From Pseudoduganella sp. (lineage in GTDB: Bacteria > Pseudomonadota > Gammaproteobacteria > Burkholderiales > Burkholderiaceae_D): a DNA stretch of 64,000 bases. The notes under the pieces are model-generated. The model was not told the DNA's origin. It saw nothing but the letters and a program-made list of their open reading frames with translations, and did not search any database. The position numbers were made by a program, and so were the translations under genes. The DNA is taken from assembly GCA_021323265.1 (NCBI GenBank), contig JAJTCO010000008.1:4357-68356 (forward strand), in the 5' to 3' direction. Positions 1-64,000 of this stretch are shown here, piece after piece. Numbering within the stretch: the first letter of the stretch is position 1; every line of letters starts with the position of its first letter.

Positions 1-2
1 GC

Positions 3-1799
3 GACACGCCCAACGGCCGCCTGCACAAGCAGTTGGTGGAGAGCGGCAAGGCGGCGCAAGTGTTTGCCTTCAGCCAGCCGGGCTTCGCGCCCAGCCTGCA
101 AGTGTTTGGCGCCGTGGTGAAGATGGGGCAGCCGGTGGAGCCGGTGCGCGACGAACTGATCGCGGCGGTGGAGGGCTTTGCCAAGGCCGCGCCCAGCGCC
201 GAGGAAATGGAGCGCGCGCGGCGCGAGTTCAGCAACGCGATCGAGAAGGCGCTGAACAATCCGCAGCAGGTGGGCGTGGCGCTGAGCGAGCATATCGCGC
301 TGGGCGACTGGCGCCTGCTGTTCCAGGGGCGCGACGGCCTGGGCGCGATCAGCGCGGCCCAGGTGGCCGAGTCGGCGGGGCGCTACCTCAAGCGCGACAA
401 CCGCGTGGTGGGCCATTTCGTGCCGGACGACGCGCCGCAGCGCGCGGAAATCGGGGCGGCGCCCACGGCGGCCGAACTGCTCAAGGACTACCGGGGCAAG
501 GCCGGCGCGCTGACGTCGGAAGTGTTCGATCCGAGCCAGGACAACATCATGGCGCGCACCGAGCTCGCGCAGCTGGGCGGCCTGAAGCTGGCGCTGCTGC
601 CCAAGCGCAACCGCGGCGAGACGGTGGCGCTGGACCTGCGCCTGCATTGGGGCGACGAGAAGAACCAGTTCGGGCAGCAGGTGGTGGCGGCGGCGGCCGA
701 CCAGATGCTCACGCGCGGCACCAGCAAGTATTCGCGCGCGCAGCTGGCCGATGCGATGTCGAAGCTGAAGATGACGGGCAGCCTGTACCAGTTCGAAACG
801 ACGCGCGAACACCTGGCGGCGGCGCTGCGCCTGCAGGCGCACGTGTTGAAGGAGCCGGCGTTCCCGGCAGCCGAATTCGAGCAGATGCGCCAGCAGTGGC
901 TGGTGGGCCTGGAAGCGTCGCGCAACGATCCGCAGGCGATGGCCGGGCGCGCGCTGGCGGAGTATTTCGACCACTGGCCCAAGGGTGATCCGCGCAGCGT
1001 GATGACGCTGGACGAGCAGGTGGCGGCGATCAAGGCGCTCAAGCTGGAGGACGTGAAGGCTTACCATGCCGCCTTCTATGGCGCTTCGCGCGGCGAGCTG
1101 TCGGTGGTGGGCGACTTCGACAAGGCCGAGCTGGTGAAGGTGGCCGGCGAGGAGCTGGCCGGCTGGCAGAGCAAGGCTTCCTACGCGCCCATCCTGGACC
1201 GGCACGTCGACAAGCCCGCCACGCGCGTGACGCTCGATGCGCCGGACAAGGAGAACGGCATGTTCGCGGCGCGCCTGAACATCGCGCTGCGCACCGACCA
1301 TCCCGACTACCCAGCGCTGGAACTGGCCAACTTCATCTTCGGCGACGGCGGCCTGAAATCGCGCCTGATGGACCGCATCCGCCAGAAGGACGGGCTGTCC
1401 TACGGCGGCGGCTCCGCCCTCGACGCCGGCGACCTGGACGACGCGGGCGGCTTTACCATCGAAGCGATCGCCGCGCCGCAGAACATGGTCAAGCTGGAGG
1501 CGGCCATCCGCCAGGAGCTGGAGCGCGCCGTCAAGCAGGGCTTCACCGCGGCGGAAGTGGCGGGCGCCAAGTCCGGCCTGATGCAGCAGCGCCTGCAGAA
1601 CCGCTCCAAGGACGACGTGCTGGCCGGCGCCTGGTCGCGCTTCCGCTACCTGGGCCGCACCTTCTTGTGGAGCAAGGAGCACGAGGCAAAGCTGAAGGCG
1701 CTCACGGCGCAGCAGGTGAGCGCCGCCTTCCGCAAGCACATCGACCCGGCCCGGTTGTCGGTGGTGATCGCCAGCGACGCGGCGAAAGCCAAGCGCTAA
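3..1799 (+). CDS. M16 family (pitrilysin/insulinase-like) zinc peptidase, 5'-truncated by window edge
   Basis: Frame is open from base 3 (DTPNGRLHKQLV...). Peptidase M16 C-terminal-type domains and the R/Y motif 'SRLMDRIRQKDGLSY'. HxxEH is not in the window. Confidence 0.85.
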   Translation, partial: DTPNGRLHKQLVESGKAAQVFAFSQPGFAPSLQVFGAVVKMGQPVEPVRDELIAAVEGFAKAAPSAEEMERARREFSNAIEKALNNPQQVGVALSEHIALGDWRLLFQGRDGLGAISAAQVAESAGRYLKRDNRVVGHFVPDDAPQRAEIGAAPTAAELLKDYRGKAGALTSEVFDPSQDNIMARTELAQLGGLKLALLPKRNRGETVALDLRLHWGDEKNQFGQQVVAAAADQMLTRGTSKYSRAQLADAMSKLKMTGSLYQFETTREHLAAALRLQAHVLKEPAFPAAEFEQMRQQWLVGLEASRNDPQAMAGRALAEYFDHWPKGDPRSVMTLDEQVAAIKALKLEDVKAYHAAFYGASRGELSVVGDFDKAELVKVAGEELAGWQSKASYAPILDRHVDKPATRVTLDAPDKENGMFAARLNIALRTDHPDYPALELANFIFGDGGLKSRLMDRIRQKDGLSYGGGSALDAGDLDDAGGFTIEAIAAPQNMVKLEAAIRQELERAVKQGFTAAEVAGAKSGLMQQRLQNRSKDDVLAGAWSRFRYLGRTFLWSKEHEAKLKALTAQQVSAAFRKHIDPARLSVVIASDAAKAKR

Positions 1800-2536
1800 G
1801 GCGTACTGAGTTCGGCGACGAAGTCGTACATGTCGCCGCGGAAGATGGAGCGGCAAAATTCCACGGCGCGCCCGTCGCGCAGGAAGCCGAGGCGTTCCAC
1901 CGCCAGGCCGGCGTCGCCTTCCCTGGCCTGCAGCAGGCGCGCCTGCTCGCCCGTCAGCAGCAGGGCGGACAGGCGCTGCAGCGCGCGCACCGGGCGGTTG
2001 CCCGCCGCCTCCAGCGCCTCGTACATCGAAACATCCACCGCTTCCAGCGCGGGCAGGGCGCTGGCCACGATGGTGGCGTATTCCACGCACATCGGCACGT
2101 CGTCGGCAAAGCGGATGCGGTGATAGCGGTACACCGGCGCGCCCGGGCTCAAACGCAGGCGCAGCGCTTCCTCCGGCGTCACCGTGCCCTGCGACTTCTT
2201 CAGCCACACGCTGCGCGGCGTGCGCCCGCGCGAGCGCATGTCTTCCGAGAAGGACGTGAGCTTGGCGAAATTCTTTTCGATGCGCGTGTTGATGAAGTTG
2301 CCCGAGCCGGGACGGCGCACCAGCAAGCCTTCCTCCACCAGGCCGTCGATCGCCTTGCGCACCGTGATGCGGGAAATATTCAGGTCGGCCGCCAGCACGC
2401 GCTCGGCGGGCAGGGCCTCCTCCGGGCCGTACAGCTGGGAATTGATCGCTTCGCGCAGGGCGCGCTGCAGCAGCTGGTACAGCGGTTGGCTACTGGTCTG
2501 CACCAGGTCGGCCATGATCTGCGCGAGCGTTGTCAT
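1796..2536 (-). CDS. GntR/HutC-family transcriptional regulator (UTRA domain), NagQ-like
   Basis: wHTH 'LPAERVLAADLNISRITVRKAIDGLVEEGLLVRRPGSGNFI' followed by a UTRA domain 'KLTSFSEDMRSRG'. ATG at 2536 after GGGAGA. Divergent from the TonB receptor gene. Confidence 0.9.
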   Translation of the reverse strand: MTTLAQIMADLVQTSSQPLYQLLQRALREAINSQLYGPEEALPAERVLAADLNISRITVRKAIDGLVEEGLLVRRPGSGNFINTRIEKNFAKLTSFSEDMRSRGRTPRSVWLKKSQGTVTPEEALRLRLSPGAPVYRYHRIRFADDVPMCVEYATIVASALPALEAVDVSMYEALEAAGNRPVRALQRLSALLLTGEQARLLQAREGDAGLAVERLGFLRDGRAVEFCRSIFRGDMYDFVAELSTP

Positions 2537-2563
2537 CGAGTCTCCCGTTGTAGTGCGGCTGAT

Positions 2564-2776
2564 AATACCAAAAAAAGACCTTCTGACCAGAGGTATGCAT
2601 TGCGTTCTATCAACGCCTCCCATGAGATAGCGCTATCACGGGCCTTTTCTAGGCAAAGTGGTATGTCTTTTCAGTACAACATGTGAAAAAAATATGAAAA
2701 TTGGTAGTGTTCTGGTATTCGATCGGGGTATATTGGCGTCCAATTGGTTTTAAACGTGGTTTTCGTCAAAGGTACT
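2564..2776. promoter_or_regulatory. Array of TGGTAT(T)-like direct repeats, putative GntR (NagQ-type) operator
   Basis: AATACCA 2564, TGGTATG 2659, TGGTAGT 2702, TGGTATT 2713, TGGTTTT 2745 and 2757, AGGTACT 2770. Several are 11-13 bp apart in an AT-rich divergent promoter region. Confidence 0.6.
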
Positions 2777-2819
2777 ATCAGACCGGGCTTTGAGACAGGC
2801 CCATACTTAGGGGGAGTAA

Positions 2820-5471
2820 ATGAACCGCAATATGACACCGATCGCGACCGCAGTCGCCATCCTGATCGCCACCACTGGCATGGCGCAAGCGCAGCAGGCA
2901 GCTCAGGTTCCGGAGCCGAGCGTCGTGATCGTGACTGGCGTGCGTGCAGCACTCGCACAATCGATCAACCAGAAGCGCAATGCCGACTCGCTGGTTGAAG
3001 TGATCACCGCAGAAGACGTGGGCAAGATGCCGGACAAGAGCGTGGCCGACTCGCTGCAGCGCGTGCCTGGCGTGTCCGTGGCGACCGCGGGCGGCGCCGA
3101 AGGCGGCTTTGGCGAGAACGACCGCGTCAGCCTGAAGGGCACGCCCTCCAACCTGGCGCTGACCACCCTGAACGGCCATACGGTGTCCAGCGGCGACTGG
3201 TATATCTCCAACATCACCAACGGCGGCCGCTCGGTCAGCTATTCGATGTTCCCGTCCGAACTGATCGGCCGTGTCACCGTGAACAAGTCGTCCCAGGCCA
3301 ACCTGATCGAAGGCGGCGCTTCCGGTAATGTGGACATCGAAACGCGCAAGCCGCTGAGCTTCAAGAACCCGCTGACCCTGATGGGCGCCGTGACCGGCGT
3401 CTACAGCGAAGGCTCGAAGAAGACCGACGCGCAGTTCAGCGCCCTGGGCAACTGGAAGAATGAACAGAACAACGTGGGCGTGCTGGTCCAGGTGTTCGAC
3501 GAAAAGCGCACGCTGCGCCGCATCGGCCAGGAATTCCTGTGGTGGGACAAGATCTCCAGCGGCTATGCGCCGCAGTGGGTGGCGGCCAATCCCGAAGTGA
3601 ACGGCAAGTGGCTCTCGCTGCTGACCGGTACCGCCATGTTCAACCAGGAGCGCGAACGCAAGGGCGGCATGATCGACCTGCAGGTCAAGGTCAACAAGGA
3701 ATTCGACTTCGACATCAATGCCTTCTACACCCGCCTGGACGCGGACAACGTCAATGCCAACTTCATGCTGGCACCATACCAGCCGCTGACCAACAACTGG
3801 TCCGGCGTGGGCGGCGTCATCCCGTCCAAGTGGACCGTCACCGGCGACACCATCACGTCGATCACCTTCCCGAGCACCTGCCCGGTGGCGGACTGCTCGA
3901 AGATGGGCCCTTCGGTGCAGGACATCATCGCCCGTCCCGGCTCCTATAGCGATTCCAAGTTCGTCAACTTCGACTTCAACTACCGCCCCAACCAGGACTT
4001 GAAGTTCAAGGGCCAGGTCGGCACCACCCGCGGCACCGGCTACGCGCGCGACTATGGCTACGAGGCATGGCTGGCCTATTCCGGCAGCAGCCTGACCACC
4101 TATGGCCTGGATGCCCCGGCCACCGTGACCGTGGACAACGCCGCCACCTTCAACCCGCGCACGGGCGCCGACTTCTTCGGCGGCTGGGCTTCGGACGTGA
4201 CCGCGAAGGACAAGGAAACCTACGGCCAGATCGACGGCCAGTACAAGACCCAGTGGGACAGCGTGCCGACCCTGCACTTCGGCCTGCGTACCGCGGACCA
4301 CGAGCGCTCCCTGACCTGGCTGGGCGGCACCGTGGCGCCAGCCGGTTCGCAGTTGGCCAACCGTCCTACCGGCTTGACCAACTTCCCGAACAGCCCACTG
4401 CCTAACCTGTTGAACAAGGCCTGGACCTTCGACGCCGCGTCGATGAAGGCCTGGGGCGACAAGTACGTGACCTTCAACAACCACGCCTACCAGAGCGAAT
4501 TCCTGATCAAGGAAAAGGCGCACGCAGCGTACGTGATGGGTGACCTGGACTTTGGCAACATCGGCGGCAATATCGGCGTGCGCTTCGTGCAGACCAAGAT
4601 CGACGTCGACAACGGCTCGCCGAACAACGTGTGGAAGCCGGTGCACAGCTCCAACACCTACAACGACTTCCTGCCAAGCATCAACCTGCATACCGAACTG
4701 GCGCCGGACGTGAAACTGCGCGGTGCCGCAAGCCGCACCCTGGCACGTCCCGACTTCGGTTCGCTGGGCGCGCTGAGCCTGAACGACCTGACCTTCTCCG
4801 GTTCCGGCGGCAATCCGAACCTGCGTCCGATCATGTCGAACAATGTCGATGTGGGCCTGGAGTGGTACTTCCTGCCGAAGTCCCTGCTGGGCATGAACAT
4901 CTACAACATGAACATGGGTTCCTACGTGACCTTCGGTTCGTCGCAGGCGGACTTCTTCAACCAGTCCGTCGGCCGTGTCACCACCTACAACATGAGCGCC
5001 GCGGTGAACACCAAGGCCCGTGTGCGCGGCGTGGAACTGCAGTACGTGCAGGACTTCGGCAACGGCTTCGGCGTGAACGCGAACTACACCTACGCCGACG
5101 GCAAGGAAACCGCCAAGGCGCCGAAGTCGGCGTGCGCGGACCTGGGCGACTGCAGCATGATCGGCACCTCGAAGAACTCCTACAACCTGGGCGTGTACTA
5201 CGAGACCAGCAAGTTCAGTGCGCGCGTCAACTACAGCTTCCGTTCGGCTTTCCTGAATGGTCTGGACCGCAACAGCGCAATCTACCAGGATGATGTCGGC
5301 ACCCTGTCCGCCGCCTTCAACTACAACCTGAGCGAGAACCTGACCTTGTCGCTGGAAGGCAAGGACCTGAACGATCCGACCCTGAAGTCTTACGCCACCA
5401 GCAAGAACCAGCCACGCGCGTTCTACAAGAACGGCAAGCAACTGTTCTTCGGTGTGCGCGGCAAGATGTAA
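2820..5471 (+). CDS. TonB-dependent receptor, probable chito-oligosaccharide/GlcNAc uptake
   Basis: Signal peptide; TonB box/plug 'VVIVTGVRAAL...ITAEDVGKMPDKSVADSLQRVPGV'; beta-barrel C-terminus 'LFFGVRGKM'; context in the nag locus. Confidence 0.92.
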   Translation: MNRNMTPIATAVAILIATTGMAQAQQAAQVPEPSVVIVTGVRAALAQSINQKRNADSLVEVITAEDVGKMPDKSVADSLQRVPGVSVATAGGAEGGFGENDRVSLKGTPSNLALTTLNGHTVSSGDWYISNITNGGRSVSYSMFPSELIGRVTVNKSSQANLIEGGASGNVDIETRKPLSFKNPLTLMGAVTGVYSEGSKKTDAQFSALGNWKNEQNNVGVLVQVFDEKRTLRRIGQEFLWWDKISSGYAPQWVAANPEVNGKWLSLLTGTAMFNQERERKGGMIDLQVKVNKEFDFDINAFYTRLDADNVNANFMLAPYQPLTNNWSGVGGVIPSKWTVTGDTITSITFPSTCPVADCSKMGPSVQDIIARPGSYSDSKFVNFDFNYRPNQDLKFKGQVGTTRGTGYARDYGYEAWLAYSGSSLTTYGLDAPATVTVDNAATFNPRTGADFFGGWASDVTAKDKETYGQIDGQYKTQWDSVPTLHFGLRTADHERSLTWLGGTVAPAGSQLANRPTGLTNFPNSPLPNLLNKAWTFDAASMKAWGDKYVTFNNHAYQSEFLIKEKAHAAYVMGDLDFGNIGGNIGVRFVQTKIDVDNGSPNNVWKPVHSSNTYNDFLPSINLHTELAPDVKLRGAASRTLARPDFGSLGALSLNDLTFSGSGGNPNLRPIMSNNVDVGLEWYFLPKSLLGMNIYNMNMGSYVTFGSSQADFFNQSVGRVTTYNMSAAVNTKARVRGVELQYVQDFGNGFGVNANYTYADGKETAKAPKSACADLGDCSMIGTSKNSYNLGVYYETSKFSARVNYSFRSAFLNGLDRNSAIYQDDVGTLSAAFNYNLSENLTLSLEGKDLNDPTLKSYATSKNQPRAFYKNGKQLFFGVRGKM

Positions 5472-5493
5472 TTCTCCCTGAAGTGAGACTTGC

Positions 5494-5524
5494 GGCAGGG
5501 TTCCTCCGGGGCCCTGCCTTTTTT
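5494..5524 (+). terminator. Rho-independent terminator/attenuating hairpin after the TonB receptor
   Basis: GGCAGGGTTCC-TCC-GGGGCCCTGCC followed by T6. Confidence 0.75.
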
Positions 5525-5540
5525 GTATCCGGAGTTTGAA

Positions 5541-6479
5541 ATGCGACAGATTCTCCTGGCGGCGCTGGCCGCCATCGGCGCGGCAGCCTTGCCGGCCAGT
5601 GCGCTGGCGGCCCCTGCCGCGGTCAGCGGCCCTTACAAGTACCTCTCCCCATGGGATCCAGCGCACGGCGTCCAGACCTGGGCCTTCGCCAGCGGCGAGT
5701 GCGGCCAGGAACGCTGGGGTGGGCTCGATGGCGCCGAGGTGGCTGCCGCCAACGTGGCGCGCTTCGTGCAGGCCGGCGTGGGCTACATCGTTTCCACGGG
5801 CGGGCAGGGCAACATCTTCACCTGTGCCACCGATGCGGGCATGGAAGCTTTCGTCTCGCGCTACAAATCGGCGCAGCTGATCGGCTTTGACTTCGATATC
5901 GAGCATGGCCAGACGCCGGCGCAGATCGATTCGCTGGTGCAGCGCATCGCCCACGTGCAGAAGACGCATCCGGGCTGGCGCTACAGCTTCACCATCGCCA
6001 CCCATGCTGCATCCGACGGCAGCCGGCGCAGCCTGAACGCCACTGGCGAGCAGGTGCTGGCGGCGCTGCGCCGGCACGCCGTGCAGGACTTCGTCCTGAA
6101 CCTGATGGTGATGGATTACGGGCCGGCCAGCCGCAAGGTGTGCGTGGTACGGCGCGGGCGTTGCGACATGGGCGCGTCGGCCGTGCAGGCGGCGCACAAC
6201 GTGCACCGCAAGTACAAGGTGCCGTATGCGCAGATCGCGCTGACGCCGATGATCGGCGTGAACGACGTGCTGGAGAACGTCTTCACGCTGGAGGACGCGC
6301 GCGCCACGGCACAGGCGGTGCGCAAGATGGGCATGGCGGGCGTGCATTACTGGTCGCTTGACCGCGACAAGCCGTGCGCCAAGCCAACCAAGGGCGCCGA
6401 TCCGTCGTGCAGCACGATGCCGGACGTGCCTGCCGGGGCCTACCAGCGGGCGCTGGTGCCGCCGCCGGCAACGCAATGA
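5541..6479 (+). CDS. Secreted GH18 chitinase-like glycoside hydrolase
   Basis: Signal peptide; 'IVSTGG' (SxGG), 'GFDFDIE' (DxDxE), 'NLMVMDYG', 'TPMIGVND', 'HYWSLDRD'. Confidence 0.85.
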   Translation: MRQILLAALAAIGAAALPASALAAPAAVSGPYKYLSPWDPAHGVQTWAFASGECGQERWGGLDGAEVAAANVARFVQAGVGYIVSTGGQGNIFTCATDAGMEAFVSRYKSAQLIGFDFDIEHGQTPAQIDSLVQRIAHVQKTHPGWRYSFTIATHAASDGSRRSLNATGEQVLAALRRHAVQDFVLNLMVMDYGPASRKVCVVRRGRCDMGASAVQAAHNVHRKYKVPYAQIALTPMIGVNDVLENVFTLEDARATAQAVRKMGMAGVHYWSLDRDKPCAKPTKGADPSCSTMPDVPAGAYQRALVPPPATQ

Positions 6480-7558
6480 GCGTGCCGTTCGCGGGCCAGG
6501 CTGCCCGCTATCCTTCGCTCGACGTACTGCGCGGCCTGACGGTTGCGCTGATGATCATCGTCAACACGCCGGGCAGCTGGAGCCATGTCTACGCCCCGCT
6601 GCTGCACGCGCCCTGGCACGGCTTCACGCCGACCGACTGGGTGTTCCCGGCTTTCCTGTTCGTGGTCGGCAATGCGCTGGCGTTTACGCTGCCGCGCTAC
6701 GCCGGCATGGGCAGCCGCGCCGTGCTGGCAAAGATCGGCCAGCGCAGCGCAACCATCGTTGCGCTGGGTCTGATGCTTTGCCTGCTGCCCAAGCTGGGGC
6801 AAGCGCTTGGCGACGTGCGCCTGCCGGGCGTATTGCAGCGCATCGGCCTGTGCTTCGGCATCGCGGCGCTGGTGCTGTACTGGCTGGGCGAGCGCGGCGC
6901 GCTGGCCTTTGGCGCGCTGGCGCTGCTGGGGCACTGGGCCGTGCTGGCGCTGTTCGGCGACTACAGCCTGCAGGGTAATGCCGCACGCGCCGTCGACCTG
7001 TGGCTGTTCGGCGCCGGCCACCTTTACCAGGGCGAGGGCATCCCCTTCGATCCGGAAGGTTTGCTGGGCACCCTGCCGGCGACCGTCAACGTGATCGCCG
7101 GCTATGTCGCCGGCCGCTCCTTGCGCGAACGCGGGGCGACGCCGCGCACGCTGGCCATGCTGGCCGGGACGGGTCTGGCGCTGTCGGTGCTGGCGCTGTG
7201 CTGGGCGCCCCTGCTGCCGATCAACAAGAAGCTGTGGACGGGCAGCTATGTGCTGCTGTCGAGCGGCACGGCGCTGCTGGTGCTGGCCGCGCTGGCGTGG
7301 CTCATCGAGGTGCGCGGCGCACGCGGCTGGACGTACTTCTTCGAGGTGTTCGGCCGGAACACCCTGTTCATCTACCTGTTGTCGCAGCTTGCCGTGGTGG
7401 CGTTGGAGAAGGCAGGCTGGTACGCGCCGCTGGCTGCCACGCTGGCATTCGTGGGCAGCGCGCAGGCGGCGTCGCTGGCGTTCGCAGTCCTGTTTACGCT
7501 GGCCTGCTGGCTGGTTGGCTACTGGCTGGACCGCCGGGGCATCTACCTCAAGGTCTAG
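6476..7558 (+). CDS. NagX/HGSNAT-like membrane acyltransferase (DUF5009)
   Basis: 'SLDVLRGLTVALMIIVN', 'HAPWHG...DWVFPAFLFVVG', 'GVLQRIG', 'FDPEGLL', 'PINKKLWT'. ATGA overlap with the chitinase. Confidence 0.85.
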   Translation: MSVPFAGQAARYPSLDVLRGLTVALMIIVNTPGSWSHVYAPLLHAPWHGFTPTDWVFPAFLFVVGNALAFTLPRYAGMGSRAVLAKIGQRSATIVALGLMLCLLPKLGQALGDVRLPGVLQRIGLCFGIAALVLYWLGERGALAFGALALLGHWAVLALFGDYSLQGNAARAVDLWLFGAGHLYQGEGIPFDPEGLLGTLPATVNVIAGYVAGRSLRERGATPRTLAMLAGTGLALSVLALCWAPLLPINKKLWTGSYVLLSSGTALLVLAALAWLIEVRGARGWTYFFEVFGRNTLFIYLLSQLAVVALEKAGWYAPLAATLAFVGSAQAASLAFAVLFTLACWLVGYWLDRRGIYLKV

Positions 7559-8715
7559 AACTTCAGGCGCAGTCCGGCGCGGTTGGCCAGCGCCACCAGG
7601 GCCAGCATCAGCGCCGTCATCGCGCTGGCGTTGGCCAGGCCGGCGGCGCCGCCGCTGTCCAGGTAGGGCCACCAGAAACGCGGCATGTGCAGCACGGCCG
7701 CCGCCTGCTCGAACAGGTCCGGCAGGATGTAGGCCAGCAGCGCGTTGCCGCCGGCCGGCAGCAGCCACGCCACGGCGCGCCGCTGCTGGCGCACGTCGAC
7801 CAGCCAGTAGAAGGCCAGGAAAAGCGCCAGCGCCAGGCCGGCGCACACGAGCGTGTAGGCAGCGGTGGCGTGGATCTTGTTGATGCCGTGATAGGGCCGC
7901 AGCAGCAGGCCGGCGAGGACAAAGGCCAAGGCCATCCAGGCCATCTGGCGCATGCGCAGCCGGTGCGGCATGTCGACCCGGAACAGGTTGCCGACCAGGA
8001 CGCCCGCCATGACATTGGCGGCCGTGGAACCCAGCACTTGCGGGATGTTGACGAAGGCGCGCAGGCCGGCGGGCAGCCAGTCCAGCGCGCCCGCCATGCC
8101 GCCCAGGTAGAGCGCCAGCATGAGGGCAAACACCCCGGCCAGGGGCGCGCTGCCGCCGCCGGCCAGCACGAAGGCCACGCTGCAGGCCAGGTAGCCCCAG
8201 CCGATCATGCCGAGAATGCCCCACCAGTCGGTCTGCAGGCCGCCCGGGAAGCGCAGCACGAGCAGCGCCATCAGCGCGCCGCCCAGCCATTTCGGCCAGC
8301 GCCGCGCGCTGCCGTGGCCCTGCGCCGGTTCCTGGCGCCACAGCAGGATCATCGCGCCATAGAACAGCAGGTAGTACCAGGCGCGCGGCAGCAGGGCGGC
8401 GGCGCTGTCGTAGCGGCCCGCGTTGAGCAGCATGACGCCGGCCAGCATCAGGCTGGCCGAGCGCCACAGCAGCCTGCCCAGCAGCTGCGCATCCATGCCG
8501 CTGCCGGCGGCGCGCCGCAGCGACAGCGGGATGGCCACGCCCACAATGAACAGGAAGCCGGGAAACACCAGGTCCGGCAGCGTCAGGCCGTCGGCCTGTG
8601 GCCCGGTATGCTGCAGCCAGTACGGCGTGTCGCGCATGCCGGCGATATAGTTCACCCAGATCATCGCAAGGATGATGAAACCCCGGAACGCATCCAGGCT
8701 TGCCAGTCGCTGCAT
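7555..8715 (-). CDS. Second NagX/HGSNAT-like membrane acyltransferase (DUF5009)
   Basis: 'RLASLDAFRG...MIWVN', 'DLVFPGFLFIVGVAIP', 'WWGILGMIGWGY', 'GINKIHAT', 'GNALLAY'. Confidence 0.8.
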   Translation of the reverse strand: MQRLASLDAFRGFIILAMIWVNYIAGMRDTPYWLQHTGPQADGLTLPDLVFPGFLFIVGVAIPLSLRRAAGSGMDAQLLGRLLWRSASLMLAGVMLLNAGRYDSAAALLPRAWYYLLFYGAMILLWRQEPAQGHGSARRWPKWLGGALMALLVLRFPGGLQTDWWGILGMIGWGYLACSVAFVLAGGGSAPLAGVFALMLALYLGGMAGALDWLPAGLRAFVNIPQVLGSTAANVMAGVLVGNLFRVDMPHRLRMRQMAWMALAFVLAGLLLRPYHGINKIHATAAYTLVCAGLALALFLAFYWLVDVRQQRRAVAWLLPAGGNALLAYILPDLFEQAAAVLHMPRFWWPYLDSGGAAGLANASAMTALMLALVALANRAGLRLKF

Positions 8716-8731
8716 CGGCTCCCTCTAGTCG

Positions 8732-8768
8732 AAAAAAAAGCGGGAAGGCCCGAAGGCCTTTCCCGCTT
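8732..8768 (-). terminator. Rho-independent terminator after the TPR gene
   Basis: AAGCGGGAAGGCC-CGAA-GGCCTTTCCCGCTT, with A8 on the + strand (U-tract on the - strand). Confidence 0.8.
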
Positions 8769-8791
8769 GTGTGTCGTTCACGACAACTGCA

Positions 8792-10087
8792 TCAGCTTTG
8801 CTTGGCGTCGTCGCCTTCGGTTGCCGGGTATGGGCGGTTGATCCACAGGATCCAGTAGCGCGCCAGGTCGGCACGGCCATCGGCGCCTTGCACGGTTTCC
8901 AGGATCTTGATCGCTTCTTCCTTCTTGCCGGCCATCGCGTAGGAGTAACCCAGGCGCAGCTTGGCGTCTTCCGCGTTCTTCAGGCCGCCCTTGGCGATGC
9001 CTTCCTGGATCAGGGCGATGCCCTTGTCAAACTGGCCCATGGTCACGAAAGCGTAACCCAGGTTGACCAGGCCGGTGCCGTTCTTGGCCTTGCGCGCCGA
9101 CGCTTCGGAAGCGGCAATGCTCTTGGTGTCGTCGGCCGCCTGCTTGTCCAGCTGCGCCTTCAGCTTCTTGACCTTGTCGGTCATCTTCACGGCGCCGTTG
9201 GCGATGCCGGCATCGAGCACGGCCTTGCCTTCGATGAACTGGCCTTCCAGCTGGTCCACTTCGGCCAGCTCGAGGTAGTCCTGCTCGTCCATCTTGGTGG
9301 TGGCGACCTTCTGCAGGCGGATGATGTCGGCCGAGAAGCGGGTCGAGTAGTTTTCCTTGCCGCGGGTGCGGTACAGCATGTCCGACCAGTAGCGGTCACG
9401 CGGATGCCAGCGCACCAGGCCTTCCAGGGCGGTCAGGTAGTTTTCCTTGTCCTTCAGGCGGTTCGAGGTGTCGGCCAGCATGTGCAGCTCTTCGCGCGAC
9501 ACGGGCTGGTTGTTCTGGATACCGTCCGCCACCTTCTTCAGCAGGTCGGCCTGCACGCCCTTGTAGTCGCCGGACTCGAAGCGGAACTGCATGATCTGGC
9601 GCGGCACTTTCGGATCACCCGTCAGTTCGCCGTACTTGCGCAGGTTTTCGATGACCTTCGGGTAGTTCTTCTCTTCCTGATAAGTGCCCGCCAGCGCCTG
9701 CAGGAACTTCGCCTTCTCGTCTTTTTCCAGACGGCCGGAATTGATCGTGTATTCCAGCATTTCCTTCAGCTTCGCCTTGTCGTTGGAGCTGACGGCGACG
9801 GCCAGGCGCATGCGATTGATGATGTACTGCTCGAAACCGGACTTGTTCGGTAGGGCGTCCGCCTGGTCCAGCAGGGCAGTCACTTCGGCGTACTTCTTCG
9901 CGTCCAGCAGCGGGGTCAGGACTTTACTGTCCAGGAACTTGTGCATCTCTTTACGCACAGTCTCCTGTTGTGCGCCGGCGATAGCCTGTTTGTCTTGCGC
10001 GTGGACGGTCTGGACCAGCGCTGGGGCGGCGCCCAGGCCGAGGGCTGCCAGCAGCAGGCCGATACGTGCGAAACGCTTTTGGGTCAT
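8792..10087 (-). CDS. Exported tetratricopeptide-repeat protein
   Basis: Signal peptide 'MTQKRFARIGLLLAALGLGAAPALVQTVHA'. Helical TPR-like repeats 'LGYAFVTMGQFDKGIALIQEGI', 'LGYSYAMAGKKEEAIKIL'. Confidence 0.75.
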   Translation of the reverse strand: MTQKRFARIGLLLAALGLGAAPALVQTVHAQDKQAIAGAQQETVRKEMHKFLDSKVLTPLLDAKKYAEVTALLDQADALPNKSGFEQYIINRMRLAVAVSSNDKAKLKEMLEYTINSGRLEKDEKAKFLQALAGTYQEEKNYPKVIENLRKYGELTGDPKVPRQIMQFRFESGDYKGVQADLLKKVADGIQNNQPVSREELHMLADTSNRLKDKENYLTALEGLVRWHPRDRYWSDMLYRTRGKENYSTRFSADIIRLQKVATTKMDEQDYLELAEVDQLEGQFIEGKAVLDAGIANGAVKMTDKVKKLKAQLDKQAADDTKSIAASEASARKAKNGTGLVNLGYAFVTMGQFDKGIALIQEGIAKGGLKNAEDAKLRLGYSYAMAGKKEEAIKILETVQGADGRADLARYWILWINRPYPATEGDDAKQS

Positions 10088-10182
10088 GGTAGGTGATCCT
10101 TCTTGTGGTTGAGGCAAACTTCTATTTTCCCATAATTTCGGCAGGGAGCCGGATTTCTGAAGTAGCCAATTGTAACGATTTC

Positions 10183-11280
<1,098 letters not shown>

Positions 11281-11281
11281 G

Positions 11282-12571
11282 TCAGGCCGCTTCCGGCACG
11301 GCGCCGCCGGTGCTCTTGTCGCGCGACTCCATCGGGATGAACTGCGACAGGATGGCCACCGGCACGGCGGCCAGCAGCACCCAGAGGAAGAAGTTCTGGT
11401 AGCCGATGGCCATCTGCACGTCGCCGCTGATCCAGCGGAACAGCACGAAACCCAGCTGCATGACGCCGGTGGAGAAGGCGTAGTGCGCGGTGGTGTACTT
11501 GCCCGGCGCCACCACCTGCATCATGTACAGGATCACACCGACGAAGCCGAAGCCGTAGCCGAACATCTCCACGCTGAGCGCCACGCCGATCAGGGTCAGG
11601 TCGGTGGGCAGGGCGTGCGACAGGTAATAGAACACCAGGTTGGGCAGGTTCATCGCCAGGATCAGGAACAGGATGGCGCGGCGCAGGGTGAGCCAGGAGG
11701 TGAAGTAGCCGCCCAGGATGGAGCCGATGATGAAGGCGATGGTGCCGGTGGTGCCGTACACGGCGCCCACTTCGGACGTGCTCAGTCCCAGGCCACCCGC
11801 TTCGCGCGCTTCGCGCAGGAACAGCGGGCCGATGGTCTGCACCTGGGCTTCCCCGGCGCGGAACAGGATGATGAACAGGATCGAGACCCAGATGCCGGGC
11901 TTGCGGAAGTAGTCGATGATCACTTCCTTGAGCGTGCCGGCCACGCCGCCGAAGGTATGGTCGTCCAGGCGCGCGTTGGGGCTGAGCGGCAGCGCCCAGG
12001 CGTTGTAGCCGCCCAGCGCGCACATGGTCAGGCCCAGGAGGCCGAACACGATGGTCCAGGCGGCCGTGATGCCCTGGGTCTTTTCCAGGTAGCCCGCCAG
12101 CATCAGCAGGCCGCCTTGGGCCAGGAAGCGCCCGGCGTTGAAGAAGGTGCCGATCCAGCCGGCATACTGCGCCTGCTGCTTCTCGCTCAGGCTGGCGATG
12201 TACAGGCCGTCGCAGGATATGTCATGGGTCGCCGAGGAGACCGAGGCCAGGAACAGCACGGCGATACAGGCGCTGAGCCAGAAGGGGAACTGCAAGGCCA
12301 GCGCCACCAGGCCGAGGCACACGCCGCACAGCACTTGCAGCGCCACCACCACGATCTTCTTGTTGGGCGCCAGTTCGAGGAAAGGGCTCCACAGCGGCTT
12401 GAAGATCCAGGCGCCGCCCAGCAGGGCGGCCCAGTGGCTGATCTCGGCGTTGCTCATGCCCATGCTTTTCATCATCTGGCCGAAGACGAGGGCGATGGCG
12501 AAGTAGGGCAGGCCCTGCGCCAGGTACAGCGTGGGAATCCACTTCAGCGGGGTGCGGCGAACGGCGTCCAT
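11282..12571 (-). CDS. AmpG-like MFS transporter
   Basis: '[13 protein letters not shown]', '[10 protein letters not shown]', '[12 protein letters not shown]'; about 12 TM segments. Confidence 0.85.
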
Positions 12572-12580
12572 CTTTTCTCC

Positions 12581-14068
12581 TTAGGCGAAGCCGGGAACCG
12601 GGCAGCGTCCGGTGGCTTCCAGTGCGCCCGACAGCCAGGCGTTGACGGCGTCCAGCGCCGGGGCGGCGAAGCCGTAGGTCATCAGGGCCGGGGCCTGGAT
12701 GTCGAGCGCCTGATATGGATTCCACAGGGCCAGGTGCAGGTCCGGCTTCCAGTGCCGGCGCGCGTTCTCGCCGTAGCGCAGGCGCGAGGTGGAGGCCAGC
12801 ACGGTGAAGCGGCCATCCTGCGGCAGCGCGGACCAGTCGAAGGTGGCCGCATCGGCGAAGGTAAGCAGTTCCACGTCGTACAGCTTGCCCAGCGAGGCGG
12901 CCACCGTGGCGGCCGGCACGCCGGCTTCGGACACGCCGTCGCTCACCACGTCCTGGCGCACCACCAGGCGCACCTTGGCGCCGGGCGCCGGGCGCTGCGG
13001 GTTGCCACGTGCGGTCAGGCCGCGGCGCCAGCCCTCGGCCATGATGGCGCGGTCGGCCGCGTCCTCCTTGTACGAGCGTTGCTGGCAGGGATAGGCCAGG
13101 GCCAGCGCGTTCAGGCGCGCCAGCCGCTCCTCCACGGCGGCCTGGCTCAGCGAGCCGTCGGCCAGGGCGGCGGCGATGGCGTCCAGCGTTTCGTTCTGCG
13201 TGTCGGTAGTGCCCAGGGCCATCACCATGTCGGCCCCGGCCAGCAGGGCGCGCACGGCGGCGTTGCCCACGCCGTAGCGGCCGGCGATGGCGTGCATGTC
13301 CATGCCGTCGGTGATGATCACGCCCTGGTAGCCCCACTGCCGGCGCAGGATGCCGTCCAGGATGGCGGGCGACATGGTGGCCGGATTGTCGGCGTCGATT
13401 GCCGGGTAGACGATGTGCGCGGTCATCATGGCCGGCGCCACGGGGGCGGCGGCGCGGAACGGCGCCAGTTCCAGCGCGTCGAGCTCGGGCAGCGCCTTGT
13501 CCACGGTCGGCAGGTCGCGGTGCGAGTCGACGTGGGTGTCGCCGTGCCCGGGAAAGTGCTTCACGCAGCACGCAACGCCTTCGGCATGGCTGCCGGCCAT
13601 CCAGGCCATGGCCAGTTGCACCGCGCGCGTGGGTTCGGCGCCGAAGGAGCGCTCGGCGATCACCGGGTTGTCCGGATTGTTGTTCAGGTCCAGCACCGGG
13701 GCGAAGTTCCAGTTGAAGCCCAGCGACTTGGCGGCGCGCGCCACGGCGGCGCCGGTGCGGTAGGCCAGGTCCGGGTCGTCGGCGGCGCCCAGGCCCATGG
13801 CGGCCGGCGGCGCGGGCACCCAGGTCGAGCGCACCACGGCGCCGCCTTCCTGGTCGATCGCGATCAGGGCGTGCGGTCCCATCGCCTCGCGCAGGTCGGC
13901 GGTCAGTTTCCCCAGTTGCGCCGAGTCGGTCATGTTGCCGCGGAACAGGCACACGCCGCGGATGCCGTTGTCGCGGATGAAGTCGGCCATCGCCGGTTCC
14001 AGCACGGTGCCGGGGAAGCGGATCATGATCAGTTGTCCCGCGATTTTTCGAAGTTCTTGTGTGCTCAT
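12581..14068 (-). CDS. nagZ: GH3 beta-N-acetylhexosaminidase
   Basis: 'IAIDQEGG', 'NFAPVLD', 'KHFPGHGDTHVDSH', 'MMTAHI', 'IITDGMDM'. The true start MSTQEL at 14068 overlaps the upstream stop. Confidence 0.9.
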   Translation of the reverse strand: MSTQELRKIAGQLIMIRFPGTVLEPAMADFIRDNGIRGVCLFRGNMTDSAQLGKLTADLREAMGPHALIAIDQEGGAVVRSTWVPAPPAAMGLGAADDPDLAYRTGAAVARAAKSLGFNWNFAPVLDLNNNPDNPVIAERSFGAEPTRAVQLAMAWMAGSHAEGVACCVKHFPGHGDTHVDSHRDLPTVDKALPELDALELAPFRAAAPVAPAMMTAHIVYPAIDADNPATMSPAILDGILRRQWGYQGVIITDGMDMHAIAGRYGVGNAAVRALLAGADMVMALGTTDTQNETLDAIAAALADGSLSQAAVEERLARLNALALAYPCQQRSYKEDAADRAIMAEGWRRGLTARGNPQRPAPGAKVRLVVRQDVVSDGVSEAGVPAATVAASLGKLYDVELLTFADAATFDWSALPQDGRFTVLASTSRLRYGENARRHWKPDLHLALWNPYQALDIQAPALMTYGFAAPALDAVNAWLSGALEATGRCPVPGFA

Positions 14069-14868
14069 TTGACTGCTCCGTCCATGCCGCGCATGAAGTA
14101 ACGTTGGGTGAATAGGAATGCCGCCAGGGTCGGCACGATAGTGATGATGGTCCCCGCCGCAATGACGCGCGTGCTGCTGCCGAAGGTGCCGCGCAGGTAC
14201 AGCACGCCCACCGAGAGCGGGAATTCGTCCGGCTTGCTCATGACGATGGAAGGCCAGATGTATTCGTTCCAGGCCTCGACGGCGGTCAGGATGCCGACCG
14301 TGGCAAGCCAGGGCGCGATCAGCGGCAGCATGATCCTGGTGAAAATGGTCCATTCCGAGGCGCCGTCCACGCGCGCCGCGTCGACCAGGTCTTGCGGCAC
14401 TTCCTCGAACGCCTGCTTGAGCAGCAGGATCGCCACCGCGTTCACCACGTTGGGCAGGATCACGCCGGAATAGGTGTCGACCAGGCCCAGCTCCGTCACC
14501 GTGATGAAGTTGACCAGGAAGTTCACTTCGGACGGCAGCACCATGGTGGCCACGATCAGCCCGAACACCAGCTTGCGCCCCTTGAAGTGCAGGCGCGCCA
14601 GCGGATAGGCGGCCATGGAGCACAGCACCAGCTTCCAGATCACGGTAAACACCGTGATCAGGATGGAGTTCTTGAGGAAGGACCAGATGGGGATGACGCG
14701 CAACACTTCCGCGAAGTTTTCCAGCGACGGCTCGCGCGGCCAGAAGGTCGGCGGGAAGGCGAAGATGTTGCCTTCGGTGGACAGCGCCGTCACCAGCGTC
14801 CACCAGAACGGGAAGATGCACAGCAGGGCGATCGCCGCCAGCAGCAGGTAGTGGACGGCCTTTTTCAT
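14065..14868 (-). CDS. Carbohydrate ABC transporter permease
   Basis: EAA motif 'EEVPQDLVDAARVDGASEW'; TM helices. Confidence 0.92.
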   Translation of the reverse strand: MKKAVHYLLLAAIALLCIFPFWWTLVTALSTEGNIFAFPPTFWPREPSLENFAEVLRVIPIWSFLKNSILITVFTVIWKLVLCSMAAYPLARLHFKGRKLVFGLIVATMVLPSEVNFLVNFITVTELGLVDTYSGVILPNVVNAVAILLLKQAFEEVPQDLVDAARVDGASEWTIFTRIMLPLIAPWLATVGILTAVEAWNEYIWPSIVMSKPDEFPLSVGVLYLRGTFGSSTRVIAAGTIITIVPTLAAFLFTQRYFMRGMDGAVK

Positions 14869-15704
14869 CGGTGCTTCGGCTTCAGGTAGCGCAGGCAAAG
14901 CAGGGCGATGCCGATGCAGATCAGGGAGACGATGAAGCTGGCGGCCAGGGCGCGCGGCAGCTTCAGGTGCTTCAGGCCCTGGTCATAGGCGTAGTACAGG
15001 GCGGTGAAGGTGGAGTTCATCGGACCGCCCTGGGTCAGTACGTCCACTTCCTGGTACGCCTTGAGCGCGCCCAGGACGGACAGGATGGTGCAGACCATGA
15101 TGGTGGGGCGCAGCATCGGCACGGTGATGTGCCAGAAGCGCTGCCAGCGCGTGGCGCCGTCGAGGATGGCGGCTTCCTGCATCTCCTGCGGGACCGACTG
15201 CAGGGCGGCCAGGTACATCACCATGTACCAGCCCAGGCCGCGCCACAGCGTCACGAACATGATGGCGGCCAGGGCGAAGGTATCGTCCTGCAGCCAGCCG
15301 ATGCGCGTGCCGAGGATGTAGTTCAAGGCGCCCTGTTCGTGGAACATGAAGCCCCACATGATGCCCACGACCGACACCGTGGTCACCACCGGCACGTAGT
15401 AGGCGGCGCGGAACAGGCGGATGCCGGGCAACTGGTTGTTCACCAGGACCGCCAGCGCGATGGCGCCAAGCTGCACGCAGGGCACGATCAGGAGGAAGAC
15501 CAGGGAATTCTTCAGGCCGGTGACGAACATCTCGTTATCGAAGATGTAGCGGAAGTTGTCCAGCCCGACCCAGTGCGTGTCGCGCACCAGCGAGAAGTCG
15601 GTAAATGCCAGCACCGAGCCAAACAGCACCGGCCAGAAGGCGAACAGCGCCAGCAGCGCCAGGGCGGGCGCCAGGAACAGCCAGGCCGCCAGCGAACGCT
15701 TCAT
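14865..15704 (-). CDS. Carbohydrate ABC transporter permease
   Basis: 'WVGLDNF', EAA motif 'EMQEAAILDGATRWQRFWHITVPML'. Confidence 0.92.
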   Translation of the reverse strand: MKRSLAAWLFLAPALALLALFAFWPVLFGSVLAFTDFSLVRDTHWVGLDNFRYIFDNEMFVTGLKNSLVFLLIVPCVQLGAIALAVLVNNQLPGIRLFRAAYYVPVVTTVSVVGIMWGFMFHEQGALNYILGTRIGWLQDDTFALAAIMFVTLWRGLGWYMVMYLAALQSVPQEMQEAAILDGATRWQRFWHITVPMLRPTIMVCTILSVLGALKAYQEVDVLTQGGPMNSTFTALYYAYDQGLKHLKLPRALAASFIVSLICIGIALLCLRYLKPKHR

Positions 15705-16963
15705 GGCGCCCCCGGCTTCAGTTTGCGGTTCCAGATGGCTACGGCGGCGTCGAGCGCCTGCCCGATGTCCTGCCGCCCGGTGACGCCGGCTTCGACTGCC
15801 TTCACCAGTGAGCGGCGCAGTTCGTCGTAGTCTTCGACGCCGGCCACGTACATGGTGCGCGAGTGCGGCATCGAGACCGCGCCGGCGGCGACGGCCTTTT
15901 CGGCGGCGCCCGCGTTGGGCGGGACTGCGGTAAAGAACGGGTCGTTGGCCGCCTGCGCGGAGGCGGGAAAGACGCTGGCCTGGCGCGCGAACGCCAGCTG
16001 GTTCTCGTCGCTGGTGAGAAAGCGCGCGAACTTGCCGATGCCGGGCAAGTCCTTGGCCGCAACGCGCGCCGGCACGCCGAAGTGGATCAGCCATCCGCCG
16101 TCTGCAATGCCGGTCGGCCCTAGCGGGGCTGGCGCCACGTCGGTGATGGCGTACACGTCGCGTGCGTCGGCCTGGATGCGCTTGAGTGCCGTGGGGGGCG
16201 CCAGCAGCATGCCCAGGCGGCCGCTCTTGTAGGCTTCCACGGCGGGCGGGAAGTTGTCTTCGGCGAACAGGCCATCCTTCAGCAGGCCGCCGGCGCGGTA
16301 GGTGTCGGCCAGCTTGCGCACGAAGGCGACGTGGGCGGGCGAATTGAACACCGCCCTGCCGCCCGCCAGTACCGGCAAGCCTTGCTGCAGCATTAGTCCA
16401 TCGACCTTGGACAGGGCAGGGCACAGCCCGGCCTTGCCGGTGCGCTGGGCGATCTGCCGGGCGAAGGCCAGTTGTTCGTCGAGGTTGCGCGGCGCATGCG
16501 CAATGCCCGCTGCGCGGAAGAGCTCACGGTTGTAGGCGATCACCGCGACATTGCTGTACATCGGGAAGCCGTAGGTCTTGCCGTTGAAGGACAGGTCTTT
16601 CAGGGCGCTGGGCAGGTAGCGCGCGCGCTCGCTCCCGAGCAGGGCGTCGACCGGCGTCAGCAGGCCGTCGCGGGCGAATTCCTCGGCCCATGGGACGTTC
16701 AGGTTGACCAGCGCCGGCGGCTTGCCGGCCACGATGCGCGTGACCAGCTTGGTCTGGATGATGTCCCACGGGAAGTCGACCCATTCGATGCGCACGCCGG
16801 GATTGGCGGCTTCGTAGCGGCGCACCACGTCTTCGAAGTAGGGCGTGAAGCGCGGCTTCATGCTGAAGGTCCAGAACTCGATGCTCTGCTGCGCTGCGGC
16901 TTGCGTGGCCGGCGCGGCGCCCGCGATGGCCATCAATGCAGCTAGCAGGAGACTGTTCTTCAT
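15701..16963 (-). CDS. Sugar ABC transporter substrate-binding protein
   Basis: Signal peptide; SBP_bac_1-like 'NGKTYGFPMY...YNRELFRAAG'. Confidence 0.9.
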   Translation of the reverse strand: MKNSLLLAALMAIAGAAPATQAAAQQSIEFWTFSMKPRFTPYFEDVVRRYEAANPGVRIEWVDFPWDIIQTKLVTRIVAGKPPALVNLNVPWAEEFARDGLLTPVDALLGSERARYLPSALKDLSFNGKTYGFPMYSNVAVIAYNRELFRAAGIAHAPRNLDEQLAFARQIAQRTGKAGLCPALSKVDGLMLQQGLPVLAGGRAVFNSPAHVAFVRKLADTYRAGGLLKDGLFAEDNFPPAVEAYKSGRLGMLLAPPTALKRIQADARDVYAITDVAPAPLGPTGIADGGWLIHFGVPARVAAKDLPGIGKFARFLTSDENQLAFARQASVFPASAQAANDPFFTAVPPNAGAAEKAVAAGAVSMPHSRTMYVAGVEDYDELRRSLVKAVEAGVTGRQDIGQALDAAVAIWNRKLKPGAP

Positions 16964-16981
16964 CGATGGCCGCGCGCTGGG

Positions 16982-18004
16982 TCAGTGGGTCTTGGTGACT
17001 TTGTTCAGGTGGCGCGGACGGTCCGGGTCCAGGCCGCGCGCTGCCGACAGCTTGGCCGCCATCACGTAGAAGGCCTGGATCGCAACGATCGGGTCCAGGT
17101 CCGGCGTGGCGGCAACGGGCAGGGTCAGGTCGCGCTGCGCCACGTCGTCCGGCGCGGCCAGCAGCACGCGCGCACCGCGGCCGCGCATCTCTTCGGCCAG
17201 CGCCAGCAGGCCGGCCTGGGTCGGGCCGCGCGTGGCGAAGATCAGCAGCGGATAGCCTTCGTCGATCAGCGCCATCGGGCCGTGCTTGATCTCCGCGCCG
17301 GAGAAGGCCTCCGCCTGCAGCGCCGAGGTTTCCTTGAATTTCAGCGAAGCTTCCAGTGCGACCGGGAAGCTGATGCCGCGCCCGACCACCATGATGTTGC
17401 GCGCCGGGGCCAGCACTTCCAGTGCGGGCGACCAATCGGTATTGCAGGCGGCGCGCAGGGCGTCGGGCAGGGCGGCCAGGCCGTCCAGCAGCTCGGGATC
17501 GTTCTGCCAGTGCGCCACCAGGCGCGCCCCGGCCACCAGCGAGGTAATGAAGCTCTTGGTCGCGGCGACGCTCTGCTCCTTGCCCGCGCGCAGCGGCATG
17601 GCCCATTCGGCGGCGTGCGCCAGGGGCGAATCGGCATCGTTGACGAGGGCCACGGTGGTGGCGCCGCCATCGCGGAAGTAGCGGATCGGTTCCACCACGT
17701 CAGGGCTCTGGCCCGATTGCGAGACGGCGATGGTCAGCGTGTCGCGCGTGATCAGCGGCGACTTGTGCAGCGTCACCAGCGACATCGGCAGCGAAGCGAC
17801 CACGCGGCCCAGGCGCGACATGATCAGGTAGGCGATGTAGTTGCAGGCGTGGTCCGAGCTGCCGCGTGCCACGGTCAGCGCGGAGGTGAACGGAGTGCTC
17901 CTCAGTTTGCGGCCCAGTTCCGCGTAGCGGTCGGTGTCTTGCGCCAACTGCTGTTCCACGCAGTCGGCGGCAGACAGGGCTTCTTTAAGCATCATTGAGG
18001 TCAC
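16982..18004 (-). CDS. SIS-domain glucosamine-6-phosphate deaminase (NagB-II type)
   Basis: 'ARGSSDHA', 'SQSGQSPD', 'SVAATKSF', 'LKFKETS', 'EIKHGP', 'HLNKVTKT'. GTG start at 18004, alternative ATG at 17995. Confidence 0.88.
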   Translation of the reverse strand: MTSMMLKEALSAADCVEQQLAQDTDRYAELGRKLRSTPFTSALTVARGSSDHACNYIAYLIMSRLGRVVASLPMSLVTLHKSPLITRDTLTIAVSQSGQSPDVVEPIRYFRDGGATTVALVNDADSPLAHAAEWAMPLRAGKEQSVAATKSFITSLVAGARLVAHWQNDPELLDGLAALPDALRAACNTDWSPALEVLAPARNIMVVGRGISFPVALEASLKFKETSALQAEAFSGAEIKHGPMALIDEGYPLLIFATRGPTQAGLLALAEEMRGRGARVLLAAPDDVAQRDLTLPVAATPDLDPIVAIQAFYVMAAKLSAARGLDPDRPRHLNKVTKTH

Positions 18005-19097
18005 AACGTTCTCCTTCGATATAAACGGCTTTGAGTTTCAGGTCCCGGTCCATCACGACCAGGTCGGCATAAGCGCCGCGTGCCAGGCGGCCGCGGTCCT
18101 GCAGGCCGAGGTAGTCGGCCGCATGGGTGGAAACTCGTTTGGAGGCGTCGGCCAGGTCCAGGCCCAGCCCGACCAGGTTGCGCAGGGCCTGGTCCAGCGT
18201 CAGCGTGGACCCGGCCAGCGTGCCGTCGGGCAGGCGCACGCCGCCCATGCACTTGTGCACGATGTGGCGGCCCAGCATGTACTCGCCGTCCGGCATGCCG
18301 GTGGCGGCGGTGGAGTCGGTCACGCAGTACAGGCGCGGGATGGCGCGCAGCGCGCCCTTGATGGCGCCCGGATGCACGTGCAGCAGGTCGGGAATCAGTT
18401 CGGCGAACTCGGCGTGGGCCAGCGCGGCGCCGACCATGCCCGGTTCGCGGTGGTGTAGGCCGCTCATGGCATTGAACAGGTGGGTAAAGCCGGTGGCGCC
18501 GTGTTCCAGCGCGGCCACGCCTTCCTCGTAGGAGCCGAGCGTGTGGCCGATCTGCACGCGCACGCCGTGGCCGGCCAGGTCGCGCACCAGTTCCAGGTGG
18601 CCGGAAATCTCCGGCGCCACGGTGATCACGCGCAGCGGGGCCAATTGCTCCAGGCGGTGCACTTCGCCGAGCGTGGCGGCACGCGCATAGTTGGGCTGGG
18701 CGCCGAGCTTGCCGCTGTTGATATACGGCCCCTCCAGGTGGGCGCCCAGCACGCGCGCCTCGCCCTTGCCGCGCTGGCGCACGGCCTTGCCGATGGCCGC
18801 CAGCGCCAGTTCGATGTCTTCCGGCGGCGCCGTCATGGTGGTGGCCAGCATGGCGGTCGTGCCGTGGCGGGCGTGGAGGGCGGCAATGGCGTGCACGCTG
18901 TCGCCGCCTTCCATCACGTCCTTGCCGGCGCCGCCATGCACGTGCAGGTCGATGAAGCCGGGCAGGATATAGTCGTCGCCGTTGTGCTGCGGGTCGGTGC
19001 TGCTGCCGACGACGTCCGCGATGCGCTCGCCGAAACTGATGGTGCCGTTCAGCCAGCCCGACGGGGTCAGGATATTGCCTGTGATTGCCTGGTTCAT
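17985..19097 (-). CDS. nagA: N-acetylglucosamine-6-phosphate deacetylase
   Basis: 'PGFIDLHVHG', 'HLEGPY', 'THLFNAM', 'LAGSTLT'. Confidence 0.95.
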   Translation of the reverse strand: MNQAITGNILTPSGWLNGTISFGERIADVVGSSTDPQHNGDDYILPGFIDLHVHGGAGKDVMEGGDSVHAIAALHARHGTTAMLATTMTAPPEDIELALAAIGKAVRQRGKGEARVLGAHLEGPYINSGKLGAQPNYARAATLGEVHRLEQLAPLRVITVAPEISGHLELVRDLAGHGVRVQIGHTLGSYEEGVAALEHGATGFTHLFNAMSGLHHREPGMVGAALAHAEFAELIPDLLHVHPGAIKGALRAIPRLYCVTDSTAATGMPDGEYMLGRHIVHKCMGGVRLPDGTLAGSTLTLDQALRNLVGLGLDLADASKRVSTHAADYLGLQDRGRLARGAYADLVVMDRDLKLKAVYIEGERCDLNDA

Positions 19098-19828
19098 CGA
19101 CGCGACTCCGCTACAAATTCATAATAGTCACTCCGGCAGAAGGAGTGGGTCAATTCCACCGCCGCGCCACTTTCCAGGTAGCTCACGCGCGTAATGTGCA
19201 GCATGGCGGTGCCCGTGGCGATATTGGCCAGGCGCGCCTGCTCGGCGTTGGCATTGATGGCGCGGATGTGCTGCAGCGCGCGCATCGGCACGTTGCCGTT
19301 CGCCTCCAGGTAGCCGTACAGCGAGCCGCTCACGGTGGCGGGATCAGGCATGTAGGTGGCGGGAATGGTCGAGGTTTCGATCGCCATCACCACGTCGTCC
19401 GCCGTGCGCAGGCGCTTCAGGCGGGCCACCGGCATGTTCGGCGACAGGCCCAGCGACAGCAGTTCCAGCGGCGCCGCCACGCCGATCTCGCGCTGCAGCC
19501 AGCGCGAGCCGGCGGTAAAGCCGCGCTGGCGCAGCTCTTCCGAGAAGCTGGTCAGGCGCGACAGCGGTTGCTCCAGCTTGGGCGTGATGTAGGTGCCCGA
19601 GCCGCGGCGCCGCGTCAGCATGCCGCGCGCGCACAGCATGTCGATCGCCTTGCGCGCCGTCACGCGCGAGATCGTGAGCATTTCCGACAGCACGCGTTCG
19701 GATGGCAGCGCTTCATTCGCGCGCCAGTCGCCGCTCGCAATGCCGTCGGACAGCTTGTTCGCCAACTGCATGTACAGAGGGGTGTCGCTGTCGGCGTCGG
19801 GCCGGAAATCGCTCAACTGGGAAAGCAC
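19094..19828 (-). CDS. GntR/HutC-family regulator (NagQ-like)
   Basis: 'PLYMQL...LPSERVL...ISRVTARKA...GSGTYI' plus a UTRA domain; located inside the nag operon. Confidence 0.9.
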   Translation of the reverse strand: MLSQLSDFRPDADSDTPLYMQLANKLSDGIASGDWRANEALPSERVLSEMLTISRVTARKAIDMLCARGMLTRRRGSGTYITPKLEQPLSRLTSFSEELRQRGFTAGSRWLQREIGVAAPLELLSLGLSPNMPVARLKRLRTADDVVMAIETSTIPATYMPDPATVSGSLYGYLEANGNVPMRALQHIRAINANAEQARLANIATGTAMLHITRVSYLESGAAVELTHSFCRSDYYEFVAESRR

Positions 19829-19831
19829 GGG

Positions 19832-20701
19832 CTACTCCTTCAGGTGTTGTTGGATCAGGCGCAGGCCACCCGCGGCGGAATCCCCCTTGGGTGGAACGAT
19901 CCGCTGCAGCAAGGCAGGCGGCAGGTAAGCACGCAGCGGTTCACCCAGGCCGCCGCACAGGGCGATCGGCAGCGTGCCGCTGGGGTCCAGGCCATGCGCG
20001 ATCAGGGCCACCTGGCGGCCGGCTTCTTCCAGGATGGCGCGCGCGGTGGCGTCGCCGGCGGCGTGCTGCAGCACCAGGCGCGCCAGCTGGGCGTAGCTCG
20101 TTTGCGAGGCATTGGCCAGCCATACCTGGATGCGGTCGCGGTTGCCGCCGCACGCTTGCACCACGGCGTCGGCGAAGGCGCTACCGGGTACGCGGCCGTC
20201 CAGCACCTGCTGGATGTGGTTGATGGCCTTCATGCCGATCCAGGCGCCGCCGGCTTCGTCGCCGGCCGGGAAGCCCCAGCCGCCCACTTCATGGCGGTGG
20301 CCGTCGGCATGCAGGATTTCGCCCACGCTGCCCGTGCCCAGCGCGATGATGGCGCCCGGCTGGCCCTCGTGGGCGCCCAGCACGGTGGTGAAGGCGTCCG
20401 TCTCCAGCGCCACGGCGGCGTAGCCCGGGTTGGCGGCGACGAAATTGCCGGCCCATTGCTTGTTGTGCACGCCCGCCAGGCCGAGGCCGACGGCAATCTG
20501 CCCGCGTGGCGGCAGGGCCAGCCCGGCCGACTCGAAGGCGCGCGCAATGGCTTCCTCGACAGCGGCCCATGCATTCTTGATGCCATGCAGCAGGCCGGAA
20601 GGGCCGGCCTGGCCTTCGCCCAGCAATTGGCCATCGGCGCGGGCCAGGCGCACACGGGTACCGCTGCCGCCGCCATCGACGCCTATCAGGAATTCAATCA
20701 T
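19832..20701 (-). CDS. BadF/BadG/BcrA/BcrD-type N-acetylglucosamine kinase
   Basis: 'IGVDGGGSGTR', 'ALGTGS', 'VGGWGFPAGDEAGGAWIG'; first gene of the nag operon. Confidence 0.85.
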   Translation of the reverse strand: MIEFLIGVDGGGSGTRVRLARADGQLLGEGQAGPSGLLHGIKNAWAAVEEAIARAFESAGLALPPRGQIAVGLGLAGVHNKQWAGNFVAANPGYAAVALETDAFTTVLGAHEGQPGAIIALGTGSVGEILHADGHRHEVGGWGFPAGDEAGGAWIGMKAINHIQQVLDGRVPGSAFADAVVQACGGNRDRIQVWLANASQTSYAQLARLVLQHAAGDATARAILEEAGRQVALIAHGLDPSGTLPIALCGGLGEPLRAYLPPALLQRIVPPKGDSAAGGLRLIQQHLKE

Positions 20702-20760
20702 TTTTTCACGGGTTGAACAGGACTGTGGCGACTATATGGGGAGCACACCAGCTTGTCAAC

Positions 20761-20868
20761 AGGTATTTAACTGGTATTGTTTCGGTTCGCATTGCGACCG
20801 CACCACAGCGCCCTAAGATATTGATTCTTATGGGAATGGTGGCGTGGCCCAATGGTATGGTTGGTATG
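20761..20868. promoter_or_regulatory. TGGTAT direct repeats upstream of the nag operon (putative NagQ-type operator)
   Basis: AGGTATT 20761 and TGGTATT 20772 (11 bp apart); TGGTATG at 20853 and 20862. Same motif as at 2564-2776. Confidence 0.6.
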
Positions 20869-20872
20869 GGCG

Positions 20873-20901
20873 AAAAAAAGCCCGGCTGAGTAGGCCGGGC
20901 T
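20873..20901 (-). terminator. Rho-independent terminator after the GIN-domain gene
   Basis: A7 then GCCCGGCT-GAGT-AGGCCGGGC hairpin (U-tract on the - strand). Confidence 0.7.
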
Positions 20902-20956
20902 GGAGGAAAAAGCTAATCGCTGCCGGCGCCGCAGGCGTCAGCAGCGATGTCGGCAA

Positions 20957-22321
20957 TCATTCGGTGTGGGCGCCGCGACGGTCGATCGTCACCACACGCT
21001 GTTTATCGGAAATCAGCTGCTGGCCCTGGGCTGCGACCTTGCCCTGCACGTTGACGGTGGCGTTGCCGGGGCCGCGCACGTTGACGTCGGCCTGCTTGGC
21101 CAGCATGCCGCGCGCATCCAGGCTGCCCGAGCCGCTCACCTGCACGTTCAGGTTGCTGGTCCAGCCGCGCAGCTGCACGCCGCCCGGACCGCTCATGCTC
21201 ACCTTCACGTCCTTGCATTCCGGTTCGGCCTGCAGGTCGCCCGAGCCGCGCACGTCCGCTTCCAGCGAATCGCTCACCTTGCTCAGGTAAATATTGCCCG
21301 GGCCCTTGCTGCGGGCGATGGCCTTGGCCACCGTGAGCTGCTTGGCGTCGAGGTCGCCCGAGCCGCTGACGTCCGCGCTCAGGGTGGCGCTGCTGCCCGA
21401 CAGCTGCATGCCGCCGGCGCTGCTCAGGATGACGCGCGTGTTCTGGGTTTGCAGGCCGCGTGCTTCCAGGTCGCCGGAGCCGTGCACTTCGGCGTCGAAC
21501 TTCTTGATCGTGCCATTCAGGCAGGCGCTGCCGGGGCCATTCAGCATGGCGCTCACGTTTTCCACCTGCATGCCGCAGGCTTCCAGGTCGCCCGAGCCGG
21601 ACAGCTCGACGCGGATGTCGCGGCTGCTGCCGCGCAGTTCGGCCGAGCCGGGGCCGCTGATCGAGGCGTTGACCTTGTTGGCGCGCACATCGGACGCTTC
21701 CAGGTCGCCCGAACCGGACAGGACCGCATTCAAGTCGCCGGTAATGGCCGGTGCGCTCACTTCGCCAGGACCGGTCATGACCAGGTTCACGTTGGTGGCA
21801 CGCATGCGGTGCAGGTGCAGGTCGCCGCTGCCGCTCGACTTGACGGTCAGCTCGGTGGCGTTGCCCGACACGCTCAGGTCGCCAGGTCCGGTGGCGATCA
21901 GTTTCAGTTCCTTGCTGTCCACGCGCTCCAGTTCCACGTCGCCGCTGCCGCTGGCGCTCAGGGCCTTCAGGCCGCTGGTGCTGATCTTCACGATCACCGG
22001 CTCGCGCTGCTTGCCAAAGCTGAACACCCAGTGGTTGCGGCGCAGCGGACGCACGTGCAGGGTATCGCCCTGGACCACGGTTTCCAGCTGCTCGACCTGG
22101 CGTTTCGGGCCGCTCACTTCCACCGCCGGCGCACCCTGGGCGTTGATCAGCACCTTGTAGGGACCATCGATTTCAATGCGGCTGAAGGCTGTCACCGGGC
22201 GGTTTTCGCGCGTCGGCGTGCCGTCGGCCTTTTTCTCGCTTTCCGATGGCGTCGCGTGCAGCGTCGAGACGCCAAGGGCGATCAGGGAGAAGGCAGCGCC
22301 GTAGGTGATCAGCTTTTTCAT
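20957..22321 (-). CDS. Exported GIN-domain (DUF2807) beta-helix repeat protein
   Basis: Signal peptide MKKLITYG...; many alternating 'SGSGDL'/'GPG' repeats; 'FSRIEIDGP' head. Confidence 0.85.
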   Translation of the reverse strand: MKKLITYGAAFSLIALGVSTLHATPSESEKKADGTPTRENRPVTAFSRIEIDGPYKVLINAQGAPAVEVSGPKRQVEQLETVVQGDTLHVRPLRRNHWVFSFGKQREPVIVKISTSGLKALSASGSGDVELERVDSKELKLIATGPGDLSVSGNATELTVKSSGSGDLHLHRMRATNVNLVMTGPGEVSAPAITGDLNAVLSGSGDLEASDVRANKVNASISGPGSAELRGSSRDIRVELSGSGDLEACGMQVENVSAMLNGPGSACLNGTIKKFDAEVHGSGDLEARGLQTQNTRVILSSAGGMQLSGSSATLSADVSGSGDLDAKQLTVAKAIARSKGPGNIYLSKVSDSLEADVRGSGDLQAEPECKDVKVSMSGPGGVQLRGWTSNLNVQVSGSGSLDARGMLAKQADVNVRGPGNATVNVQGKVAAQGQQLISDKQRVVTIDRRGAHTE

Positions 22322-22515
22322 TTTGATTGTCACTGTCCAGGTTGGTGATGGTGAAACGATATGCGAAGCGGGGCCGGGCCGGGTCCGGAAAAAGACAGAC
22401 GCGCGAAATCGAGGAGCGAACTGCATTTTTCCGATACCGAAATGCACACGGCATGAGCCAAAAAGTTGTGCTTTCGGCTTGAAATGTCATAATGCTCGTC
22501 AGGAGAGACGCTTAT

Positions 22516-22701
22516 ATGATCAAGTACTTGGGAACCAAAAAGACCGACCAGGGTGGAACGGTATACGTGTTCCTGATCAATGGTTTGCAAAAGGAGATCC
22601 GCGAAGGTTCCCTGAAGCAATATCCTGGCTGTTACGAAGCCCTGCCTCCCGCTGCCAAGGCCAAGATCAGTGCGAACCGCGCCTGGTTCCAGAAACTGTA
22701 A
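22516..22701 (+). CDS. Small hypothetical protein (61 aa)
   Basis: AGGAGA RBS before ATG 22516; protein-like sequence MIKYLGTKKTDQGGTVYVFLING... Confidence 0.65.
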   Translation: MIKYLGTKKTDQGGTVYVFLINGLQKEIREGSLKQYPGCYEALPPAAKAKISANRAWFQKL

Positions 22702-23178
22702 GTGATGCTGGGACTGCGCACCCTTGGCGCCGGCCTGCTGGCGGTCTCCGTCCTGGCACACGCGGCGCCGCCCACCCATTTCGGTGTCGTGCTCGGCAAT
22801 GGCTTGCTGTGCCGCGACCAGACCTCCAACCGCTACTACTTCGACTACCTCAGCCAGCATTTCGGGCCGCCCTACAAGCGCGAGGGCGGCGCCTACTGGT
22901 TCCGCACGGACGAAGCCATGCTGTGGGGCGTGCCGGTGCTGGAGGTGATCGTCAGCGACGAAAGCTACCCGTACCGCTTTGTCGGCGCCGTCACCGACAC
23001 CACGCCGGAGGAGCTGGAGCAGGCCATCCGTCGCCTGGATGGCGTGCCGTATGCGAAAATCGACGGCTCGCGCTTTCCCGTGCGGCAGTCCAAGCCGGGC
23101 AGCCGCATTGTCTATTTCAACACGCGTTCCAAGATATACTGCGCAAAATTCAAGCCCTTGCCGCCAGCGCTGCGCTAA
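22702..23178 (+). CDS. Exported hypothetical protein
   Basis: Signal-peptide-like N-terminus; abuts the neighbouring genes in an operon arrangement. Confidence 0.7.
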   Translation: MMLGLRTLGAGLLAVSVLAHAAPPTHFGVVLGNGLLCRDQTSNRYYFDYLSQHFGPPYKREGGAYWFRTDEAMLWGVPVLEVIVSDESYPYRFVGAVTDTTPEELEQAIRRLDGVPYAKIDGSRFPVRQSKPGSRIVYFNTRSKIYCAKFKPLPPALR

Positions 23179-23187
23179 GCGCCGACC

Positions 23188-24810
23188 ATGTACACGCAAT
23201 ACTTCAACCTCAAACAGCAGCCGTTCTCGATTGCCCCCGACCCGCGATACCTGTTCATGAGCGAACGGCACCGCGAAGCCCTGGCACACCTGCTGTATGG
23301 CGTGGGCAGCGGCGGCGGCTTCGTGCTGCTGACCGGGGAAATCGGCGCCGGCAAGACCACCGTCTGCCGCTGCTTCATGGAGCAGATTCCCGCCGATTGC
23401 CGCCTGGCCTACATCTTCAACCCGAAGCTGACGGTGGAGGAGCTGCTGCAGTCGGTGTGCGACGAATTCGGCGTCGCGCCGCAGGACGGGGCGCGCAGCG
23501 TCAAAGGCTACGTCGATGCGCTCAACGCCTACCTCCTGCAGTCGCATGCGGCGGGCTTGAACAACGTGCTGGTGATCGACGAAGCGCAGAACCTGTCGGC
23601 GGACGTGCTGGAGCAACTGCGCCTGCTGACCAACCTGGAAACCAGCGAGCGCAAGCTGCTGCAGATCATCCTCATCGGCCAGCCGGAACTGCGCGGCATG
23701 CTGGCGCGGCCCGAGCTCGAACAACTGGCGCAGCGCGTGATCGCGCGCTACCACCTGGGGCCCTTGTCGGAAGCGGAGGTGGGCAGCTATATCCAGCATC
23801 GCCTGGCCGTTGCCGGCGCCGGCGCAGTGGAGTTGTTCCCGCGCACGCTGCTGCGGCGCGTCCACCAATTGAGCAAAGGGGTGCCGCGCCGGATTAACCT
23901 CCTGTGCGACCGCGCGCTGCTGGGCGCCTACGTGGAAAACCGCCCGCAAGTGAACGCCACCATCCTGCGCCGCGCCGCGGAAGAAGTGTTTGCCGGCGAG
24001 GCGCGGGCGGCTGGCGGCGCGCGGCCCTGGCGCCTGGCCGCAGCCGGCGTCCTGGCCGGCGCCGCGCTCACGGCAGGCGCAGCCTGGCAGATGATGCCGG
24101 GCAGTCCCGCCGCGCCGCGCGCCACCGCAGCTGCGCCGACGGTGGCGCGCTCCGCCCCCGCGGCATCGCCGGTGGCCAGCGTGCCGGCGGCACCGGCTGC
24201 GCTTGCGGCGACGCCGCCCGCCGCGAGGGCACTGACTCTCGATGCCGCCCTGCGCCAGCTTGCCGCCAGCTGGGACGTAGCGCTGGCCGAAGGCGAAAGC
24301 TGCGCCGAAGCCGCAAAGCAGGGCCTGCGCTGCCTGCAAACCAAGGGCGGCCTGGCGGAAATTCGCAAGCTGGACCGCCCGGTCGTGCTCAAGCTGCGCG
24401 ACGACCCGGCCAATCCGGAAATCGTTCTGCTGACCGCGCTCGACACCGGCAAAGCCACGCTGGTCACCGGCCAGGGTGAGCGCAGCATGGCGCTGGATGC
24501 CCTGGAAAACCGCTTCGACGGCAGCTTCACCACCTTCTGGCGCGCCCCGCGCAGCTGGCGCGAGGAAGTCGCCGCGGGTGACAAAGGGCCGGACGTCGAT
24601 TGGCTCGCGCGCCGCCTGGCACAACGTAACGGCGTACGGAAGCCGCGCGAAAACCAGCCGCTGGCCGGCGACACCCTGCGCTACCTGCGCGAGTTCCAGG
24701 CAGCCCAGGGCTTGAAAGCCGACGGCGTGGCAGGGCCGAAAACCTTCATCCGCCTGTCGCAACCGGGCAAGGAAACCGAACCGCGCCTGCTGGCTGCGGC
24801 GGGAAAATAA
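23188..24810 (+). CDS. gspA: ExeA/GspA-family AAA ATPase with C-terminal peptidoglycan-binding domain
   Basis: 'PFSIAPDPRYLFMS', Walker A GEIGAGKTT, 'IDEAQNL', 'GVPRRINLLCDRAL', PG-binding 'FQAAQGLKADGVAGPKT'. Confidence 0.9.
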   Translation: MYTQYFNLKQQPFSIAPDPRYLFMSERHREALAHLLYGVGSGGGFVLLTGEIGAGKTTVCRCFMEQIPADCRLAYIFNPKLTVEELLQSVCDEFGVAPQDGARSVKGYVDALNAYLLQSHAAGLNNVLVIDEAQNLSADVLEQLRLLTNLETSERKLLQIILIGQPELRGMLARPELEQLAQRVIARYHLGPLSEAEVGSYIQHRLAVAGAGAVELFPRTLLRRVHQLSKGVPRRINLLCDRALLGAYVENRPQVNATILRRAAEEVFAGEARAAGGARPWRLAAAGVLAGAALTAGAAWQMMPGSPAAPRATAAAPTVARSAPAASPVASVPAAPAALAATPPAARALTLDAALRQLAASWDVALAEGESCAEAAKQGLRCLQTKGGLAEIRKLDRPVVLKLRDDPANPEIVLLTALDTGKATLVTGQGERSMALDALENRFDGSFTTFWRAPRSWREEVAAGDKGPDVDWLARRLAQRNGVRKPRENQPLAGDTLRYLREFQAAQGLKADGVAGPKTFIRLSQPGKETEPRLLAAAGK

Positions 24811-24811
24811 C

Positions 24812-25549
24812 ATGTCCTACATTCTCGAAGCACTGAAAAAAGCCCAGGCCGAGCGCCAGATCGGCAGCACGCCCACCATCCACGCCCCCACGCTGGCCGC
24901 CGCGCCGGCAGGGCAGGGACGTGCCATGCGGCGCGCCCCCGTGATCGTGGCCATGGTGCTGATGGCGGCAGCCATTGCCGGCCTGGCGGCCATGCTGGTG
25001 CGCCAACGGCCCGCCGCCAGTCCCGCCCCCGAAGCCAACCCCGCTGCCGCCATGGCGCCCGCCACCCCCGCCAGCGTCGCCCGCCCCGCAGAGCCCCCCG
25101 CCGCCGTGGCGCCCGCACCAGTGGCGCCCGCGCCTGTCGCGCTGCCGCCGGAACCGGTTGCCGCAAGCCGCGCAATCGCCGAGCCCAAGCCGTCCGCCCC
25201 GGCCACCCGCGAGCCGCCGCCCGCGCCTGCGCCGAAAGTGGCGGCCGCCGCACGCGCAGCCGAAGCGACACCGAGCGTGCCGGCCACGCCCGCGCCGCCC
25301 CCGGCAGCGCCAGTGGAAGAGCACATCCAGTCCCTGCAAGAGCTCCCCGAGCCGATCCAGCGCGCCATTCCGCCGGTCGCGCTGGGCGGCTACATGTATT
25401 CCAAGAATCCGGCAGACCGCCTGCTGCTGATCGACAAAGTCTTGCGCAAGGAAGGGGAGGAAGTTGCCCCCGGCCTCCTGCTGGAAAAGCTCCAGCCCAA
25501 GCAAGCGGTCTTCAGATTCCGCGGCTACCGCTATCGAGTGCCATTATGA
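24812..25549 (+). CDS. gspB: General secretion pathway protein GspB/ExeB
   Basis: '[15 protein letters not shown]' N-terminus, a TM helix, a Pro/Ala linker, and C-terminal '[11 protein letters not shown]...[14 protein letters not shown]'. Confidence 0.85.
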
Positions 25550-26067
25550 GCAACAAGCAAAACGTCCTGGGCGTGGTCGGCCCGTCCGGCAGCGGCAAAA
25601 CCACCCTCGTTGAATACCTGGTGACCGAGCTGGCCGCGCGCGGCTGGAAGGTCAACGTCATCAAGCACAGCCACCACGACTTCGAGATCGAGCCGCCGCG
25701 CAAGGACAGCGCCCGCTTCCGCCAGGCCGGCGCCGCCGAGGTGATGATCGCATCGCCCTACCGCTTCGCCATCATCCACGAACTGCGCGGCGCCGCAGAA
25801 CCTGGCTGCGACGAACAGCTGGCCAGGCTCAAGCCGGCCGACCTCACCCTGGTGGAGGGCTTCCATGCATGGCAAATCGACAAGCTGGAAGTCTACCGCG
25901 CCATTGCCGGCCAGCCGCCGCGCTACCTGGACGACGACAGCATCGTCGCCGTGGCCTCCGACCAGCCCGCCCCGCACGGCTTGCCGCCGCACATGGAATG
26001 GCTTGACCTGAATGCCCCGGCGGCGGTCCTGGCCTGGCTCATCAAAAAAATTCCGCGCCAGGCCTAA
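25546..26067 (+). CDS. mobB: Molybdopterin-guanine dinucleotide biosynthesis protein B
   Basis: '[10 protein letters not shown]', '[25 protein letters not shown]', 'LVEGF'. Confidence 0.92.
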
Positions 26068-26091
26068 AGTTCCCCCAAACCCGTCCGTAAA
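26065..26091 (+). promoter_or_regulatory. Putative sigma-28 (FliA) promoter of yjfB
   Basis: TAAAGTTC-N11-TCCGTAAA versus the consensus TAAAGTTT-N11-GCCGATAA. Confidence 0.6.
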
Positions 26092-26120
26092 TCAGGATAA
26101 GTACACGTGGGAGATCAAAA

Positions 26121-26321
26121 ATGGATGCAGCAAGCATTGCCAAGGCAGCAACAACCATCGCCGAGACGAGCAATCGTGTCCAGGTCGGCTACGCCGTGAT
26201 GAAGAAAGCCCAGGACGTGCAAGCCTCCAGCGCCCAGGCCCTGATCGAAGCGATCCCGCCGGCGCCGGCCGCCGCCAACCTGCCATCGCACCTGGGCCAG
26301 AAGATCAACACCACTGCCTGA
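26121..26321 (+). CDS. YjfB family putative motility protein
   Basis: 'VGYAVMKKAQDVQASSAQALIEAI...LPSHLGQKINTTA'; GGGAGA RBS. Confidence 0.85.
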   Translation: MDAASIAKAATTIAETSNRVQVGYAVMKKAQDVQASSAQALIEAIPPAPAAANLPSHLGQKINTTA

Positions 26322-26347
26322 CCGGCAAGCGCCGCGCAGGCCGCAAG

Positions 26348-26387
26348 AAACCCGCCGCACCGCCAACGGTGCCAGCGGGTTTTTTTT
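26348..26387 (+). terminator. Rho-independent terminator after yjfB
   Basis: AAACCCGC..GCACCG-CCAA-CGGTGC..GCGGGTTT followed by a T-run. Confidence 0.75.
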
Positions 26388-26435
26388 ATGGTTTAATCGC
26401 AGCCGCAACCCCCTACACCTCAAGAGGAGACCTAC

Positions 26436-26696
26436 ATGAAGAATCGTCAAGCCCTGATTGCCGCCGCCCTGGCCACCGTTTGCGCCACCGCCGGCAGCGT
26501 CGCCGCCGCCCAGGACAAGCCAGCGGAAAAGGAAAAGTGCTACGGCATCGCCAAGGCCGGCCAGAACGACTGCGCCACCGGCACCCACGGCTGCTCCAAC
26601 CAGGCCAAGAGCGACAACATGGCAAGCGAATGGAAGTATGTTGCCAAAGGCACGTGCGAGAAAACCGGTGGCAAGACCACCCCGCCAGCCAAGTAA
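26436..26696 (+). CDS. DUF2282 / BufA1-type bufferin precursor (exported, 4 conserved Cys)
   Basis: Signal peptide, then '[14 protein letters not shown]...HGC...[14 protein letters not shown]'; GAGGAGA RBS. Confidence 0.88.
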
Positions 26697-26700
26697 GCCG

Positions 26701-28326
26701 ATGCCGCAATCCCACCCGCGTCACCCAGTTGCAGGTGCTGGAATCGGATTGCGGGCACCGCACTACCGCCAATTCCTCGAGCAGCGGCCAGGCGCCGCCT
26801 GGCTCGAGGTTCACACTGAAAACTACCTCGACCAGGCCGGCGCCGACTTCCACGTGCTGCAGGAACTGCGGCGCGACTACGCCATCAGCCTGCACGGGGT
26901 CGGTCTCGGTCTCGGCTCCGCGCGCGGCTTTTGCGCCAGCCACCTTGAGCGCGTCGCCAGCCTGGCGCGCCGCATCGAACCCGCACTGGTTTCCGAGCAC
27001 CTGTGCTGGGGCGCCGTCTTCGACCGCCACCTGAACGACCTGCTGCCGCTGGCGCTCACGCACGAGGCACTCGCACTGCTGGAAGGGCGGGTAGGGCGCA
27101 TGCAGGAAGCGCTTGGCCGCACCATCCTGCTGGAAAACGTCTCGAGTTTCGTCCGCTTCGCCGACGACGCCATGAGCGAAGCGGAATTCCTCGCCGCCCT
27201 TGCGCGCCGCACCGGATGCGGCCTGCTCCTGGACGTCAACAACCTCTACGTCAACCAGTGCAATCACGAGGAAGACGCGCTGGCCGCGCTGCAAGCGATC
27301 GCCCCCGGCAGCGTGGGCGAAATCCACCTTGCCGGCCATCTTGTAACGGAAGCGGCAGTGGTCGACCACCACGGCGCCACGGTCGCCGAGCCCGTCTGGC
27401 GCCTGTACCAGGCCGCCCTCGCACGCTTCGGCGCCGTCCCCACGCTGATCGAATGGGACAGCGACATCCCCGCCCTGGACGTATTGCTGGGCGAAGCCGC
27501 CAAAGCCGACGCCCTCGCCAGCGCCTTTCCCCCAGCAAATGTCCACCTTGGGGTCAGACCCCCAGGTGGACATTTACTGGCGGAAAGCGCGGTGCTGGCG
27601 GCGCAGCAGCAGGCGTTTGCGGACGCCCTGTTCGCGCCCGCAGCCGAGGCGGGCCTGCCCATCACGCATGCCGAGCGTTTCGGCCTGTACCGGGGCAACC
27701 TGGGCGCGACCTGGGGCAAGGCCCTGGCCGCCGCCTATCCCGTCATCGCGCAGCTGGTGGGGGAGGAGTTCTTCGCTGCACTGGTGCGCGCGTACGGTCG
27801 CAAGCACCCATCCGACAGTGGCGACCTGAATCGTTTCGGCGCCCATTTCGCGCACTTCCTGCATACCTTCCCCCATGCGCAGGACTTGCCCTATCTGCCC
27901 GACATGGCGCGCCTCGAATGGCAACTGCACCGCATCCACTACGCGCCGCATGAACCGGCGCTGGCGGCGCAGGACATCGACCCGCAAACGGTCGAGGAAA
28001 GCCGCTTCCCGTGGCAAGCCACCGCCCGCCTGTTCGCTTCCGACTGGGCCGTGGTGCCGCTGTGGCTGGCGCACGAGGCCGGCAGCGGCGTCGCCTTCCC
28101 GCCGGCGATGGACGTGCCCAGCCGCGCCCTGCTGAGCCGCCCGCAGTGGACGGCGCAGCTCACGCCGCTGCAGGCGCCGGAATACGCCGCGCTGCAGGCA
28201 CTGCAAGAAGGAAAAACAGTGGGCGCCGCCCTGGACGCCGCCTTTGCGCTGGATGAGGAGTTCAACGTCGCCGCCAGCCTCCAGCAGTGGCTGCAGCAGC
28301 AAATCCTAGTGAAACGCCCGCATTAA
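26701..28326 (+). CDS. Fused MNIO (DUF692, BufB-like) and DUF2063 (BufC-like) protein
   Basis: N-half: 'GIGLRAPHY','EVHTENY','SLHGVGL','SEHL','LLENVS','LLDVNNLY','EIHLAGH','DHHG','TLIEWD'. C-half: 'RFGLYRGN...[13 protein letters not shown]...SGDLNRFG...LPDMARLEW'. Single open frame. Confidence 0.88.
27537..27575. repeat. 39-bp palindromic (REP-like) element in-frame in the domain linker
   Basis: AAATGTCCACCTTGGGGTC-A-GACCCCCAGGTGGACATTT: 19-bp arms with one mismatch. Confidence 0.8.
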
Positions 28327-28593
28327 CTTGGCCTCGCCCGTCAGGTCGCGGTACAGGATATTGGCGCGGCGGGTGGTCTCGATCATGCGCAGCAATTGCG
28401 CATCTTCGCAGCGCTCAAGCTCTTCGGTCGCCGCCAGCAAGGCCTGCTCCAGCTTGGCCCGCGCCGAGCGGTAGACCACGCTCGTGTAGCAGTCGGTATT
28501 CTTGAGCAGCTCCTCAGCATTCTCGATGACTTGTCGCAAGTCACCGATCAACTGTTCCTGGGTCTGCTTTTGTTTCTCGTCGGGGCCGTTCAT
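28306..28593 (-). CDS. DUF883 (ElaB/YqjD)-like N-terminal domain protein lacking the C-terminal TM
   Basis: '[21 protein letters not shown]...[10 protein letters not shown]'; GAGGG RBS. Confidence 0.65.
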
Positions 28594-28617
28594 GATGCTA
28601 CCCTCCGCGCCGGTCAA

Positions 28618-28848
28618 TCAGGCTGCACTACCCTCGGCATGCACTTCGATCTGCACATCGCCCAGGCGCACGCGCTGGCCCGCCCGGATCTTTGCCGTCT
28701 TGCGCAACTCCTGCTTGCCGTCGACCTTGACGTCGCCGCTGGCCACGATCTGCTTGCCCGCACCGCCGCTGTCGCACAGGCCAACCACCTTCAGGAGCTG
28801 GTTCAGTTCGATGTACTCGCCTGTCAATTCGAAATCTACTTTCTGCAT
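28618..28848 (-). CDS. RNA-binding S4 domain protein (YbcJ/YaaA-like)
   Basis: 'EYIELNQLLKVVGLCDSGGAGKQIVASGDVKVDGKQELRKTAKIRAGQ'. Confidence 0.9.
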   Translation of the reverse strand: MQKVDFELTGEYIELNQLLKVVGLCDSGGAGKQIVASGDVKVDGKQELRKTAKIRAGQRVRLGDVQIEVHAEGSAA

Positions 28849-28901
28849 TTTAATCCTCTTTCTGTTGGGCTGGCGCTGCAGTGTTGTATTTCCGCAGGGA
28901 A

Positions 28902-30299
28902 TTATTTATTGCCATCCGGCCTAGTCATGTCCAGCGGCACAATCCACGCATCGAACTGGCTTTCGTCCACAAAACCCAGGGCCAGGGCCGCTTCTTTCAA
29001 TGTAGTACCTTCGTGCTGCGCCTTCTTCGCAATTTGCGCGGCGCGATCATAACCGATATGCGGGGCCAGTGCGGTGACCAGCATCAGCGACCGCGCCATC
29101 AGCTCGGCGATGCGGTCATGGTTGGGCTCGATGCCGTGGGCGCAATGTTCATCGAAACTGCGCATGCCGTCGGCCAGCAGGCGCGCGCTCTGCAGGAAAT
29201 TATGCGCAATCATGGGCTTGAACACGTTCAGCTCGAAGTTGCCGGACGCGCCGCCCACGGTGATCGCCACGTCGTTGCCGAACACCTGGCAGCACAGCAT
29301 GGTCAGCGCCTCGCTCTGGGTCGGATTGACCTTGCCAGGCATGATCGAACTGCCCGGTTCGTTCTCGGGAATGCTGATTTCGCCCAGCCCGGAGCGCGGC
29401 CCGGAAGCCATCCAGCGCACGTCGTTGGCCAGCTTCATGAGCGCGGTGGCCAGTGTTTTCAGCGCGCCATGCGCGGACACCAGGGCATCGTGGCCGGCCA
29501 GCGCCGCGAACTTGTTGTCCGCCGTACGGAAGGGCAGGTGCAGGCGCGCCGCCAGCTCGGCGGCGATACGGGTGGCGTACTCGGGGTGCGAGTTCAGCCC
29601 CGTGCCCACGGCGGTGCCGCCGGCCGCCAGTTCCAGCACGGCGGGCAGGGTGGCCGCGATGGCTTTTTCGGCATAGTCGAGCTGGGCGACATAACCGGAG
29701 AACTCCTGGCCAAGGGTGAGCGGCGTCGCGTCCTGCAGGTGGGTGCGGCCGATCTTCACGATGGCGTCGAAGGCTTGCGCCTTCGCCTGCAGCGTGGCGC
29801 GCAGCTGGCGCAAGGCAGGCAGGACATTGTTGGCCACCGCTTGCGCCGCCGCCACGTGCATCGCCGTCGGGAAGATGTCGTTGGAAGACTGGCCCTTGTT
29901 GACGTCGTCGTTCGGGTGCAGCTTGCGGCCGTCGCCGCGCTCGCCGCCCAGCAGCTCGGAGGCGCGGTTGGCCAGCACTTCGTTCATGTTCATGTTCGTC
30001 TGGGTGCCGGAACCGGTTTGCCAGACCGCCAGCGGGAATTCGCCGGCATGCTTGCCCTCCAGGACTTCATCGGCCGCCTGCATGATGGCCTGCGCCTTGG
30101 CGCTGTCGAGTACACCGAGGTCCACGTTGACCTGGGCGGCGGCACGCTTCACGCTGGCAAGCGCGGCAATCAGTTCCGGTGCCATGCGTTCGCTCGAAAT
30201 GCGGAAGTGTTCCAGCGAGCGCTGTGTCTGCGCGCCCCACAACTGGCTGGCGGGAACTTCGATCGGGCCGAAACTGTCGCGCTCGGTTCTGCTGTCCAT
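28902..30299 (-). CDS. fumC: Class II fumarate hydratase
   Basis: 'RTERDSFG','[12 protein letters not shown]','[12 protein letters not shown]','[13 protein letters not shown]'. Confidence 0.97.
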
Positions 30300-30422
30300 G
30301 AAAGCTCCAAGGTGGAAAGTGATGTCACGATTCTAACGCCAACCGCACTTGCTCTGCCGGGACCTTCAAGAATGGGATTTTTCGCCGTTAACGAATACAT
30401 TACGGAAATAGAACTGTTCTCC

Positions 30423-31556
30423 ATGCTAAGCAAACGACTGCCCCTCGGCGCCCTGGCGCTGCCGTTGCTGGCCGCCCTCTGGTGCGGCCCGCTGCGCGCT
30501 GCCGAGCTGGGGGAGGTGAAGGTCAACTCGCACATCGGCCAGCAACTGTCGGCCGATATCGAGCTGGTCGACCTGACGGCGGCCGACCTGGCGGAAATCC
30601 AGGCCCGCCTGGCCCATCCCGACGTCTTCAAGGGCGCCGGCCTGAGCCTGCCGCCTGTGCTGAGCGGCCTCTACATTTCGGTGGCCAAGCGCGACAACCG
30701 CCGCTTCCTGCACCTGACCACGCTTCAGCCTGTCAATAGCGAGGCGCTGCACCTGTTCCTCGAACTCGGCAGTGGCGGCCGCCAGATCATCCGCGCCGCC
30801 ACCTTGTGGCTGACGCCCGAACCGCCGCCGCAACGGGTTGCGCGACCAGCGAGCACCCCCGCCACAGCGCCGATGCCGGCCCTGGCGCCCGTTCCGGCTC
30901 CAGCCCCTGTCGCCGCGCCGCCTGTGGCCAAGTCCGCGCCGGCCGCATCGGGCGAGGCGGGCCTGAGCCTGGCGGCCGAACGCGCCTTCGCCGCGCGCAA
31001 GCAGGCCGCCGCGTCGTCGCCGCCCGCCGAAGTTGCCAAGGCTGCGCCGGCAGCCAAACCTGCCGCGCCCAAGCCACCCCCGGCGCCAGTCCGCGCCAAG
31101 GCGCCGCCCCCGGCGCAGCAAGCACCCGCTCCGGAGACGGCACCGGCCTGCGTACCTGCCCAGGTTGAAGCGCAGATTCAGCAATGCCAGGCGATGACCG
31201 GCAAGCTCGTTGATCTCGAGGGGAAGGTGCAGCGCTTGCAGCAAGCCTTTGCCGCGCCAGCGCCAGTTCTGGCCGTGCCTGCGGCAGCGGCTGCCAAGCC
31301 CGCGCCTGCAGTCGCCAAGCCCGGCGCCAAGCCGGGCAAGCCTGGCGTAACGGCGGAGCTGGAAGCAAAATCGCGCACGCGCATGGTCATGCTGGCAGCG
31401 GGAGCGCTGGCAGGCCTGGCCGCGCTCGGCGGCGCCATCTACTTCCTGCGCAAACGCAAGGGTCGGGGCCCGCTGCAGATCTGGCAATCGTTCCGCAAGA
31501 AGGACGCAACGGTGGTGGCGGAGCCTACGATGGAAGAAGCCACTGCCCAGGGGTAA
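30423..31556 (+). CDS. FimV N-terminal-domain protein with Pro/Ala linker, coiled coil and C-terminal TM
   Basis: Signal peptide, 'AELGEVKVNSHIGQQLSADIEL', and TM 'MVMLAAGALAGLAALGGAIYFL-RKRK'. Real start is ATG 30423. Confidence 0.75.
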   Translation: MLSKRLPLGALALPLLAALWCGPLRAAELGEVKVNSHIGQQLSADIELVDLTAADLAEIQARLAHPDVFKGAGLSLPPVLSGLYISVAKRDNRRFLHLTTLQPVNSEALHLFLELGSGGRQIIRAATLWLTPEPPPQRVARPASTPATAPMPALAPVPAPAPVAAPPVAKSAPAASGEAGLSLAAERAFAARKQAAASSPPAEVAKAAPAAKPAAPKPPPAPVRAKAPPPAQQAPAPETAPACVPAQVEAQIQQCQAMTGKLVDLEGKVQRLQQAFAAPAPVLAVPAAAAAKPAPAVAKPGAKPGKPGVTAELEAKSRTRMVMLAAGALAGLAALGGAIYFLRKRKGRGPLQIWQSFRKKDATVVAEPTMEEATAQG

Positions 31557-31576
31557 TTGCACTTGCTTTTGCGGAC

Positions 31577-31606
31577 TGGACAAATTTTTTTGAACTACGT
31601 TATACT
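31577..31606 (+). promoter_or_regulatory. Sigma-70-like promoter
   Basis: TGGACA-N18-TATACT, with no credible + strand CDS downstream. Confidence 0.55.
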
Positions 31607-31612
31607 GGGTGT

Positions 31613-31818
31613 ACACAGGCGAGGTTCTGCCGCAGTCACCACCGATAGCGTGACGCGATAAGCAGAGCGACGTTGAAGAAACGACCCCGCCTGGAAGCTG
31701 TTCATAGCCGACTGAGGCGATATGAACGCCGGGTGCAACCGGCGCTGAGGCGACGCCAGGAGATACCTGGTGCTCGCCCCTCCCGAATTCCCAAGGCGCC
31801 CCAAGCGGGCGCCTTTTT
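31613..31818 (+). ncRNA. Candidate structured non-coding RNA (~200 nt), family not recognised
   Basis: Promoter upstream, multiple nested stems, and an intrinsic terminator AAGGCGCC/GGCGCCTTTTT at 31793-31818. Confidence 0.5.
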
Positions 31819-31838
31819 CATGGGCGCGCCGCAACGGC

Positions 31839-31866
31839 AAAAAAGAAAAGCGCCCGCAGGCGCTTT
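31839..31866 (-). terminator. Rho-independent terminator of fliT
   Basis: A-rich run then AAAGCGCC-CGCA-GGCGCTTT. Confidence 0.65.
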
Positions 31867-31886
31867 CATATCGGTGGGAGCGGCGT

Positions 31887-32153
31887 TTAGCCGTTCAGGC
31901 GGTTGTGCCAGGGTTCGGTCACTTCGCGAATGGCGCGGTCGTTGGCCAGGATCTGCTTCAGCAGGTCGATCTTGCGCTGGCGGGCATCGCCTTGCACCGG
32001 CGCCGCACCGCCCATCAGGGCGACCGAAGCGGCGGCGCACTGGTTTTCCATGCGGTCGAGCGAATCCCAGTCGCTGGCTTGCGCAGCCATCACCATCTGG
32101 GTGGTCAGGCCGGCAATATTTTCGTAGGTGGCGAGGACTTCGGTGGCAGTCAT
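31887..32153 (-). CDS. fliT: Flagellar protein FliT (orphan copy)
   Basis: 'YENIAGLTTQMVMAAQASDWDSL...RKIDLLKQILANDRAIREVTEPW'; sigma-28-like promoter upstream. Confidence 0.82.
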   Translation of the reverse strand: MTATEVLATYENIAGLTTQMVMAAQASDWDSLDRMENQCAAASVALMGGAAPVQGDARQRKIDLLKQILANDRAIREVTEPWHNRLNG

Positions 32154-32196
32154 GTTTGAGCCTTGGATTCTGGGCGCGGAGTACCGCATGTCAGGA

Positions 32197-32223
32197 TTTA
32201 CGTCAGGCTCGGCGGAAACTTTA
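32197..32223 (-). promoter_or_regulatory. Putative sigma-28 (FliA) promoter of fliT
   Basis: Minus strand reads TAAAGTTT-N11-GACGTAAA. Confidence 0.6.
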
Positions 32224-32264
32224 GGGTTTTTTGAAAATAATTTGAAAAATATTTAGAGCTTGCC

Positions 32265-32307
32265 AAAAAAGAAAGCCGTTACACCCCCATCCCAAGGGTG
32301 CAACGGC
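32265..32307 (-). terminator. Rho-independent terminator of the HDOD gene
   Basis: GCCGTTACACCC/GGGTGCAACGGC stem with an A-run on the + strand. Confidence 0.65.
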
Positions 32308-32327
32308 CAGGAGCCAAGCGGTGCGTC

Positions 32328-33143
32328 TTACTTGATCAGTTCTTCCAGGCCGGCGCTCAGTTCGTCCAGCGAGGGCATCTGGTCGATCAGGGCATTGTCG
32401 TCCAGGCCCAGGCTGTCGGCCACCTCGGTCGGGTAGCAGGCGGCGATTTCTTCCGGGGTCAGCTTGTTCTCGTCGACGCGGGCGCGCCAGGCGGCCAGGT
32501 GGATCACGGCGGCCAGCATGTTGTCGCCCGGGTTGGGGAAGGCGGCAATGGTTTCGGAGAAGGCCGGCGGGAACTTCCAGCGGCGGGCCAGTTCGGCGCC
32601 GACATCGGCGAAGTTATAACCCAGCGAGGACATCTCGGCGTCCAGGCGGCGCGCATCGAGCGGCCCGGCGACCTTGTCCAGCGTCATGGCCTGTTCCGGC
32701 ATGGCGGCATGGATCACCAACTGGCCGATGGCGTGCATCATGCCGATGGTGAAGGCCAGGTCGGTGTTCTGCTTGCAAGCCTTGGCGATGAACTTGGCGC
32801 CCACGGCGGTGCGCAGGCTGTAGCGCCAGAACTGGCGCAGATCCAGGCCGGGCACGGTCTTGAACCCGCTCACCAGGCCGGAGCTGATCACCAGCGTACG
32901 CACGGTGACAAAGCCCAGCATCAGCACGGCGTCTTCCACGGTGCCGATGGAGCGCGAGACATGGTAATAGGCGGAATTGGCCAGGCGCAGCAGCTTGGCG
33001 CTCAGCACGGGATCGGCCGAGAGTTTCTTGGCAATGTCCTCGGTGGAAACGCTGGCCTTGTCGAAGCTGCTGATCAATTCGTCAACAACCTTCGGGGCGG
33101 TTGGCAACGCTGTTGGATTCTGGAACAGGGCTTCGAGCTTCAT
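32328..33143 (-). CDS. HDOD domain protein
   Basis: 'LPTAPKVV','DPVLSAKLLRLANSAYY','AFTIGMMHAIG','GAELARRWKFP'. Confidence 0.9.
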   Translation of the reverse strand: MKLEALFQNPTALPTAPKVVDELISSFDKASVSTEDIAKKLSADPVLSAKLLRLANSAYYHVSRSIGTVEDAVLMLGFVTVRTLVISSGLVSGFKTVPGLDLRQFWRYSLRTAVGAKFIAKACKQNTDLAFTIGMMHAIGQLVIHAAMPEQAMTLDKVAGPLDARRLDAEMSSLGYNFADVGAELARRWKFPPAFSETIAAFPNPGDNMLAAVIHLAAWRARVDENKLTPEEIAACYPTEVADSLGLDDNALIDQMPSLDELSAGLEELIK

Positions 33144-33376
33144 GGAAAGTCTCCTCATTGATATGCGTTGCTGTAAGTGAACTATATAGCGATTTCAGAG
33201 GGGATTGCAGCAAGTTTTTAACATTCGTTGGCATTGCCGCACAGCATTCCTTTATTTCTGCAACTGATCCCGAAAATTTGCAGTCTGTCGCACAAGCCCG
33301 GCGCCGCCGCCCCGTTCTCGCTAGAGTGCAGTCTGGCTCATTCCGCCAACATAATGACTAGATAGGGATACAACAA

Positions 33377-35428
33377 ATGCAAGCAACCACACGCGTAACG
33401 CCCCTGAAGCTGGCTCTTACCCTGGCTTTCTGCGGCGCCACCCTGGGCTTGGCTCCGGCGATTGCCCAACAGGCAGCGCCGGCGCAAGCGGCGCCGGCGG
33501 CAGCGGCCACCCCGCTGCCGGGCGACGATTTCTTTGGCTACGTGAACGCCGACTGGCTGGCCAAGACGCAGATTCCGGCCGACAAGGGCAGCTGGGGCGC
33601 CGGGTCGGCGCTGGGCGACGACACCAACGCCCGCATCGTCAAGCTGATCGAGGAAGCCGGCGCCGCCAATCCAACCGGCGATACGCGCCGCGTGACCGAT
33701 TTCTACCGCGCCTTCATGGACGAAGCGGCGATCGAAGCCGCCGGCACCGCCTCGCTGACGCCGGAACTGAAGAAGATCGACGCGATCCGCGACAAGGGCG
33801 GCCTGGTGAAAGCCCTGGGCGCCAGCCTGCGCGCCGACGTGGACCCGCTGAACGCCACCAATTTCTACACCGAGAACATTTTCGGCCTGTGGTTTGCGCA
33901 GGGCCTGACCGACCCGCACACCTATCTTCCCTACATCCTGCAGGGCGGCCTGGGCATGCCCGACCGCGCCTTCTACCTGGACGACACGCCGCGCATGAGC
34001 CAGTTGCGCACCGCCTACCAGGCCCACGTCGCCGCCATGCTGAAGCTGGCCGGCTATACCGAGCCGGAAACCCGCGCCGCGCGCGTATTCGAGCTGGAAA
34101 AGAAGATCGCCCAGTCGCACGCCTCGCGCGAGGACTCGGCCAATATCCAGAAGGCCAACAACCTGTGGACCATGAAGGACTTCAGCGCCAAGGCGCCCGG
34201 CATGGACTGGAAGGCCTTCTTCCGCGCAGCAGGCCTGGGCAAGCAGGGCAAGTTCATGGTCTACCATCCGACCGCCATCGCCGGCGCCGCGGCCCTGGTC
34301 AACGAGATGCCGCTGCAGGCGTGGAAGGACTTCCTGGCCTTCCATACCGTGAACCATTTCGGCAGTGCTCTGCCCAAGGCTTTCGTCGATCAGCGTTTCG
34401 AGTTCTACGGCCGCACCATGAACGGCACGCCGCAGCTGTCCCCGCGCTGGAAGCGCGGCCTGAGCGCGGTCAATAACGCCGTGCCCGATGCCGCCGGCAA
34501 GATGTACGTGGAGCGCTATTTCCCGGCGCAAGCCAAGGCGCGCCTGCAAACCATGGTGAGCAATATCGTCGCCGCCTTCCACCAGCGCGTGGACAAGCTG
34601 GACTGGATGGCGCCGTCGACCAAGAAGGAAGCCCAGGAAAAGCTGCGCACCCTGTACGTGGGCGTGGGCTATCCGGACAAATGGACTTCCTACGAAGGCT
34701 TGGAGATCAAGCCGAACGACGCCATGGGCAATATGCTGCGCGCGGAGAAGTTCCACTACCGCCAGCAGCTGTCCAAGCTGGGCAAGAAGGTCGACGCCAC
34801 CGAGTGGTGCATGCCGCCGCACGTGGTCAACGCCGTCAACATGCCGATGCAAAATGCGCTGAACTTCCCGGCCGCGATCCTGCAACCGCCGTTCTTCGAC
34901 ATGCAGGCGTCCGACGCGCATAACTACGGCGCCATCGGTTCCGTGATCGGCCACGAGATCAGCCACAGCTTCGACGACATGGGCGCCCAGTTCGACTCCA
35001 AGGGCCGCCTGCGCGACTGGTGGACCAAGGAAGACGGCGAGCACTTCAAGAAGAGCGCGGCGGCACTGGTGGCGCAGTACGACGCCTACCAGGCCTTCCC
35101 CGACCTGAAACTGAACGGCACGCTGACCCTGAGCGAAAACCTGGCCGACCTGGCCGGCCTGGCGGCGGCGCTGGACGCCTACAACGCCTCCGTCGGCGGC
35201 AAGGCCACGCCCGAGCAGGAGCGCACCTTCTTTGCCGGCTTCGCCTCCAGCTGGGCCAGCAAGGCGCGCGACGCGGCGCTGCGCAACCAGATCGCCACCG
35301 ACGGCCACGCGCCGGCCAAATGGCGCACCTACACCGTGCGCAACCTGGACGACTGGTACAAGGCCTACGACGTGAAGCCGGGCCAGAAGCTGTACCTGGC
35401 GCCGGAACAACGGGTGCGCGTCTGGTAA
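33377..35428 (+). CDS. M13 family (neprilysin/PepO-like) metalloendopeptidase
   Basis: Signal peptide; 'PGDDFFGYVN','VNAVN','IGHEISHSFD','ENLADLAG','DGHAP'. Confidence 0.93.
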   Translation: MQATTRVTPLKLALTLAFCGATLGLAPAIAQQAAPAQAAPAAAATPLPGDDFFGYVNADWLAKTQIPADKGSWGAGSALGDDTNARIVKLIEEAGAANPTGDTRRVTDFYRAFMDEAAIEAAGTASLTPELKKIDAIRDKGGLVKALGASLRADVDPLNATNFYTENIFGLWFAQGLTDPHTYLPYILQGGLGMPDRAFYLDDTPRMSQLRTAYQAHVAAMLKLAGYTEPETRAARVFELEKKIAQSHASREDSANIQKANNLWTMKDFSAKAPGMDWKAFFRAAGLGKQGKFMVYHPTAIAGAAALVNEMPLQAWKDFLAFHTVNHFGSALPKAFVDQRFEFYGRTMNGTPQLSPRWKRGLSAVNNAVPDAAGKMYVERYFPAQAKARLQTMVSNIVAAFHQRVDKLDWMAPSTKKEAQEKLRTLYVGVGYPDKWTSYEGLEIKPNDAMGNMLRAEKFHYRQQLSKLGKKVDATEWCMPPHVVNAVNMPMQNALNFPAAILQPPFFDMQASDAHNYGAIGSVIGHEISHSFDDMGAQFDSKGRLRDWWTKEDGEHFKKSAAALVAQYDAYQAFPDLKLNGTLTLSENLADLAGLAAALDAYNASVGGKATPEQERTFFAGFASSWASKARDAALRNQIATDGHAPAKWRTYTVRNLDDWYKAYDVKPGQKLYLAPEQRVRVW

Positions 35429-35437
35429 AGTAGGGGA

Positions 35438-36061
35438 ATGGACGACATCGAGCAGATCACCCGCCGCACGCTGGAGCATTACGAACGCAACGCGCAAGCC
35501 TTCCTGGAAGGCACGCGCAACCACGACGTCAGCCAGAACGTGGCGGCACTGCTCGGTGCCATCGAGGGAACGCCACCGTTCCGCATCCTCGACCTCGGTT
35601 GCGGCCCCGGCCGCGACCTGCGCACCTTCCAGGCCCTCGGCCATGAGCCGGTCGGTGTCGACGGCTCGGCCCGCTTTGCGGAGATGGCGCGGCGCTGGAG
35701 CGGCTGCACGGTGTGGCAGCAGGACTTCGTCGCGCTCGACCTGCCACGCGCCAGCTTCGACGGCGTGTTCGCCAATGCCTCCCTGTTCCATGTGCCCAGC
35801 GCCGCCTTGCCCGATGTGCTGGCGCGCCTGCACGCGGCGTTGAAGCCGCGCGGCGTGCTCTTCAGCTCCAACCCGCGCGGGCAGAACGAAGAGGGCTGGA
35901 ACGGTGCGCGCTACGGTTGCTACTACGATTTCGAAACCTGGTCCGCGGTGGTGACGGCCGCTGGCTTCGATGCCATCTCGCACTATTACCGTCCGGAAGG
36001 GTTGCCGCGCGCGCAGCAGCCATGGCTGGCTTCAGTCTGGCGTAAGAGGGAGTTGTGTTAG
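35438..36061 (+). CDS. Class I SAM-dependent methyltransferase
   Basis: 'ILDLGCGPGRD','FDGVFANASLFH','LKPRG'. Confidence 0.9.
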   Translation: MDDIEQITRRTLEHYERNAQAFLEGTRNHDVSQNVAALLGAIEGTPPFRILDLGCGPGRDLRTFQALGHEPVGVDGSARFAEMARRWSGCTVWQQDFVALDLPRASFDGVFANASLFHVPSAALPDVLARLHAALKPRGVLFSSNPRGQNEEGWNGARYGCYYDFETWSAVVTAAGFDAISHYYRPEGLPRAQQPWLASVWRKRELC

Positions 36062-36131
36062 CTTGCGTACAGTGACCGGAAATTCCTGTCCGTATGATTT
36101 GCTCGTCGCGAACTTTTTAGAGGAGCGAATC

Positions 36132-36338
36132 ATGAACAAGGACCAAGTCAAGGGTAAAGCGAAGGAAATCGGCGGCAAGATCCAGGAAGAGGCAGGGGAT
36201 CTGGTCGGCAGCTCGAAGCAGCAGGTGAAGGGCGTGGCCAAACAGGTGGAAGGCAAGCTGCAAAAGCAGCGTGGCGACCTGCGTGAAGCCGTCGACGACG
36301 CCACCGATGAACTGATCGACCGCGGTAACCGCCAGTAA
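36132..36338 (+). CDS. CsbD family stress protein
   Basis: 'MNKDQVKGKAKEIGGKIQEEAG...QVEGKLQK'; GAGGAG RBS. Confidence 0.9.
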   Translation: MNKDQVKGKAKEIGGKIQEEAGDLVGSSKQQVKGVAKQVEGKLQKQRGDLREAVDDATDELIDRGNRQ

Positions 36339-36350
36339 GCTACTGCGCAC

Positions 36351-36382
36351 AGGCCGCGGGCACGTGTTGCCCGCGGCCTTTT
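36351..36382. terminator. Terminator hairpin between the convergent csbD and GST genes
   Basis: AGGCCGCGGGCA-CGTGT-TGCCCGCGGCCT-TTT. Confidence 0.7.
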
Positions 36383-36398
36383 CCATTTCCCTCGCCGC

Positions 36399-37061
36399 TT
36401 ACGCTTCGCCCTGCGGCACGCCCAGCGGGAACATGTGGCGATAGGGCCTGGCTTCCTCCCAGCAGCGGGCAAACGATGGGCGCGCACGCAGGCGGTTCAG
36501 GTAGGCCAGCACGTGCCGGTGCCGGGCGGCGACCGGATGCGACCAGTGCGCGTACAGCAAGAACGGTGCGGCCGCGCAGTCGGCCATGCTGAATTCCTCT
36601 CCGGCAGCCCAGGTGCGGCTTGCCATCACCCCGTCCAGCCACGCATACGCGGTGTCCAGTTTTTGCCGTGCTTCGGCCACGCCATGCGGGTCGCGCCGGT
36701 CTTCCGGGCGCAGCACGTCGGCCACCAGCTTTTGCTGCGGCGTGGCGACGTGGTTGTCGAAGAAGCGGTCCATCATGCGCACTTCCAGCGCGGCCTTGGG
36801 ATCGGCCGGCAGCAGCCGCACGGGCCCCGGATGGTGCAGCGCCAGGTACTCGATGACGATGCTGGCCTCGGCCACCATGCGCTCGCCGTCCAGCAGGATG
36901 GGGAATTTCTGGATCGGCCACAATTCCGCAAACTGCCTGCAATTCTCGGCATGGTCCGGCGACAGTATGCGGTACTCGAATGGTGTCCCGTTCTCGTACA
37001 GCGCGACCAGTGCTTTCATGGAGTAGGAGGACAGCGGGTGGTAGAACAATTGCAGGGACAT
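36399..37061 (-). CDS. Glutathione S-transferase family protein
   Basis: 'LFYHPLSSYSMKALVALYE','KFPIL','EASIVIEYL','FSMADCAAAP','RLRARPSF'. Confidence 0.9.
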   Translation of the reverse strand: MSLQLFYHPLSSYSMKALVALYENGTPFEYRILSPDHAENCRQFAELWPIQKFPILLDGERMVAEASIVIEYLALHHPGPVRLLPADPKAALEVRMMDRFFDNHVATPQQKLVADVLRPEDRRDPHGVAEARQKLDTAYAWLDGVMASRTWAAGEEFSMADCAAAPFLLYAHWSHPVAARHRHVLAYLNRLRARPSFARCWEEARPYRHMFPLGVPQGEA

Positions 37062-37218
37062 GGTGGCTCCTTGGGTTGAACGTGAATGGTATCAGGACGA
37101 CGTTTAACGCCACGCCGGATCGACATGACCACCGGATTTTTTGCGGTATATCAACACCGCGCGCCGCATCTTCGCGGACTATCTGTCTCTCGTCGTGCAG
37201 TGAATCGAGTCCCAGGCA

Positions 37219-37644
37219 ATGGTGACAATTCGGGAACTGGAGCAGCAGGAACTCGTTGCGGCTTACGCGGTGATGCGGGAGCTGCGGCAGCATCTCGGCC
37301 TGCAGCAGTTCCAGGATTGCGTCGCAAGGCAACGGCGCAGCGGCTACCGGCTGCTGGGCGGGTTCGATGCCAAGGGCAAGTTGCTGGCCGTGCTGGGCAT
37401 GCGGCCGGTCTCCACCCTGGCCAGGGGCGACCACCTGCACATCGACGATCTTGTCGTCACCGAACGCAAACGTTGCAAAGGTATCGGCAAGGCCATGCTG
37501 CGGCATGCGGAATGCTGGGCGCAGGAACAGGGACTCGTTGCGGTCTTTCTCGATAGCCGCCAAGACGCTGTGCGCTTCTATTCCGCGCTGGGCTACCAGC
37601 CGCATGCCGCAGTGCTGATGCGAAAGCGAATCGACGTTAGTTAA
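37219..37644 (+). CDS. GNAT family N-acetyltransferase
   Basis: 'LHIDDLVV', acetyl-CoA motif 'RCKGIGKAML', 'AVRFYSALGY'. Confidence 0.85.
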   Translation: MVTIRELEQQELVAAYAVMRELRQHLGLQQFQDCVARQRRSGYRLLGGFDAKGKLLAVLGMRPVSTLARGDHLHIDDLVVTERKRCKGIGKAMLRHAECWAQEQGLVAVFLDSRQDAVRFYSALGYQPHAAVLMRKRIDVS

Positions 37645-37666
37645 ACCCACCACAAGGAGCGTTAAC

Positions 37667-37897
37667 ATGAGCGATACCAAAAGCAAGCAGCCTATCCAGT
37701 TCGACCTGTCGCCGGAGCATGCCGAGGCGCTGAGCAAGCTGGCGGGCGACCGCCAGGTCCGTCTGAGCGGCAGCGTAAAGAATGGGAAAATGCTGGTGAA
37801 CTTCATCGCCTGCAATGCGCCTTTCGTGGCTTGCAATGCCCCGTTCACCGCCTGCAACGCCGCCTTCACCGCTTGCAACGCACCGTTCCGCAAGTGA
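37667..37897 (+). CDS. Putative RiPP precursor peptide: 45-aa leader plus four heptapeptide FxACNA(P/A) cores
   Basis: Strong AAGGAG RBS. C-terminus FIACNAP-FVACNAP-FTACNAA-FTACNAP-FRK. Sits among modifying-enzyme genes. Confidence 0.8.
   Translation: MSDTKSKQPIQFDLSPEHAEALSKLAGDRQVRLSGSVKNGKMLVNFIACNAPFVACNAPFTACNAAFTACNAPFRK
37802..37885 (+). repeat. 4 x 21-bp coding tandem repeat (FxACNAP/A)
   Basis: ttc atc gcc tgc aat gcg cct / ttc gtg gct tgc aat gcc ccg / ttc acc gcc tgc aac gcc gcc / ttc acc gct tgc aac gca ccg. Differences are mostly synonymous. Confidence 0.9.
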
Positions 37898-37904
37898 GCG
37901 ACGC

Positions 37905-38648
37905 ATGACTTTCATCGCTACCGACACGATGAATGCGCTTCGCCAGCGCGGCGAAGCGCAGCTACCTTGTTACGAGCAGGCCTTGCGCAGCGCATGCGAA
38001 GCGAGTCCGCCCCCCTTTGGCGAAGCCTGGTACGGAGAAAAGTACCGTGAGCTGTCCAGCGATCCAGGCTGGCTTGCCACGTCGCTGATCGCCAACGCGG
38101 AAAAGGAAGGGGAGGGTTCGCGCAAGCTGTGGGAGCTGGTGGCGCGCTGCCCCGATCCCGAGATCGCGGAAGCGATCAGGCAGCATGCCATCGACGAATC
38201 GCGCCACGCCATGCAGTACGTGGCCATGTGCGAGCTGGTCTTTCCGGGCGCGCTGGAGGGCGACATGAAGGACTATGCCGATGGCCTGTCGCCGCGCTAC
38301 TCCGCGCGCGACTTCCCCGCGCCTGCGCCGCACGCGTCGGCGCAGGCCGTGCTCGATGAACTGGTGCAGATGAACATCGGAGAGATACGCACACGCATCC
38401 ACCAGCTCCTGATGAGCCCCGTGATCACGGCCTATTGTCCGCCGGAGCGCAGGGAGCGGCTGCACAAGCTGCTTGCTTCGCTGATGGAGGACGAGACCCG
38501 GCATATCCAGTACACGGCCCGTCTGATCAACGCGGCCGGGGAACAGGGCAGTGCCGACTTCGTGTTGCACACGACACGCCGGCGGGTGCGCGAGTTCAAC
38601 GAACTGACATTGGCCGAAGTGGGCGAATCGATGTTCACGGGCGAATAG
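37905..38648 (+). CDS. Ferritin-like diiron-carboxylate protein (putative oxidative tailoring enzyme)
   Basis: Four-helix ligand pattern: 'EKEGEG' ... 'IDESRH' ... 'IGEIRT' ... 'EDETRH'. ATG is 7 bp after the precursor stop (alternative ATG 37929). Confidence 0.75.
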   Translation: MTFIATDTMNALRQRGEAQLPCYEQALRSACEASPPPFGEAWYGEKYRELSSDPGWLATSLIANAEKEGEGSRKLWELVARCPDPEIAEAIRQHAIDESRHAMQYVAMCELVFPGALEGDMKDYADGLSPRYSARDFPAPAPHASAQAVLDELVQMNIGEIRTRIHQLLMSPVITAYCPPERRERLHKLLASLMEDETRHIQYTARLINAAGEQGSADFVLHTTRRRVREFNELTLAEVGESMFTGE

Positions 38649-38658
38649 GGCAAGCACG

Positions 38659-39459
38659 ATGCTGGCGGCAATAAGGCGGCATTTCGATGCGCACTACGCC
38701 GCCGGCGAATCACCGCTCGACCTCTCCCTGCAGGCGCTGCTGCCTCCGGCCCTGGCGGCGCCGGAAACGGCGGCCCTGCGCAGTTCCGCATTCCTGACCC
38801 CGGCCGGCTGGCGCCGCCTGTGCGGCATGGCCGCGCAGGCCAGCGTCATGCAGGGTTGCGTTTCGCCGGTGCGCTTGCTCGACGCCGGCTGCGGCCGGGG
38901 TGGCGTGGGCGCGGCGCTGGCCTCCTCGATCGGCGCCAGCCTGGTCGGGGTCGACTTTTCCGAAGCGGCGATTGCGGCCGCGCGCGCCGACCACCATCAA
39001 CCGGGCGCCGCCTTCATGGTGGCCGATATCGCCAGCCTGCCGTTCGAGGATGGCGCGTTCGCCATTGCCTGCACCATCGATGCGCTGCACCTGGTGCCCG
39101 ATCCCCAGCTGGCGCTGCGCGAACTGCGGCGTGTCCTGCGGCGCGGCGGCGTGATGTTCGGCGGCGTGCACCGGATCGGCACCAGCGGCGCCGAAGCGCG
39201 CCACATGGCCCACTGGCAGGCCTTCTTCGCCGACGCCGGCTTTGGCAATCAGTGCTGGCAGGATGTGTCGCAGGAGTGGCGCTCGGTCATGCACGAGAAG
39301 CATGCACGCCGGCTGGCGCAGCGCGGCGTCCTGGTGGCCAGGCATGGCGGCGCCGCCGCGCTGGAATGCGACGTCTCGCGCCAGATGGTGGGGTCGCTGG
39401 ACGAACCTGGATTCATCAGCCGCAACGCCAGGTTCGAGTTCCTCGTCACCGCTACTTGA
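38659..39459 (+). CDS. Class I SAM-dependent methyltransferase (Methyltransf_11-like)
   Basis: 'LLDAGCGRGG','GVDFS','ADIASLPFEDGAF','LRELRRVLRRGG'. Confidence 0.85.
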   Translation: MLAAIRRHFDAHYAAGESPLDLSLQALLPPALAAPETAALRSSAFLTPAGWRRLCGMAAQASVMQGCVSPVRLLDAGCGRGGVGAALASSIGASLVGVDFSEAAIAAARADHHQPGAAFMVADIASLPFEDGAFAIACTIDALHLVPDPQLALRELRRVLRRGGVMFGGVHRIGTSGAEARHMAHWQAFFADAGFGNQCWQDVSQEWRSVMHEKHARRLAQRGVLVARHGGAAALECDVSRQMVGSLDEPGFISRNARFEFLVTAT

Positions 39460-40552
39460 GCGCCTGCAGCTGCCTGCCCTGGCGCGCGCCGCAGATCACG
39501 GGAGCCTTGTCCGGCAGCTTCAGCATGTCGAAGTAGTTCTGGCCAAGCGCGATGTTGCGGAAGGCGTCGTCGTCGACGAACTGGTAGATGAAGCTGGTCG
39601 CCTTCAGCTCTTCCAGGTAGGAGTCGAAGGTCTTGTCGTCGGAGGCGACGAAATCGGTGCCGGGCAGGATGCGCCTGGAATACTGGTTGATGAAGGGGAC
39701 GTACTTGGCCCGTACCGCAGGCTTCAGGAAGTAGTTGTCGTAGATGACGCGCCAGGACAGGTCGATCATCATGTTCGGATGCTTGTCCAGCAGGTTCCTG
39801 AGGATCTTGATGTGCTGGTCCGGGTCGATCGCGGTGAGCTCCTTGGACAGGCCCATGTGCAGCCACACCACCTTGTTGTCCGGATAGCGCTGCATCACCT
39901 CGGTGATCAGGTCCAGGTATTTGGTGGGCGCGCCGTCTTCCCCCAAGTCGCCGTGCAGGCCGATCGGCATGTTGCGCTCGCGCAGCGCCGCCATGAAAGG
40001 CCCCCAGCCGCGGATCTCCTCGATGGTGACGGGGCGATGGCCGTTGTTGAACAGGGCTTGCTTGACCAGGTTCAGTTCACCCATCCACTTGAACAGGCCC
40101 GGAAACTCCTCGTCCAGCACCGCCATGCCGCGCTTGACCGTGTGCGGCTTGGCCAGGTCGGCGAAGGACATCGACATCGTCAGGCGCGGCACCTGGACCG
40201 GAAACTCGGACACGTTTTCCGCATTGATGATGTCGTTCTTCAGGTTCGGGATCACCGGCGTGCCGGGGCAGTTCAGGTAGTAGGTGCAGCTCGAATCATA
40301 GGGTAGCGTCTGGCCGATGCCGAACACGTTGGCGTAGCGGATGCCCGCATTCTTCAGCATGCGCGTCAGGTCCTGGTGCGGGATCGGGCTGCCGCCGAAA
40401 GGGCGGAAGTGCAAATGGCTGTCGACGATGGCCAGGTTGGGCTGGGTGCTGCGGTCGTAGCATGCAGGACCGGAATCGGCAGCGGCGGGAACGGCCGCAC
40501 CGGCGGCCAGGGCCGCCCACATGGCGGCACGGGTCAAGGCAAACGCTTTCAT
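39452..40552 (-). CDS. Exported amidohydrolase-superfamily protein (Amidohydro_2-like)
   Basis: Signal peptide; 'IVDSHLH', 'WMGELN', 'IGLHGD', 'WLHMG', 'IDLSW', 'PGTDF'. Confidence 0.8.
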   Translation of the reverse strand: MKAFALTRAAMWAALAAGAAVPAAADSGPACYDRSTQPNLAIVDSHLHFRPFGGSPIPHQDLTRMLKNAGIRYANVFGIGQTLPYDSSCTYYLNCPGTPVIPNLKNDIINAENVSEFPVQVPRLTMSMSFADLAKPHTVKRGMAVLDEEFPGLFKWMGELNLVKQALFNNGHRPVTIEEIRGWGPFMAALRERNMPIGLHGDLGEDGAPTKYLDLITEVMQRYPDNKVVWLHMGLSKELTAIDPDQHIKILRNLLDKHPNMMIDLSWRVIYDNYFLKPAVRAKYVPFINQYSRRILPGTDFVASDDKTFDSYLEELKATSFIYQFVDDDAFRNIALGQNYFDMLKLPDKAPVICGARQGRQLQALK

Positions 40553-41793
40553 GCTTCCTCCTCAAGGTCAGGGTTGGCCGGACAGGGCCGGCCGCTTTGG
40601 TGGGTGACGGTCTCCGCCAGGGCGGCGGATTCGGCCGGCGCGTCGAGCGCCGCGTACAGGGCGGCAGCGCGGCAGTAGGGCGCGCGGGCGAACTGCCCGC
40701 TGGCGCGCGCGGCGCGCAGGGCGTCGAGCGCCTGCTGCCGCCTGCCGCCAGCCGCCTCCACGGCGGCGGCCAGCACCCAGTCGTGCAGGCCGCGCGCCGC
40801 CGGCGGCAGCAGCGAGAGCGCCTGTGCCGCCTGCGCATGGCGCGCCTGCTCCAGGTAGTAGGCTGCCGCTTCGGCGGCATACACCGGGGCGTAGTCGCGC
40901 GCCATCTGCGCAAAGCGCCGCTCGGCTTCGGCCAGCCAGGGCGCCCGCTGCGCGGGCGGGAGCAGACGCGCCAGCTGCATGGGCAGGTGGGGATCGGGCG
41001 ACAGCGCGATGGCCAGGCGCAGGCGTTCGATGGCCTGCTGTTGCAGCCCGTTGCGCCGCTCCGCCGCCGCCAGCGCTTCGAGCAAGGGCACATGACGGGG
41101 CAGGCGCCGCTGCGCGGACAACAGCACGGCGTAGGCTTCGTCATGCCGGCCCTGCGCCGACAGCAGGCGCGCCTGTCCCAGGTACAGCCAGACGGCCGGC
41201 ACGGGATGGGGATCTGTCAGGTGGCTGCGCGCCAGGTCGAGCTGTTGCTGTGCCGCCGCCAGCCGGCCCTGCGCGATCAGCCAGCCAGCTTTGCGCGCGT
41301 ACAACAACGGGTTGCGGCTGTCCGCCAGCACTTGCTCCAGCAGCTGCCATGCCTCGCGCGTGCGGCCCCGGTTCCACCACAGTTCCGCCTGCAGGACGGC
41401 CGCTTCCCGGCCGGCATCGCGCGCGCCATGCTGCGCCAGCTCCGCTGCCGCGTCGTCGAAACGGTGCAGGCTCAGTTGGATGCTGGCGCGCTGCGTCGAC
41501 ACGGCGGCACTGGCGGGCAGGGGGCGCAGCACGGCCAGCGCCTGCTCCATGGCACCCACGTCGTTGAGCAGCTGGCCGCGCAGGTAGAGCAGGCGCGCCA
41601 GTTCGCGTGCCTCCGCTTCGGGCAAGGCGCCGGCCCCGGCCCGCTGCTGCAGGCTGGCCAGGCGATCATCCAGGTTGTGCTGGAAGATGGCGCTGTCGGT
41701 GCTGCGCACGTGCGCCAGCCAGTCCGCCGCTGCTGCCGGCGCGCCGCCCAGGGCCGCGAGCGGCAGCACGGCGGCCGCGGCCAGCCGGCGCAC
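40549..41793 (-). CDS. Exported tetratricopeptide-repeat protein
   Basis: Signal-like 'RRLAAAAVLPLAALGGAPAAA'; TPR-like helices 'SLHRFDDAAAEL','RGRTREAWQLLEQ','QGRHDEAY'. Start uncertain (GTG 41793 or ATG 41835). Confidence 0.7.
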   Translation of the reverse strand: MRRLAAAAVLPLAALGGAPAAAADWLAHVRSTDSAIFQHNLDDRLASLQQRAGAGALPEAEARELARLLYLRGQLLNDVGAMEQALAVLRPLPASAAVSTQRASIQLSLHRFDDAAAELAQHGARDAGREAAVLQAELWWNRGRTREAWQLLEQVLADSRNPLLYARKAGWLIAQGRLAAAQQQLDLARSHLTDPHPVPAVWLYLGQARLLSAQGRHDEAYAVLLSAQRRLPRHVPLLEALAAAERRNGLQQQAIERLRLAIALSPDPHLPMQLARLLPPAQRAPWLAEAERRFAQMARDYAPVYAAEAAAYYLEQARHAQAAQALSLLPPAARGLHDWVLAAAVEAAGGRRQQALDALRAARASGQFARAPYCRAAALYAALDAPAESAALAETVTHQSGRPCPANPDLEEEA

Positions 41794-41812
41794 GGCGTCG
41801 CCGCACCGCGCC

Positions 41813-42961
41813 TTACTGGCTGGGCGGCTGCACATAGGGGAACTCCGTCTGCGCCGGCTTGGCGGGCGCGTGCACGCCGACCCCGCGGTTGGGTTCATCG
41901 CGCCGCGGGCCGTTGATCAGCAAGGTGAGCATCGACTTGATCACATCCTCGTTCGGCAGGCGGCCCCCCATGGTCTGCACCGGCTTGCCCAGCACCAGGG
42001 CCTTTTCGATGCCCAGGTAGCCCGCCTGCTGGCTGTCCATGCTGGCCGTCTGCGCCGTGTTGAGGATCAGGAAGTCATCGAGCAACAGGTCGAGCAGCGG
42101 ATGGGGCGTCGGCCAGTCAAGGACGTTGCTGGCGTCGAGCGCCTTCTCGAAGTTGTCCATCCTGGCCAGGCCGTTCTGCAACGCCTGCCGATACAGCTTG
42201 GCGTGGGCCGGATCGACATTGAAGCTGTCTTCCGCATTCCACCAGTCCTTCAGCTTGTCGTCGCGGATCAGGAAGACCGTCATTTCCAGGCGCCCCATGC
42301 GGTCGATCCGGGCCGGCTTGCTGCCGCTGCCGTGGGTTTCCGATACCACCGCCCACAGCTGGCTTTCCAGCTGCGAGGCGTCGAGCAGGAACACCATGCT
42401 CAGCACGTTCTTGCCGGCCAGGGAATTGAGGCCGGGGCGGTTGTCCATGCCTTCGTCGCGCCACACCGGCAGGCGCACGCGCGCCAGGTCGGTGAACGAC
42501 TGGTCGGCACGGTTGCCGGCAAACACGCGCAGGCGCTGGTCGCCGCCACCCTGGGGCAGGTTGACCGGGGCCGTGACGTCGGCCAACTGGCTGCCATTGC
42601 GCAGCAGGCGGCAGCGCATGGCCTGGTTGGCCGCCGCATCGGCGCGGCAGCGCAACTGGTACTCCAGCGCGGCGTCGACCTGGGCGCGCAAGGGCTTGCT
42701 GGAAAAGCCGCGTATCGGCCGCCAGCGGATGCGGTACTCGACGGCATCGCTGAAGCGCGTGTTGGCGGTGGCCCCCGGGTAGACGTTCAGGATGAAGGCC
42801 AACTGGCGCCCCGGCAGCGCCACGGCGAAGAAGTCGGTGATGTCCGCCGCCGGTTCCGCCGTCACGGCCGGGCCATCCCAGTGATCGGTGGCCGTGGCCG
42901 GCCCTGCCAGGCAAAGCAGCAGGGCCAGCCCCAGCGTACGCCAGGCGCGCGCCGCGGCCAT
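41813..42961 (-). CDS. DUF4331-like exported protein
   Basis: Signal peptide, then 'DHWDGP...ADITDFFA', 'VFAGNRAD', 'GKNVLS', 'IDRMGR', 'GGRLPNEDV', 'FPYVQPP'. Confidence 0.75.
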   Translation of the reverse strand: MAAARAWRTLGLALLLCLAGPATATDHWDGPAVTAEPAADITDFFAVALPGRQLAFILNVYPGATANTRFSDAVEYRIRWRPIRGFSSKPLRAQVDAALEYQLRCRADAAANQAMRCRLLRNGSQLADVTAPVNLPQGGGDQRLRVFAGNRADQSFTDLARVRLPVWRDEGMDNRPGLNSLAGKNVLSMVFLLDASQLESQLWAVVSETHGSGSKPARIDRMGRLEMTVFLIRDDKLKDWWNAEDSFNVDPAHAKLYRQALQNGLARMDNFEKALDASNVLDWPTPHPLLDLLLDDFLILNTAQTASMDSQQAGYLGIEKALVLGKPVQTMGGRLPNEDVIKSMLTLLINGPRRDEPNRGVGVHAPAKPAQTEFPYVQPPSQ

Positions 42962-42962
42962 G

Positions 42963-43697
42963 TCAGTACGCAGCCAGCAGCTGTCCCCAGCCGTTGATCC
43001 GGGTACGGATGTCGTTGCTGCGCAGGCAGTGCCACCAGGTCGTGGCATTGACCGACAGCGTGGGCTTGCCCAGCCAGCCTTCGGCCTGGGCCGCCACGCG
43101 CGCCATGCGCAAGTCCGTCCCCAGTTGCACCAGCGCCTGCGCCTGCGGCACGTTCACTTCGCGCAGGCTTTCGCGCAGCACTTCCTCCGACACTTCGCCG
43201 ATCTCGATGGCGTTCGTGCAGTGCAGGCTTTTCTGCGCCACCACTTCGACGCCGAACTCCTTGAAGAAGGAGACGATCTTCTCGTCCGCCACCGCAGGGT
43301 AGGGCGTGACGACGCCAATGCGGGTGAATTGCAGCGCGCGCTGGGCCGCCAGCATGGCGTCGACCGGCGTGATCATCTCCAGGCCGGTATCGTGCCCGAT
43401 GGTGGCCTTGATCTGGCGGTTGCCTTCCAGCCCGCCCCACAGGTTGCTGCTGGAAATGCCCAGCAGCAGGCTGTCCGGCTTGCATTGCAGGCGCGCCGCG
43501 GTCTCCGGCAGGCGCGCGTTGACGCCTTCCACGAAGCGCTGCAGGCCGTCCGGCGCGCTCCAGTCGACGGCATCGATGATGATGCGCGCGGTGGCGATGG
43601 TCGCGCCCTCCACCCGCATGCTCCACAACTCGTTCTCCACCGTGACATTGGTGGCCGGCGTCAGCACGCCGATTTTCCTGCCCCATTGCGATTGCAT
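42963..43697 (-). CDS. Asp/Glu/hydantoin racemase superfamily protein (maleate isomerase/arylmalonate decarboxylase-like)
   Basis: 'KIGVLTPATNVTVENE','RIGVVTPY','LGKPTLSVN..TWWHCLR','GWGQLL'. Confidence 0.8.
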   Translation of the reverse strand: MQSQWGRKIGVLTPATNVTVENELWSMRVEGATIATARIIIDAVDWSAPDGLQRFVEGVNARLPETAARLQCKPDSLLLGISSSNLWGGLEGNRQIKATIGHDTGLEMITPVDAMLAAQRALQFTRIGVVTPYPAVADEKIVSFFKEFGVEVVAQKSLHCTNAIEIGEVSEEVLRESLREVNVPQAQALVQLGTDLRMARVAAQAEGWLGKPTLSVNATTWWHCLRSNDIRTRINGWGQLLAAY

Positions 43698-43718
43698 GGC
43701 ATTCTCCTTGTGCGAGGT

Positions 43719-45239
43719 TCAGCGCAGCTGCGGCGAGTTGAAGTTCTCGATGGCCGGCAGGTTGGCGGCGTTGGTGCCGGCAATGCGGCCGTAGACGATG
43801 GTTTCCGAAAAATTGGTCGAGGTCTGGTACTTGAAGCCCCAGATCGAACCGCATTCGCCGGCCGCGAACAGGTGGGGAATCGGCTTGCCGTCCGGATCGA
43901 GCACGCGCGCGTGTTCGTCGCGGCGCGGTCCGCCCTGGGTGTTGTACATCAGCGGCAGGATCTTGGCCACGTAGTAGGGCGGGTCGATCGGCTTGAGGGT
44001 TTCCGGCGGGCGGCCGAAGGCGCGGTCGACGCCGGCGCGCGCCTGGGCGTTGTAACCGCCAAGGGTGTTGGCCAGGGCGGACTGCTCGATGCCGGTGATG
44101 CGCGACAGCTCCGCCATGTCGTGCGCCACCATGATCCAGCCCTTGGCGATTTCGGCCGAATTGTCGGCGCTCCACTTGTAGCCCTTGACCACCACGTTGT
44201 AGGAGAAGATGTCCATGGCCAGCGGCGCGCCGCGGCCGTTTTCCTCGTCCATGATCAGGAAGGAGGGCAGGCGCGAGAACTTGTAGGTCGGCAGGTTGAA
44301 CTCGCCGATCGACGCGCCGGCGTTATGGGCTTCCAGGCGCGCCTCGTTGACGAAGCGGTCGCCGTCGCTGTCGACGTAGATGAAGCCGGGGCGCCGTACC
44401 GTCAGCACGAAGCCGGCCTCCCAGCCTTCCGGCCGGATGCCGATGGCGCTCGCTTCGGCATCCATATGCCACAGCTGGGCGCCCACTTTCTGCGCCAGGC
44501 GCACGCCGTCGCCCGTGTTGTGCGGCCAGCCGGACGCCTGGATCTCCTGCGGGCGCAGATACTGCGTCTTCAGTTCGGGATCGTATTCGAAGCCGCCGCA
44601 GGTCATGACCACCCCCTTGCGCGCCTTGCAGAAGAAGCGCTCGCCGGCATGTTCGGCGATCACGCCGATGGCCTGGCCCAGGTCGTTCTTGACGATCTCC
44701 ACCACGGCGGTGCCGGTCATGACCTCGATGTTGTCTTGCGCGCGCACATTGCGGTTGATCAGGTTCCACACGCGGGCGCCGCCGGTCCGTTCCGGCACGC
44801 TGTCGGTCTGCTTCAGCCGGCGCAGTTCCAGGTTCAGGTTGCGCGCGGCCGGCAATTGCGAAAAGGTTTTATCGGGGATGTAATATGAAAGGCTCGGATC
44901 GCTAAGCTTATAATCGTAGACTTCCAATTCACCACCCAGGTCCTGGAACCATTGCGGGTTTTGCAGCAGGCCATCGACAAAAGTCTGCACCAGCACGCGC
45001 GGGGTGGTGCCGTGGGTAACCTGGTGCAAGTATTCGACGAATTGCTCTTTCTGCTCGACCTGTTTCGGATAAATCATCATGGCCGACGAGACCAGCGAGT
45101 TGCCGCCCGGCTCAGGGGCCTTTTCAAGCAGCAGTACGCCGGCGCCATGGCGCGCGGCCGTCAGGGCGCAGGTGCCGCCTGCCGCACCGTAGCCAATCAC
45201 GATGACATCCGTTTCCACCTTGGTCTGATATTGCGGCAT
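43719..45239 (-). CDS. FAD-binding oxidoreductase (FAD_binding_2; fumarate reductase flavoprotein/KstD/TcuA-like)
   Basis: 'DVIVIGYGAAG','LLEKAPEPGGNS','VVMTCGGF','NTGDG','RFVNE','TQGG','IPHLFAAGE','GRIAG'. Confidence 0.88.
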   Translation of the reverse strand: MPQYQTKVETDVIVIGYGAAGGTCALTAARHGAGVLLLEKAPEPGGNSLVSSAMMIYPKQVEQKEQFVEYLHQVTHGTTPRVLVQTFVDGLLQNPQWFQDLGGELEVYDYKLSDPSLSYYIPDKTFSQLPAARNLNLELRRLKQTDSVPERTGGARVWNLINRNVRAQDNIEVMTGTAVVEIVKNDLGQAIGVIAEHAGERFFCKARKGVVMTCGGFEYDPELKTQYLRPQEIQASGWPHNTGDGVRLAQKVGAQLWHMDAEASAIGIRPEGWEAGFVLTVRRPGFIYVDSDGDRFVNEARLEAHNAGASIGEFNLPTYKFSRLPSFLIMDEENGRGAPLAMDIFSYNVVVKGYKWSADNSAEIAKGWIMVAHDMAELSRITGIEQSALANTLGGYNAQARAGVDRAFGRPPETLKPIDPPYYVAKILPLMYNTQGGPRRDEHARVLDPDGKPIPHLFAAGECGSIWGFKYQTSTNFSETIVYGRIAGTNAANLPAIENFNSPQLR

Positions 45240-45504
45240 AGCGAAGTCCCTTTCAATTTACATCAATCGGAAACAAGCAAAAATGCGCGACAAGCGGCCG
45301 CAAAAATGCCTTGCACATTTTCGCAATAGATTAAATAGCCTATTTGAAGTTAATACCGGAAGAATGCCTTGTGTTTGCTTTTGGGCACGAAATTGATAAT
45401 ACGCCCGACAATTCCAATTGCAAGAATATTTTTTAAAATAGGATTATTCCTAAAACTGGCGGGTTTCAATATGTCGGTAATAATTCGCCAGTTATTAATG
45501 AAAT

Positions 45505-45536
45505 AAAAAAAGCCCGCCGGCAGACGCGGGCGGGCT
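45505..45536 (-). terminator. Rho-independent terminator of the S9 peptidase gene
   Basis: A7 then GCCCGCC...GGCGGGC stem. Confidence 0.7.
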
Positions 45537-45553
45537 GGGGCGGTCGGCCCGGC

Positions 45554-47770
45554 TTAGTTCGATTCCGGCTTCAGGTTCTTGCGGAAGAAGGCGTCGATGT
45601 AAGTCTGCACATGGCGCTTGGCGGTACGCGACGACACGCCGTGCTTGGCGCCCGGGTAGGTCATCAGCTCGAACTGCACGCCGCGGTTCACCAGCGCATC
45701 GATCATCTTGGTGGTGTTGGTGAACAGGACGTTGTCGTCGGCCATGCCGTGGATCAGCAGCAGCTTCGATTTCAGGCCGTCCACGTGGTAGAACACGTTC
45801 GACTGCTTGTAGCCTTCCGCATTGTTCTTCGGGTGGTCCATGAACTGCTCGGTGTAGTGGGTGTCGTACAGACCCCAGTCGGTCACCGGCGCACCCGACA
45901 CGCCGGCGGCGATCTTGTCGGAGGCTTGCGACAGCAGGCGCAGCGTCATGAAGCCGCCATAGCTCCAGCCATACACGCCGATGCGCGACGGGTCGACATA
46001 GGACTGCTTGCCCAGCCACTCGATGCCGGTCAGCTGGTCTTCCACTTCCACCTTGCCCAGGTTGCGGTAGATCGCGTCGGTGAAGACGCGCTCGCGGCGC
46101 GAGGAGCCGCGGTTATCCAGGCGGAACACGACGTAGCCCTGCTGCGCCATGTACTGGTCGAACTGGCCGCCATCCCACTTGCGGGTGACGTGCTGCGCGT
46201 GCGGCCCGCCGTAGGTGGAGAGGTAGACGGGGTACTTCTTGTTGGCGTCGAACTTGTACGGCTTGATGATGGAGTAGTACAGGGTCTGGCCATCCTTCGC
46301 CTTCATGTTGCCGAATTCGACCGGCAGCAGGTCCGGCTTGTATTTGAAGTAGGCGTGCGATTCGTCGACCTTGTTCTCGTCCACCCAGCTCAGTAGCGTG
46401 CCGTCCGGGCGGCGGATCGCCACTTGCGGCGGATTGGCCGGATCGGACCAGGTGTCGACGAACACTTCGCCGTTTTTCGAGAACGAGGCGTCGTGCCAGC
46501 CGTCGGCCTTGGTGATGCGCTTGGGCTTGTCGGCGCTGGAGCCGTCCAGCTTGAGTTCATAGACCTGCTTGTCGTAGGCCGCATCCTTGTTGGACGAGAC
46601 GTAGACCTTGCCGGCCTTTTCGTCCACGGCCAGCAGGGAATCGAAACCCCATTCGCCCTTGGAGATGGCGTGTTTCAGCTTGCCGTCCATGCCGTACAGG
46701 TACAGGTGGTTGCGGCCGGTGCGCTCGGAGGACCAGATGAAGCCCTTGCCGCTGTCCAGGAAACGCAGGTCGTCGTGGATGCTGGTCCAGGTGTCGGCGC
46801 TCTCGGTCAGCACCGGACGCTGCGCCAGCGTGGCGACGTCGACCGCGATCAGTTCCAGCTTCTTCTGGTCGCGCGACTGGCGCTGGAAGAACAGCGACCG
46901 GGCGTCCTTGCTCCAGTCGGCGCGCACCAGGTAGATGTCCTTGTTGGCGCCCAGGTCCACTTCGCGGATATCGCCGCCGGCCGGCGACACGATCTTCAGG
47001 CCGACGATGGCGTTGGTCTCGCCGGCGGCAGGATAGCGCTGGTCGATGACCTTGGTGCTCTCGGCGCTGATCTCGAAGCGCTGGCGCACCGGTACCGGTG
47101 CTTCGTCATACCAGCGGAAGGCAATGGCGGAATCGTCCGGTGCCCAGTAGTAGCCGGTGCGCTGGTCCATCTCTTCCTGCGCCACGAATTCGGCTTCGCC
47201 GTTATGCACCGTGCCTTTGCCGTCGGTGGTCAGCTGGCGTTCCTGGCCGGTTGCCAGGTCGATCACGAACAGGTTCTGGTCGCGCACGAAGGATACGTAC
47301 TTGCCTTTCGGCGAAATCTTCGGGTCGATCACGCTGCCGGCTGCGACCAGGCGCGCGGTGTCGGGCTTGGACAGGTCGACCAGGTACAGGTTGCCGGCCA
47401 GCGGCACCAGCAGCTGCTTGCCGTCCGGCGACCAGCTGTAGGAAATGATGCCTTTCAGTGCCGCGGTGCGTTCGCGTTCGCGGCGCGCCTTCTCGGCGTC
47501 GGACAGGTTCTCCACCGGCACCAGCACCTTGGAGTCGACCAGGCGGCGCGTGGTCTTGTCCTTCATGTTGTACTCCCACAGGTCCAGCTGGAACTGGTCG
47601 TCCGGACGTGCGCGCAGGAAGGTCACGCGGGCGCCGTCAGGCGACACTTTGAGGGAGCGCACGCCCGGGCCGGACAGCGACGGGTCGGCGTGCAGGCGTT
47701 CCAGCGTCAGGCGTTCGGCGGAGGCGGTGCCGGCGGCCAGCAGGGCCACCAGGGTAAGAATGAGGCGCAT
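45554..47770 (-). CDS. S9B dipeptidyl peptidase IV
   Basis: Signal peptide; 'FVAQEEM', 'YGGP', nucleophile 'GWSYGG', 'HGMADDNV', 'GAKH'. Confidence 0.93.
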   Translation of the reverse strand: MRLILTLVALLAAGTASAERLTLERLHADPSLSGPGVRSLKVSPDGARVTFLRARPDDQFQLDLWEYNMKDKTTRRLVDSKVLVPVENLSDAEKARRERERTAALKGIISYSWSPDGKQLLVPLAGNLYLVDLSKPDTARLVAAGSVIDPKISPKGKYVSFVRDQNLFVIDLATGQERQLTTDGKGTVHNGEAEFVAQEEMDQRTGYYWAPDDSAIAFRWYDEAPVPVRQRFEISAESTKVIDQRYPAAGETNAIVGLKIVSPAGGDIREVDLGANKDIYLVRADWSKDARSLFFQRQSRDQKKLELIAVDVATLAQRPVLTESADTWTSIHDDLRFLDSGKGFIWSSERTGRNHLYLYGMDGKLKHAISKGEWGFDSLLAVDEKAGKVYVSSNKDAAYDKQVYELKLDGSSADKPKRITKADGWHDASFSKNGEVFVDTWSDPANPPQVAIRRPDGTLLSWVDENKVDESHAYFKYKPDLLPVEFGNMKAKDGQTLYYSIIKPYKFDANKKYPVYLSTYGGPHAQHVTRKWDGGQFDQYMAQQGYVVFRLDNRGSSRRERVFTDAIYRNLGKVEVEDQLTGIEWLGKQSYVDPSRIGVYGWSYGGFMTLRLLSQASDKIAAGVSGAPVTDWGLYDTHYTEQFMDHPKNNAEGYKQSNVFYHVDGLKSKLLLIHGMADDNVLFTNTTKMIDALVNRGVQFELMTYPGAKHGVSSRTAKRHVQTYIDAFFRKNLKPESN

Positions 47771-47851
47771 TGATTTGTCCCGGTATGGTCTATTTGCGAA
47801 TCGCAAGACAATACCAGAAGCGGCCCCCGCTGAAATTCGGAATGCTTTGGC

Positions 47852-49219
47852 TTATGCCGTTTTTCCTTCGGCTACACGTGAATTCGACAGTGTCCGAAGA
47901 TAGGCTGTGAGCAAAAGTGCAGCAATCGTCAGGCCGAGCACCAGCCCGATCCAGAAACCGGTGGCCGCCATTTCCTGCCACAGCCCCAGGAGGCAGCCCA
48001 CCGGCAGGGCGAAGCCCCAGAACGCCAGCAGCTGGATCAGCATCGGCCCGCGCGTGACCTTGTAGCCGCGGATGGCGCACGCCGCCGCCACCTGGGTCGC
48101 GTCCGACAGCTGGAACAGGGCGGCAAACAGCAGCAGCGTGGCGCAGGTGGCCTGCACCGCAACGTCGTTGGTGTAGGCTGCCGCGATCTGGTGGCGGAAT
48201 ACGGCGATGAAGGCCGCCGACAGCACGGCAAACGCAAGCGACAGCCCCATCCCCACCCAGGATGCCCTGCGCGCGCGGCGCGCGTCGCCTTCGCCCAGTG
48301 CCTGTCCCACGCGCGTGACCATGCCGATGCCCAGGCTGAGCGGCACCATGAACACCAGCGAGGAAAAGTTCAGCGCGATCTGGTGCGCCGATTGCTCCAC
48401 CACGCCGAAGCGCGCCACCAGCAGGGCCACGGCGCCAAAGGCGCTCACTTCGGCGAAATAGGTGACGCCGATCGGCAGGCCAAGCTGCAGCATGCTGCGC
48501 AGCTCCGGCCAGTGCGGCCCTTCCCAGTGCGTGAAAGGGTAGGTGGCGCGGTAGGCGGGCGCGATGCGTATCCAGGCCAGCATGGCGCCCAGCATCAGCC
48601 ACATGCAGATGCCGGTGGAGATGGCGCAGCCCACGCCGCCCATGGCCGGCAAGCCGAACTTGCCGAATATGAGCAGCCAGTTGACCACCACGTTGAAGGC
48701 CAGCCCAAGGAGGGCAATCACCATGACGGGTTTGGTCTGGTTGATGCTGGCGCTGTAGCCGTACAGCGCGCGGTAGCAGGCGAACGGCGGCAGGCCTATA
48801 CTGATGAAGTGGACGAACAGCGAGGCGCGCCGGTTCACTTCCGGCGCCAGTTGCAGATGGTCGAACAGCAGGGTTGCCAGGTTGGCCAGCAGCGCCGCCG
48901 CCAGGCCGACCGCCAGGCCTTTCCACAAGCCCTGGCGCACCAGGTGCGGTATGCGTTCGAGGCGGCCGGCGCCCACTTCATGCGCCACCAGGGTATTTAT
49001 GGCCATCATGGTGCCCACCACCGTCACCACGGCGATGGACCAGATGGCGGCGCCGGTGGAGACGGCGGCCAGTTCGGCGGCGTTGGTGTGGCCCGTCATC
49101 GCCACGTCGGCCACCGCCATGCCGACCGTGGCCAACTGCCCGATCAGTACCGGCCAGGCCAACTTCCACAGTGCGCTTGCTTCATGGCGGAAGGTGGCGG
49201 TCGATAGCGTGTTCGGCAT
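47852..49219 (-). CDS. MATE family efflux transporter (NorM-like)
   Basis: 'LWKLAWPVLIGQLA','DVAMTG','LGLPIG','AHQIA','RVGQALG','IRGYK'. Confidence 0.92.
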   Translation of the reverse strand: MPNTLSTATFRHEASALWKLAWPVLIGQLATVGMAVADVAMTGHTNAAELAAVSTGAAIWSIAVVTVVGTMMAINTLVAHEVGAGRLERIPHLVRQGLWKGLAVGLAAALLANLATLLFDHLQLAPEVNRRASLFVHFISIGLPPFACYRALYGYSASINQTKPVMVIALLGLAFNVVVNWLLIFGKFGLPAMGGVGCAISTGICMWLMLGAMLAWIRIAPAYRATYPFTHWEGPHWPELRSMLQLGLPIGVTYFAEVSAFGAVALLVARFGVVEQSAHQIALNFSSLVFMVPLSLGIGMVTRVGQALGEGDARRARRASWVGMGLSLAFAVLSAAFIAVFRHQIAAAYTNDVAVQATCATLLLFAALFQLSDATQVAAACAIRGYKVTRGPMLIQLLAFWGFALPVGCLLGLWQEMAATGFWIGLVLGLTIAALLLTAYLRTLSNSRVAEGKTA

Positions 49220-49316
49220 GTGTTGTACAGTAGGAATTTGTTACAAGGTAATGTAGTCTAGCGCCCTTTGTCCTGCGTTGAAGGCGCATGGCTTGCTTGA
49301 TTACGGAGATATATTG

Positions 49317-49991
49317 ATGAAGAATACCCTGACTGCCGCATTCCTGCTGGCGGCATCCCTTCTGGGCCAGGCTGCGACGGCCGGCGAACTGCACCTGTTC
49401 TCGCGCGAAGACTTCCGCGGCCAACGCGTCGTGATCGCCGACGGTGCCGCCCACAACTTCACCGACTTCGGCTTCAACGACCGCGCCTCCAGCATCGTGG
49501 TGCGCTCCGGCGCCTGGGAGCTGTGCGAGCACAAGGACTTCCAGGGCCATTGCGTCGTGTTCGAGCGCGGCGAATACCCGGACCTGCGCCGCTTCAACAA
49601 CAACTTCTCCTCCGCGCGCGAGATCGAACGCCACCGCGACCGGGGCCAGGGCTATGCCTACGGCCGCGACGAACGCGATGAGCGCTGGCGCGAGGAACGC
49701 CGCGACGAACGGCGCGAGGAACGCCGCTACCAGCGCGAACGCGGCGATGCCGTGGAACTGTTCAACGACGTTGGCATGCGCGGCCGCCGCGTGGCCGTCA
49801 GCCACGACGTGCGCACCCTGCGCGACATCGGCTTCAACGACAACGCCAACTCCCTGGTGATCAACTACGGCACCTGGGAAGTGTGCGAGCATGGTGACTA
49901 CGGCGGCCAGTGCCGCGTCTACGGACCGGGCCGCTACCCGGACCTGCAGGACTTCATCGATCGCATCTCGTCGATTCGCCGTATCCGCTGA
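49317..49991 (+). CDS. Exported beta/gamma-crystallin domain protein (two domains, Arg/Glu-rich linker)
   Basis: 'GFNDRASSIVVRSGAWELCEHKDFQG', 'GFNDNANSLVINYGTWEVCEHGDYGG', 'DRISSIRR'. Confidence 0.85.
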   Translation: MKNTLTAAFLLAASLLGQAATAGELHLFSREDFRGQRVVIADGAAHNFTDFGFNDRASSIVVRSGAWELCEHKDFQGHCVVFERGEYPDLRRFNNNFSSAREIERHRDRGQGYAYGRDERDERWREERRDERREERRYQRERGDAVELFNDVGMRGRRVAVSHDVRTLRDIGFNDNANSLVINYGTWEVCEHGDYGGQCRVYGPGRYPDLQDFIDRISSIRRIR

Positions 49992-50033
49992 TTTCCTGCT
50001 ACGCTATGAGCTCCATCACCGGGAGGGCATGGC

Positions 50034-50906
50034 GTGGAATACAAGGATTATTACGCAACGCTGGGCGTGGACAAGACGGCCAGCAATGACGAAATCAAAA
50101 AGGCTTACCGCAAGCTGGTCCGCAAATACCACCCGGACGTCAGCAAGGAAGCCGATGCGGACGCCCGCACCAAGGAACTCAACGAAGCCTACGGCGTGCT
50201 GGGCGATGCGGAAAAGCGCGCTGCCTACGATTCGCTGGGCAGCGGCCAGTACCGCGCCGGCCAGGAGTTCCACCCGCCGCCCGACTGGGGCGGGGGCTTC
50301 CAGGGCGGCAGCGCGGAAGACTTCTTTGCCGACCTGTTCGCGCACGTGGGCGGCCACGGCCAGCGCGGCCGGCGCCAGGGTTTCCGCACGCGCGGCGAGG
50401 ACATCCACGCCACGCTGGAAATCAGCTTGCAGGACGCCTATCACGGCGCGCAGCGCGAGATCTCGCTGGGCCGCCAGCGCAACCTGAAGGTGAACATCCC
50501 GCAAGGCGTCACGGCCGGCCAGCACCTGCGCCTGAGCGGCCAGGGCCAGCCCGGCATGAATGGCGCCGAGTCCGGCGACCTGTACCTTGAAATCGCCTTC
50601 CAGCAGGACGACCGCTACCGCGTCGAGGGACGCGACGTGTTCGAGAAAGTGCTGATCCCGCCCTGGCTGGCGGCGCTGGGTGGCGAGCGCGAGGTGGCCA
50701 CGCCCTCCGGCCGCGTGACCGTGACCGTGCCGCCCGGGTCGCAAGGCGGCCGCAAGCTGCGCCTGAAAGGGCGCGGCATCCCCGCCAGCGGCAGCGCCGG
50801 CACGGCGGGCGACCTGTACCTGATTCTGGACATTTTCGTGCCGGCGGCCGACACGCCCGCGCGGCGTGCGCTGTACGAGCAGATGCAACGCGAAATGGGA
50901 GGATAA
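50034..50906 (+). CDS. cbpA: DnaJ-class chaperone / curved DNA-binding protein
   Basis: 'KDYYATLGV...AYRKLVRKYHPD' J domain and a DnaJ C-terminal domain; followed by cbpM. Confidence 0.88.
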   Translation: MEYKDYYATLGVDKTASNDEIKKAYRKLVRKYHPDVSKEADADARTKELNEAYGVLGDAEKRAAYDSLGSGQYRAGQEFHPPPDWGGGFQGGSAEDFFADLFAHVGGHGQRGRRQGFRTRGEDIHATLEISLQDAYHGAQREISLGRQRNLKVNIPQGVTAGQHLRLSGQGQPGMNGAESGDLYLEIAFQQDDRYRVEGRDVFEKVLIPPWLAALGGEREVATPSGRVTVTVPPGSQGGRKLRLKGRGIPASGSAGTAGDLYLILDIFVPAADTPARRALYEQMQREMGG

Positions 50907-50909
50907 GCG

Positions 50910-51224
50910 ATGCCTATGGAAATCATTGTGGAAGGGGTGCCGCTGGAACGCCAGGCACTGACGCTGGAAGAGCTGGCGCGCGCTTGCGAGGTCGAACCGG
51001 AGTGGGTGGTGCACCACGTGCAAAGCGGCATCCTGCTGGGCGGGACGCACGTGGCATCGGTGGAGAGCCTGCAGTTCACCAGCGTGGACCTGGGGAGGGC
51101 GCGTCGCCTGGTCCAGCTGGAACGTGATTTCGATGCGGACGAAGATTTGGCGGCGCTGGTGGTGGACTTGTGCGATGAAGTGCGTCGCCTGAAGTCGCGC
51201 CTGCGCGCCGCCGGGTTGGCCTAG
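50910..51224 (+). CDS. cbpM: Chaperone modulator CbpM
   Basis: MerR-like 'LTLEELARAC...RARRLVQLERDFD...ALVVDLCDEVRRL'; directly after cbpA. Confidence 0.85.
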   Translation: MPMEIIVEGVPLERQALTLEELARACEVEPEWVVHHVQSGILLGGTHVASVESLQFTSVDLGRARRLVQLERDFDADEDLAALVVDLCDEVRRLKSRLRAAGLA

Positions 51225-51239
51225 AAGCCGTCAGGCAGC

Positions 51240-51491
51240 TTAACGCTGCTGGTCACGGCCGCCGCGATTGCCGCGGTTGCCGCTCTCCTGGTCCTGCAAG
51301 TCGTCGCGGCTGCCTTGGCGCTGCCCTTGGCCGAGGTCGCTTTGCTTGTTGCCGCGGCCCTGGTCAGATTGCTGGTTGCCGCCAGTCACATTTTCGCGCT
51401 GGCCTTGCTGCTTGCCACCTTGGCCCTGGCCGGCTTGTCCGGCCTGGTTGCGCCAATCGTCCGACTGTTCACTATCCTTGCGTGGTGCCAT
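51240..51491 (-). CDS. Small hydrophilic Gly/Gln-rich hypothetical protein
   Basis: AGGAGA RBS; low-complexity GQG/KQ repeats, hydrophilin-like. Confidence 0.6.
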   Translation of the reverse strand: MAPRKDSEQSDDWRNQAGQAGQGQGGKQQGQRENVTGGNQQSDQGRGNKQSDLGQGQRQGSRDDLQDQESGNRGNRGGRDQQR

Positions 51492-51584
51492 GATCGCTCT
51501 CCTATCTGGTTGAAGCGGAATCCATGCTAGGCCGATGCCGCAGCTGTGCCTGTAGGCGCACGCCTCGCCGAGTTGTAGGACGTT

Positions 51585-52502
51585 TTAGAAGGCGTCGTGC
51601 GGCAAGGTATGGTCGAGCTGGATGAACTGCTGGCGCAGCCACTTCCCGGCCGGACCCAGTTCGTCGTCGCCCCGGTGGATGAGAAACAGCGGGTATTCCA
51701 GCTCCAGGCCTTCCTGCGTATGCAGCCGGACCAGCCGGCCCTCGGCCAGGTCGCGCAGGACGGTGTGCTCCGGCATATTGCCCCAGCCCAGGCCACCCAA
51801 CAGCAAGGCGTGCTTCGAGCCCAGGTCGCCCAGCCGCCAGTCGCGCAAGCCGAGCACGCCAAAGTCGCGGCCCTCGGTCAGCGCGCTGCGGTCGGTCACC
51901 ACCAGCTGCAAATGCTCGCGCAGGACGCCGGTCGGGATCGGCGCCGCCTCGCGCGCCAGCGCATGCAGGGGCGAGCAGACCGGCATCATCTTCACGAAGC
52001 CGGCCGCGTGGCGCTCGATATTGGCCGGGGCATTGGCCGCCATGCCCGCCACGCCCAGCTGGCAGCGGCGGTCGGCCACCATCTGCGACACGGCCCCCAG
52101 CGCCTCGGTATGCAGGCGCAGCGCCACCGTGGGGAATTCGCGCTGGAACAGCTCCAGCGTACGCACCAGCAGGCAGGTGGGGAACATCACGTCGACCACG
52201 ATCGACAGCTCCGCCTCCAGCCCCGCACCGAGCGCCTTGGCGCGCGACCGCATGCTGTCGACCTTGCTGGCCACGGCGCGCGCATCGGCCAGCAGCGCCT
52301 TGCCGGCGTCCGTCAGCGTCGGCTTGCGCGTGCTGCGGTCGAGCAGCTCAATGTTCAGCTGCTCTTCCAGGTTGGCGATGGTGTAGCTGATCACCGACTG
52401 GGTGCGGTGCAGGGCGCGCGCCGCATGGGCGAAACCGCCGTGGTCGATGACGGCGATGAAGACGCGCAACTGGTCGAGGGTGGGGAGTCCGGGATCTCGC
52501 AT
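51585..52502 (-). CDS. LysR family transcriptional regulator
   Basis: 'TLDQLRVFIAVIDHGGFAHAARALHRTQSVISYTIANLEEQL'. Confidence 0.93.
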   Translation of the reverse strand: MRDPGLPTLDQLRVFIAVIDHGGFAHAARALHRTQSVISYTIANLEEQLNIELLDRSTRKPTLTDAGKALLADARAVASKVDSMRSRAKALGAGLEAELSIVVDVMFPTCLLVRTLELFQREFPTVALRLHTEALGAVSQMVADRRCQLGVAGMAANAPANIERHAAGFVKMMPVCSPLHALAREAAPIPTGVLREHLQLVVTDRSALTEGRDFGVLGLRDWRLGDLGSKHALLLGGLGWGNMPEHTVLRDLAEGRLVRLHTQEGLELEYPLFLIHRGDDELGPAGKWLRQQFIQLDHTLPHDAF

Positions 52503-52512
52503 AATCTAGAAA

Positions 52513-52531
52513 ATCGATAATAATCATTGAT
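52513..52531. promoter_or_regulatory. Putative LysR recognition site
   Basis: Dyad ATCGAT-N7-ATTGAT between the divergent lysR and azoR genes. Confidence 0.5.
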
Positions 52532-52603
52532 ACAAAACCTATTTCATCGATATTAATCCGGTTCTATGATGGCAGCAATCACTAACTCTTTTGGAGCACC
52601 ATC

Positions 52604-53218
52604 ATGGCAAACGTTCTCTACATCAACAGCAGTGTGCGCAATGCCGGCTCGCTGTCGCGCCAGTTGTCGGCAGAATTCATCGCCAAGTGGAAGGCGGCCA
52701 ACCCGTCCGACACCGTGGTCGAGCGCGACCTGGCCAGCAACCCCGTGCCGCACTTGACCGAGCAGATGATGGGCGCCTTCTTCACCCCGGCCGAGCAGCG
52801 CAATGCCGAACAGGCGCACATCGTGAAAGTGTCCGACACCCTGGTGGACGAACTGTTCGCCGCCGACGTGATCGTGCTGGGCGCCCCGATGTACAACTTC
52901 TCCGTGCCGTCCTCGCTGAAAGCCTGGATCGACCACGTGGCGCGCGCGGGCCGCACCTTCCAGTACGGCGCCAACGGCCCGGAAGGCCTGCTCAAGGGTA
53001 AAAAGGTGTACGTCTTCACCGCCAGCGGCGGCGTGTACAGCGAAGGCGCGGCCGCGGCCTACGACCACCTGACCACCTTCCTGCGCACGGTGCTGGGCTT
53101 CCTCGGCCTGACCGACGTGCAGTTCATCCGCGCCGAAGGCGTGGCAATGGGCGAGCAGGCCGTGGCCGACACCGTGGCCAAGGGCCGCAAGTCGATCGAC
53201 GAACTGATCGCCGCGTAA
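52604..53218 (+). CDS. azoR: FMN-dependent NADH-azoreductase
   Basis: 'VLYINSSVR...SLSRQL','APMYNFSVPSSLKAWIDHVARAGRTF','ASGGVY'. Confidence 0.92.
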   Translation: MANVLYINSSVRNAGSLSRQLSAEFIAKWKAANPSDTVVERDLASNPVPHLTEQMMGAFFTPAEQRNAEQAHIVKVSDTLVDELFAADVIVLGAPMYNFSVPSSLKAWIDHVARAGRTFQYGANGPEGLLKGKKVYVFTASGGVYSEGAAAAYDHLTTFLRTVLGFLGLTDVQFIRAEGVAMGEQAVADTVAKGRKSIDELIAA

Positions 53219-53238
53219 GACAGCGCGCACAGCCCCAT

Positions 53239-53273
53239 GGGCAGCACCGGCCGCGGGCCGTGCTGCCCTTTTT
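53239..53273 (+). terminator. Rho-independent terminator after azoR
   Basis: GGGCAGCAC...GTGCTGCCC followed by T5. Confidence 0.75.
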
Positions 53274-53292
53274 CGTTTGGTATCATGTGGTG

Positions 53293-54135
53293 ATGAAACG
53301 CTACCACTTGCTCATCATCGATCCGCAGAACGACTTCTGCGACATGCCGCTGGACGCCACCGCGCCGCATGCGCCCGCGCTGCCCGTGCCGGGCGCCCAC
53401 CAGGACATGCTGCGCCTGGCCAGCCTGATTGAACTGGGCGGTACCGGCCTGGCCGACATCACCGTCACGCTCGACTCGCACCACCGCTACGACGTGGCCC
53501 ATCCGACCTTCTGGTACACGGCCGAAGGCACGGCGCCGGCCCCGTTCACGCCGATTGCCGCCGCCGACGTGCGGGCAGGGCGTTTCCAGCCGCGCGATGC
53601 CAAGGCCCTGCCGCGCGTACTGTCCTACCTCGATGCGCTGGAAGCGGCCGGCCGCTATCAATTGATGGTGTGGCCGGTGCACTGCGAGATCGGCAGCTGG
53701 GGCCACAACGTGCACGACGCCGTGCGCGCCGCCTACAATGCCTGGGAAGAGGAACGTCACGCGGTGGTGGCCAAGGTGGGCAAGGGTGCCAATCCCTGGA
53801 CCGAGCACTATTCCGCCGTGATGGCGGAAGTGCCCGACCCGGCCGATCCTGGCTCCCAGCTGAACCGGGAATTGATCGGCAGCCTGGCGCCGGCCGACAC
53901 CATCTACATTGCCGGCGAAGCGGGCAGCCACTGCGTCAAGGCGACCACCGAGCATATCGCCGACCAGATCGACCCACGCAAGCTGGTGCTGGTGAGCGAC
54001 TGCATGAGTCCCGTGCCCGGCTTCGAAGCGCAGTACCTGGAATTCGCCCAGGCCATGCAGCGGCGCGGCGCGCGCCTGGCCACGTCCGGCGACGTATTGC
54101 GCGAATGGCTGTCCAACGCGGAGCACCAGGCATGA
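53293..54135 (+). CDS. pncA: Nicotinamidase-like cysteine hydrolase (isochorismatase family)
   Basis: '[11 protein letters not shown]','TLDSH','WPVHC','GEAGSHCV'; translationally coupled to pncB. Confidence 0.78.
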
Positions 54136-55322
54136 TCCCCGTCGTGCGCAGCCTGCTCGAAACCGACCTGTACAAGTTCACCATGTGGCAGGCGCTGTTG
54201 CACGGCCAGCCCGGTGCGCACGCCGAATACGAATTCGTTTGCCGCAACCAGACCGCGTTTCCGCTCTCCGAACTGAAGGCGGAAGTGGAAGCCCAGCTGG
54301 ACCACCTGTGCGGCATGTCCTTTTCCGAGGACGAGCTGGATTACCTGCGTGCGCTGCGCTACATCAAGAGCGACTTCGTCGACTTCCTCGCGCTGTTCCG
54401 CTTCCAGCGCAAGTTCATCGACGTGCGCGCGGAAGGCGACACCTTGCTGATCCAGGCCGCCGGCCCGCAGGTGCACGTGATGGCATTCGAGATCTTCGTG
54501 CTGTACATCGTCAACGAGTTGTACTTCCGCCGCGCCGCCACACCGGCCGTGCTGGACGAAGGGCGCCGGCGCCTGGGCGAAAAGATCGCGCAGCTGAAGG
54601 CTTTCGGCGCCATGCCGGCGCTGCGGCACCCTTTCGAATTTTCCGACTTCGGCCTGCGCCGCCGCTTTTCGGCCGCCTGGCACGACGAAGTGGTCGCGCG
54701 CCTGGCAAGCGAGGTGCCGGAGTTCTTCAAAGGCACTTCCAACGTCTACATCGCGAAAAAATACGGCCTGATCCCGATCGGCACCATGGCCCACGAGTAC
54801 ATGCAGTCCTTCCAGGCCTTCGGCGTGCGCCTGCGCGACTTCCAGAAAGCCTCCCTGGAAGCCTGGGTGCAGGAGTACCGCGGCGACCTGGGGATTGCGC
54901 TGACCGACGTGGTCGGCATGGACGCCTTCCTCAACGACTTCGACCTGTACTTCGCCAAGCTGTTCGACGGCTTGCGGCATGACTCGGGCGACCCGGTCGT
55001 GTGGGGCGAGAAGGCCATCGCGCACTACGCGGCCCTGCGCATCGACTCCAATACCAAGCGCCTGGTGTTTTCGGACGGGCTGGACTTCGACACGTCCTTC
55101 CGCCTGTACCGCCACTTCGCCGACCGCATCATGGTCGGTTTCGGCATCGGCACGTGGCTCACCAACGATGTCGGCGTCACGCCGCTAAACATCGTGATGA
55201 AGCTGATCCGCTGCAACGGCCAGTCGGTCGCCAAGCTGTCCGATTCGCCCGGCAAGACGCTGTGCAAGGACGAGACCTTCCTGGCCTACCTGCGGCAGGT
55301 GTTCGGCCACCAGTCCGCCTGA
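54132..55322 (+). CDS. pncB: Nicotinate phosphoribosyltransferase
   Basis: '[12 protein letters not shown]','DFGLRRRFS','GTSNV','GTMAHE','GLRHDSGDP','FSDGL','KLSDSPGK'. Confidence 0.95.
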
Positions 55323-55334
55323 GACCAGGCTCGC

Positions 55335-55634
55335 TCAGGCTTCCACCGCGCCGAAGCGCGACATGATGCGGTCGGCCTGCTCGCGCTGGGCATCGTCATC
55401 CACGTCCACCGACAGCAGGGCGGCGGGGCGGTCGGGCTTGTCGGTGTTGTCGACGTCGTCGGGCGTCAGCGAATCCATGATGTTCTGCACGGCCGAGGCG
55501 GTGGTCGTCATCGGCCGCGCTTCATGCAGGTTCAGCTGCACGGCCGAGTTACTGAAGCCTTCGGCAAGCAGGGCGCTGCGCGCGCCTTCGGCGTCCGCGA
55601 TCTGGCGGAAATTGCGGTAAATGGTGTTGGGCAT
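55335..55634 (-). CDS. Hypothetical protein (general-stress-like small domain)
   Basis: AGGAGA RBS; 'F...DAEGARSALLAEGF...LLSVDVDDDAQREQADRIMSRFGA'. Confidence 0.7.
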   Translation of the reverse strand: MPNTIYRNFRQIADAEGARSALLAEGFSNSAVQLNLHEARPMTTTASAVQNIMDSLTPDDVDNTDKPDRPAALLSVDVDDDAQREQADRIMSRFGAVEA

Positions 55635-55690
55635 GGTGCGTCTCCTGTATGGCTGGATTGTCCCGTAAGGCGCGCGAGTCCGGCGCGCGC

Positions 55691-56122
55691 TTACTTGGCG
55701 CTGGCCTTGCGTGAGGACCAGTGCAGGTGCACGATCAGCCAGTTGTCGCCTTGCCGTTCCAGCACGGCGGTTTCCAGGCCAAAGGTATGCACCGCGGTGT
55801 TCTTGTAGCTGCCGGTGGTTTCCGTTTCGCGCATGACGATGGCCGTGGCGCCGTCGCGATGCTCGGCGTGGCGCAACAGGCGCGACTGCGTGGCGCGCAG
55901 GAAGGCAATGTCGCTGTCGAGGTGGTGGGCGGCGTATTCGTCGCGGCTGCGCTCGACATGGCCCGATTCGAAAATCTGCGCCTTGGGGCTGAGCATGGCC
56001 AGCGCCTGTTCGCGCTTGCCTTCGGCCAGCGCACGCTGGAAGGCATCCATGGTTTCAGCCGGCGTGGCGGCGAAGGCGGGCATGCTGGCGGCGGCCAGCA
56101 GCAGGCAGGCTAGGGCGCGCAT
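55691..56122 (-). CDS. Exported NTF2/SnoaL-like (DUF4440) protein
   Basis: Signal peptide; 'IFESG...YAAHHLDSD', 'ETAVL...WLIVHLHWSS'. Confidence 0.8.
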   Translation of the reverse strand: MRALACLLLAAASMPAFAATPAETMDAFQRALAEGKREQALAMLSPKAQIFESGHVERSRDEYAAHHLDSDIAFLRATQSRLLRHAEHRDGATAIVMRETETTGSYKNTAVHTFGLETAVLERQGDNWLIVHLHWSSRKASAK

Positions 56123-56127
56123 TGGAG

Positions 56128-56433
56128 TCAATTGCCGAAGCCGGCGACTACGTTGGCGGTGTGTTCCACGCTGGGCGCGGTGGCGAAATACTGGCCCACC
56201 AGCCCGCGCCAGGTCTGGAAATCCGCGCTGCCGCGAAAATCGACGGTGTGGTTTTCCAGCGTTTCCCAGGCGATGACCAGGTGGTAGGTGTTGGCGCGCT
56301 CGATCACGCGGTCCAGGCGCATGGACTTGCAGCCCTTGGCACGCTGGAACAGCGGTACGGCGCTTTGCACCGCTGCTTCGAATTCGGCGCCTTGGCCATC
56401 CTTGATTTCAAACTCCGCCAGCTCGTGAATCAT
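56128..56433 (-). CDS. Antibiotic biosynthesis monooxygenase (ABM) family protein
   Basis: 'EFEIKDGQGAEFEAAV...WETLENHTVDFRGS'. Confidence 0.85.
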   Translation of the reverse strand: MIHELAEFEIKDGQGAEFEAAVQSAVPLFQRAKGCKSMRLDRVIERANTYHLVIAWETLENHTVDFRGSADFQTWRGLVGQYFATAPSVEHTANVVAGFGN

Positions 56434-56481
56434 CGGGGCATTCCTTTCGCTAAGTAATGCTCCGATTGTGCCTGATATGGA

Positions 56482-58578
56482 TCAGAAGCGGTAGCGGGCG
56501 GTGACGCGCACGTTACGCGGTGCCCCCGGCAGGTTGAGCAGCTTGCTCGAGCCGTGGCCGGAAACGATGTAATCGCGGTCGAACAGGTTGTTCACGTTGA
56601 CCTGCACGTCGAAGGCCGCTGCGCGGTAGGCCAGCATGGCGTCGACCACCGTGTAGCCGGGCAGGACGGTGGTGTTGCCGGTGTTGGCGAAACGGTCGCC
56701 CTGGTAGTTCAAGCCCGCGCCGCTGTGCCAGCCGCCGCCCAGTTCCTTGTTCAGCCACAGGTTGGCGCTGCGCTTGGGCGTCAGCGTCGGCTGGTTGCCC
56801 TGCACCATGCGGCCGTCGTCGCGCGCGATGGAACGCGTGATTTCCGCGTCCAGCAGGGCCAGGCCGGAGACCACTTTCCAGCCCTGGCCCAGGTCGCCGC
56901 TCAAGGTCAGCTCCAGGCCGTCGGTGCGCTGGGTGCCGATCGGGATCAGCTGGTTGGTGGCCGGATCGCTGCTCTTGATGCCGGTGCGTTCCAGGCGGAA
57001 CAGCGAGGCGCTGACCGTGGCCAGGCCGTCCAGCAGGTCGAAGCGGGCCCCCACTTCCTTGTTGGTGGTCTTTTCCGGATCGATGGCGGCGTTGTTGGCG
57101 GCCAGCGCGAAGGTTTCGCCGGAAGGCTGGAAGGATTTGCTGAAGGAGACGTAGTAGGACTGGTTGCCGGAAGGCTGGTACACCAGACCGGCGCGCGGGC
57201 TCCAGGCGCGGTCGGTGCGGTCCAGGTTCTTCTGGCCCACGCGGCGCTCGCGCGTCTCCTGGCTGAAGTCATCGTAACGCACGCCGGCCAGCATTTTCCA
57301 CTGCGGCGTCAGCGTCGCCAGGTCCTGCACGTACACGCTCTGGTTCTTCAGGATGCCAAGGTTGTCCGTGCCCGGCGCCACGTTGGCGGCCAGCGGCAGC
57401 ACCGGCAGCACCGGCTTGAAGATGTTCACGCTGGCCACGTTGGCCTGCGAGCGGTTGACCTGGTCCTTGTCCTGCTTGCTGAACTCCACGCCGTACAGCA
57501 GCTGGTGCGGCATGCCGAGAATTTCCACGCGCTGGGTCAATTCGGTCTGGTTGAAGTAGCCGTCCTCCTGGCGGCGCACGTTGCCGTGCGTGAGCGACGC
57601 GGTTTGCGCCGCTTCGTTGACGCTGCCCACCAGGGTGTTGTTGCGGTTCAGCGAGTAGTCGTAACGGCGGAACGCATTGCGCAGCGACCAGTTGCCGTTC
57701 AGGCGGTGCTCCAGCGCCACGGCCAGCGCCTTCACGCGGGCCTGGCTGAAGTCCACGTCACGCGCATTGGCCGCGCCGAAGTAGGTGGACGGGTCGACGT
57801 CGACCGCCGTGCCCTTGTAGGAAGGGATGCCGAAGTCGGTCAGGCGGCGGTCGGACAGGTACTCGCCCTGCACCAGCACGGAGGTATCGGCGCTCAGCTT
57901 CCACAGCAGGGATGGCGAGAAGGCCTCGCGCTTGAGGAACTGCTGGTCGCGGTAGCCATCGGAATCTTCCTTGGCGCCGGTGACGCGGAAGGCTACGCCG
58001 CTCTCGGACAGCTTGCGCGCCACGTCGAATTCGCCGCGCTTCTTGTTCCAGCTGCCGAACGTGGCCGTGACTTCGGTCTTGTCGATACCCGGCTTTTTCG
58101 TGATGCGGTTGATCATGCCGCCCGAGGAACCACGGCCGTACAGCACCGAGGCCGGGCCCTTGATCACTTCCACCTGTTCGATGTTCGACAGGTCGCGGAA
58201 ATACAGCGCGTCGTCGCGCATGCCATCGATGAACTGGTCGGCAATGGCGGTAAAGCCGCGAATGGTCACCTGGTCGCGCTGGCCGTCGCCGTGCGACAGG
58301 CCGATGCCGGGAATGCCCTTCACCACGTCTTCCATGGAGCTGGCAGCCTGGTCGCGCAGCAGTTCCTGCGGCACCACGTTGACGGTCTGCGGAATGTCGC
58401 GCAGCGGCGCATCGATCTTGGTGGCGCTGCTGGCGCTGACCGGATTGTAGGTGGATTCGCGTGCCGCGGTGACCGTGACGGCGGGCAAGGTGGAATCCTG
58501 GGCAAACGCGGGGAGGGTAGCCAGTTGCGGCAATGCCAGCGCTACCGCGAGCGCCAGCGGGGATTTGTTCAACTTCAT
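56482..58578 (-). CDS. TonB-dependent siderophore receptor
   Basis: 'SATKIDAPLRDIPQTVNVV','IEQVEVIKGPASVLYGRG..GG.IN', C-terminal 'PGAPRNVRVTARYRF'; Fur box upstream. Confidence 0.93.
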   Translation of the reverse strand: MKLNKSPLALAVALALPQLATLPAFAQDSTLPAVTVTAARESTYNPVSASSATKIDAPLRDIPQTVNVVPQELLRDQAASSMEDVVKGIPGIGLSHGDGQRDQVTIRGFTAIADQFIDGMRDDALYFRDLSNIEQVEVIKGPASVLYGRGSSGGMINRITKKPGIDKTEVTATFGSWNKKRGEFDVARKLSESGVAFRVTGAKEDSDGYRDQQFLKREAFSPSLLWKLSADTSVLVQGEYLSDRRLTDFGIPSYKGTAVDVDPSTYFGAANARDVDFSQARVKALAVALEHRLNGNWSLRNAFRRYDYSLNRNNTLVGSVNEAAQTASLTHGNVRRQEDGYFNQTELTQRVEILGMPHQLLYGVEFSKQDKDQVNRSQANVASVNIFKPVLPVLPLAANVAPGTDNLGILKNQSVYVQDLATLTPQWKMLAGVRYDDFSQETRERRVGQKNLDRTDRAWSPRAGLVYQPSGNQSYYVSFSKSFQPSGETFALAANNAAIDPEKTTNKEVGARFDLLDGLATVSASLFRLERTGIKSSDPATNQLIPIGTQRTDGLELTLSGDLGQGWKVVSGLALLDAEITRSIARDDGRMVQGNQPTLTPKRSANLWLNKELGGGWHSGAGLNYQGDRFANTGNTTVLPGYTVVDAMLAYRAAAFDVQVNVNNLFDRDYIVSGHGSSKLLNLPGAPRNVRVTARYRF

Positions 58579-58641
58579 GTGCTTTCCTGAGGTGGTGGCT
58601 GGCTGGCGACCACCTGACAGGTGCAGAAGGATGGCTGGCTA

Positions 58642-58660
58642 GGTAATGAGAATTATTCGC
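58642..58660. promoter_or_regulatory. Fur box
   Basis: GGTAATGAGAATTATTCGC matches 14/19 positions of GATAATGATAATCATTATC, upstream of the siderophore receptor. Confidence 0.75.
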
Positions 58661-58702
58661 ATCTGAGATTATGCGCCAGCCATGCGGATTGCACAACCAT
58701 AT

Positions 58703-58972
58703 TTAGCGTTCGCTGCGTTTTACCTTGGCGGCATCGCTCGGGGTCTGCTCCCCTTGCCGGTATTGCTCACCCGTTTGGAAACCATGTTCGCGTTCGCCTT
58801 CGTCGACGCCGCCCGAGAGCAGGTCGTCCGTGCGGCCGGCAGACTGTTCGCTGCCTCCTTTGCTGCTGGAAAGATTGCGCTGGCCGGTGCATCCGGCGCC
58901 CCAGGTACCGATGCTGCTGGTCCCGTCATGGGTTTGCTGCTCCAGGTTGCGTCCTTTGTTGAGTGTGGACAT
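58703..58972 (-). CDS. Small hydrophilic hypothetical protein
   Basis: AAGGAGG RBS before ATG 58972; 89 aa, Gly/Ser/Gln-rich. Confidence 0.6.
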   Translation of the reverse strand: MSTLNKGRNLEQQTHDGTSSIGTWGAGCTGQRNLSSSKGGSEQSAGRTDDLLSGGVDEGEREHGFQTGEQYRQGEQTPSDAAKVKRSER

Positions 58973-59029
58973 GACTGCCTCCTTGTAACCAGGCCGATAG
59001 TCCATTGTAGGCGCGAAAGCAGCTTTGTC

Positions 59030-59821
59030 CTAGTTCTCCGTATATTTGCGCAGGAGCATGTTATAGCGCTTGTTGCCGTCGCCGCCGAGCCAGTTCCACA
59101 TGGCCTCCACGTCGCTGCGGTGGCCCTCGTAAAAGTGCTGGCTGCTGGCCAGCCAGATGTGGGATTTCAGGATGGGTTTGTCGAGCCGGACGATCTCCCC
59201 CTTGAAACGGGTGGCGACGAACTTGTCCATGTCCGCTTCGGAAACCAGGGCCACCACGAAGGCATCGATGCGGCCCAGGTGCAGTTTCTCGAAGTTGTTC
59301 GGCACCGTGGGCGCACCCGGGTCGAGCACGGCGCCGGCTTGCTGCAGGGTGTTCGCATAGGTCGAGCCATGCATGATGCCGACGCGCTGTCCGCGCAGGA
59401 TCTGCAGGGGTTCGCTGCTGCGCGCGTAGCCATCCTTGGCGCGCACGAAGACGACGACGTTCAGGGTGCTGGCGCGCCGGGTGTCCGGCTTGCCCTGCGC
59501 GTCGCGCGGCAGCACGATGCCGGGCTGGCCGTCGGCTGTGATGTCGACCGTGGTGAAATCGGCAGTACCGCCGACCAGTGCGCTGCGCAGGCGCAGCACG
59601 GGCAGCCGCACGAATTGCACCTCGCACTGCGCGCTTGCCGCGAACTCGCGCACCCACTCAACGTTGGCGCCGGGCGGGTTCGCCACTGCTGCGCCATTGC
59701 CCAGCCAGTAGGGCGGGCGGTGCTGGTCCGGATAGGCAAACCGAATGGTCCCGCAGGCAGCCAGGGTCTGGCTGGCCGACAGCCAGAGGATGATGGTGGG
59801 AATGAGCAAATTCCATTTCAT
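59030..59821 (-). CDS. Periplasmic substrate-binding protein (family 3-like), orphan
   Basis: Signal peptide; 'RPPYWLG','VRLPVLR','NFEKLHLGRIDAF'. Confidence 0.75.
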   Translation of the reverse strand: MKWNLLIPTIILWLSASQTLAACGTIRFAYPDQHRPPYWLGNGAAVANPPGANVEWVREFAASAQCEVQFVRLPVLRLRSALVGGTADFTTVDITADGQPGIVLPRDAQGKPDTRRASTLNVVVFVRAKDGYARSSEPLQILRGQRVGIMHGSTYANTLQQAGAVLDPGAPTVPNNFEKLHLGRIDAFVVALVSEADMDKFVATRFKGEIVRLDKPILKSHIWLASSQHFYEGHRSDVEAMWNWLGGDGNKRYNMLLRKYTEN

Positions 59822-59868
59822 TCCCGCATTCTATGCGAAGCGCCCTGGGCGTGGCTTGCTTTCGGCAA

Positions 59869-60114
59869 TCACATGGCGCGCTGCATGGAGTCGCCGCGGC
59901 GGTCGCGCACATGCCAGGGGAGCGATGCGATAGAGCGGATGCGGGTGGGGAAGCGTTCGGTAAAGGAGCGTATCAGGAGGTGCTCGACACCGCAGATGGT
60001 GAGGTAGCTGCGGGCGGCGCCCTGGTCGAAGGCAAGGGCGGTACGAACGGCCATGTCGAAACGCTCGGCTGTCCCGAGATCGTGCCGGCGTTCCTTGTTC
60101 CTTCTTTGGTCCAC
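59869..60114 (-). CDS. Hypothetical protein
   Basis: GAGGA RBS before GTG 60114; 81 aa filling the intergenic gap; no family recognised. Confidence 0.45.
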   Translation of the reverse strand: MDQRRNKERRHDLGTAERFDMAVRTALAFDQGAARSYLTICGVEHLLIRSFTERFPTRIRSIASLPWHVRDRRGDSMQRAM

Positions 60115-60192
60115 GCGTCCTCCCTCGACAAGACTTTATGCTAGAACCGCCGCGATTGGCGGGTCTGTGCGTCAGTCCACATGCCGACCATT

Positions 60193-60897
60193 TTAGAGGA
60201 TGTTGCGCAAGGCTTCTTCCAGTTCCGCGTTGTCCAGTGGCGCATCCCACACATTACTATGAACGAGGGATTGAATCGGCAGGCGCGAACGCCAGCCCTT
60301 GGCTTCCAATTCAGGAGTTGGTAGGAACTCGCTGACATAGCCCAGGCACAGATAGGCCACCGGATAGACGTCGTCCGGCAGGTGCAGGGCCTGCGCCAGC
60401 TGCTGCTGGTCCAGGATGCTGACCCAGCCCACGCCGACGCCTTCCGCGCGGGCCGCCAGCCACAGGTTCTGCACCGCCAGGCAGACGCTGAACAAGTCCA
60501 TCTCCACGATCGAGTTGCGGCCCAGGACATGCGGGCCGCCGCGCTTGCGGTCGCAGGTGATGCACAGGTTCAGCGGGCTTTCCAGGATGCCTTCCAGCTT
60601 CAGGCGCTTGTACAGGCCTGCCTGCTCGCCTTCGTAGTTTGCCGCAGCCCTCTCGTTCTCGCGCGTGAAGATGGCGTGCACCTGTTGCCGCACTTCGCGG
60701 CTGTCGATGACGATGAAGTCCCACGGCTGCATGAAGCCGACCGACGGTGCGTGGTGCGCCGCCTGCAGCAGGCGGGCCAGGACATCGGCCGGCACCGGGT
60801 CGGGCAGGAATTGCGAGCGCACGTCGCGGCGTTCGCGAATGGCGCGATAGAGGCCTTCGCGTTCGGAAGGGGAGAAGCTGTTGTCGGCTTTGGTCAT
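60193..60897 (-). CDS. bluB: 5,6-dimethylbenzimidazole synthase
   Basis: 'LYRAIRERRDVR','AHHAPSVGFMQPWDF','LKLEGI','AVQNLWLAARAEGVGVGWVSI','YLCLGY'. Confidence 0.93.
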   Translation of the reverse strand: MTKADNSFSPSEREGLYRAIRERRDVRSQFLPDPVPADVLARLLQAAHHAPSVGFMQPWDFIVIDSREVRQQVHAIFTRENERAAANYEGEQAGLYKRLKLEGILESPLNLCITCDRKRGGPHVLGRNSIVEMDLFSVCLAVQNLWLAARAEGVGVGWVSILDQQQLAQALHLPDDVYPVAYLCLGYVSEFLPTPELEAKGWRSRLPIQSLVHSNVWDAPLDNAELEEALRNIL

Positions 60898-60922
60898 TCT
60901 GCTCGTTTGGAGTATCCCCGCC

Positions 60923-61636
60923 TTACAGGCGGGCGATCTGGCGGTCGATGGCTTTGATGGCCCGCTCGCTGCGCTCGCTATAGCGGTCGGTCAGGTACTC
61001 CGTGCGGCCACGCATCAACAGGGTCATCTTGAACAATTCTTCCATCACATCGACCACGCGGTCGTAGTAGGCGGAAGGACGCATTCTACCCGCGTCGTCG
61101 AACTCCTTGTAGGCCATCGGCACCGACGACTGGTTGGGAATGGTGAACATGCGCATCCAGCGCCCCAGCAAGCGCAGCGTGTTTACCACGTTGAAGGACT
61201 GCGAGCCGCCGCAGACCTGCATCACGGCCAGGGTGCGGCCCTGGCTCGGACGCACGGCGCCTTGCTCCAGCGGGATCCAGTCGATCTGGTTCTTCATGAC
61301 GGCGGTGATGGCGCCATGCCGCTCAGGGCTGCACCACACCTGGCCTTCCGACCACAGGCAAAGCTCGCGCAGTTCCTGCACCTTTGGATGGGATTCGGGA
61401 ACGCTGCCCACCATGGGCAGCTCCATCGGATCGAAGATCCTGACCTCGGCGCCGAAGTGCTGCAGGATGCGCGCCGCTTCGAACGTCAGGAAGCGGCTGA
61501 AGGAGCGCTCGCGCAGGGAGCCATACAGCATCAGGATGCGCGGCGGATGGTGCATGTCGCCCTGCGGCGCCAGCTTGTCCAGGTTGGGAACGTCAACGAG
61601 TTCGGGCTTGAGGTTCGGAAGGTCGGGGATGCTCAT
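60923..61636 (-). CDS. arsH: Arsenical resistance protein ArsH (NADPH-FMN oxidoreductase)
   Basis: '[12 protein letters not shown]','WCSPERHG','[10 protein letters not shown]','TIPNQSSV','DRYSER'. Confidence 0.95.
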
Positions 61637-61639
61637 GTT

Positions 61640-62362
61640 TCAGTGCTTTTCGAGGGAGTCTGCAAAATCGCCTGGCGCCACGGTGCCGCCGACGGTGGCG
61701 TCGGCTGGTGGCGCGGGGTAGAGCCAGCAGAACAGAGCCGTTGCCGCCATCATCCCCGCCAGCTGGGCCAGGATGAAGCCGGGCGCGTCGGCCGGGCGGA
61801 TGCCCGCAAAGGTATTGCTGGCGGCGCGCGCCAGCGTCACCGCAGGGTTGGCGAAGGAGGTCGAGGACGTGAACCAGTAGGCTGCCGTGATGTAGGCCGC
61901 TACCGCAAACGGGGTGATCGCCGGGCGGCTGCGCGAACAGCCGATGATCACGCCGATCAGGCCGAAGGTGGCAATGAATTCGCTCCACCACTGTGAAGGA
62001 CCGGTGCGGGCGTGTTCGGAAGCGAAGAACAGCGCCTCGCCGAACATGCCGTGCGCCGCGGCCACGCCGGCGAAGGCGCCGGCAACCTGCACCGCGATGT
62101 AAGGCAGGACTTCGGCCAGGGGCACGTTGCGCTGCCAGGCTTCCGACAGGGTCACGGCGGGATTGAAGTGCGCCCCGGAGATGGTGCCGAACATGAGGAT
62201 CAGGGCCACCAGCCCGGCGCCGGTGGCGATGGTGTTGGCCAGCAGGGCGATGGCCACATTGCCGCCGGCAAGGCGTTCGGCCATGATGCCCGAACCGACT
62301 ACTACTGCCAGCAGCAGCGCGGTGCCGAGCCCCTCGGCCACCAGGCGTCGCGACAGCGTCAT
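61640..62362 (-). CDS. MIP/aquaporin family channel (AqpS-like arsenite conduit)
   Basis: 'SGAHFNPAVT' and 'SFANPAVTLAR' NPA motifs; within the ars operon. Confidence 0.9.
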   Translation of the reverse strand: MTLSRRLVAEGLGTALLLAVVVGSGIMAERLAGGNVAIALLANTIATGAGLVALILMFGTISGAHFNPAVTLSEAWQRNVPLAEVLPYIAVQVAGAFAGVAAAHGMFGEALFFASEHARTGPSQWWSEFIATFGLIGVIIGCSRSRPAITPFAVAAYITAAYWFTSSTSFANPAVTLARAASNTFAGIRPADAPGFILAQLAGMMAATALFCWLYPAPPADATVGGTVAPGDFADSLEKH

Positions 62363-62859
62363 GGCTGCACCTCGCCGATACGGGCCAGCTCACGCTTCAG
62401 CGCCAGTTTGTCCAGCTTGTCCACCGGCAGGCTGCAGAAGATGTCCAGGCGGGTCTTGATTTCACGGCAGACCTTCGCGAATTCGTGGCGCACTTGGTCA
62501 TCCGTGCCCGAGGCTGCGGCAGGATCGCGGAAACCCCAGTGCGCCGTTACCGGCTGGCCGGGCCAGACAGGGCACACTTCGCCGGCCGCGCGGTCGCAGA
62601 CGGTGATCACGAAGTCCATGGCTGGCGCATCCGGTTGCGCAAACTCGTCCCACGATTTGCTGCGCAGGTCGGATGTGCTGTAGCCGAAAGCCGTGGCCTG
62701 TTCGATGGCGAACGGGTTGACGGTGCCGGTCGGGTGGCTGCCTGCGCTAAAGGCGCGGAAGCGGCCGGCGCCGCAAGTGTTCAGCATGGCCTCTGCCATG
62801 ATGCTGCGCGCCGAATTGCCCGTGCAAAGAAACAGGACGTTGTAAGTCTTCTGGTTCAT
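62359..62859 (-). CDS. arsC: Arsenate reductase (LMW-PTP fold)
   Basis: 'LFLCTGNSARS','ITVCD','EVCP','HWGFRDP'. Confidence 0.9.
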   Translation of the reverse strand: MNQKTYNVLFLCTGNSARSIMAEAMLNTCGAGRFRAFSAGSHPTGTVNPFAIEQATAFGYSTSDLRSKSWDEFAQPDAPAMDFVITVCDRAAGEVCPVWPGQPVTAHWGFRDPAAASGTDDQVRHEFAKVCREIKTRLDIFCSLPVDKLDKLALKRELARIGEVQP

Positions 62860-62870
62860 CTCGGCCTCGC

Positions 62871-63350
62871 TCAAGGTTGCAGGGTGCCGATGCGCTCCAG
62901 CTCCGCCTTCATGCGTGCCGGGTCTTTCTTCAGTTCTTCCAGCGGCAGCGCGAAGAAGGTTTCGATCCGGTGGCGCAGGATGCGGTAGGCCTTCATGAAT
63001 GCCGCGTCGATCTCATCATCGGTGCCGGTCGCATGTGCCGGATCTTCCACGCCCCAATGCGCGCGCATGACCGGGCCGAGATAGGCCGGGCAGGTTTCGC
63101 CGGCGGCGCTGCCGCACACCGTGATCACGATGTCCGGCGTGACGGGCAGGTTGTCCCAGGATTTGCTGTGATAGCCCTCGGTGGAAATGCCTTCGCGTTC
63201 CAGCAAAGCCAGCGAGCGTGGGTGGACGTAGCCAGCGGGCTTGCTGCCGGCGCTGATGGCATGCCAGCCGGCCGGCGCCAGGTGGTTGAAGGTGGCTTCG
63301 CCAAGGATGGAGCGGCAGGAATTGCCGGTGCATAGGATCAGGACGTTCAT
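62871..63350 (-). CDS. arsC: Arsenate reductase (LMW-PTP fold), second copy
   Basis: 'LILCTGNSCRS','ITVCG','ETCP','HWGVEDP'. Confidence 0.9.
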   Translation of the reverse strand: MNVLILCTGNSCRSILGEATFNHLAPAGWHAISAGSKPAGYVHPRSLALLEREGISTEGYHSKSWDNLPVTPDIVITVCGSAAGETCPAYLGPVMRAHWGVEDPAHATGTDDEIDAAFMKAYRILRHRIETFFALPLEELKKDPARMKAELERIGTLQP

Positions 63351-63673
63351 GATTTGCAGGAATTGACGTTGGTTGTAGGAGCGCAGCTTTGGCCGCTGCA
63401 GCAGTTGTCGGTCAAATAGGAAAGCACGCCGTTCATGGTGTCGAAATTGGCGCTGTAGATGATGAAGCGGCCTTCCTGGCGGGGTTCGATCAAGCCCGCA
63501 TTGGTCAGCTCTTTCAGGTGGAACGAGAGCGAGGAGGGCGCAATATCGAGCTGCTCGGCGATCTTGCTGGCGGCAAGGCCTTGCGGGCCGGCCTGGACCA
63601 GCAGGCGGAACGTGTTGAGCCGCGACTCCTGGGCCAGCGCAGCCAGTGATGCCAGTACCGCTTTCGTTTCCAT
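63347..63673 (-). CDS. arsR: ArsR/SmtB repressor with C-terminal CC..C site
   Basis: 'ALAQESRL','SSLSFHLKEL','EGRFIIY','NCCSGQSC'. Confidence 0.92.
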   Translation of the reverse strand: METKAVLASLAALAQESRLNTFRLLVQAGPQGLAASKIAEQLDIAPSSLSFHLKELTNAGLIEPRQEGRFIIYSANFDTMNGVLSYLTDNCCSGQSCAPTTNVNSCKS

Positions 63674-63730
63674 GGGGGGCTTTCCTGTGTGATGTCTCGG
63701 TGAGCCGGATTATGGCACATCGCTACGACG

Positions 63731-63801
63731 TTTCAAAGAATATCGAAATATCTTGACAGCTTGATGACATGGGCGTTAATCTTCGTTCGTCGATTGACGA
63801 A
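63731..63801. promoter_or_regulatory. Divergent ars promoter region with dyad operators
   Basis: TTTC-N10-GAAA imperfect dyad 63731-63748; TTGACA 63753; palindrome TTCGTC-GATT-GACGAA 63786-63801. Confidence 0.5.
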
Positions 63802-63814
63802 TTGCTTGAAGAAC

Positions 63815-64000
63815 ATGATCAGCTGCTGCACCCCGAACCCGAAGCCCGACCTGCCAGAAGTGGATGCCGAAGAGGTAGCCCTGCTGTGCAAGGCACTGGC
63901 GCACCCGGCCCGTGTGCAACTGCTGCGTTATCTGGCCGCGTATGGGGCTTGCTATTTTGGCAGCCTGGCCGATGTGTTGCCCCTGGCGCCGTCGACCATT
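63815..64000 (+). CDS. Second ArsR/SmtB family regulator, 3'-truncated by window edge
   Basis: MISCCTPNP...LCKALAHPARVQLLRYL...ACYFGSLADVLPLAPSTI; open to the window end and absent from the ORF track. Confidence 0.85.
   Translation, partial: MISCCTPNPKPDLPEVDAEEVALLCKALAHPARVQLLRYLAAYGACYFGSLADVLPLAPSTI

What the first reader, a model, noticed from the sequence alone, without database searches (positions are those of the whole stretch)
37219..39459. Candidate undescribed RiPP system: GNAT + multi-core FxACNAP peptide + ferritin-like diiron enzyme + SAM methyltransferase
Seen in sequence: four tightly packed co-directional genes (gaps of 22, 7 and 10 bp). They encode a GNAT acetyltransferase, a 76-aa peptide ending in four near-identical Cys/Asn heptapeptides, a protein with two DExRH diiron motifs, and a class I methyltransferase. 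Established knowledge: a leader plus repeated cores next to tailoring enzymes is the hallmark RiPP architecture (e.g. cyanobactins, microviridins/graspetides). This operon has none of the usual class-defining enzymes (no radical SAM, YcaO, LanM/LanBC, ATP-grasp, P450 or MNIO). Inference: the ferritin-like diiron protein is the primary maturase, oxidising or cross-linking Cys/Asn/Phe in each core. The methyltransferase and GNAT would add further modifications or self-protection. I know of no described RiPP class with this combination.
Basis: partly seen in the sequence, partly recalled or inferred. Interest (0 to 1): 0.92.

Follow-up and report, generated by a model that had tools for sequence, protein, structure and literature searches.

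The report
New diiron-enzyme peptide-modification family
A four-gene bacterial operon encodes a short repeat peptide beside a predicted two-iron enzyme, a pairing found in about a hundred related loci from many phyla, and it likely makes a chemically modified peptide of a class not found in the papers searched.

Summary
The 247-aa ferritin-like enzyme has 331 homologues. An upstream small ORF carrying aromatic-x3-Asn-x2-aromatic is present in 102 of 106 informative loci, against 63 of 3000 random windows. Two of three later-fetched plasmid loci match the motif exactly. The constant residues are Asn and the aromatics, not Cys, which sits at -1 in only 40 of 78 clusters.

Core type tracks the partner enzymes: Cys with this methyltransferase (28 of 31), Leu/Val with an IucA/IucC-like ligase (19 of 19), Ser/Thr with an S8 protease (4 of 4), Trp/Tyr with AsnB, HTTM-like and PhyH genes. 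The methyltransferase occurs in 30 of 36 Cys-core clusters and 0 of 28 others.

A co-fold threads one core through the predicted diiron site: score 0.61, best control 0.01, runs inconsistent. Most likely the enzyme oxidises each core at or beside Asn and the methyltransferase acts on Cys. No chemistry is shown. Ten paper searches found no description. The scan noted other ferritin-plus-peptide systems elsewhere, but not this family.

The parts
37219..37644 (+). GNAT acetyltransferase; accessory gene of the Cys-core subtype
   Evidence: PF00583 E 8.5e-14; orthologues next to the enzyme, upstream or downstream, 32-67% identity; 8 of 21 Cys(-1) clusters vs 0 of 25 others, after excluding GNAT hits in IucA/C-type loci; no paralogue in the genome at E<=1e-5
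37654..37659 (+). Shine-Dalgarno-like AAGGAG, 7 nt before the precursor ATG
   Evidence: sequence
37667..37801 (+). Precursor leader, residues 1-45; I-x-F-D-L motif, predicted helix 16-26 and beta-hairpin 31-49
   Evidence: alignment A2 of 49 sequences; leader motif in 52 of 78 clusters; AF2 model pLDDT 76, pTM 0.43
37802..37888 (+). Four tandem cores F-x-A-C-N-A-[P/A]-F, residues 46-74; each aromatic is shared by neighbouring cores; family motif aromatic-x3-Asn-x2-aromatic
   Evidence: residues 64-75 form the confident interface in the co-fold
37905..38648 (+). Ferritin-like dimetal-carboxylate enzyme, 247 aa; predicted ligands E68, E98, H101, E160, E197, H200, plus invariant H94; inferred class-defining maturase
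   Evidence: invariant columns in 63 homologues and 110 loci; AF2 pLDDT 93.7; best VIA match 8fhc, Z 14.4, rmsd 3.4, 186 aligned
38659..39459 (+). Class I SAM methyltransferase of a dedicated family (C-terminal W-R-x-x-M-R-x-K-H motif); co-occurs only with Cys-containing cores
   Evidence: PF08241; alignment A4 of 27 sequences; 30 of 36 Cys-core clusters vs 0 of 28 without Cys

Best explanation
This operon is likely a RiPP cluster in which the predicted ferritin-like diiron enzyme would oxidise each aromatic-x3-Asn-x2-aromatic core of the 76-residue peptide at or beside the Asn, and the methyltransferase would likely methylate the neighbouring Cys sulfur. Shown: the gene arrangement, the conserved ligand set, the near-universal enzyme-peptide pairing, the motif, and the co-variation of core and partner enzymes. 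Predicted by a model: the core lies in a groove through the metal site, with the -4 aromatic in a pocket. Inferred: an O2- and reductant-dependent reaction at Asn or at the backbone of positions -2 to 0, most simply a hydroxylation or desaturation, that gives a handle for subtype-specific group-transfer enzymes (methylation and optional acetylation here; ATP-dependent acylation, amidation or phosphonate transfer in other subtypes). Release of the cores would need a host protease, because none is encoded in these four genes.
For: Pairing: 102 of 106 loci, 78 of 82 clusters at 90% identity and 43 of 47 at 70%, against 63 of 3000 background windows. Out of sample: 2 of 3 fetched plasmid loci match exactly (F-V-A-M-N-S-P-F), and the third has F(-4) and N(0) directly after a double-glycine-type leader. 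Double-Gly-type leaders (recalled motif) also precede cores in L001, L007 and L018-L020. Leaders and core copy number vary (1 to 8), while the motif does not. Position -1 holds C, L, W, S, T, R, Q, V or Y, so Asn and the aromatics are the shared determinants. All six FDO ligands are conserved (ligand set per PMC12154687). Partner enzymes track core type on the enzyme tree. The methyltransferase occurs in 30 of 36 Cys-core and 0 of 28 Cys-free clusters, and Cys-free, methyltransferase-free lineages appear at several separate places on the quick tree (L010, L083, the S8 clade, the IucA/C clade). Co-fold: score 0.61, best of 3 controls 0.01; the mark was reached by 116 of 157 solved complexes and 2 of 215 mismatched pairs; runs agree in at least 0% of contacts; partner pLDDT at least 49. 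The confident interface is peptide 64-75 against enzyme residues that include 68, 94, 98, 101, 151, 155, 160, 197 and 200. Precedents: iron enzymes act on Asn/Asp in RiPPs (MovX, ApyH, PflD; PMC13056109, PMC13174530), and a helical dimetal enzyme acts in a repeat-precursor RiPP pathway (VarO, PMC6511847).
Against: No modification, product or expression is shown. The motif was derived from the same 110 loci it was then counted on, so positions -4, 0 and +3 are fixed by the pattern; only the background rate and three plasmid loci are independent checks. Four of 106 loci miss the strict motif: L007 and L103 are variants, L025 has its peptide 3.4 kb away, and L022 has none found. In the co-fold, one of three runs scored 0.04. 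The lowest-error contacts to E68, E98 and H101 are made by Ala69 (-2) and those to G159/R162 by Cys70 (-1); Asn71 is in the interface but not among the 25 best pairs, so Asn may be a recognition residue rather than the oxidised one. Six of 36 Cys-core clusters lack the methyltransferase. Clusters are related, so the co-occurrence counts overstate independence; the tree is a quick tree with weak deep support. No protease, transporter or reductase is in the operon, and flanking genes are not conserved in related loci.
Confidence: 0.55

Rival explanations
1. It is a RiPP, but the diiron enzyme hydroxylates or cross-links the flanking aromatic residues (for example aromatic to Asn, or aromatic to aromatic), giving small macrocycles; Asn serves as partner or recognition residue.
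For: The aromatics at -4 and +3 are nearly as constant as Asn and exchange among F, Y and W. F67 makes several of the lowest-error contacts in the co-fold. Soluble diiron monooxygenases that hydroxylate arenes are in the fold list (2inn, 1t0q at Z 10.7). Aromatic hydroxylation by an iron enzyme is known in RiPPs (PbsC, PMC13056109).
Against: +3 is Leu in the Dolichospermum and L007 cores and -4 is Leu in L103, while Asn is kept. F67 contacts residues 47, 50, 60, 166, 169 and 238, a pocket away from the listed ligands. Neighbouring repeats share the aromatic.
Confidence: 0.15
2. The diiron enzyme is itself the releasing enzyme: it hydroxylates the Asn alpha-carbon and cleaves the N-Calpha bond, cutting the spacer-less repeats into C-terminally amidated heptapeptides with an N-terminal 2-oxoacyl group, which the partners then methylate or acylate.
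For: The repeats are back to back with no spacer and the operon has no protease. An MNIO cleaves the N-Calpha bond of Asn (PMC13174530, passage). The backbone of -2 to 0 lies at the predicted metal site.
Against: One subtype encodes its own S8 protease and some precursors have double-Gly-type leaders, implying ordinary proteolysis. The methyltransferase correlates with Cys, not with Asn.
Confidence: 0.12
3. It is not a RiPP. The small protein is a stable partner, regulator or metal-binding subunit of the ferritin-like protein, or a protein substrate that is modified but never released as a small molecule.
For: The N-terminal 45 residues are conserved and predicted to fold as a helix plus hairpin. 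No transporter or protease is in the operon. An adenylate cyclase-AAA signalling gene lies beside 26 of 110 loci.
Against: Leaders are replaced wholesale among clades while the core is kept; core number varies from 1 to 8; partner genes are typical natural-product tailoring enzymes and switch with the core sequence. The model docks the core, not the folded part, in the active site. Distribution is sporadic (1 of 118 other genomes of the genus).
Confidence: 0.1
4. Cys is the diiron enzyme's target, as in MbnBC or ChrH/DybH chemistry (oxazolone-thioamide, or hydantoin with S-methyl), and the product is a multi-site metal chelator.
For: All 40 Cys(-1) clusters are multi-core, against 2 of 38 others. 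Cys70 is close to the site in the model. S-methylation accompanies ChrH-type chemistry (PMC13056109).
Against: 32 of 78 clusters have no Cys in the core, yet their enzymes keep the same invariant active-site residues. Cys-free clades are nested among Cys-type enzymes.
Confidence: 0.08

Closest known systems
Thiovarsolins (VarA/VarY/VarT/VarO; PMC6511847, passages read)
   Same: Repeating multi-core precursor; a helical dimetal-type oxidase (heme oxygenase-like VarO) implicated in a side-chain oxidation; no essential dedicated protease described in the passages seen.
   Different: There YcaO/TfuA define the class and VarO is a dispensable tailoring enzyme assigned by gene deletion. Here no YcaO/TfuA is present, the oxidase has two ExxH motifs (ferritin-like), and it is the only gene shared by all loci.
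MNIO (DUF692) RiPPs: MbnBC, ChrH/DybH, MovX, ApyH, PflD/PesH (PMC13056109, PMC13174530, PMC13060819, passages read)
   Same: A non-heme multi-iron enzyme is the class-defining maturase, acts on short Cys/Asn/Asp motifs, sometimes repeated, and is combined with methyltransferases, AsnB-like enzymes or S8 peptidases.
   Different: MNIOs are TIM barrels; this enzyme is an all-helical ferritin-like bundle with no DUF692 hit and no partner or RRE gene detected among the four genes.
Ferritin-like diiron oxygenases: AurF, CmlI, Dob3, MiaE-like 8fhc, aldehyde-deformylating oxygenases (PMC11775713, PMC12154687, PMC13108848)
   Same: Six-ligand E / ExxH / E / ExxH set and helical-bundle fold.
   Different: No solved homologue by sequence (best E 0.01 with profile A1, a designed protein). 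It lacks the AurF-type seventh His before the second ExxH (Leu193) but has an invariant His94 at the equivalent place before the first. The inferred substrate is a ribosomal peptide.
Polytheonamide/proteusin tailoring (PoyE Asn N-methylation; PtyS Cys S-methylation; PMC11285071, passages read)
   Same: Iterative methylation of Asn or Cys on a precursor; beta-hydroxy-Asn occurs in the product.
   Different: No radical SAM epimerase; short repeated cores; different oxidase family.

Membership tests
RiPP gene cluster (general) | Short gene-encoded precursor with leader and distinct core | tested here: met
   double-Gly-type leaders in some relatives
RiPP gene cluster (general) | Precursor conserved next to its modifying enzyme across lineages | tested here: met
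   102 of 106 loci vs 63 of 3000 background; 2 of 3 exact matches out of sample
RiPP gene cluster (general) | Enzyme binds the precursor | tested here: inconclusive
   co-fold passes the mark (0.61 vs best control 0.01) but runs disagree and partner pLDDT is 49-56
RiPP gene cluster (general) | Post-translational modification and release of a product | not testable with these tools
   needs co-expression and MS
[quoted passage not shown] | Six ligands E, ExxH, E, ExxH on four helices | tested here: met
   E68, E98, H101, E160, E197, H200 invariant in 63 homologues and on helices of the model; ligand set per PMC12154687
[quoted passage not shown] | Ferritin-like fold | tested here: inconclusive
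   VIA best 8fhc Z 14.4 (rmsd 3.4, 186 aligned), but HO-like CADD 13.3 and UndA 12.8 are close and Z near 13 is common for helical bundles; Foldseek gave no hit at E<=0.001; Atlas relatives are named ferritin-like/rubrerythrin
[quoted passage not shown] | Binds two Fe (or Mn/Fe) and activates O2 | not testable with these tools
   needs ICP-MS, Mossbauer and assay
AurF/CmlI-type N-oxygenase | Seventh His four residues before the second ExxH | tested here: not met
   that position is Leu in 103, Ile in 6 and a gap in 1 of 110 loci; an invariant His94 precedes the first ExxH instead; PF11583 only E 0.015
Heme oxygenase-like dimetal oxidase (HDO) | 3His/3-4 carboxylate set from three core helices of the alpha-7 bundle | tested here: inconclusive
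   motif spacing fits the four-helix FDO pattern; fold scores to HDOs are within about 1-2 Z of the best hit; definition from PMC13108848 section 4
MNIO (DUF692) RiPPs | TIM-barrel DUF692 enzyme | tested here: not met
   all-helical model; no DUF692 hit in the four genes
Thiovarsolins / thioamitides | YcaO plus TfuA in the cluster | tested here: not met
   no such family among the four genes or the scanned neighbours

The most novel reading that the evidence does not exclude
This is a founding member of an undescribed, phylum-spanning RiPP superfamily whose class-defining enzyme is a ferritin-like diiron oxidase that modifies an aromatic-x3-Asn-x2-aromatic core. Its product is then diversified by interchangeable partners, among them an IucA/IucC-type siderophore ligase and a phosphonate pathway acting on a ribosomal peptide.
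Probability: 0.6. Interest if true: 0.87.

Novelty: new variant of a known kind. Interest (0 to 1): 0.78.

Why it matters
RiPP classes are defined by their primary maturase, and no ferritin-like diiron enzyme in that role turned up in ten searches of the held literature. The family is large (331 homologues; many unnamed Atlas clusters) and spans Pseudomonadota, Myxococcota, Cyanobacteriota, Acidobacteriota, Actinomycetota and Methylomirabilota-type lineages. A single-chain 247-aa enzyme with a genetically encoded 8-residue target that tolerates many residues at -1 is directly testable by two-gene co-expression and could be a useful peptide-modification tool. The strict pairing of core type and partner gives predictions for several further uncharacterised enzymes: a possible Cys S-methyltransferase (rare in RiPPs per PMC11285071) and an IucA/IucC-like ligase beside a ribosomal precursor.

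Tried and rejected
Viral contigs: 1 pattern hit, no relative. Longer or fused forms: none among 7996 candidates, which is weak evidence. Phylum sample: two 50-residue hits at E about 8e-4 among 400 other genomes, not treated as family members. Foldseek PDB: no match at E<=0.001. PDB sequence searches: only designed or distant diiron proteins. The methyltransferase's PDB hits (6uv6, LahSB 6uak) cover only the SAM domain and say nothing on specificity; GNAT hits are generic. No promoter or terminator consensus was found. No RNA holder was listed; this is no evidence on expression. The Atlas gave no usable feature hit for the peptide. The profile search of 1.84 billion representatives was queued but never finished, so the outer limit of the family is unknown. 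Flanking GST, amidohydrolase, TPR and DUF4331 genes had no match in any of 110 loci and were rejected as part of the system. A profile search of five named genomes, two of them myxobacterial, found no further full-length relatives beyond a broken second copy and one weak hit, so kinship with the scan's ANLLPP-lipopeptide ferritin-like enzymes is untested. Rows dropped before counts: 4 of 110 loci with under 200 nt upstream; clusters with under 600 nt downstream (68 kept, 64 with a detected core); 46 clusters with at least 900 nt upstream and 1200 nt downstream, where GNAT hits in IucA/C-type loci were not counted. Only 80 of 130 metagenome loci were returned, 63 sequences (the query plus 62 of the 120 listed hits) went into A1, 49 (the query plus 48 of 120) into A2, and 3 of 4 plasmid hits were fetched. 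Paper searches without a description of this family.
Full report
Observation. The four genes are present as described, with gaps of 22, 7 and 10 bp. The first is a GNAT and the last a class I methyltransferase by Pfam. The third has only sub-threshold ferritin-clan hits and no NCBIfam family, and the peptide has no family. The peptide gene behaves as coding: a ribosome-binding site 7 nt upstream, 15 synonymous against 8 non-synonymous codon differences among its four repeats, and three listed strain differences that are all synonymous. Contigs from other studies cover the operon, one of them from 36000 to 40136, so it is not an assembly artefact.

The enzyme. It has 331 homologues at E<=0.001 among 1406 candidates, nearly all unnamed and about 247 aa long. 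In an alignment of 63, E68, H94, D97, E98, H101, D151, Q155, N157, E160, D196, E197 and H200 are invariant. The same holds in 110 of 110 loci, or 109 of 110 with one gap for 196, 197 and 200; that count is partly circular because the loci were found with patterns around 155-160 and 196-200. The six-ligand arrangement matches the set described for all FDOs in PMC12154687 (passages) and for AurF in PMC11775713 (passages). The AurF-type seventh His is absent (Leu193), but His94 sits at the equivalent position before the first ExxH; whether it binds metal is unknown. The AF2 model is confident (pLDDT 93.7). Foldseek found nothing significant. VIA ranks 8fhc first (Z 14.4, rmsd 3.4, 186 aligned; named a tRNA hydroxylase), followed by CADD, HrmI and UndA at 13.3 to 12.8. 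The fold therefore supports a helical dimetal enzyme but does not single out a reaction.

The pairing. I fetched 30 genome loci and 80 of 130 metagenome loci. Reading the ORFs upstream of the enzyme showed small proteins with varied leaders and one to eight copies of a short motif. The Cys/Asn repeat is only one form; others read, for example, F-V-A-L-N-A-P-F, F-A-P-T-N-S-P-F, Y-K-A-Q-N-A-P-Y, F-I-P-W-N-C-R-F, Y-R-A-W-N-A-S-F and F-A-A-Y-N-C-A-W. The common pattern is aromatic-x3-Asn-x2-aromatic, and in seven-residue tandem repeats each aromatic serves two cores. It occurs within 620 nt upstream in 102 of the 106 loci with at least 200 nt of upstream sequence (78 of 82 clusters at 90%, 43 of 47 at 70%), against 63 of 3000 random windows of the host genome. 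The misses are L007 and L103 (one aromatic replaced), L025 (peptide 3.4 kb upstream) and L022 (none found). Because the motif was derived from these loci, I tested it on plasmid hits found afterwards (3 of 4 fetched). Both Rhizobium loci match exactly. The Dolichospermum peptide keeps F(-4) and Asn directly after a double-glycine-type leader but has Leu at +3. Cys is at -1 in 40 of 78 clusters and anywhere in the core in 46 of 78.

Modularity. Among 68 clusters with at least 600 nt downstream (families): Cys(-1) cores go with this methyltransferase in 28 of 31; Leu/Val cores with an IucA/IucC-like protein in 19 of 19; Ser/Thr cores with an S8 protease in 4 of 4; and Trp/Tyr cores with AsnB (6 of 8), an HTTM-like membrane protein (6 of 8; the label is recalled, Pfam and NCBIfam gave no family) and PhyH (5 of 8). 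Six clusters had other or undetected cores. The methyltransferase is a distinct family with its own C-terminal motif and no paralogue in the host genome. It occurs in 30 of 36 clusters whose core has Cys and in 0 of 28 without, including two Trp/Tyr cores with Cys at +1. The GNAT is optional: 8 of 21 Cys(-1) clusters and 0 of 25 others. These counts are not independent, since subtypes are largely clades; on the quick tree, Cys-free and methyltransferase-free lineages still appear at several separate places. The system is sporadic: 1 of 118 other genomes of the genus, and that one of the distant Trp type, and no full-length match in 400 sampled genomes of the phylum. The window's flanking genes are not conserved.

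Complex model. Enzyme, precursor and two Fe were co-folded with alignments. The score was 0.61 against a best control of 0.01; the mark was reached by 116 of 157 solved complexes and 2 of 215 mismatched pairs, and those counts hold only roughly here. The three runs gave 0.68, 0.04 and 0.61, agree in at least 0% of contacts, and partner pLDDT is at least 49. In the best run the confident interface is peptide 64-75, one complete core, against enzyme residues that include all six predicted ligands, His94, Asp151 and Gln155. Phe67 sits in a pocket, Ala69 touches E68, E98 and H101, and Cys70 touches G159 and R162; Asn71 is not among the 25 lowest-error pairs. This supports the core as substrate and points to the -2 to 0 segment, but does not show that Asn itself is oxidised.

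Mechanism. Shown: anatomy, conservation and co-variation. Inferred: the enzyme is the class-defining maturase because it is the only gene common to all loci. Its target is the Asn-centred segment because the -1 side chain is free to vary. The methyltransferase needs Cys and most simply S-methylates it or a thiol derived from it. Partners in other subtypes are largely group-transfer enzymes, which fits an oxidation that creates a new handle. I put a RiPP-type role at about 0.85-0.9 and the specific Asn-centred plus Cys-methylation scheme at 0.55. Aromatic oxidation or cross-linking (0.15), oxidative backbone cleavage (0.12), a non-RiPP role (0.10) and Cys as the oxidase target (0.08) are the rivals.

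Comparison and novelty. It works like MNIO-type RiPP systems (passages of PMC13056109, PMC13174530 and PMC13060819) but is not one. It resembles the thiovarsolins in pairing a repeat precursor with a helical dimetal oxidase (passages of PMC6511847), but lacks YcaO/TfuA. A 2026 HDO review cites only that work for ribosomal peptide modification in the passages and section I read (PMC13108848). PMC11285071 (passages) calls S-methyltransferases rare in RiPPs. PMC9060507 was seen only as a search listing. Ten searches found no description of this family or motif. The library lacks most subscription journals and I read no supplements, where genome-mining tables could list these clusters; I allow about a one-in-four chance of prior description. 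The scan's own notes hold no look-alike by sequence, but two notes describe other ferritin-like enzymes beside repeat lipopeptides in myxobacteria, one with an Asn motif. Those are unchecked leads, and kinship could not be established.

Verdict. A real, conserved, modular peptide-modification family; most likely an undescribed RiPP class defined by a ferritin-like diiron enzyme. Chemistry untested. Interest 0.78.

Noticed in passing
L118:1798-11755 and L117:1743-8013 (Rhizobium plasmids): The same enzyme-precursor pair sits with AsnB, an NTP transferase, TauD and a nucleotidyltransferase-like gene. In R. leguminosarum it also has PEP mutase and phosphonopyruvate decarboxylase, suggesting a phosphonate-RiPP hybrid.
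   Followed up: partly
L080:2445-4109 and 33 further loci: An IucA/IucC-like (NIS synthetase) gene lies directly downstream of the enzyme in the single-core subtype; 34 of 110 loci.
   Followed up: partly
L092:269-3631 and others: A zinc ribbon-adenylate cyclase-AAA-TPR gene lies beside 26 of 110 loci, upstream or downstream, mostly in the IucA/C and S8 subtypes. It may be regulatory or simply abundant in these hosts.
   Followed up: no
L023, L025, L028, L029, L030, L065: Distant subtype with W-N cores plus AsnB, PhyH, an unassigned 500-aa membrane protein and, in some, a GYD-domain gene, an O-methyltransferase or DCC1; includes cultured actinobacteria.
   Followed up: partly
L006:6001-6741: The Moorena bouillonii enzyme has one in-frame stop while precursor, GNAT and methyltransferase look intact; the genome holds a second broken fragment.
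   Followed up: no
L004 and L027: Sorangium cellulosum So ce26 carries two near-identical copies of the same four genes about 13 kb apart.
   Followed up: no
L116:5486-7971: A Dolichospermum plasmid copy lies between IS1634 transposases, with a JmjC oxygenase and a divergent double-glycine-type precursor.
   Followed up: partly
window 39452-43048: Convergent genes for a predicted secreted amidohydrolase, a TPR protein and a DUF4331 protein; not conserved with the operon in related loci.
   Followed up: no
window 60923-63673: A probable arsenic-resistance cluster (ArsH-like, aquaporin-like, two ArsC-like, ArsR), judged from ORF starts; labels recalled, not scanned.
   Followed up: no
P0021 / P0137: An enzyme and a precursor homologue carry a source label of Burkholderia pseudomallei, each on contigs up to 49,860 bases.
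   Followed up: no

Follow-up and report, generated by a model that had tools for sequence, protein, structure and literature searches.

The window, meaning the whole 64,000-nucleotide stretch of DNA that was analysed, contains a four-gene operon on the forward strand that encodes a GNAT acetyltransferase, a small precursor peptide, a ferritin-like diiron enzyme and a SAM methyltransferase (Table 1). An earlier note had dealt with the precursor; the adjoining diiron enzyme, methyltransferase and GNAT, which were absent from it, define the system. No consensus promoter or terminator was found, nor any tRNA, and no second copy of either precursor or enzyme was detected in the organism's own genome (83% complete).

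Table 1. Coordinates of the operon, its island and the related Rhizobium loci.
Feature	Positions	Strand	Basis or remark
GNAT acetyltransferase, 141 aa	37219..37644	+	Pfam Acetyltransf_1, E 8.5e-14
Shine-Dalgarno AAGGAG	37654..37659	+	7 nt upstream of ATG; read from sequence
Precursor ORF, 76 aa	37667..37897	+	translation matches the peptide of the earlier note
Leader, residues 1-45: I-x-F-D-L recognition strand, helix, LAG(D/G), beta-hairpin	37667..37801	+	alignment and model
Four tandem heptad cores FIACNAP-FVACNAP-FTACNAA-FTACNAP	37802..37885	+	residues 46-73
F-R-K-stop tail	37886..37897	+	Phe = +3 aromatic for the last core
Ferritin-like diiron enzyme, 247 aa, predicted maturase	37905..38648	+	ligand pattern, model, structural matches
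Class I SAM methyltransferase, 266 aa	38659..39459	+	Pfam Methyltransf_11, E 5.5e-22
8.4-kb island: operon and five opposite-strand genes	37080..45506		missing from six close congeners
Rhizobium phosphonate-cluster locus L092 (NZ_CP049249)	8721-9936		
Rhizobium phosphonate-cluster locus L093 (NZ_CP090100)	4798-16968		

The precursor gene is real and under selection. The peptide had been described as precursor-like, with four heptads under protein-level selection, and this was borne out by the translation and by a pN/pS ratio of 0.12 for the first three cores against 26 homologous loci, with a value of 0.50 for 30 leader codons; the predicted ribosome-binding site was likewise present. The cores form a 21-bp array of 4.1 copies with 75% match (TRF). 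Codon differences among the four units were mostly synonymous, as had been claimed (15 synonymous and 8 non-synonymous; pS 0.68, pN 0.11), but the TTC (F) and TGC (C) codons were identical in all units; across loci both vary synonymously, with TTC/TTT counts of 84/36 and TGC/TGT counts of 96/24. A contig from an independent run covers the GNAT gene, the precursor and most of the diiron enzyme, and its precursor shows three differences, all synonymous. No RNA data set was listed as containing the sequence, and two 151-base contigs from a run labelled metatranscriptomic are probably DNA and were not counted as evidence of expression. Scans of the precursor gave no Pfam family above cut-off and no NCBIfam match.

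The enzyme encoded downstream is predicted to belong to the ferritin-like diiron oxidase/oxygenase type and to use iron and O2. Its sequence carries the pattern E..ExxH..E..ExxH on four helices (E68, E98/H101, E160 and E197/H200), and the predicted ligands E68, H94, E98, H101, E160, E197 and H200, together with N157, were invariant in all 72 locus enzymes; in 107 distant relatives they were retained at 88-96%. The AlphaFold model is a helical bundle (pLDDT 93), whose best structural matches were diiron helical bundles with Z values of 12.5-14.9 and 9-16% identity, a Z of 13-15 not being decisive for helical bundles. The top structural match was 8fhc, labelled a MiaE-like hydroxylase (Z 14.9, rmsd 3.3, 184 aligned), and the same protein also led the profile matches to natural solved proteins (E 0.0037). 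Structural ranks 2-4 were taken by CADD (Z 13.1), HrmI and UndA (both Z 12.8), which were tied with ferritin-like matches. These neighbours, that is, the MiaE-like or aldehyde-deformylating-oxygenase-like proteins (8fhc, 5ux2) and the HDOs (CADD, HrmI, UndA), differ from the present enzyme in having no peptide-leader substrate. The HDOs may differ further in their heme-oxygenase pattern, the ligand spacing here, judged from sequence and helix boundaries, appearing four-helix and ferritin-like. Scans of the enzyme returned no Pfam family above cut-off and no NCBIfam match, neither a PDB sequence search nor Foldseek produced a match at E 0.001 or below, and the MNIO model PF05114, which detects the bufferin gene of the window, gave no match. 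Three homologues (P0349, P0373, P0374) are fusions of about 500 aa in which an unassigned N-terminal domain precedes the diiron domain; this N-terminal domain has H-x-D and His motifs and looks 2-oxoglutarate-oxygenase-like by eye, with no Pfam match.

The leader had been supposed to be structured, and in the AlphaFold model it consists of a helix (residues 16-26) and two strands (31-38 and 41-49) at block pLDDT values of 78-90, the core segment being modelled at low confidence. No fold match was found for the precursor model (best Z 2.3) and no usable Atlas feature match, and a likeness to the AbrB-type fold was unsupported. F12 was invariant in 98 aligned precursors, leader and cores were both conserved in more than 100 homologues, and an HMM built from the leader alone retrieved the leaders of distant clades, ranking them above unrelated frames. 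When precursor and enzyme were modelled together, the complex scored 0.90, compared with 0.06 for the best control; the mark used for this score is one that 116 of 157 solved complexes attained, as did 2 of 215 mismatched pairs. Contact agreement among the runs was at least 4% (low), partner pLDDT was at least 51 and one of three runs scored 0.38. The predicted interface comprises leader residues 5-37, with I10 and F12 contacting a conserved enzyme segment (residues 38-44) and residues 165-179, and the leader alone, not the core, was placed confidently. The leader is thus predicted to dock on the diiron enzyme. Double-Gly sites are absent between the cores, as had been noted, although most homologous leaders have LAGG at the helix end, where the window leader has LAGD and then the hairpin. 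A double-Gly site directly before the core with a linked transporter was not found in the window, the two C39 matches of the genome being unlinked frames of 251 and 282 aa; true double-Gly leaders occur in related clades, and the combination with a linked transporter was found in Nannocystaceae-type loci.

Homologous precursor proteins numbered 128. Comparison of repeat number, which the earlier note had proposed, gave 2-6 Cys-Asn units of the form F-x-A-C-N-[AS]-[PA] per precursor in 121 sequences (120 listed and the query), with a spacing of exactly 7 in 332 of 335 intervals. The core register of the family places an aromatic residue at -4, Asn at 0 and a second aromatic at +3, and the Phe of the window tail was taken as the +3 aromatic of the last core because single-core homologues retain both aromatics. 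From 85 loci including the window, four without upstream DNA were set aside, leaving 81. A small upstream ORF with the aromatic-xxx-Asn-xx-aromatic motif was present in 79 of the 80 non-window loci (80/81 with the window) and in 20 of 896 control windows, so that a short gene for leader and core clustered with modifying enzymes, the layout typical of RiPPs, is general among them. The presence of Asn in 69/69 distinct precursors follows from the search pattern itself and is not evidence. The diiron enzyme is the sole gene common to all loci.

The remaining genes vary with the type of core, in counts taken from contigs many of which are short. Loci with several Cys-Asn cores carry a methyltransferase (27 loci), with or without a GNAT homologue; the latter was found in 11 of the 85 loci, the window included, and is likely an accessory tailoring enzyme. 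An S8 protease accompanies FxxSNxxF cores (6 loci) and an asparagine-synthetase-like gene FxPWNCxF cores (3 loci). In three Nannocystaceae-type loci, which also encode a GT4 glycosyltransferase and a peptidase-containing transporter, 4-8 YxxCNAA cores follow a double-Gly leader. Single FxxLNAPF cores occur with an IucA/IucC-FhuF protein (34 loci); in this type (L041-L083, e.g. L051 1020-2687), a candidate RiPP-siderophore-synthetase hybrid, that protein follows the single-core precursor and the diiron enzyme. On two Rhizobium plasmids the pair lies among genes for PEP mutase, phosphonopyruvate decarboxylase, TauD, AsnB, two kinase-like proteins and a nucleotidyltransferase-like protein, which makes these loci (L092 and L093) candidate RiPP-phosphonate hybrids. 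The companions are mostly group transferases (methyltransferase, GNAT, GT4, IucA/IucC-like ligase, nucleotidyltransferase), and since such enzymes need an O, N or S acceptor, they count in favour of an installed hydroxyl. Two other neighbours were observed, namely a 1100-aa zinc-ribbon/class III cyclase/AAA/TPR gene frequent in the L041-L083 type (26 loci), and a 498-aa membrane protein directly after the enzyme in L003 (5481-6977) with no Pfam or NCBIfam match, the SNH motif of which presumably recalls relatives of the vitamin-K-dependent carboxylase.

The idea that Asn is universal as the central residue was rejected on account of a clade from one cyanobacterial family, found in 21 of 251 genomes, whose enzymes are 34-36% identical to that of the window and keep all seven predicted ligands. 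In 19 of its 21 loci, 21 precursors were found that share a homologous ISFDLSxED..GG leader and in which FxxxNxxF does not occur. Of their 80 aromatics, 44 are followed four residues later by Ile (shuffle mean 12.8; 0/2000 shuffles as high), and some cores are perfect heptads, as in FPIKISP-YPICISP-YPIKISP-Y. The substitutions T163A, R164L, Y105F and T235F were found in 19/19 enzymes of the clade, the so-called pocket residues having been picked by position near E160 and not by measurement in the model. The register is kept, and the residues flanking E160 change, from polar to hydrophobic, along with the central residue; the exception is the plasmid locus L091, which has the hydrophobic pocket yet an F-A-I-R-N core and so breaks the co-variation. 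Most Ile-clade loci have no transferase within 1.5 kb. The leaders of the clade (L103-L123) are of the double-Gly type and its cores are rich in Ile. Nif11-like precursors with PLYG repeats adjoin L116 and L117, and L116 also adjoins a radical SAM gene, which may resemble the spliceases.

The operon, its conservation, the selection on the precursor, the motif register and the invariant predicted ligands indicate that this is very probably a RiPP system with the diiron enzyme as maturase. The residue at position 0, Asn or Ile, is the probable target, and for the chemistry we infer the following model. The diiron enzyme would bind the precursor leader and its two-iron centre would use O2 to oxidise the Asn of each repeat, most likely at C-beta. 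The methyltransferase likely acts on the core Cys or on the new hydroxyl, so that it would cap either the neighbouring thiol or that hydroxyl, and the GNAT may acetylate a hydroxyl or a freed N-terminus. Since the operon has neither a protease nor an exporter, the product would likely remain one multiply modified chain or be trimmed by host peptidases. Hydroxylation at C-beta, giving beta-hydroxy-Asn, is preferred tentatively, its probability lying well short of even, because it is the simplest reaction that Asn and Ile could both undergo, the latter having no side-chain nitrogen and leaving C-H oxidation as the shared reaction, and because it supplies an acceptor for the transferases. Several observations weigh against it, namely the predicted set of three His and four Glu, which equals that of the N-oxygenases AurF, CmlI and DnfA and favours N-oxygenation, the broken co-variation at L091, the lack of a visible partner reductase gene in the operon and the distance of the Ile clade, which may have changed chemistry.

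An unlikely but serious alternative is hydroxylation of the amide nitrogen, by which the Asn carboxamide would become an aspartyl beta-hydroxamate, with 2-8 hydroxamates per chain, and the transferases would then modify the N-OH. AurF, CmlI, TsnB7 and DnfA (PF11583) share the ferritin-like E..ExxH..E..ExxH scaffold and a third His, and the H94-x3-E98-x2-H101 motif mirrors, in count and spacing, H209/E213/H216 of DnfA and H223/E227/H230 of AurF, as given in the available parts of PMC9478400 and PMC11775713. The AurF-like TsnB7 and DnfA are described, in the available parts of PMC5719088, PMC11160463 and PMC9478400, as oxidising a carboxamide side chain, with the Gln amide as the hydroxylated group (PMC5719088, PMC11160463). 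AurF was also the commonest weak Pfam match, reached by 25 of 107 relatives at E 0.01 or better (best E 1.9e-05), but every such match lay below the Pfam cut-off, the window enzyme itself scoring 15 bits (E 0.015) where 29.6 bits are required. The pairing with an IucA/IucC-FhuF protein in one clade and the commonest core count of three or four (99/121 precursors) would agree with a hydroxamate product. Against this, the third His, whose metal contact through H94 is predicted, lies on the first ExxH helix and not on the second as in AurF, and the Ile clade has the same ligands with no side-chain nitrogen to oxidise. The AurF group, moreover, acts on small-molecule or carrier-bound substrates, whereas the substrate here is likely a leader-bearing ribosomal peptide.

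C-beta hydroxylation also has to be weighed against removal of two hydrogens, which we consider unlikely too. It would give either alpha,beta-desaturation of Asn or Ile, to which the thiol could add in the Cys clade, or a cross-link from C-beta to the aromatic ring and hence a ladder of small macrocycles. The aromatic at -4 is the one core feature common to the Asn and Ile clades, weak matches to desaturase families were found in 6 of 107 relatives, and the scarcity of transferases around the Ile-clade enzymes would be expected; however, the many transferases of the Asn clades would be left unexplained, and the aromatic varies (F/Y/W) and may merely anchor binding. Hydroxylation of Asn at C-alpha followed by a break in the backbone, which would release amidated heptapeptides and make the enzyme maturase and protease in one, is improbable. 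The tandem cores are free of spacers and the Cys-clade operons lack a protease, but single-core precursors that end one residue past the motif (FVASNAAFA) come with the S8 protease, and in the double-Gly clades cleavage is supplied separately by the peptidase-containing transporter.

The earlier note had suggested that the Cys residues could form a metal-binding array, and an array of this kind, whether of free Cys or of Cys oxidised in the manner of methanobactin or bufferin, must now be considered a distinctly improbable purpose. Cys is invariant in the near clade of precursors and a separate bufferin cluster is present in the window, but among 69 distinct precursors Asn was preceded by Cys in just 30 and by Leu in 26, the others having S, W, R, T, Q, V or Y, which weakens the idea; nor is the diiron enzyme an MNIO. 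Cys-free cores (FVASNAAF, YAPTNSPF, YIARNGPF and five YKAQNAP-type repeats) adjoin enzymes 50-60% identical to that of the window, and these enzymes are nested among Cys-type enzymes in a quick FastTree tree. This suggests repeated loss of Cys, with just one Cys change being forced by the starred branches of the quick trees. Cys co-occurs with the methyltransferase: of the distinct precursors for which a methyltransferase was seen or at least 1 kb of downstream DNA was present, those with Cys had the gene in 26 of 28 cases and those without Cys in 0 of 25. The loci of this set share kinship. The linkage is a lead for S-methylation that is not independent of phylogeny. Hydroxylation of the aromatic ring, with Asn or Ile as a recognition residue, recalls the aromatic monooxygenase subunits among the structural neighbours (PaaAC, Z 12.0) and is very improbable, since 8 of 69 distinct precursors already carry Tyr at -4 and enzyme changes track the residue at position 0.

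Tandem cores on one leader are known from cyanobactins, dikaritins and microviridin-type precursors, from which the window system differs in its maturase and in having no inter-core spacers or dedicated proteases. The MNIO (DUF692) RiPPs methanobactin, bufferin and chryseobasin (ChrH) likewise depend on an O2-dependent multi-iron enzyme acting on repeated precursor motifs, some with Cys and SAM as here; that enzyme is of another fold and family, the present system has no partner RRE gene, and the residue conserved throughout its family is Asn or Ile and not Cys. The Rhizobium plasmid loci share with the fosfazinomycin pathway, as set out in the available part of a preprint (PMC13622209), the principle of joining a phosphonate to a peptide, but the likeness is limited to that distant clade. 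The pathway relies on an RRE and a YxxP leader and its peptide carries a C-terminal hydrazide, with no ferritin or diiron in the available part of the text (PMC13622209). In the accessible part of a 2026 HDO review, ribosomal peptide modification is mentioned solely via a genome-mining paper (PMC13108848). No description of the enzyme/precursor family was found in the open main texts searched, and the supplementary network of PMC13622209 could include Rhizobium-type loci.

Iron-dependent RiPP maturases are a main source of new enzyme chemistry, and no ferritin-like diiron family was found among them in the literature searched, so that the probable RiPP family described here apparently has a new class of maturase. 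Quite possibly, though with a probability somewhat below even, it forms an undescribed RiPP branch in which a ferritin-like diiron enzyme with RRE-free leader binding installs an O- or N-hydroxyl handle on Asn (or Ile), elaborated, depending on the lineage, by methylation, acetylation, glycosylation, siderophore-synthetase ligation or phosphonate transfer to give ribosomal polyhydroxamate chelators and RiPP-siderophore and RiPP-phosphonate hybrids. Members of the family number in the hundreds and come from several phyla, the recognition motif spans eight residues and a switch from Asn to Ile occurs in nature; site-specific hydroxylation of Asn or Ile, or the formation of peptide hydroxamates, would be a useful tool for peptide engineering. 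Hybrids with siderophore synthetases and with phosphonate pathways, so far unexplored, are suggested by some of its clades. A hydroxamate chain would act as a chelator of iron or an inhibitor of metalloenzymes; otherwise the product would be a modified peptide.

The enzyme is rare and patchy in its distribution. Homologues numbered 331 in the protein database, with 344 clusters at 50% identity and no curated family, and named loci lie in Acidobacteriota, Myxococcota, Cyanobacteriota and Rhizobium. Among sampled genomes the enzyme was found in 0 of 60 relatives, in 0 of 400 others of the phylum and in 0, 1 and 0 of 300 further genomes in the three other phyla sampled; its profile matched 1 of 301 Myxococcota genomes, and viral contigs contained no homologue. 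In Sorangium cellulosum (P0137/P0037), precursor and enzyme occur as SOCE26_078840 and SOCE26_078980, which are not adjacent, and Moorena bouillonii (P0227) has a five-core precursor.

In the window, the operon lies on an island, delimited as such because in 6/6 same-genus loci with a close orthologue of the upstream GST gene the DNA matching about 37080 joins directly to that matching about 45507. The five island genes on the opposite strand (39452-45239) encode an amidohydrolase, a TPR protein, a DUF4331 protein, an arylmalonate-decarboxylase-like protein and an FAD oxidoreductase; clustering was seen with none of the remaining 84 loci, and they were rejected as cluster members together with the M13 and S9 peptidases nearby. 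The separate bufferin-type RiPP cluster of the window (26436-28326) consists of a DUF2282 precursor followed by an MNIO BufB ORF that scores above cut-off and carries a DUF2063 (BufC-like) part in the same frame, the two being apparently fused.
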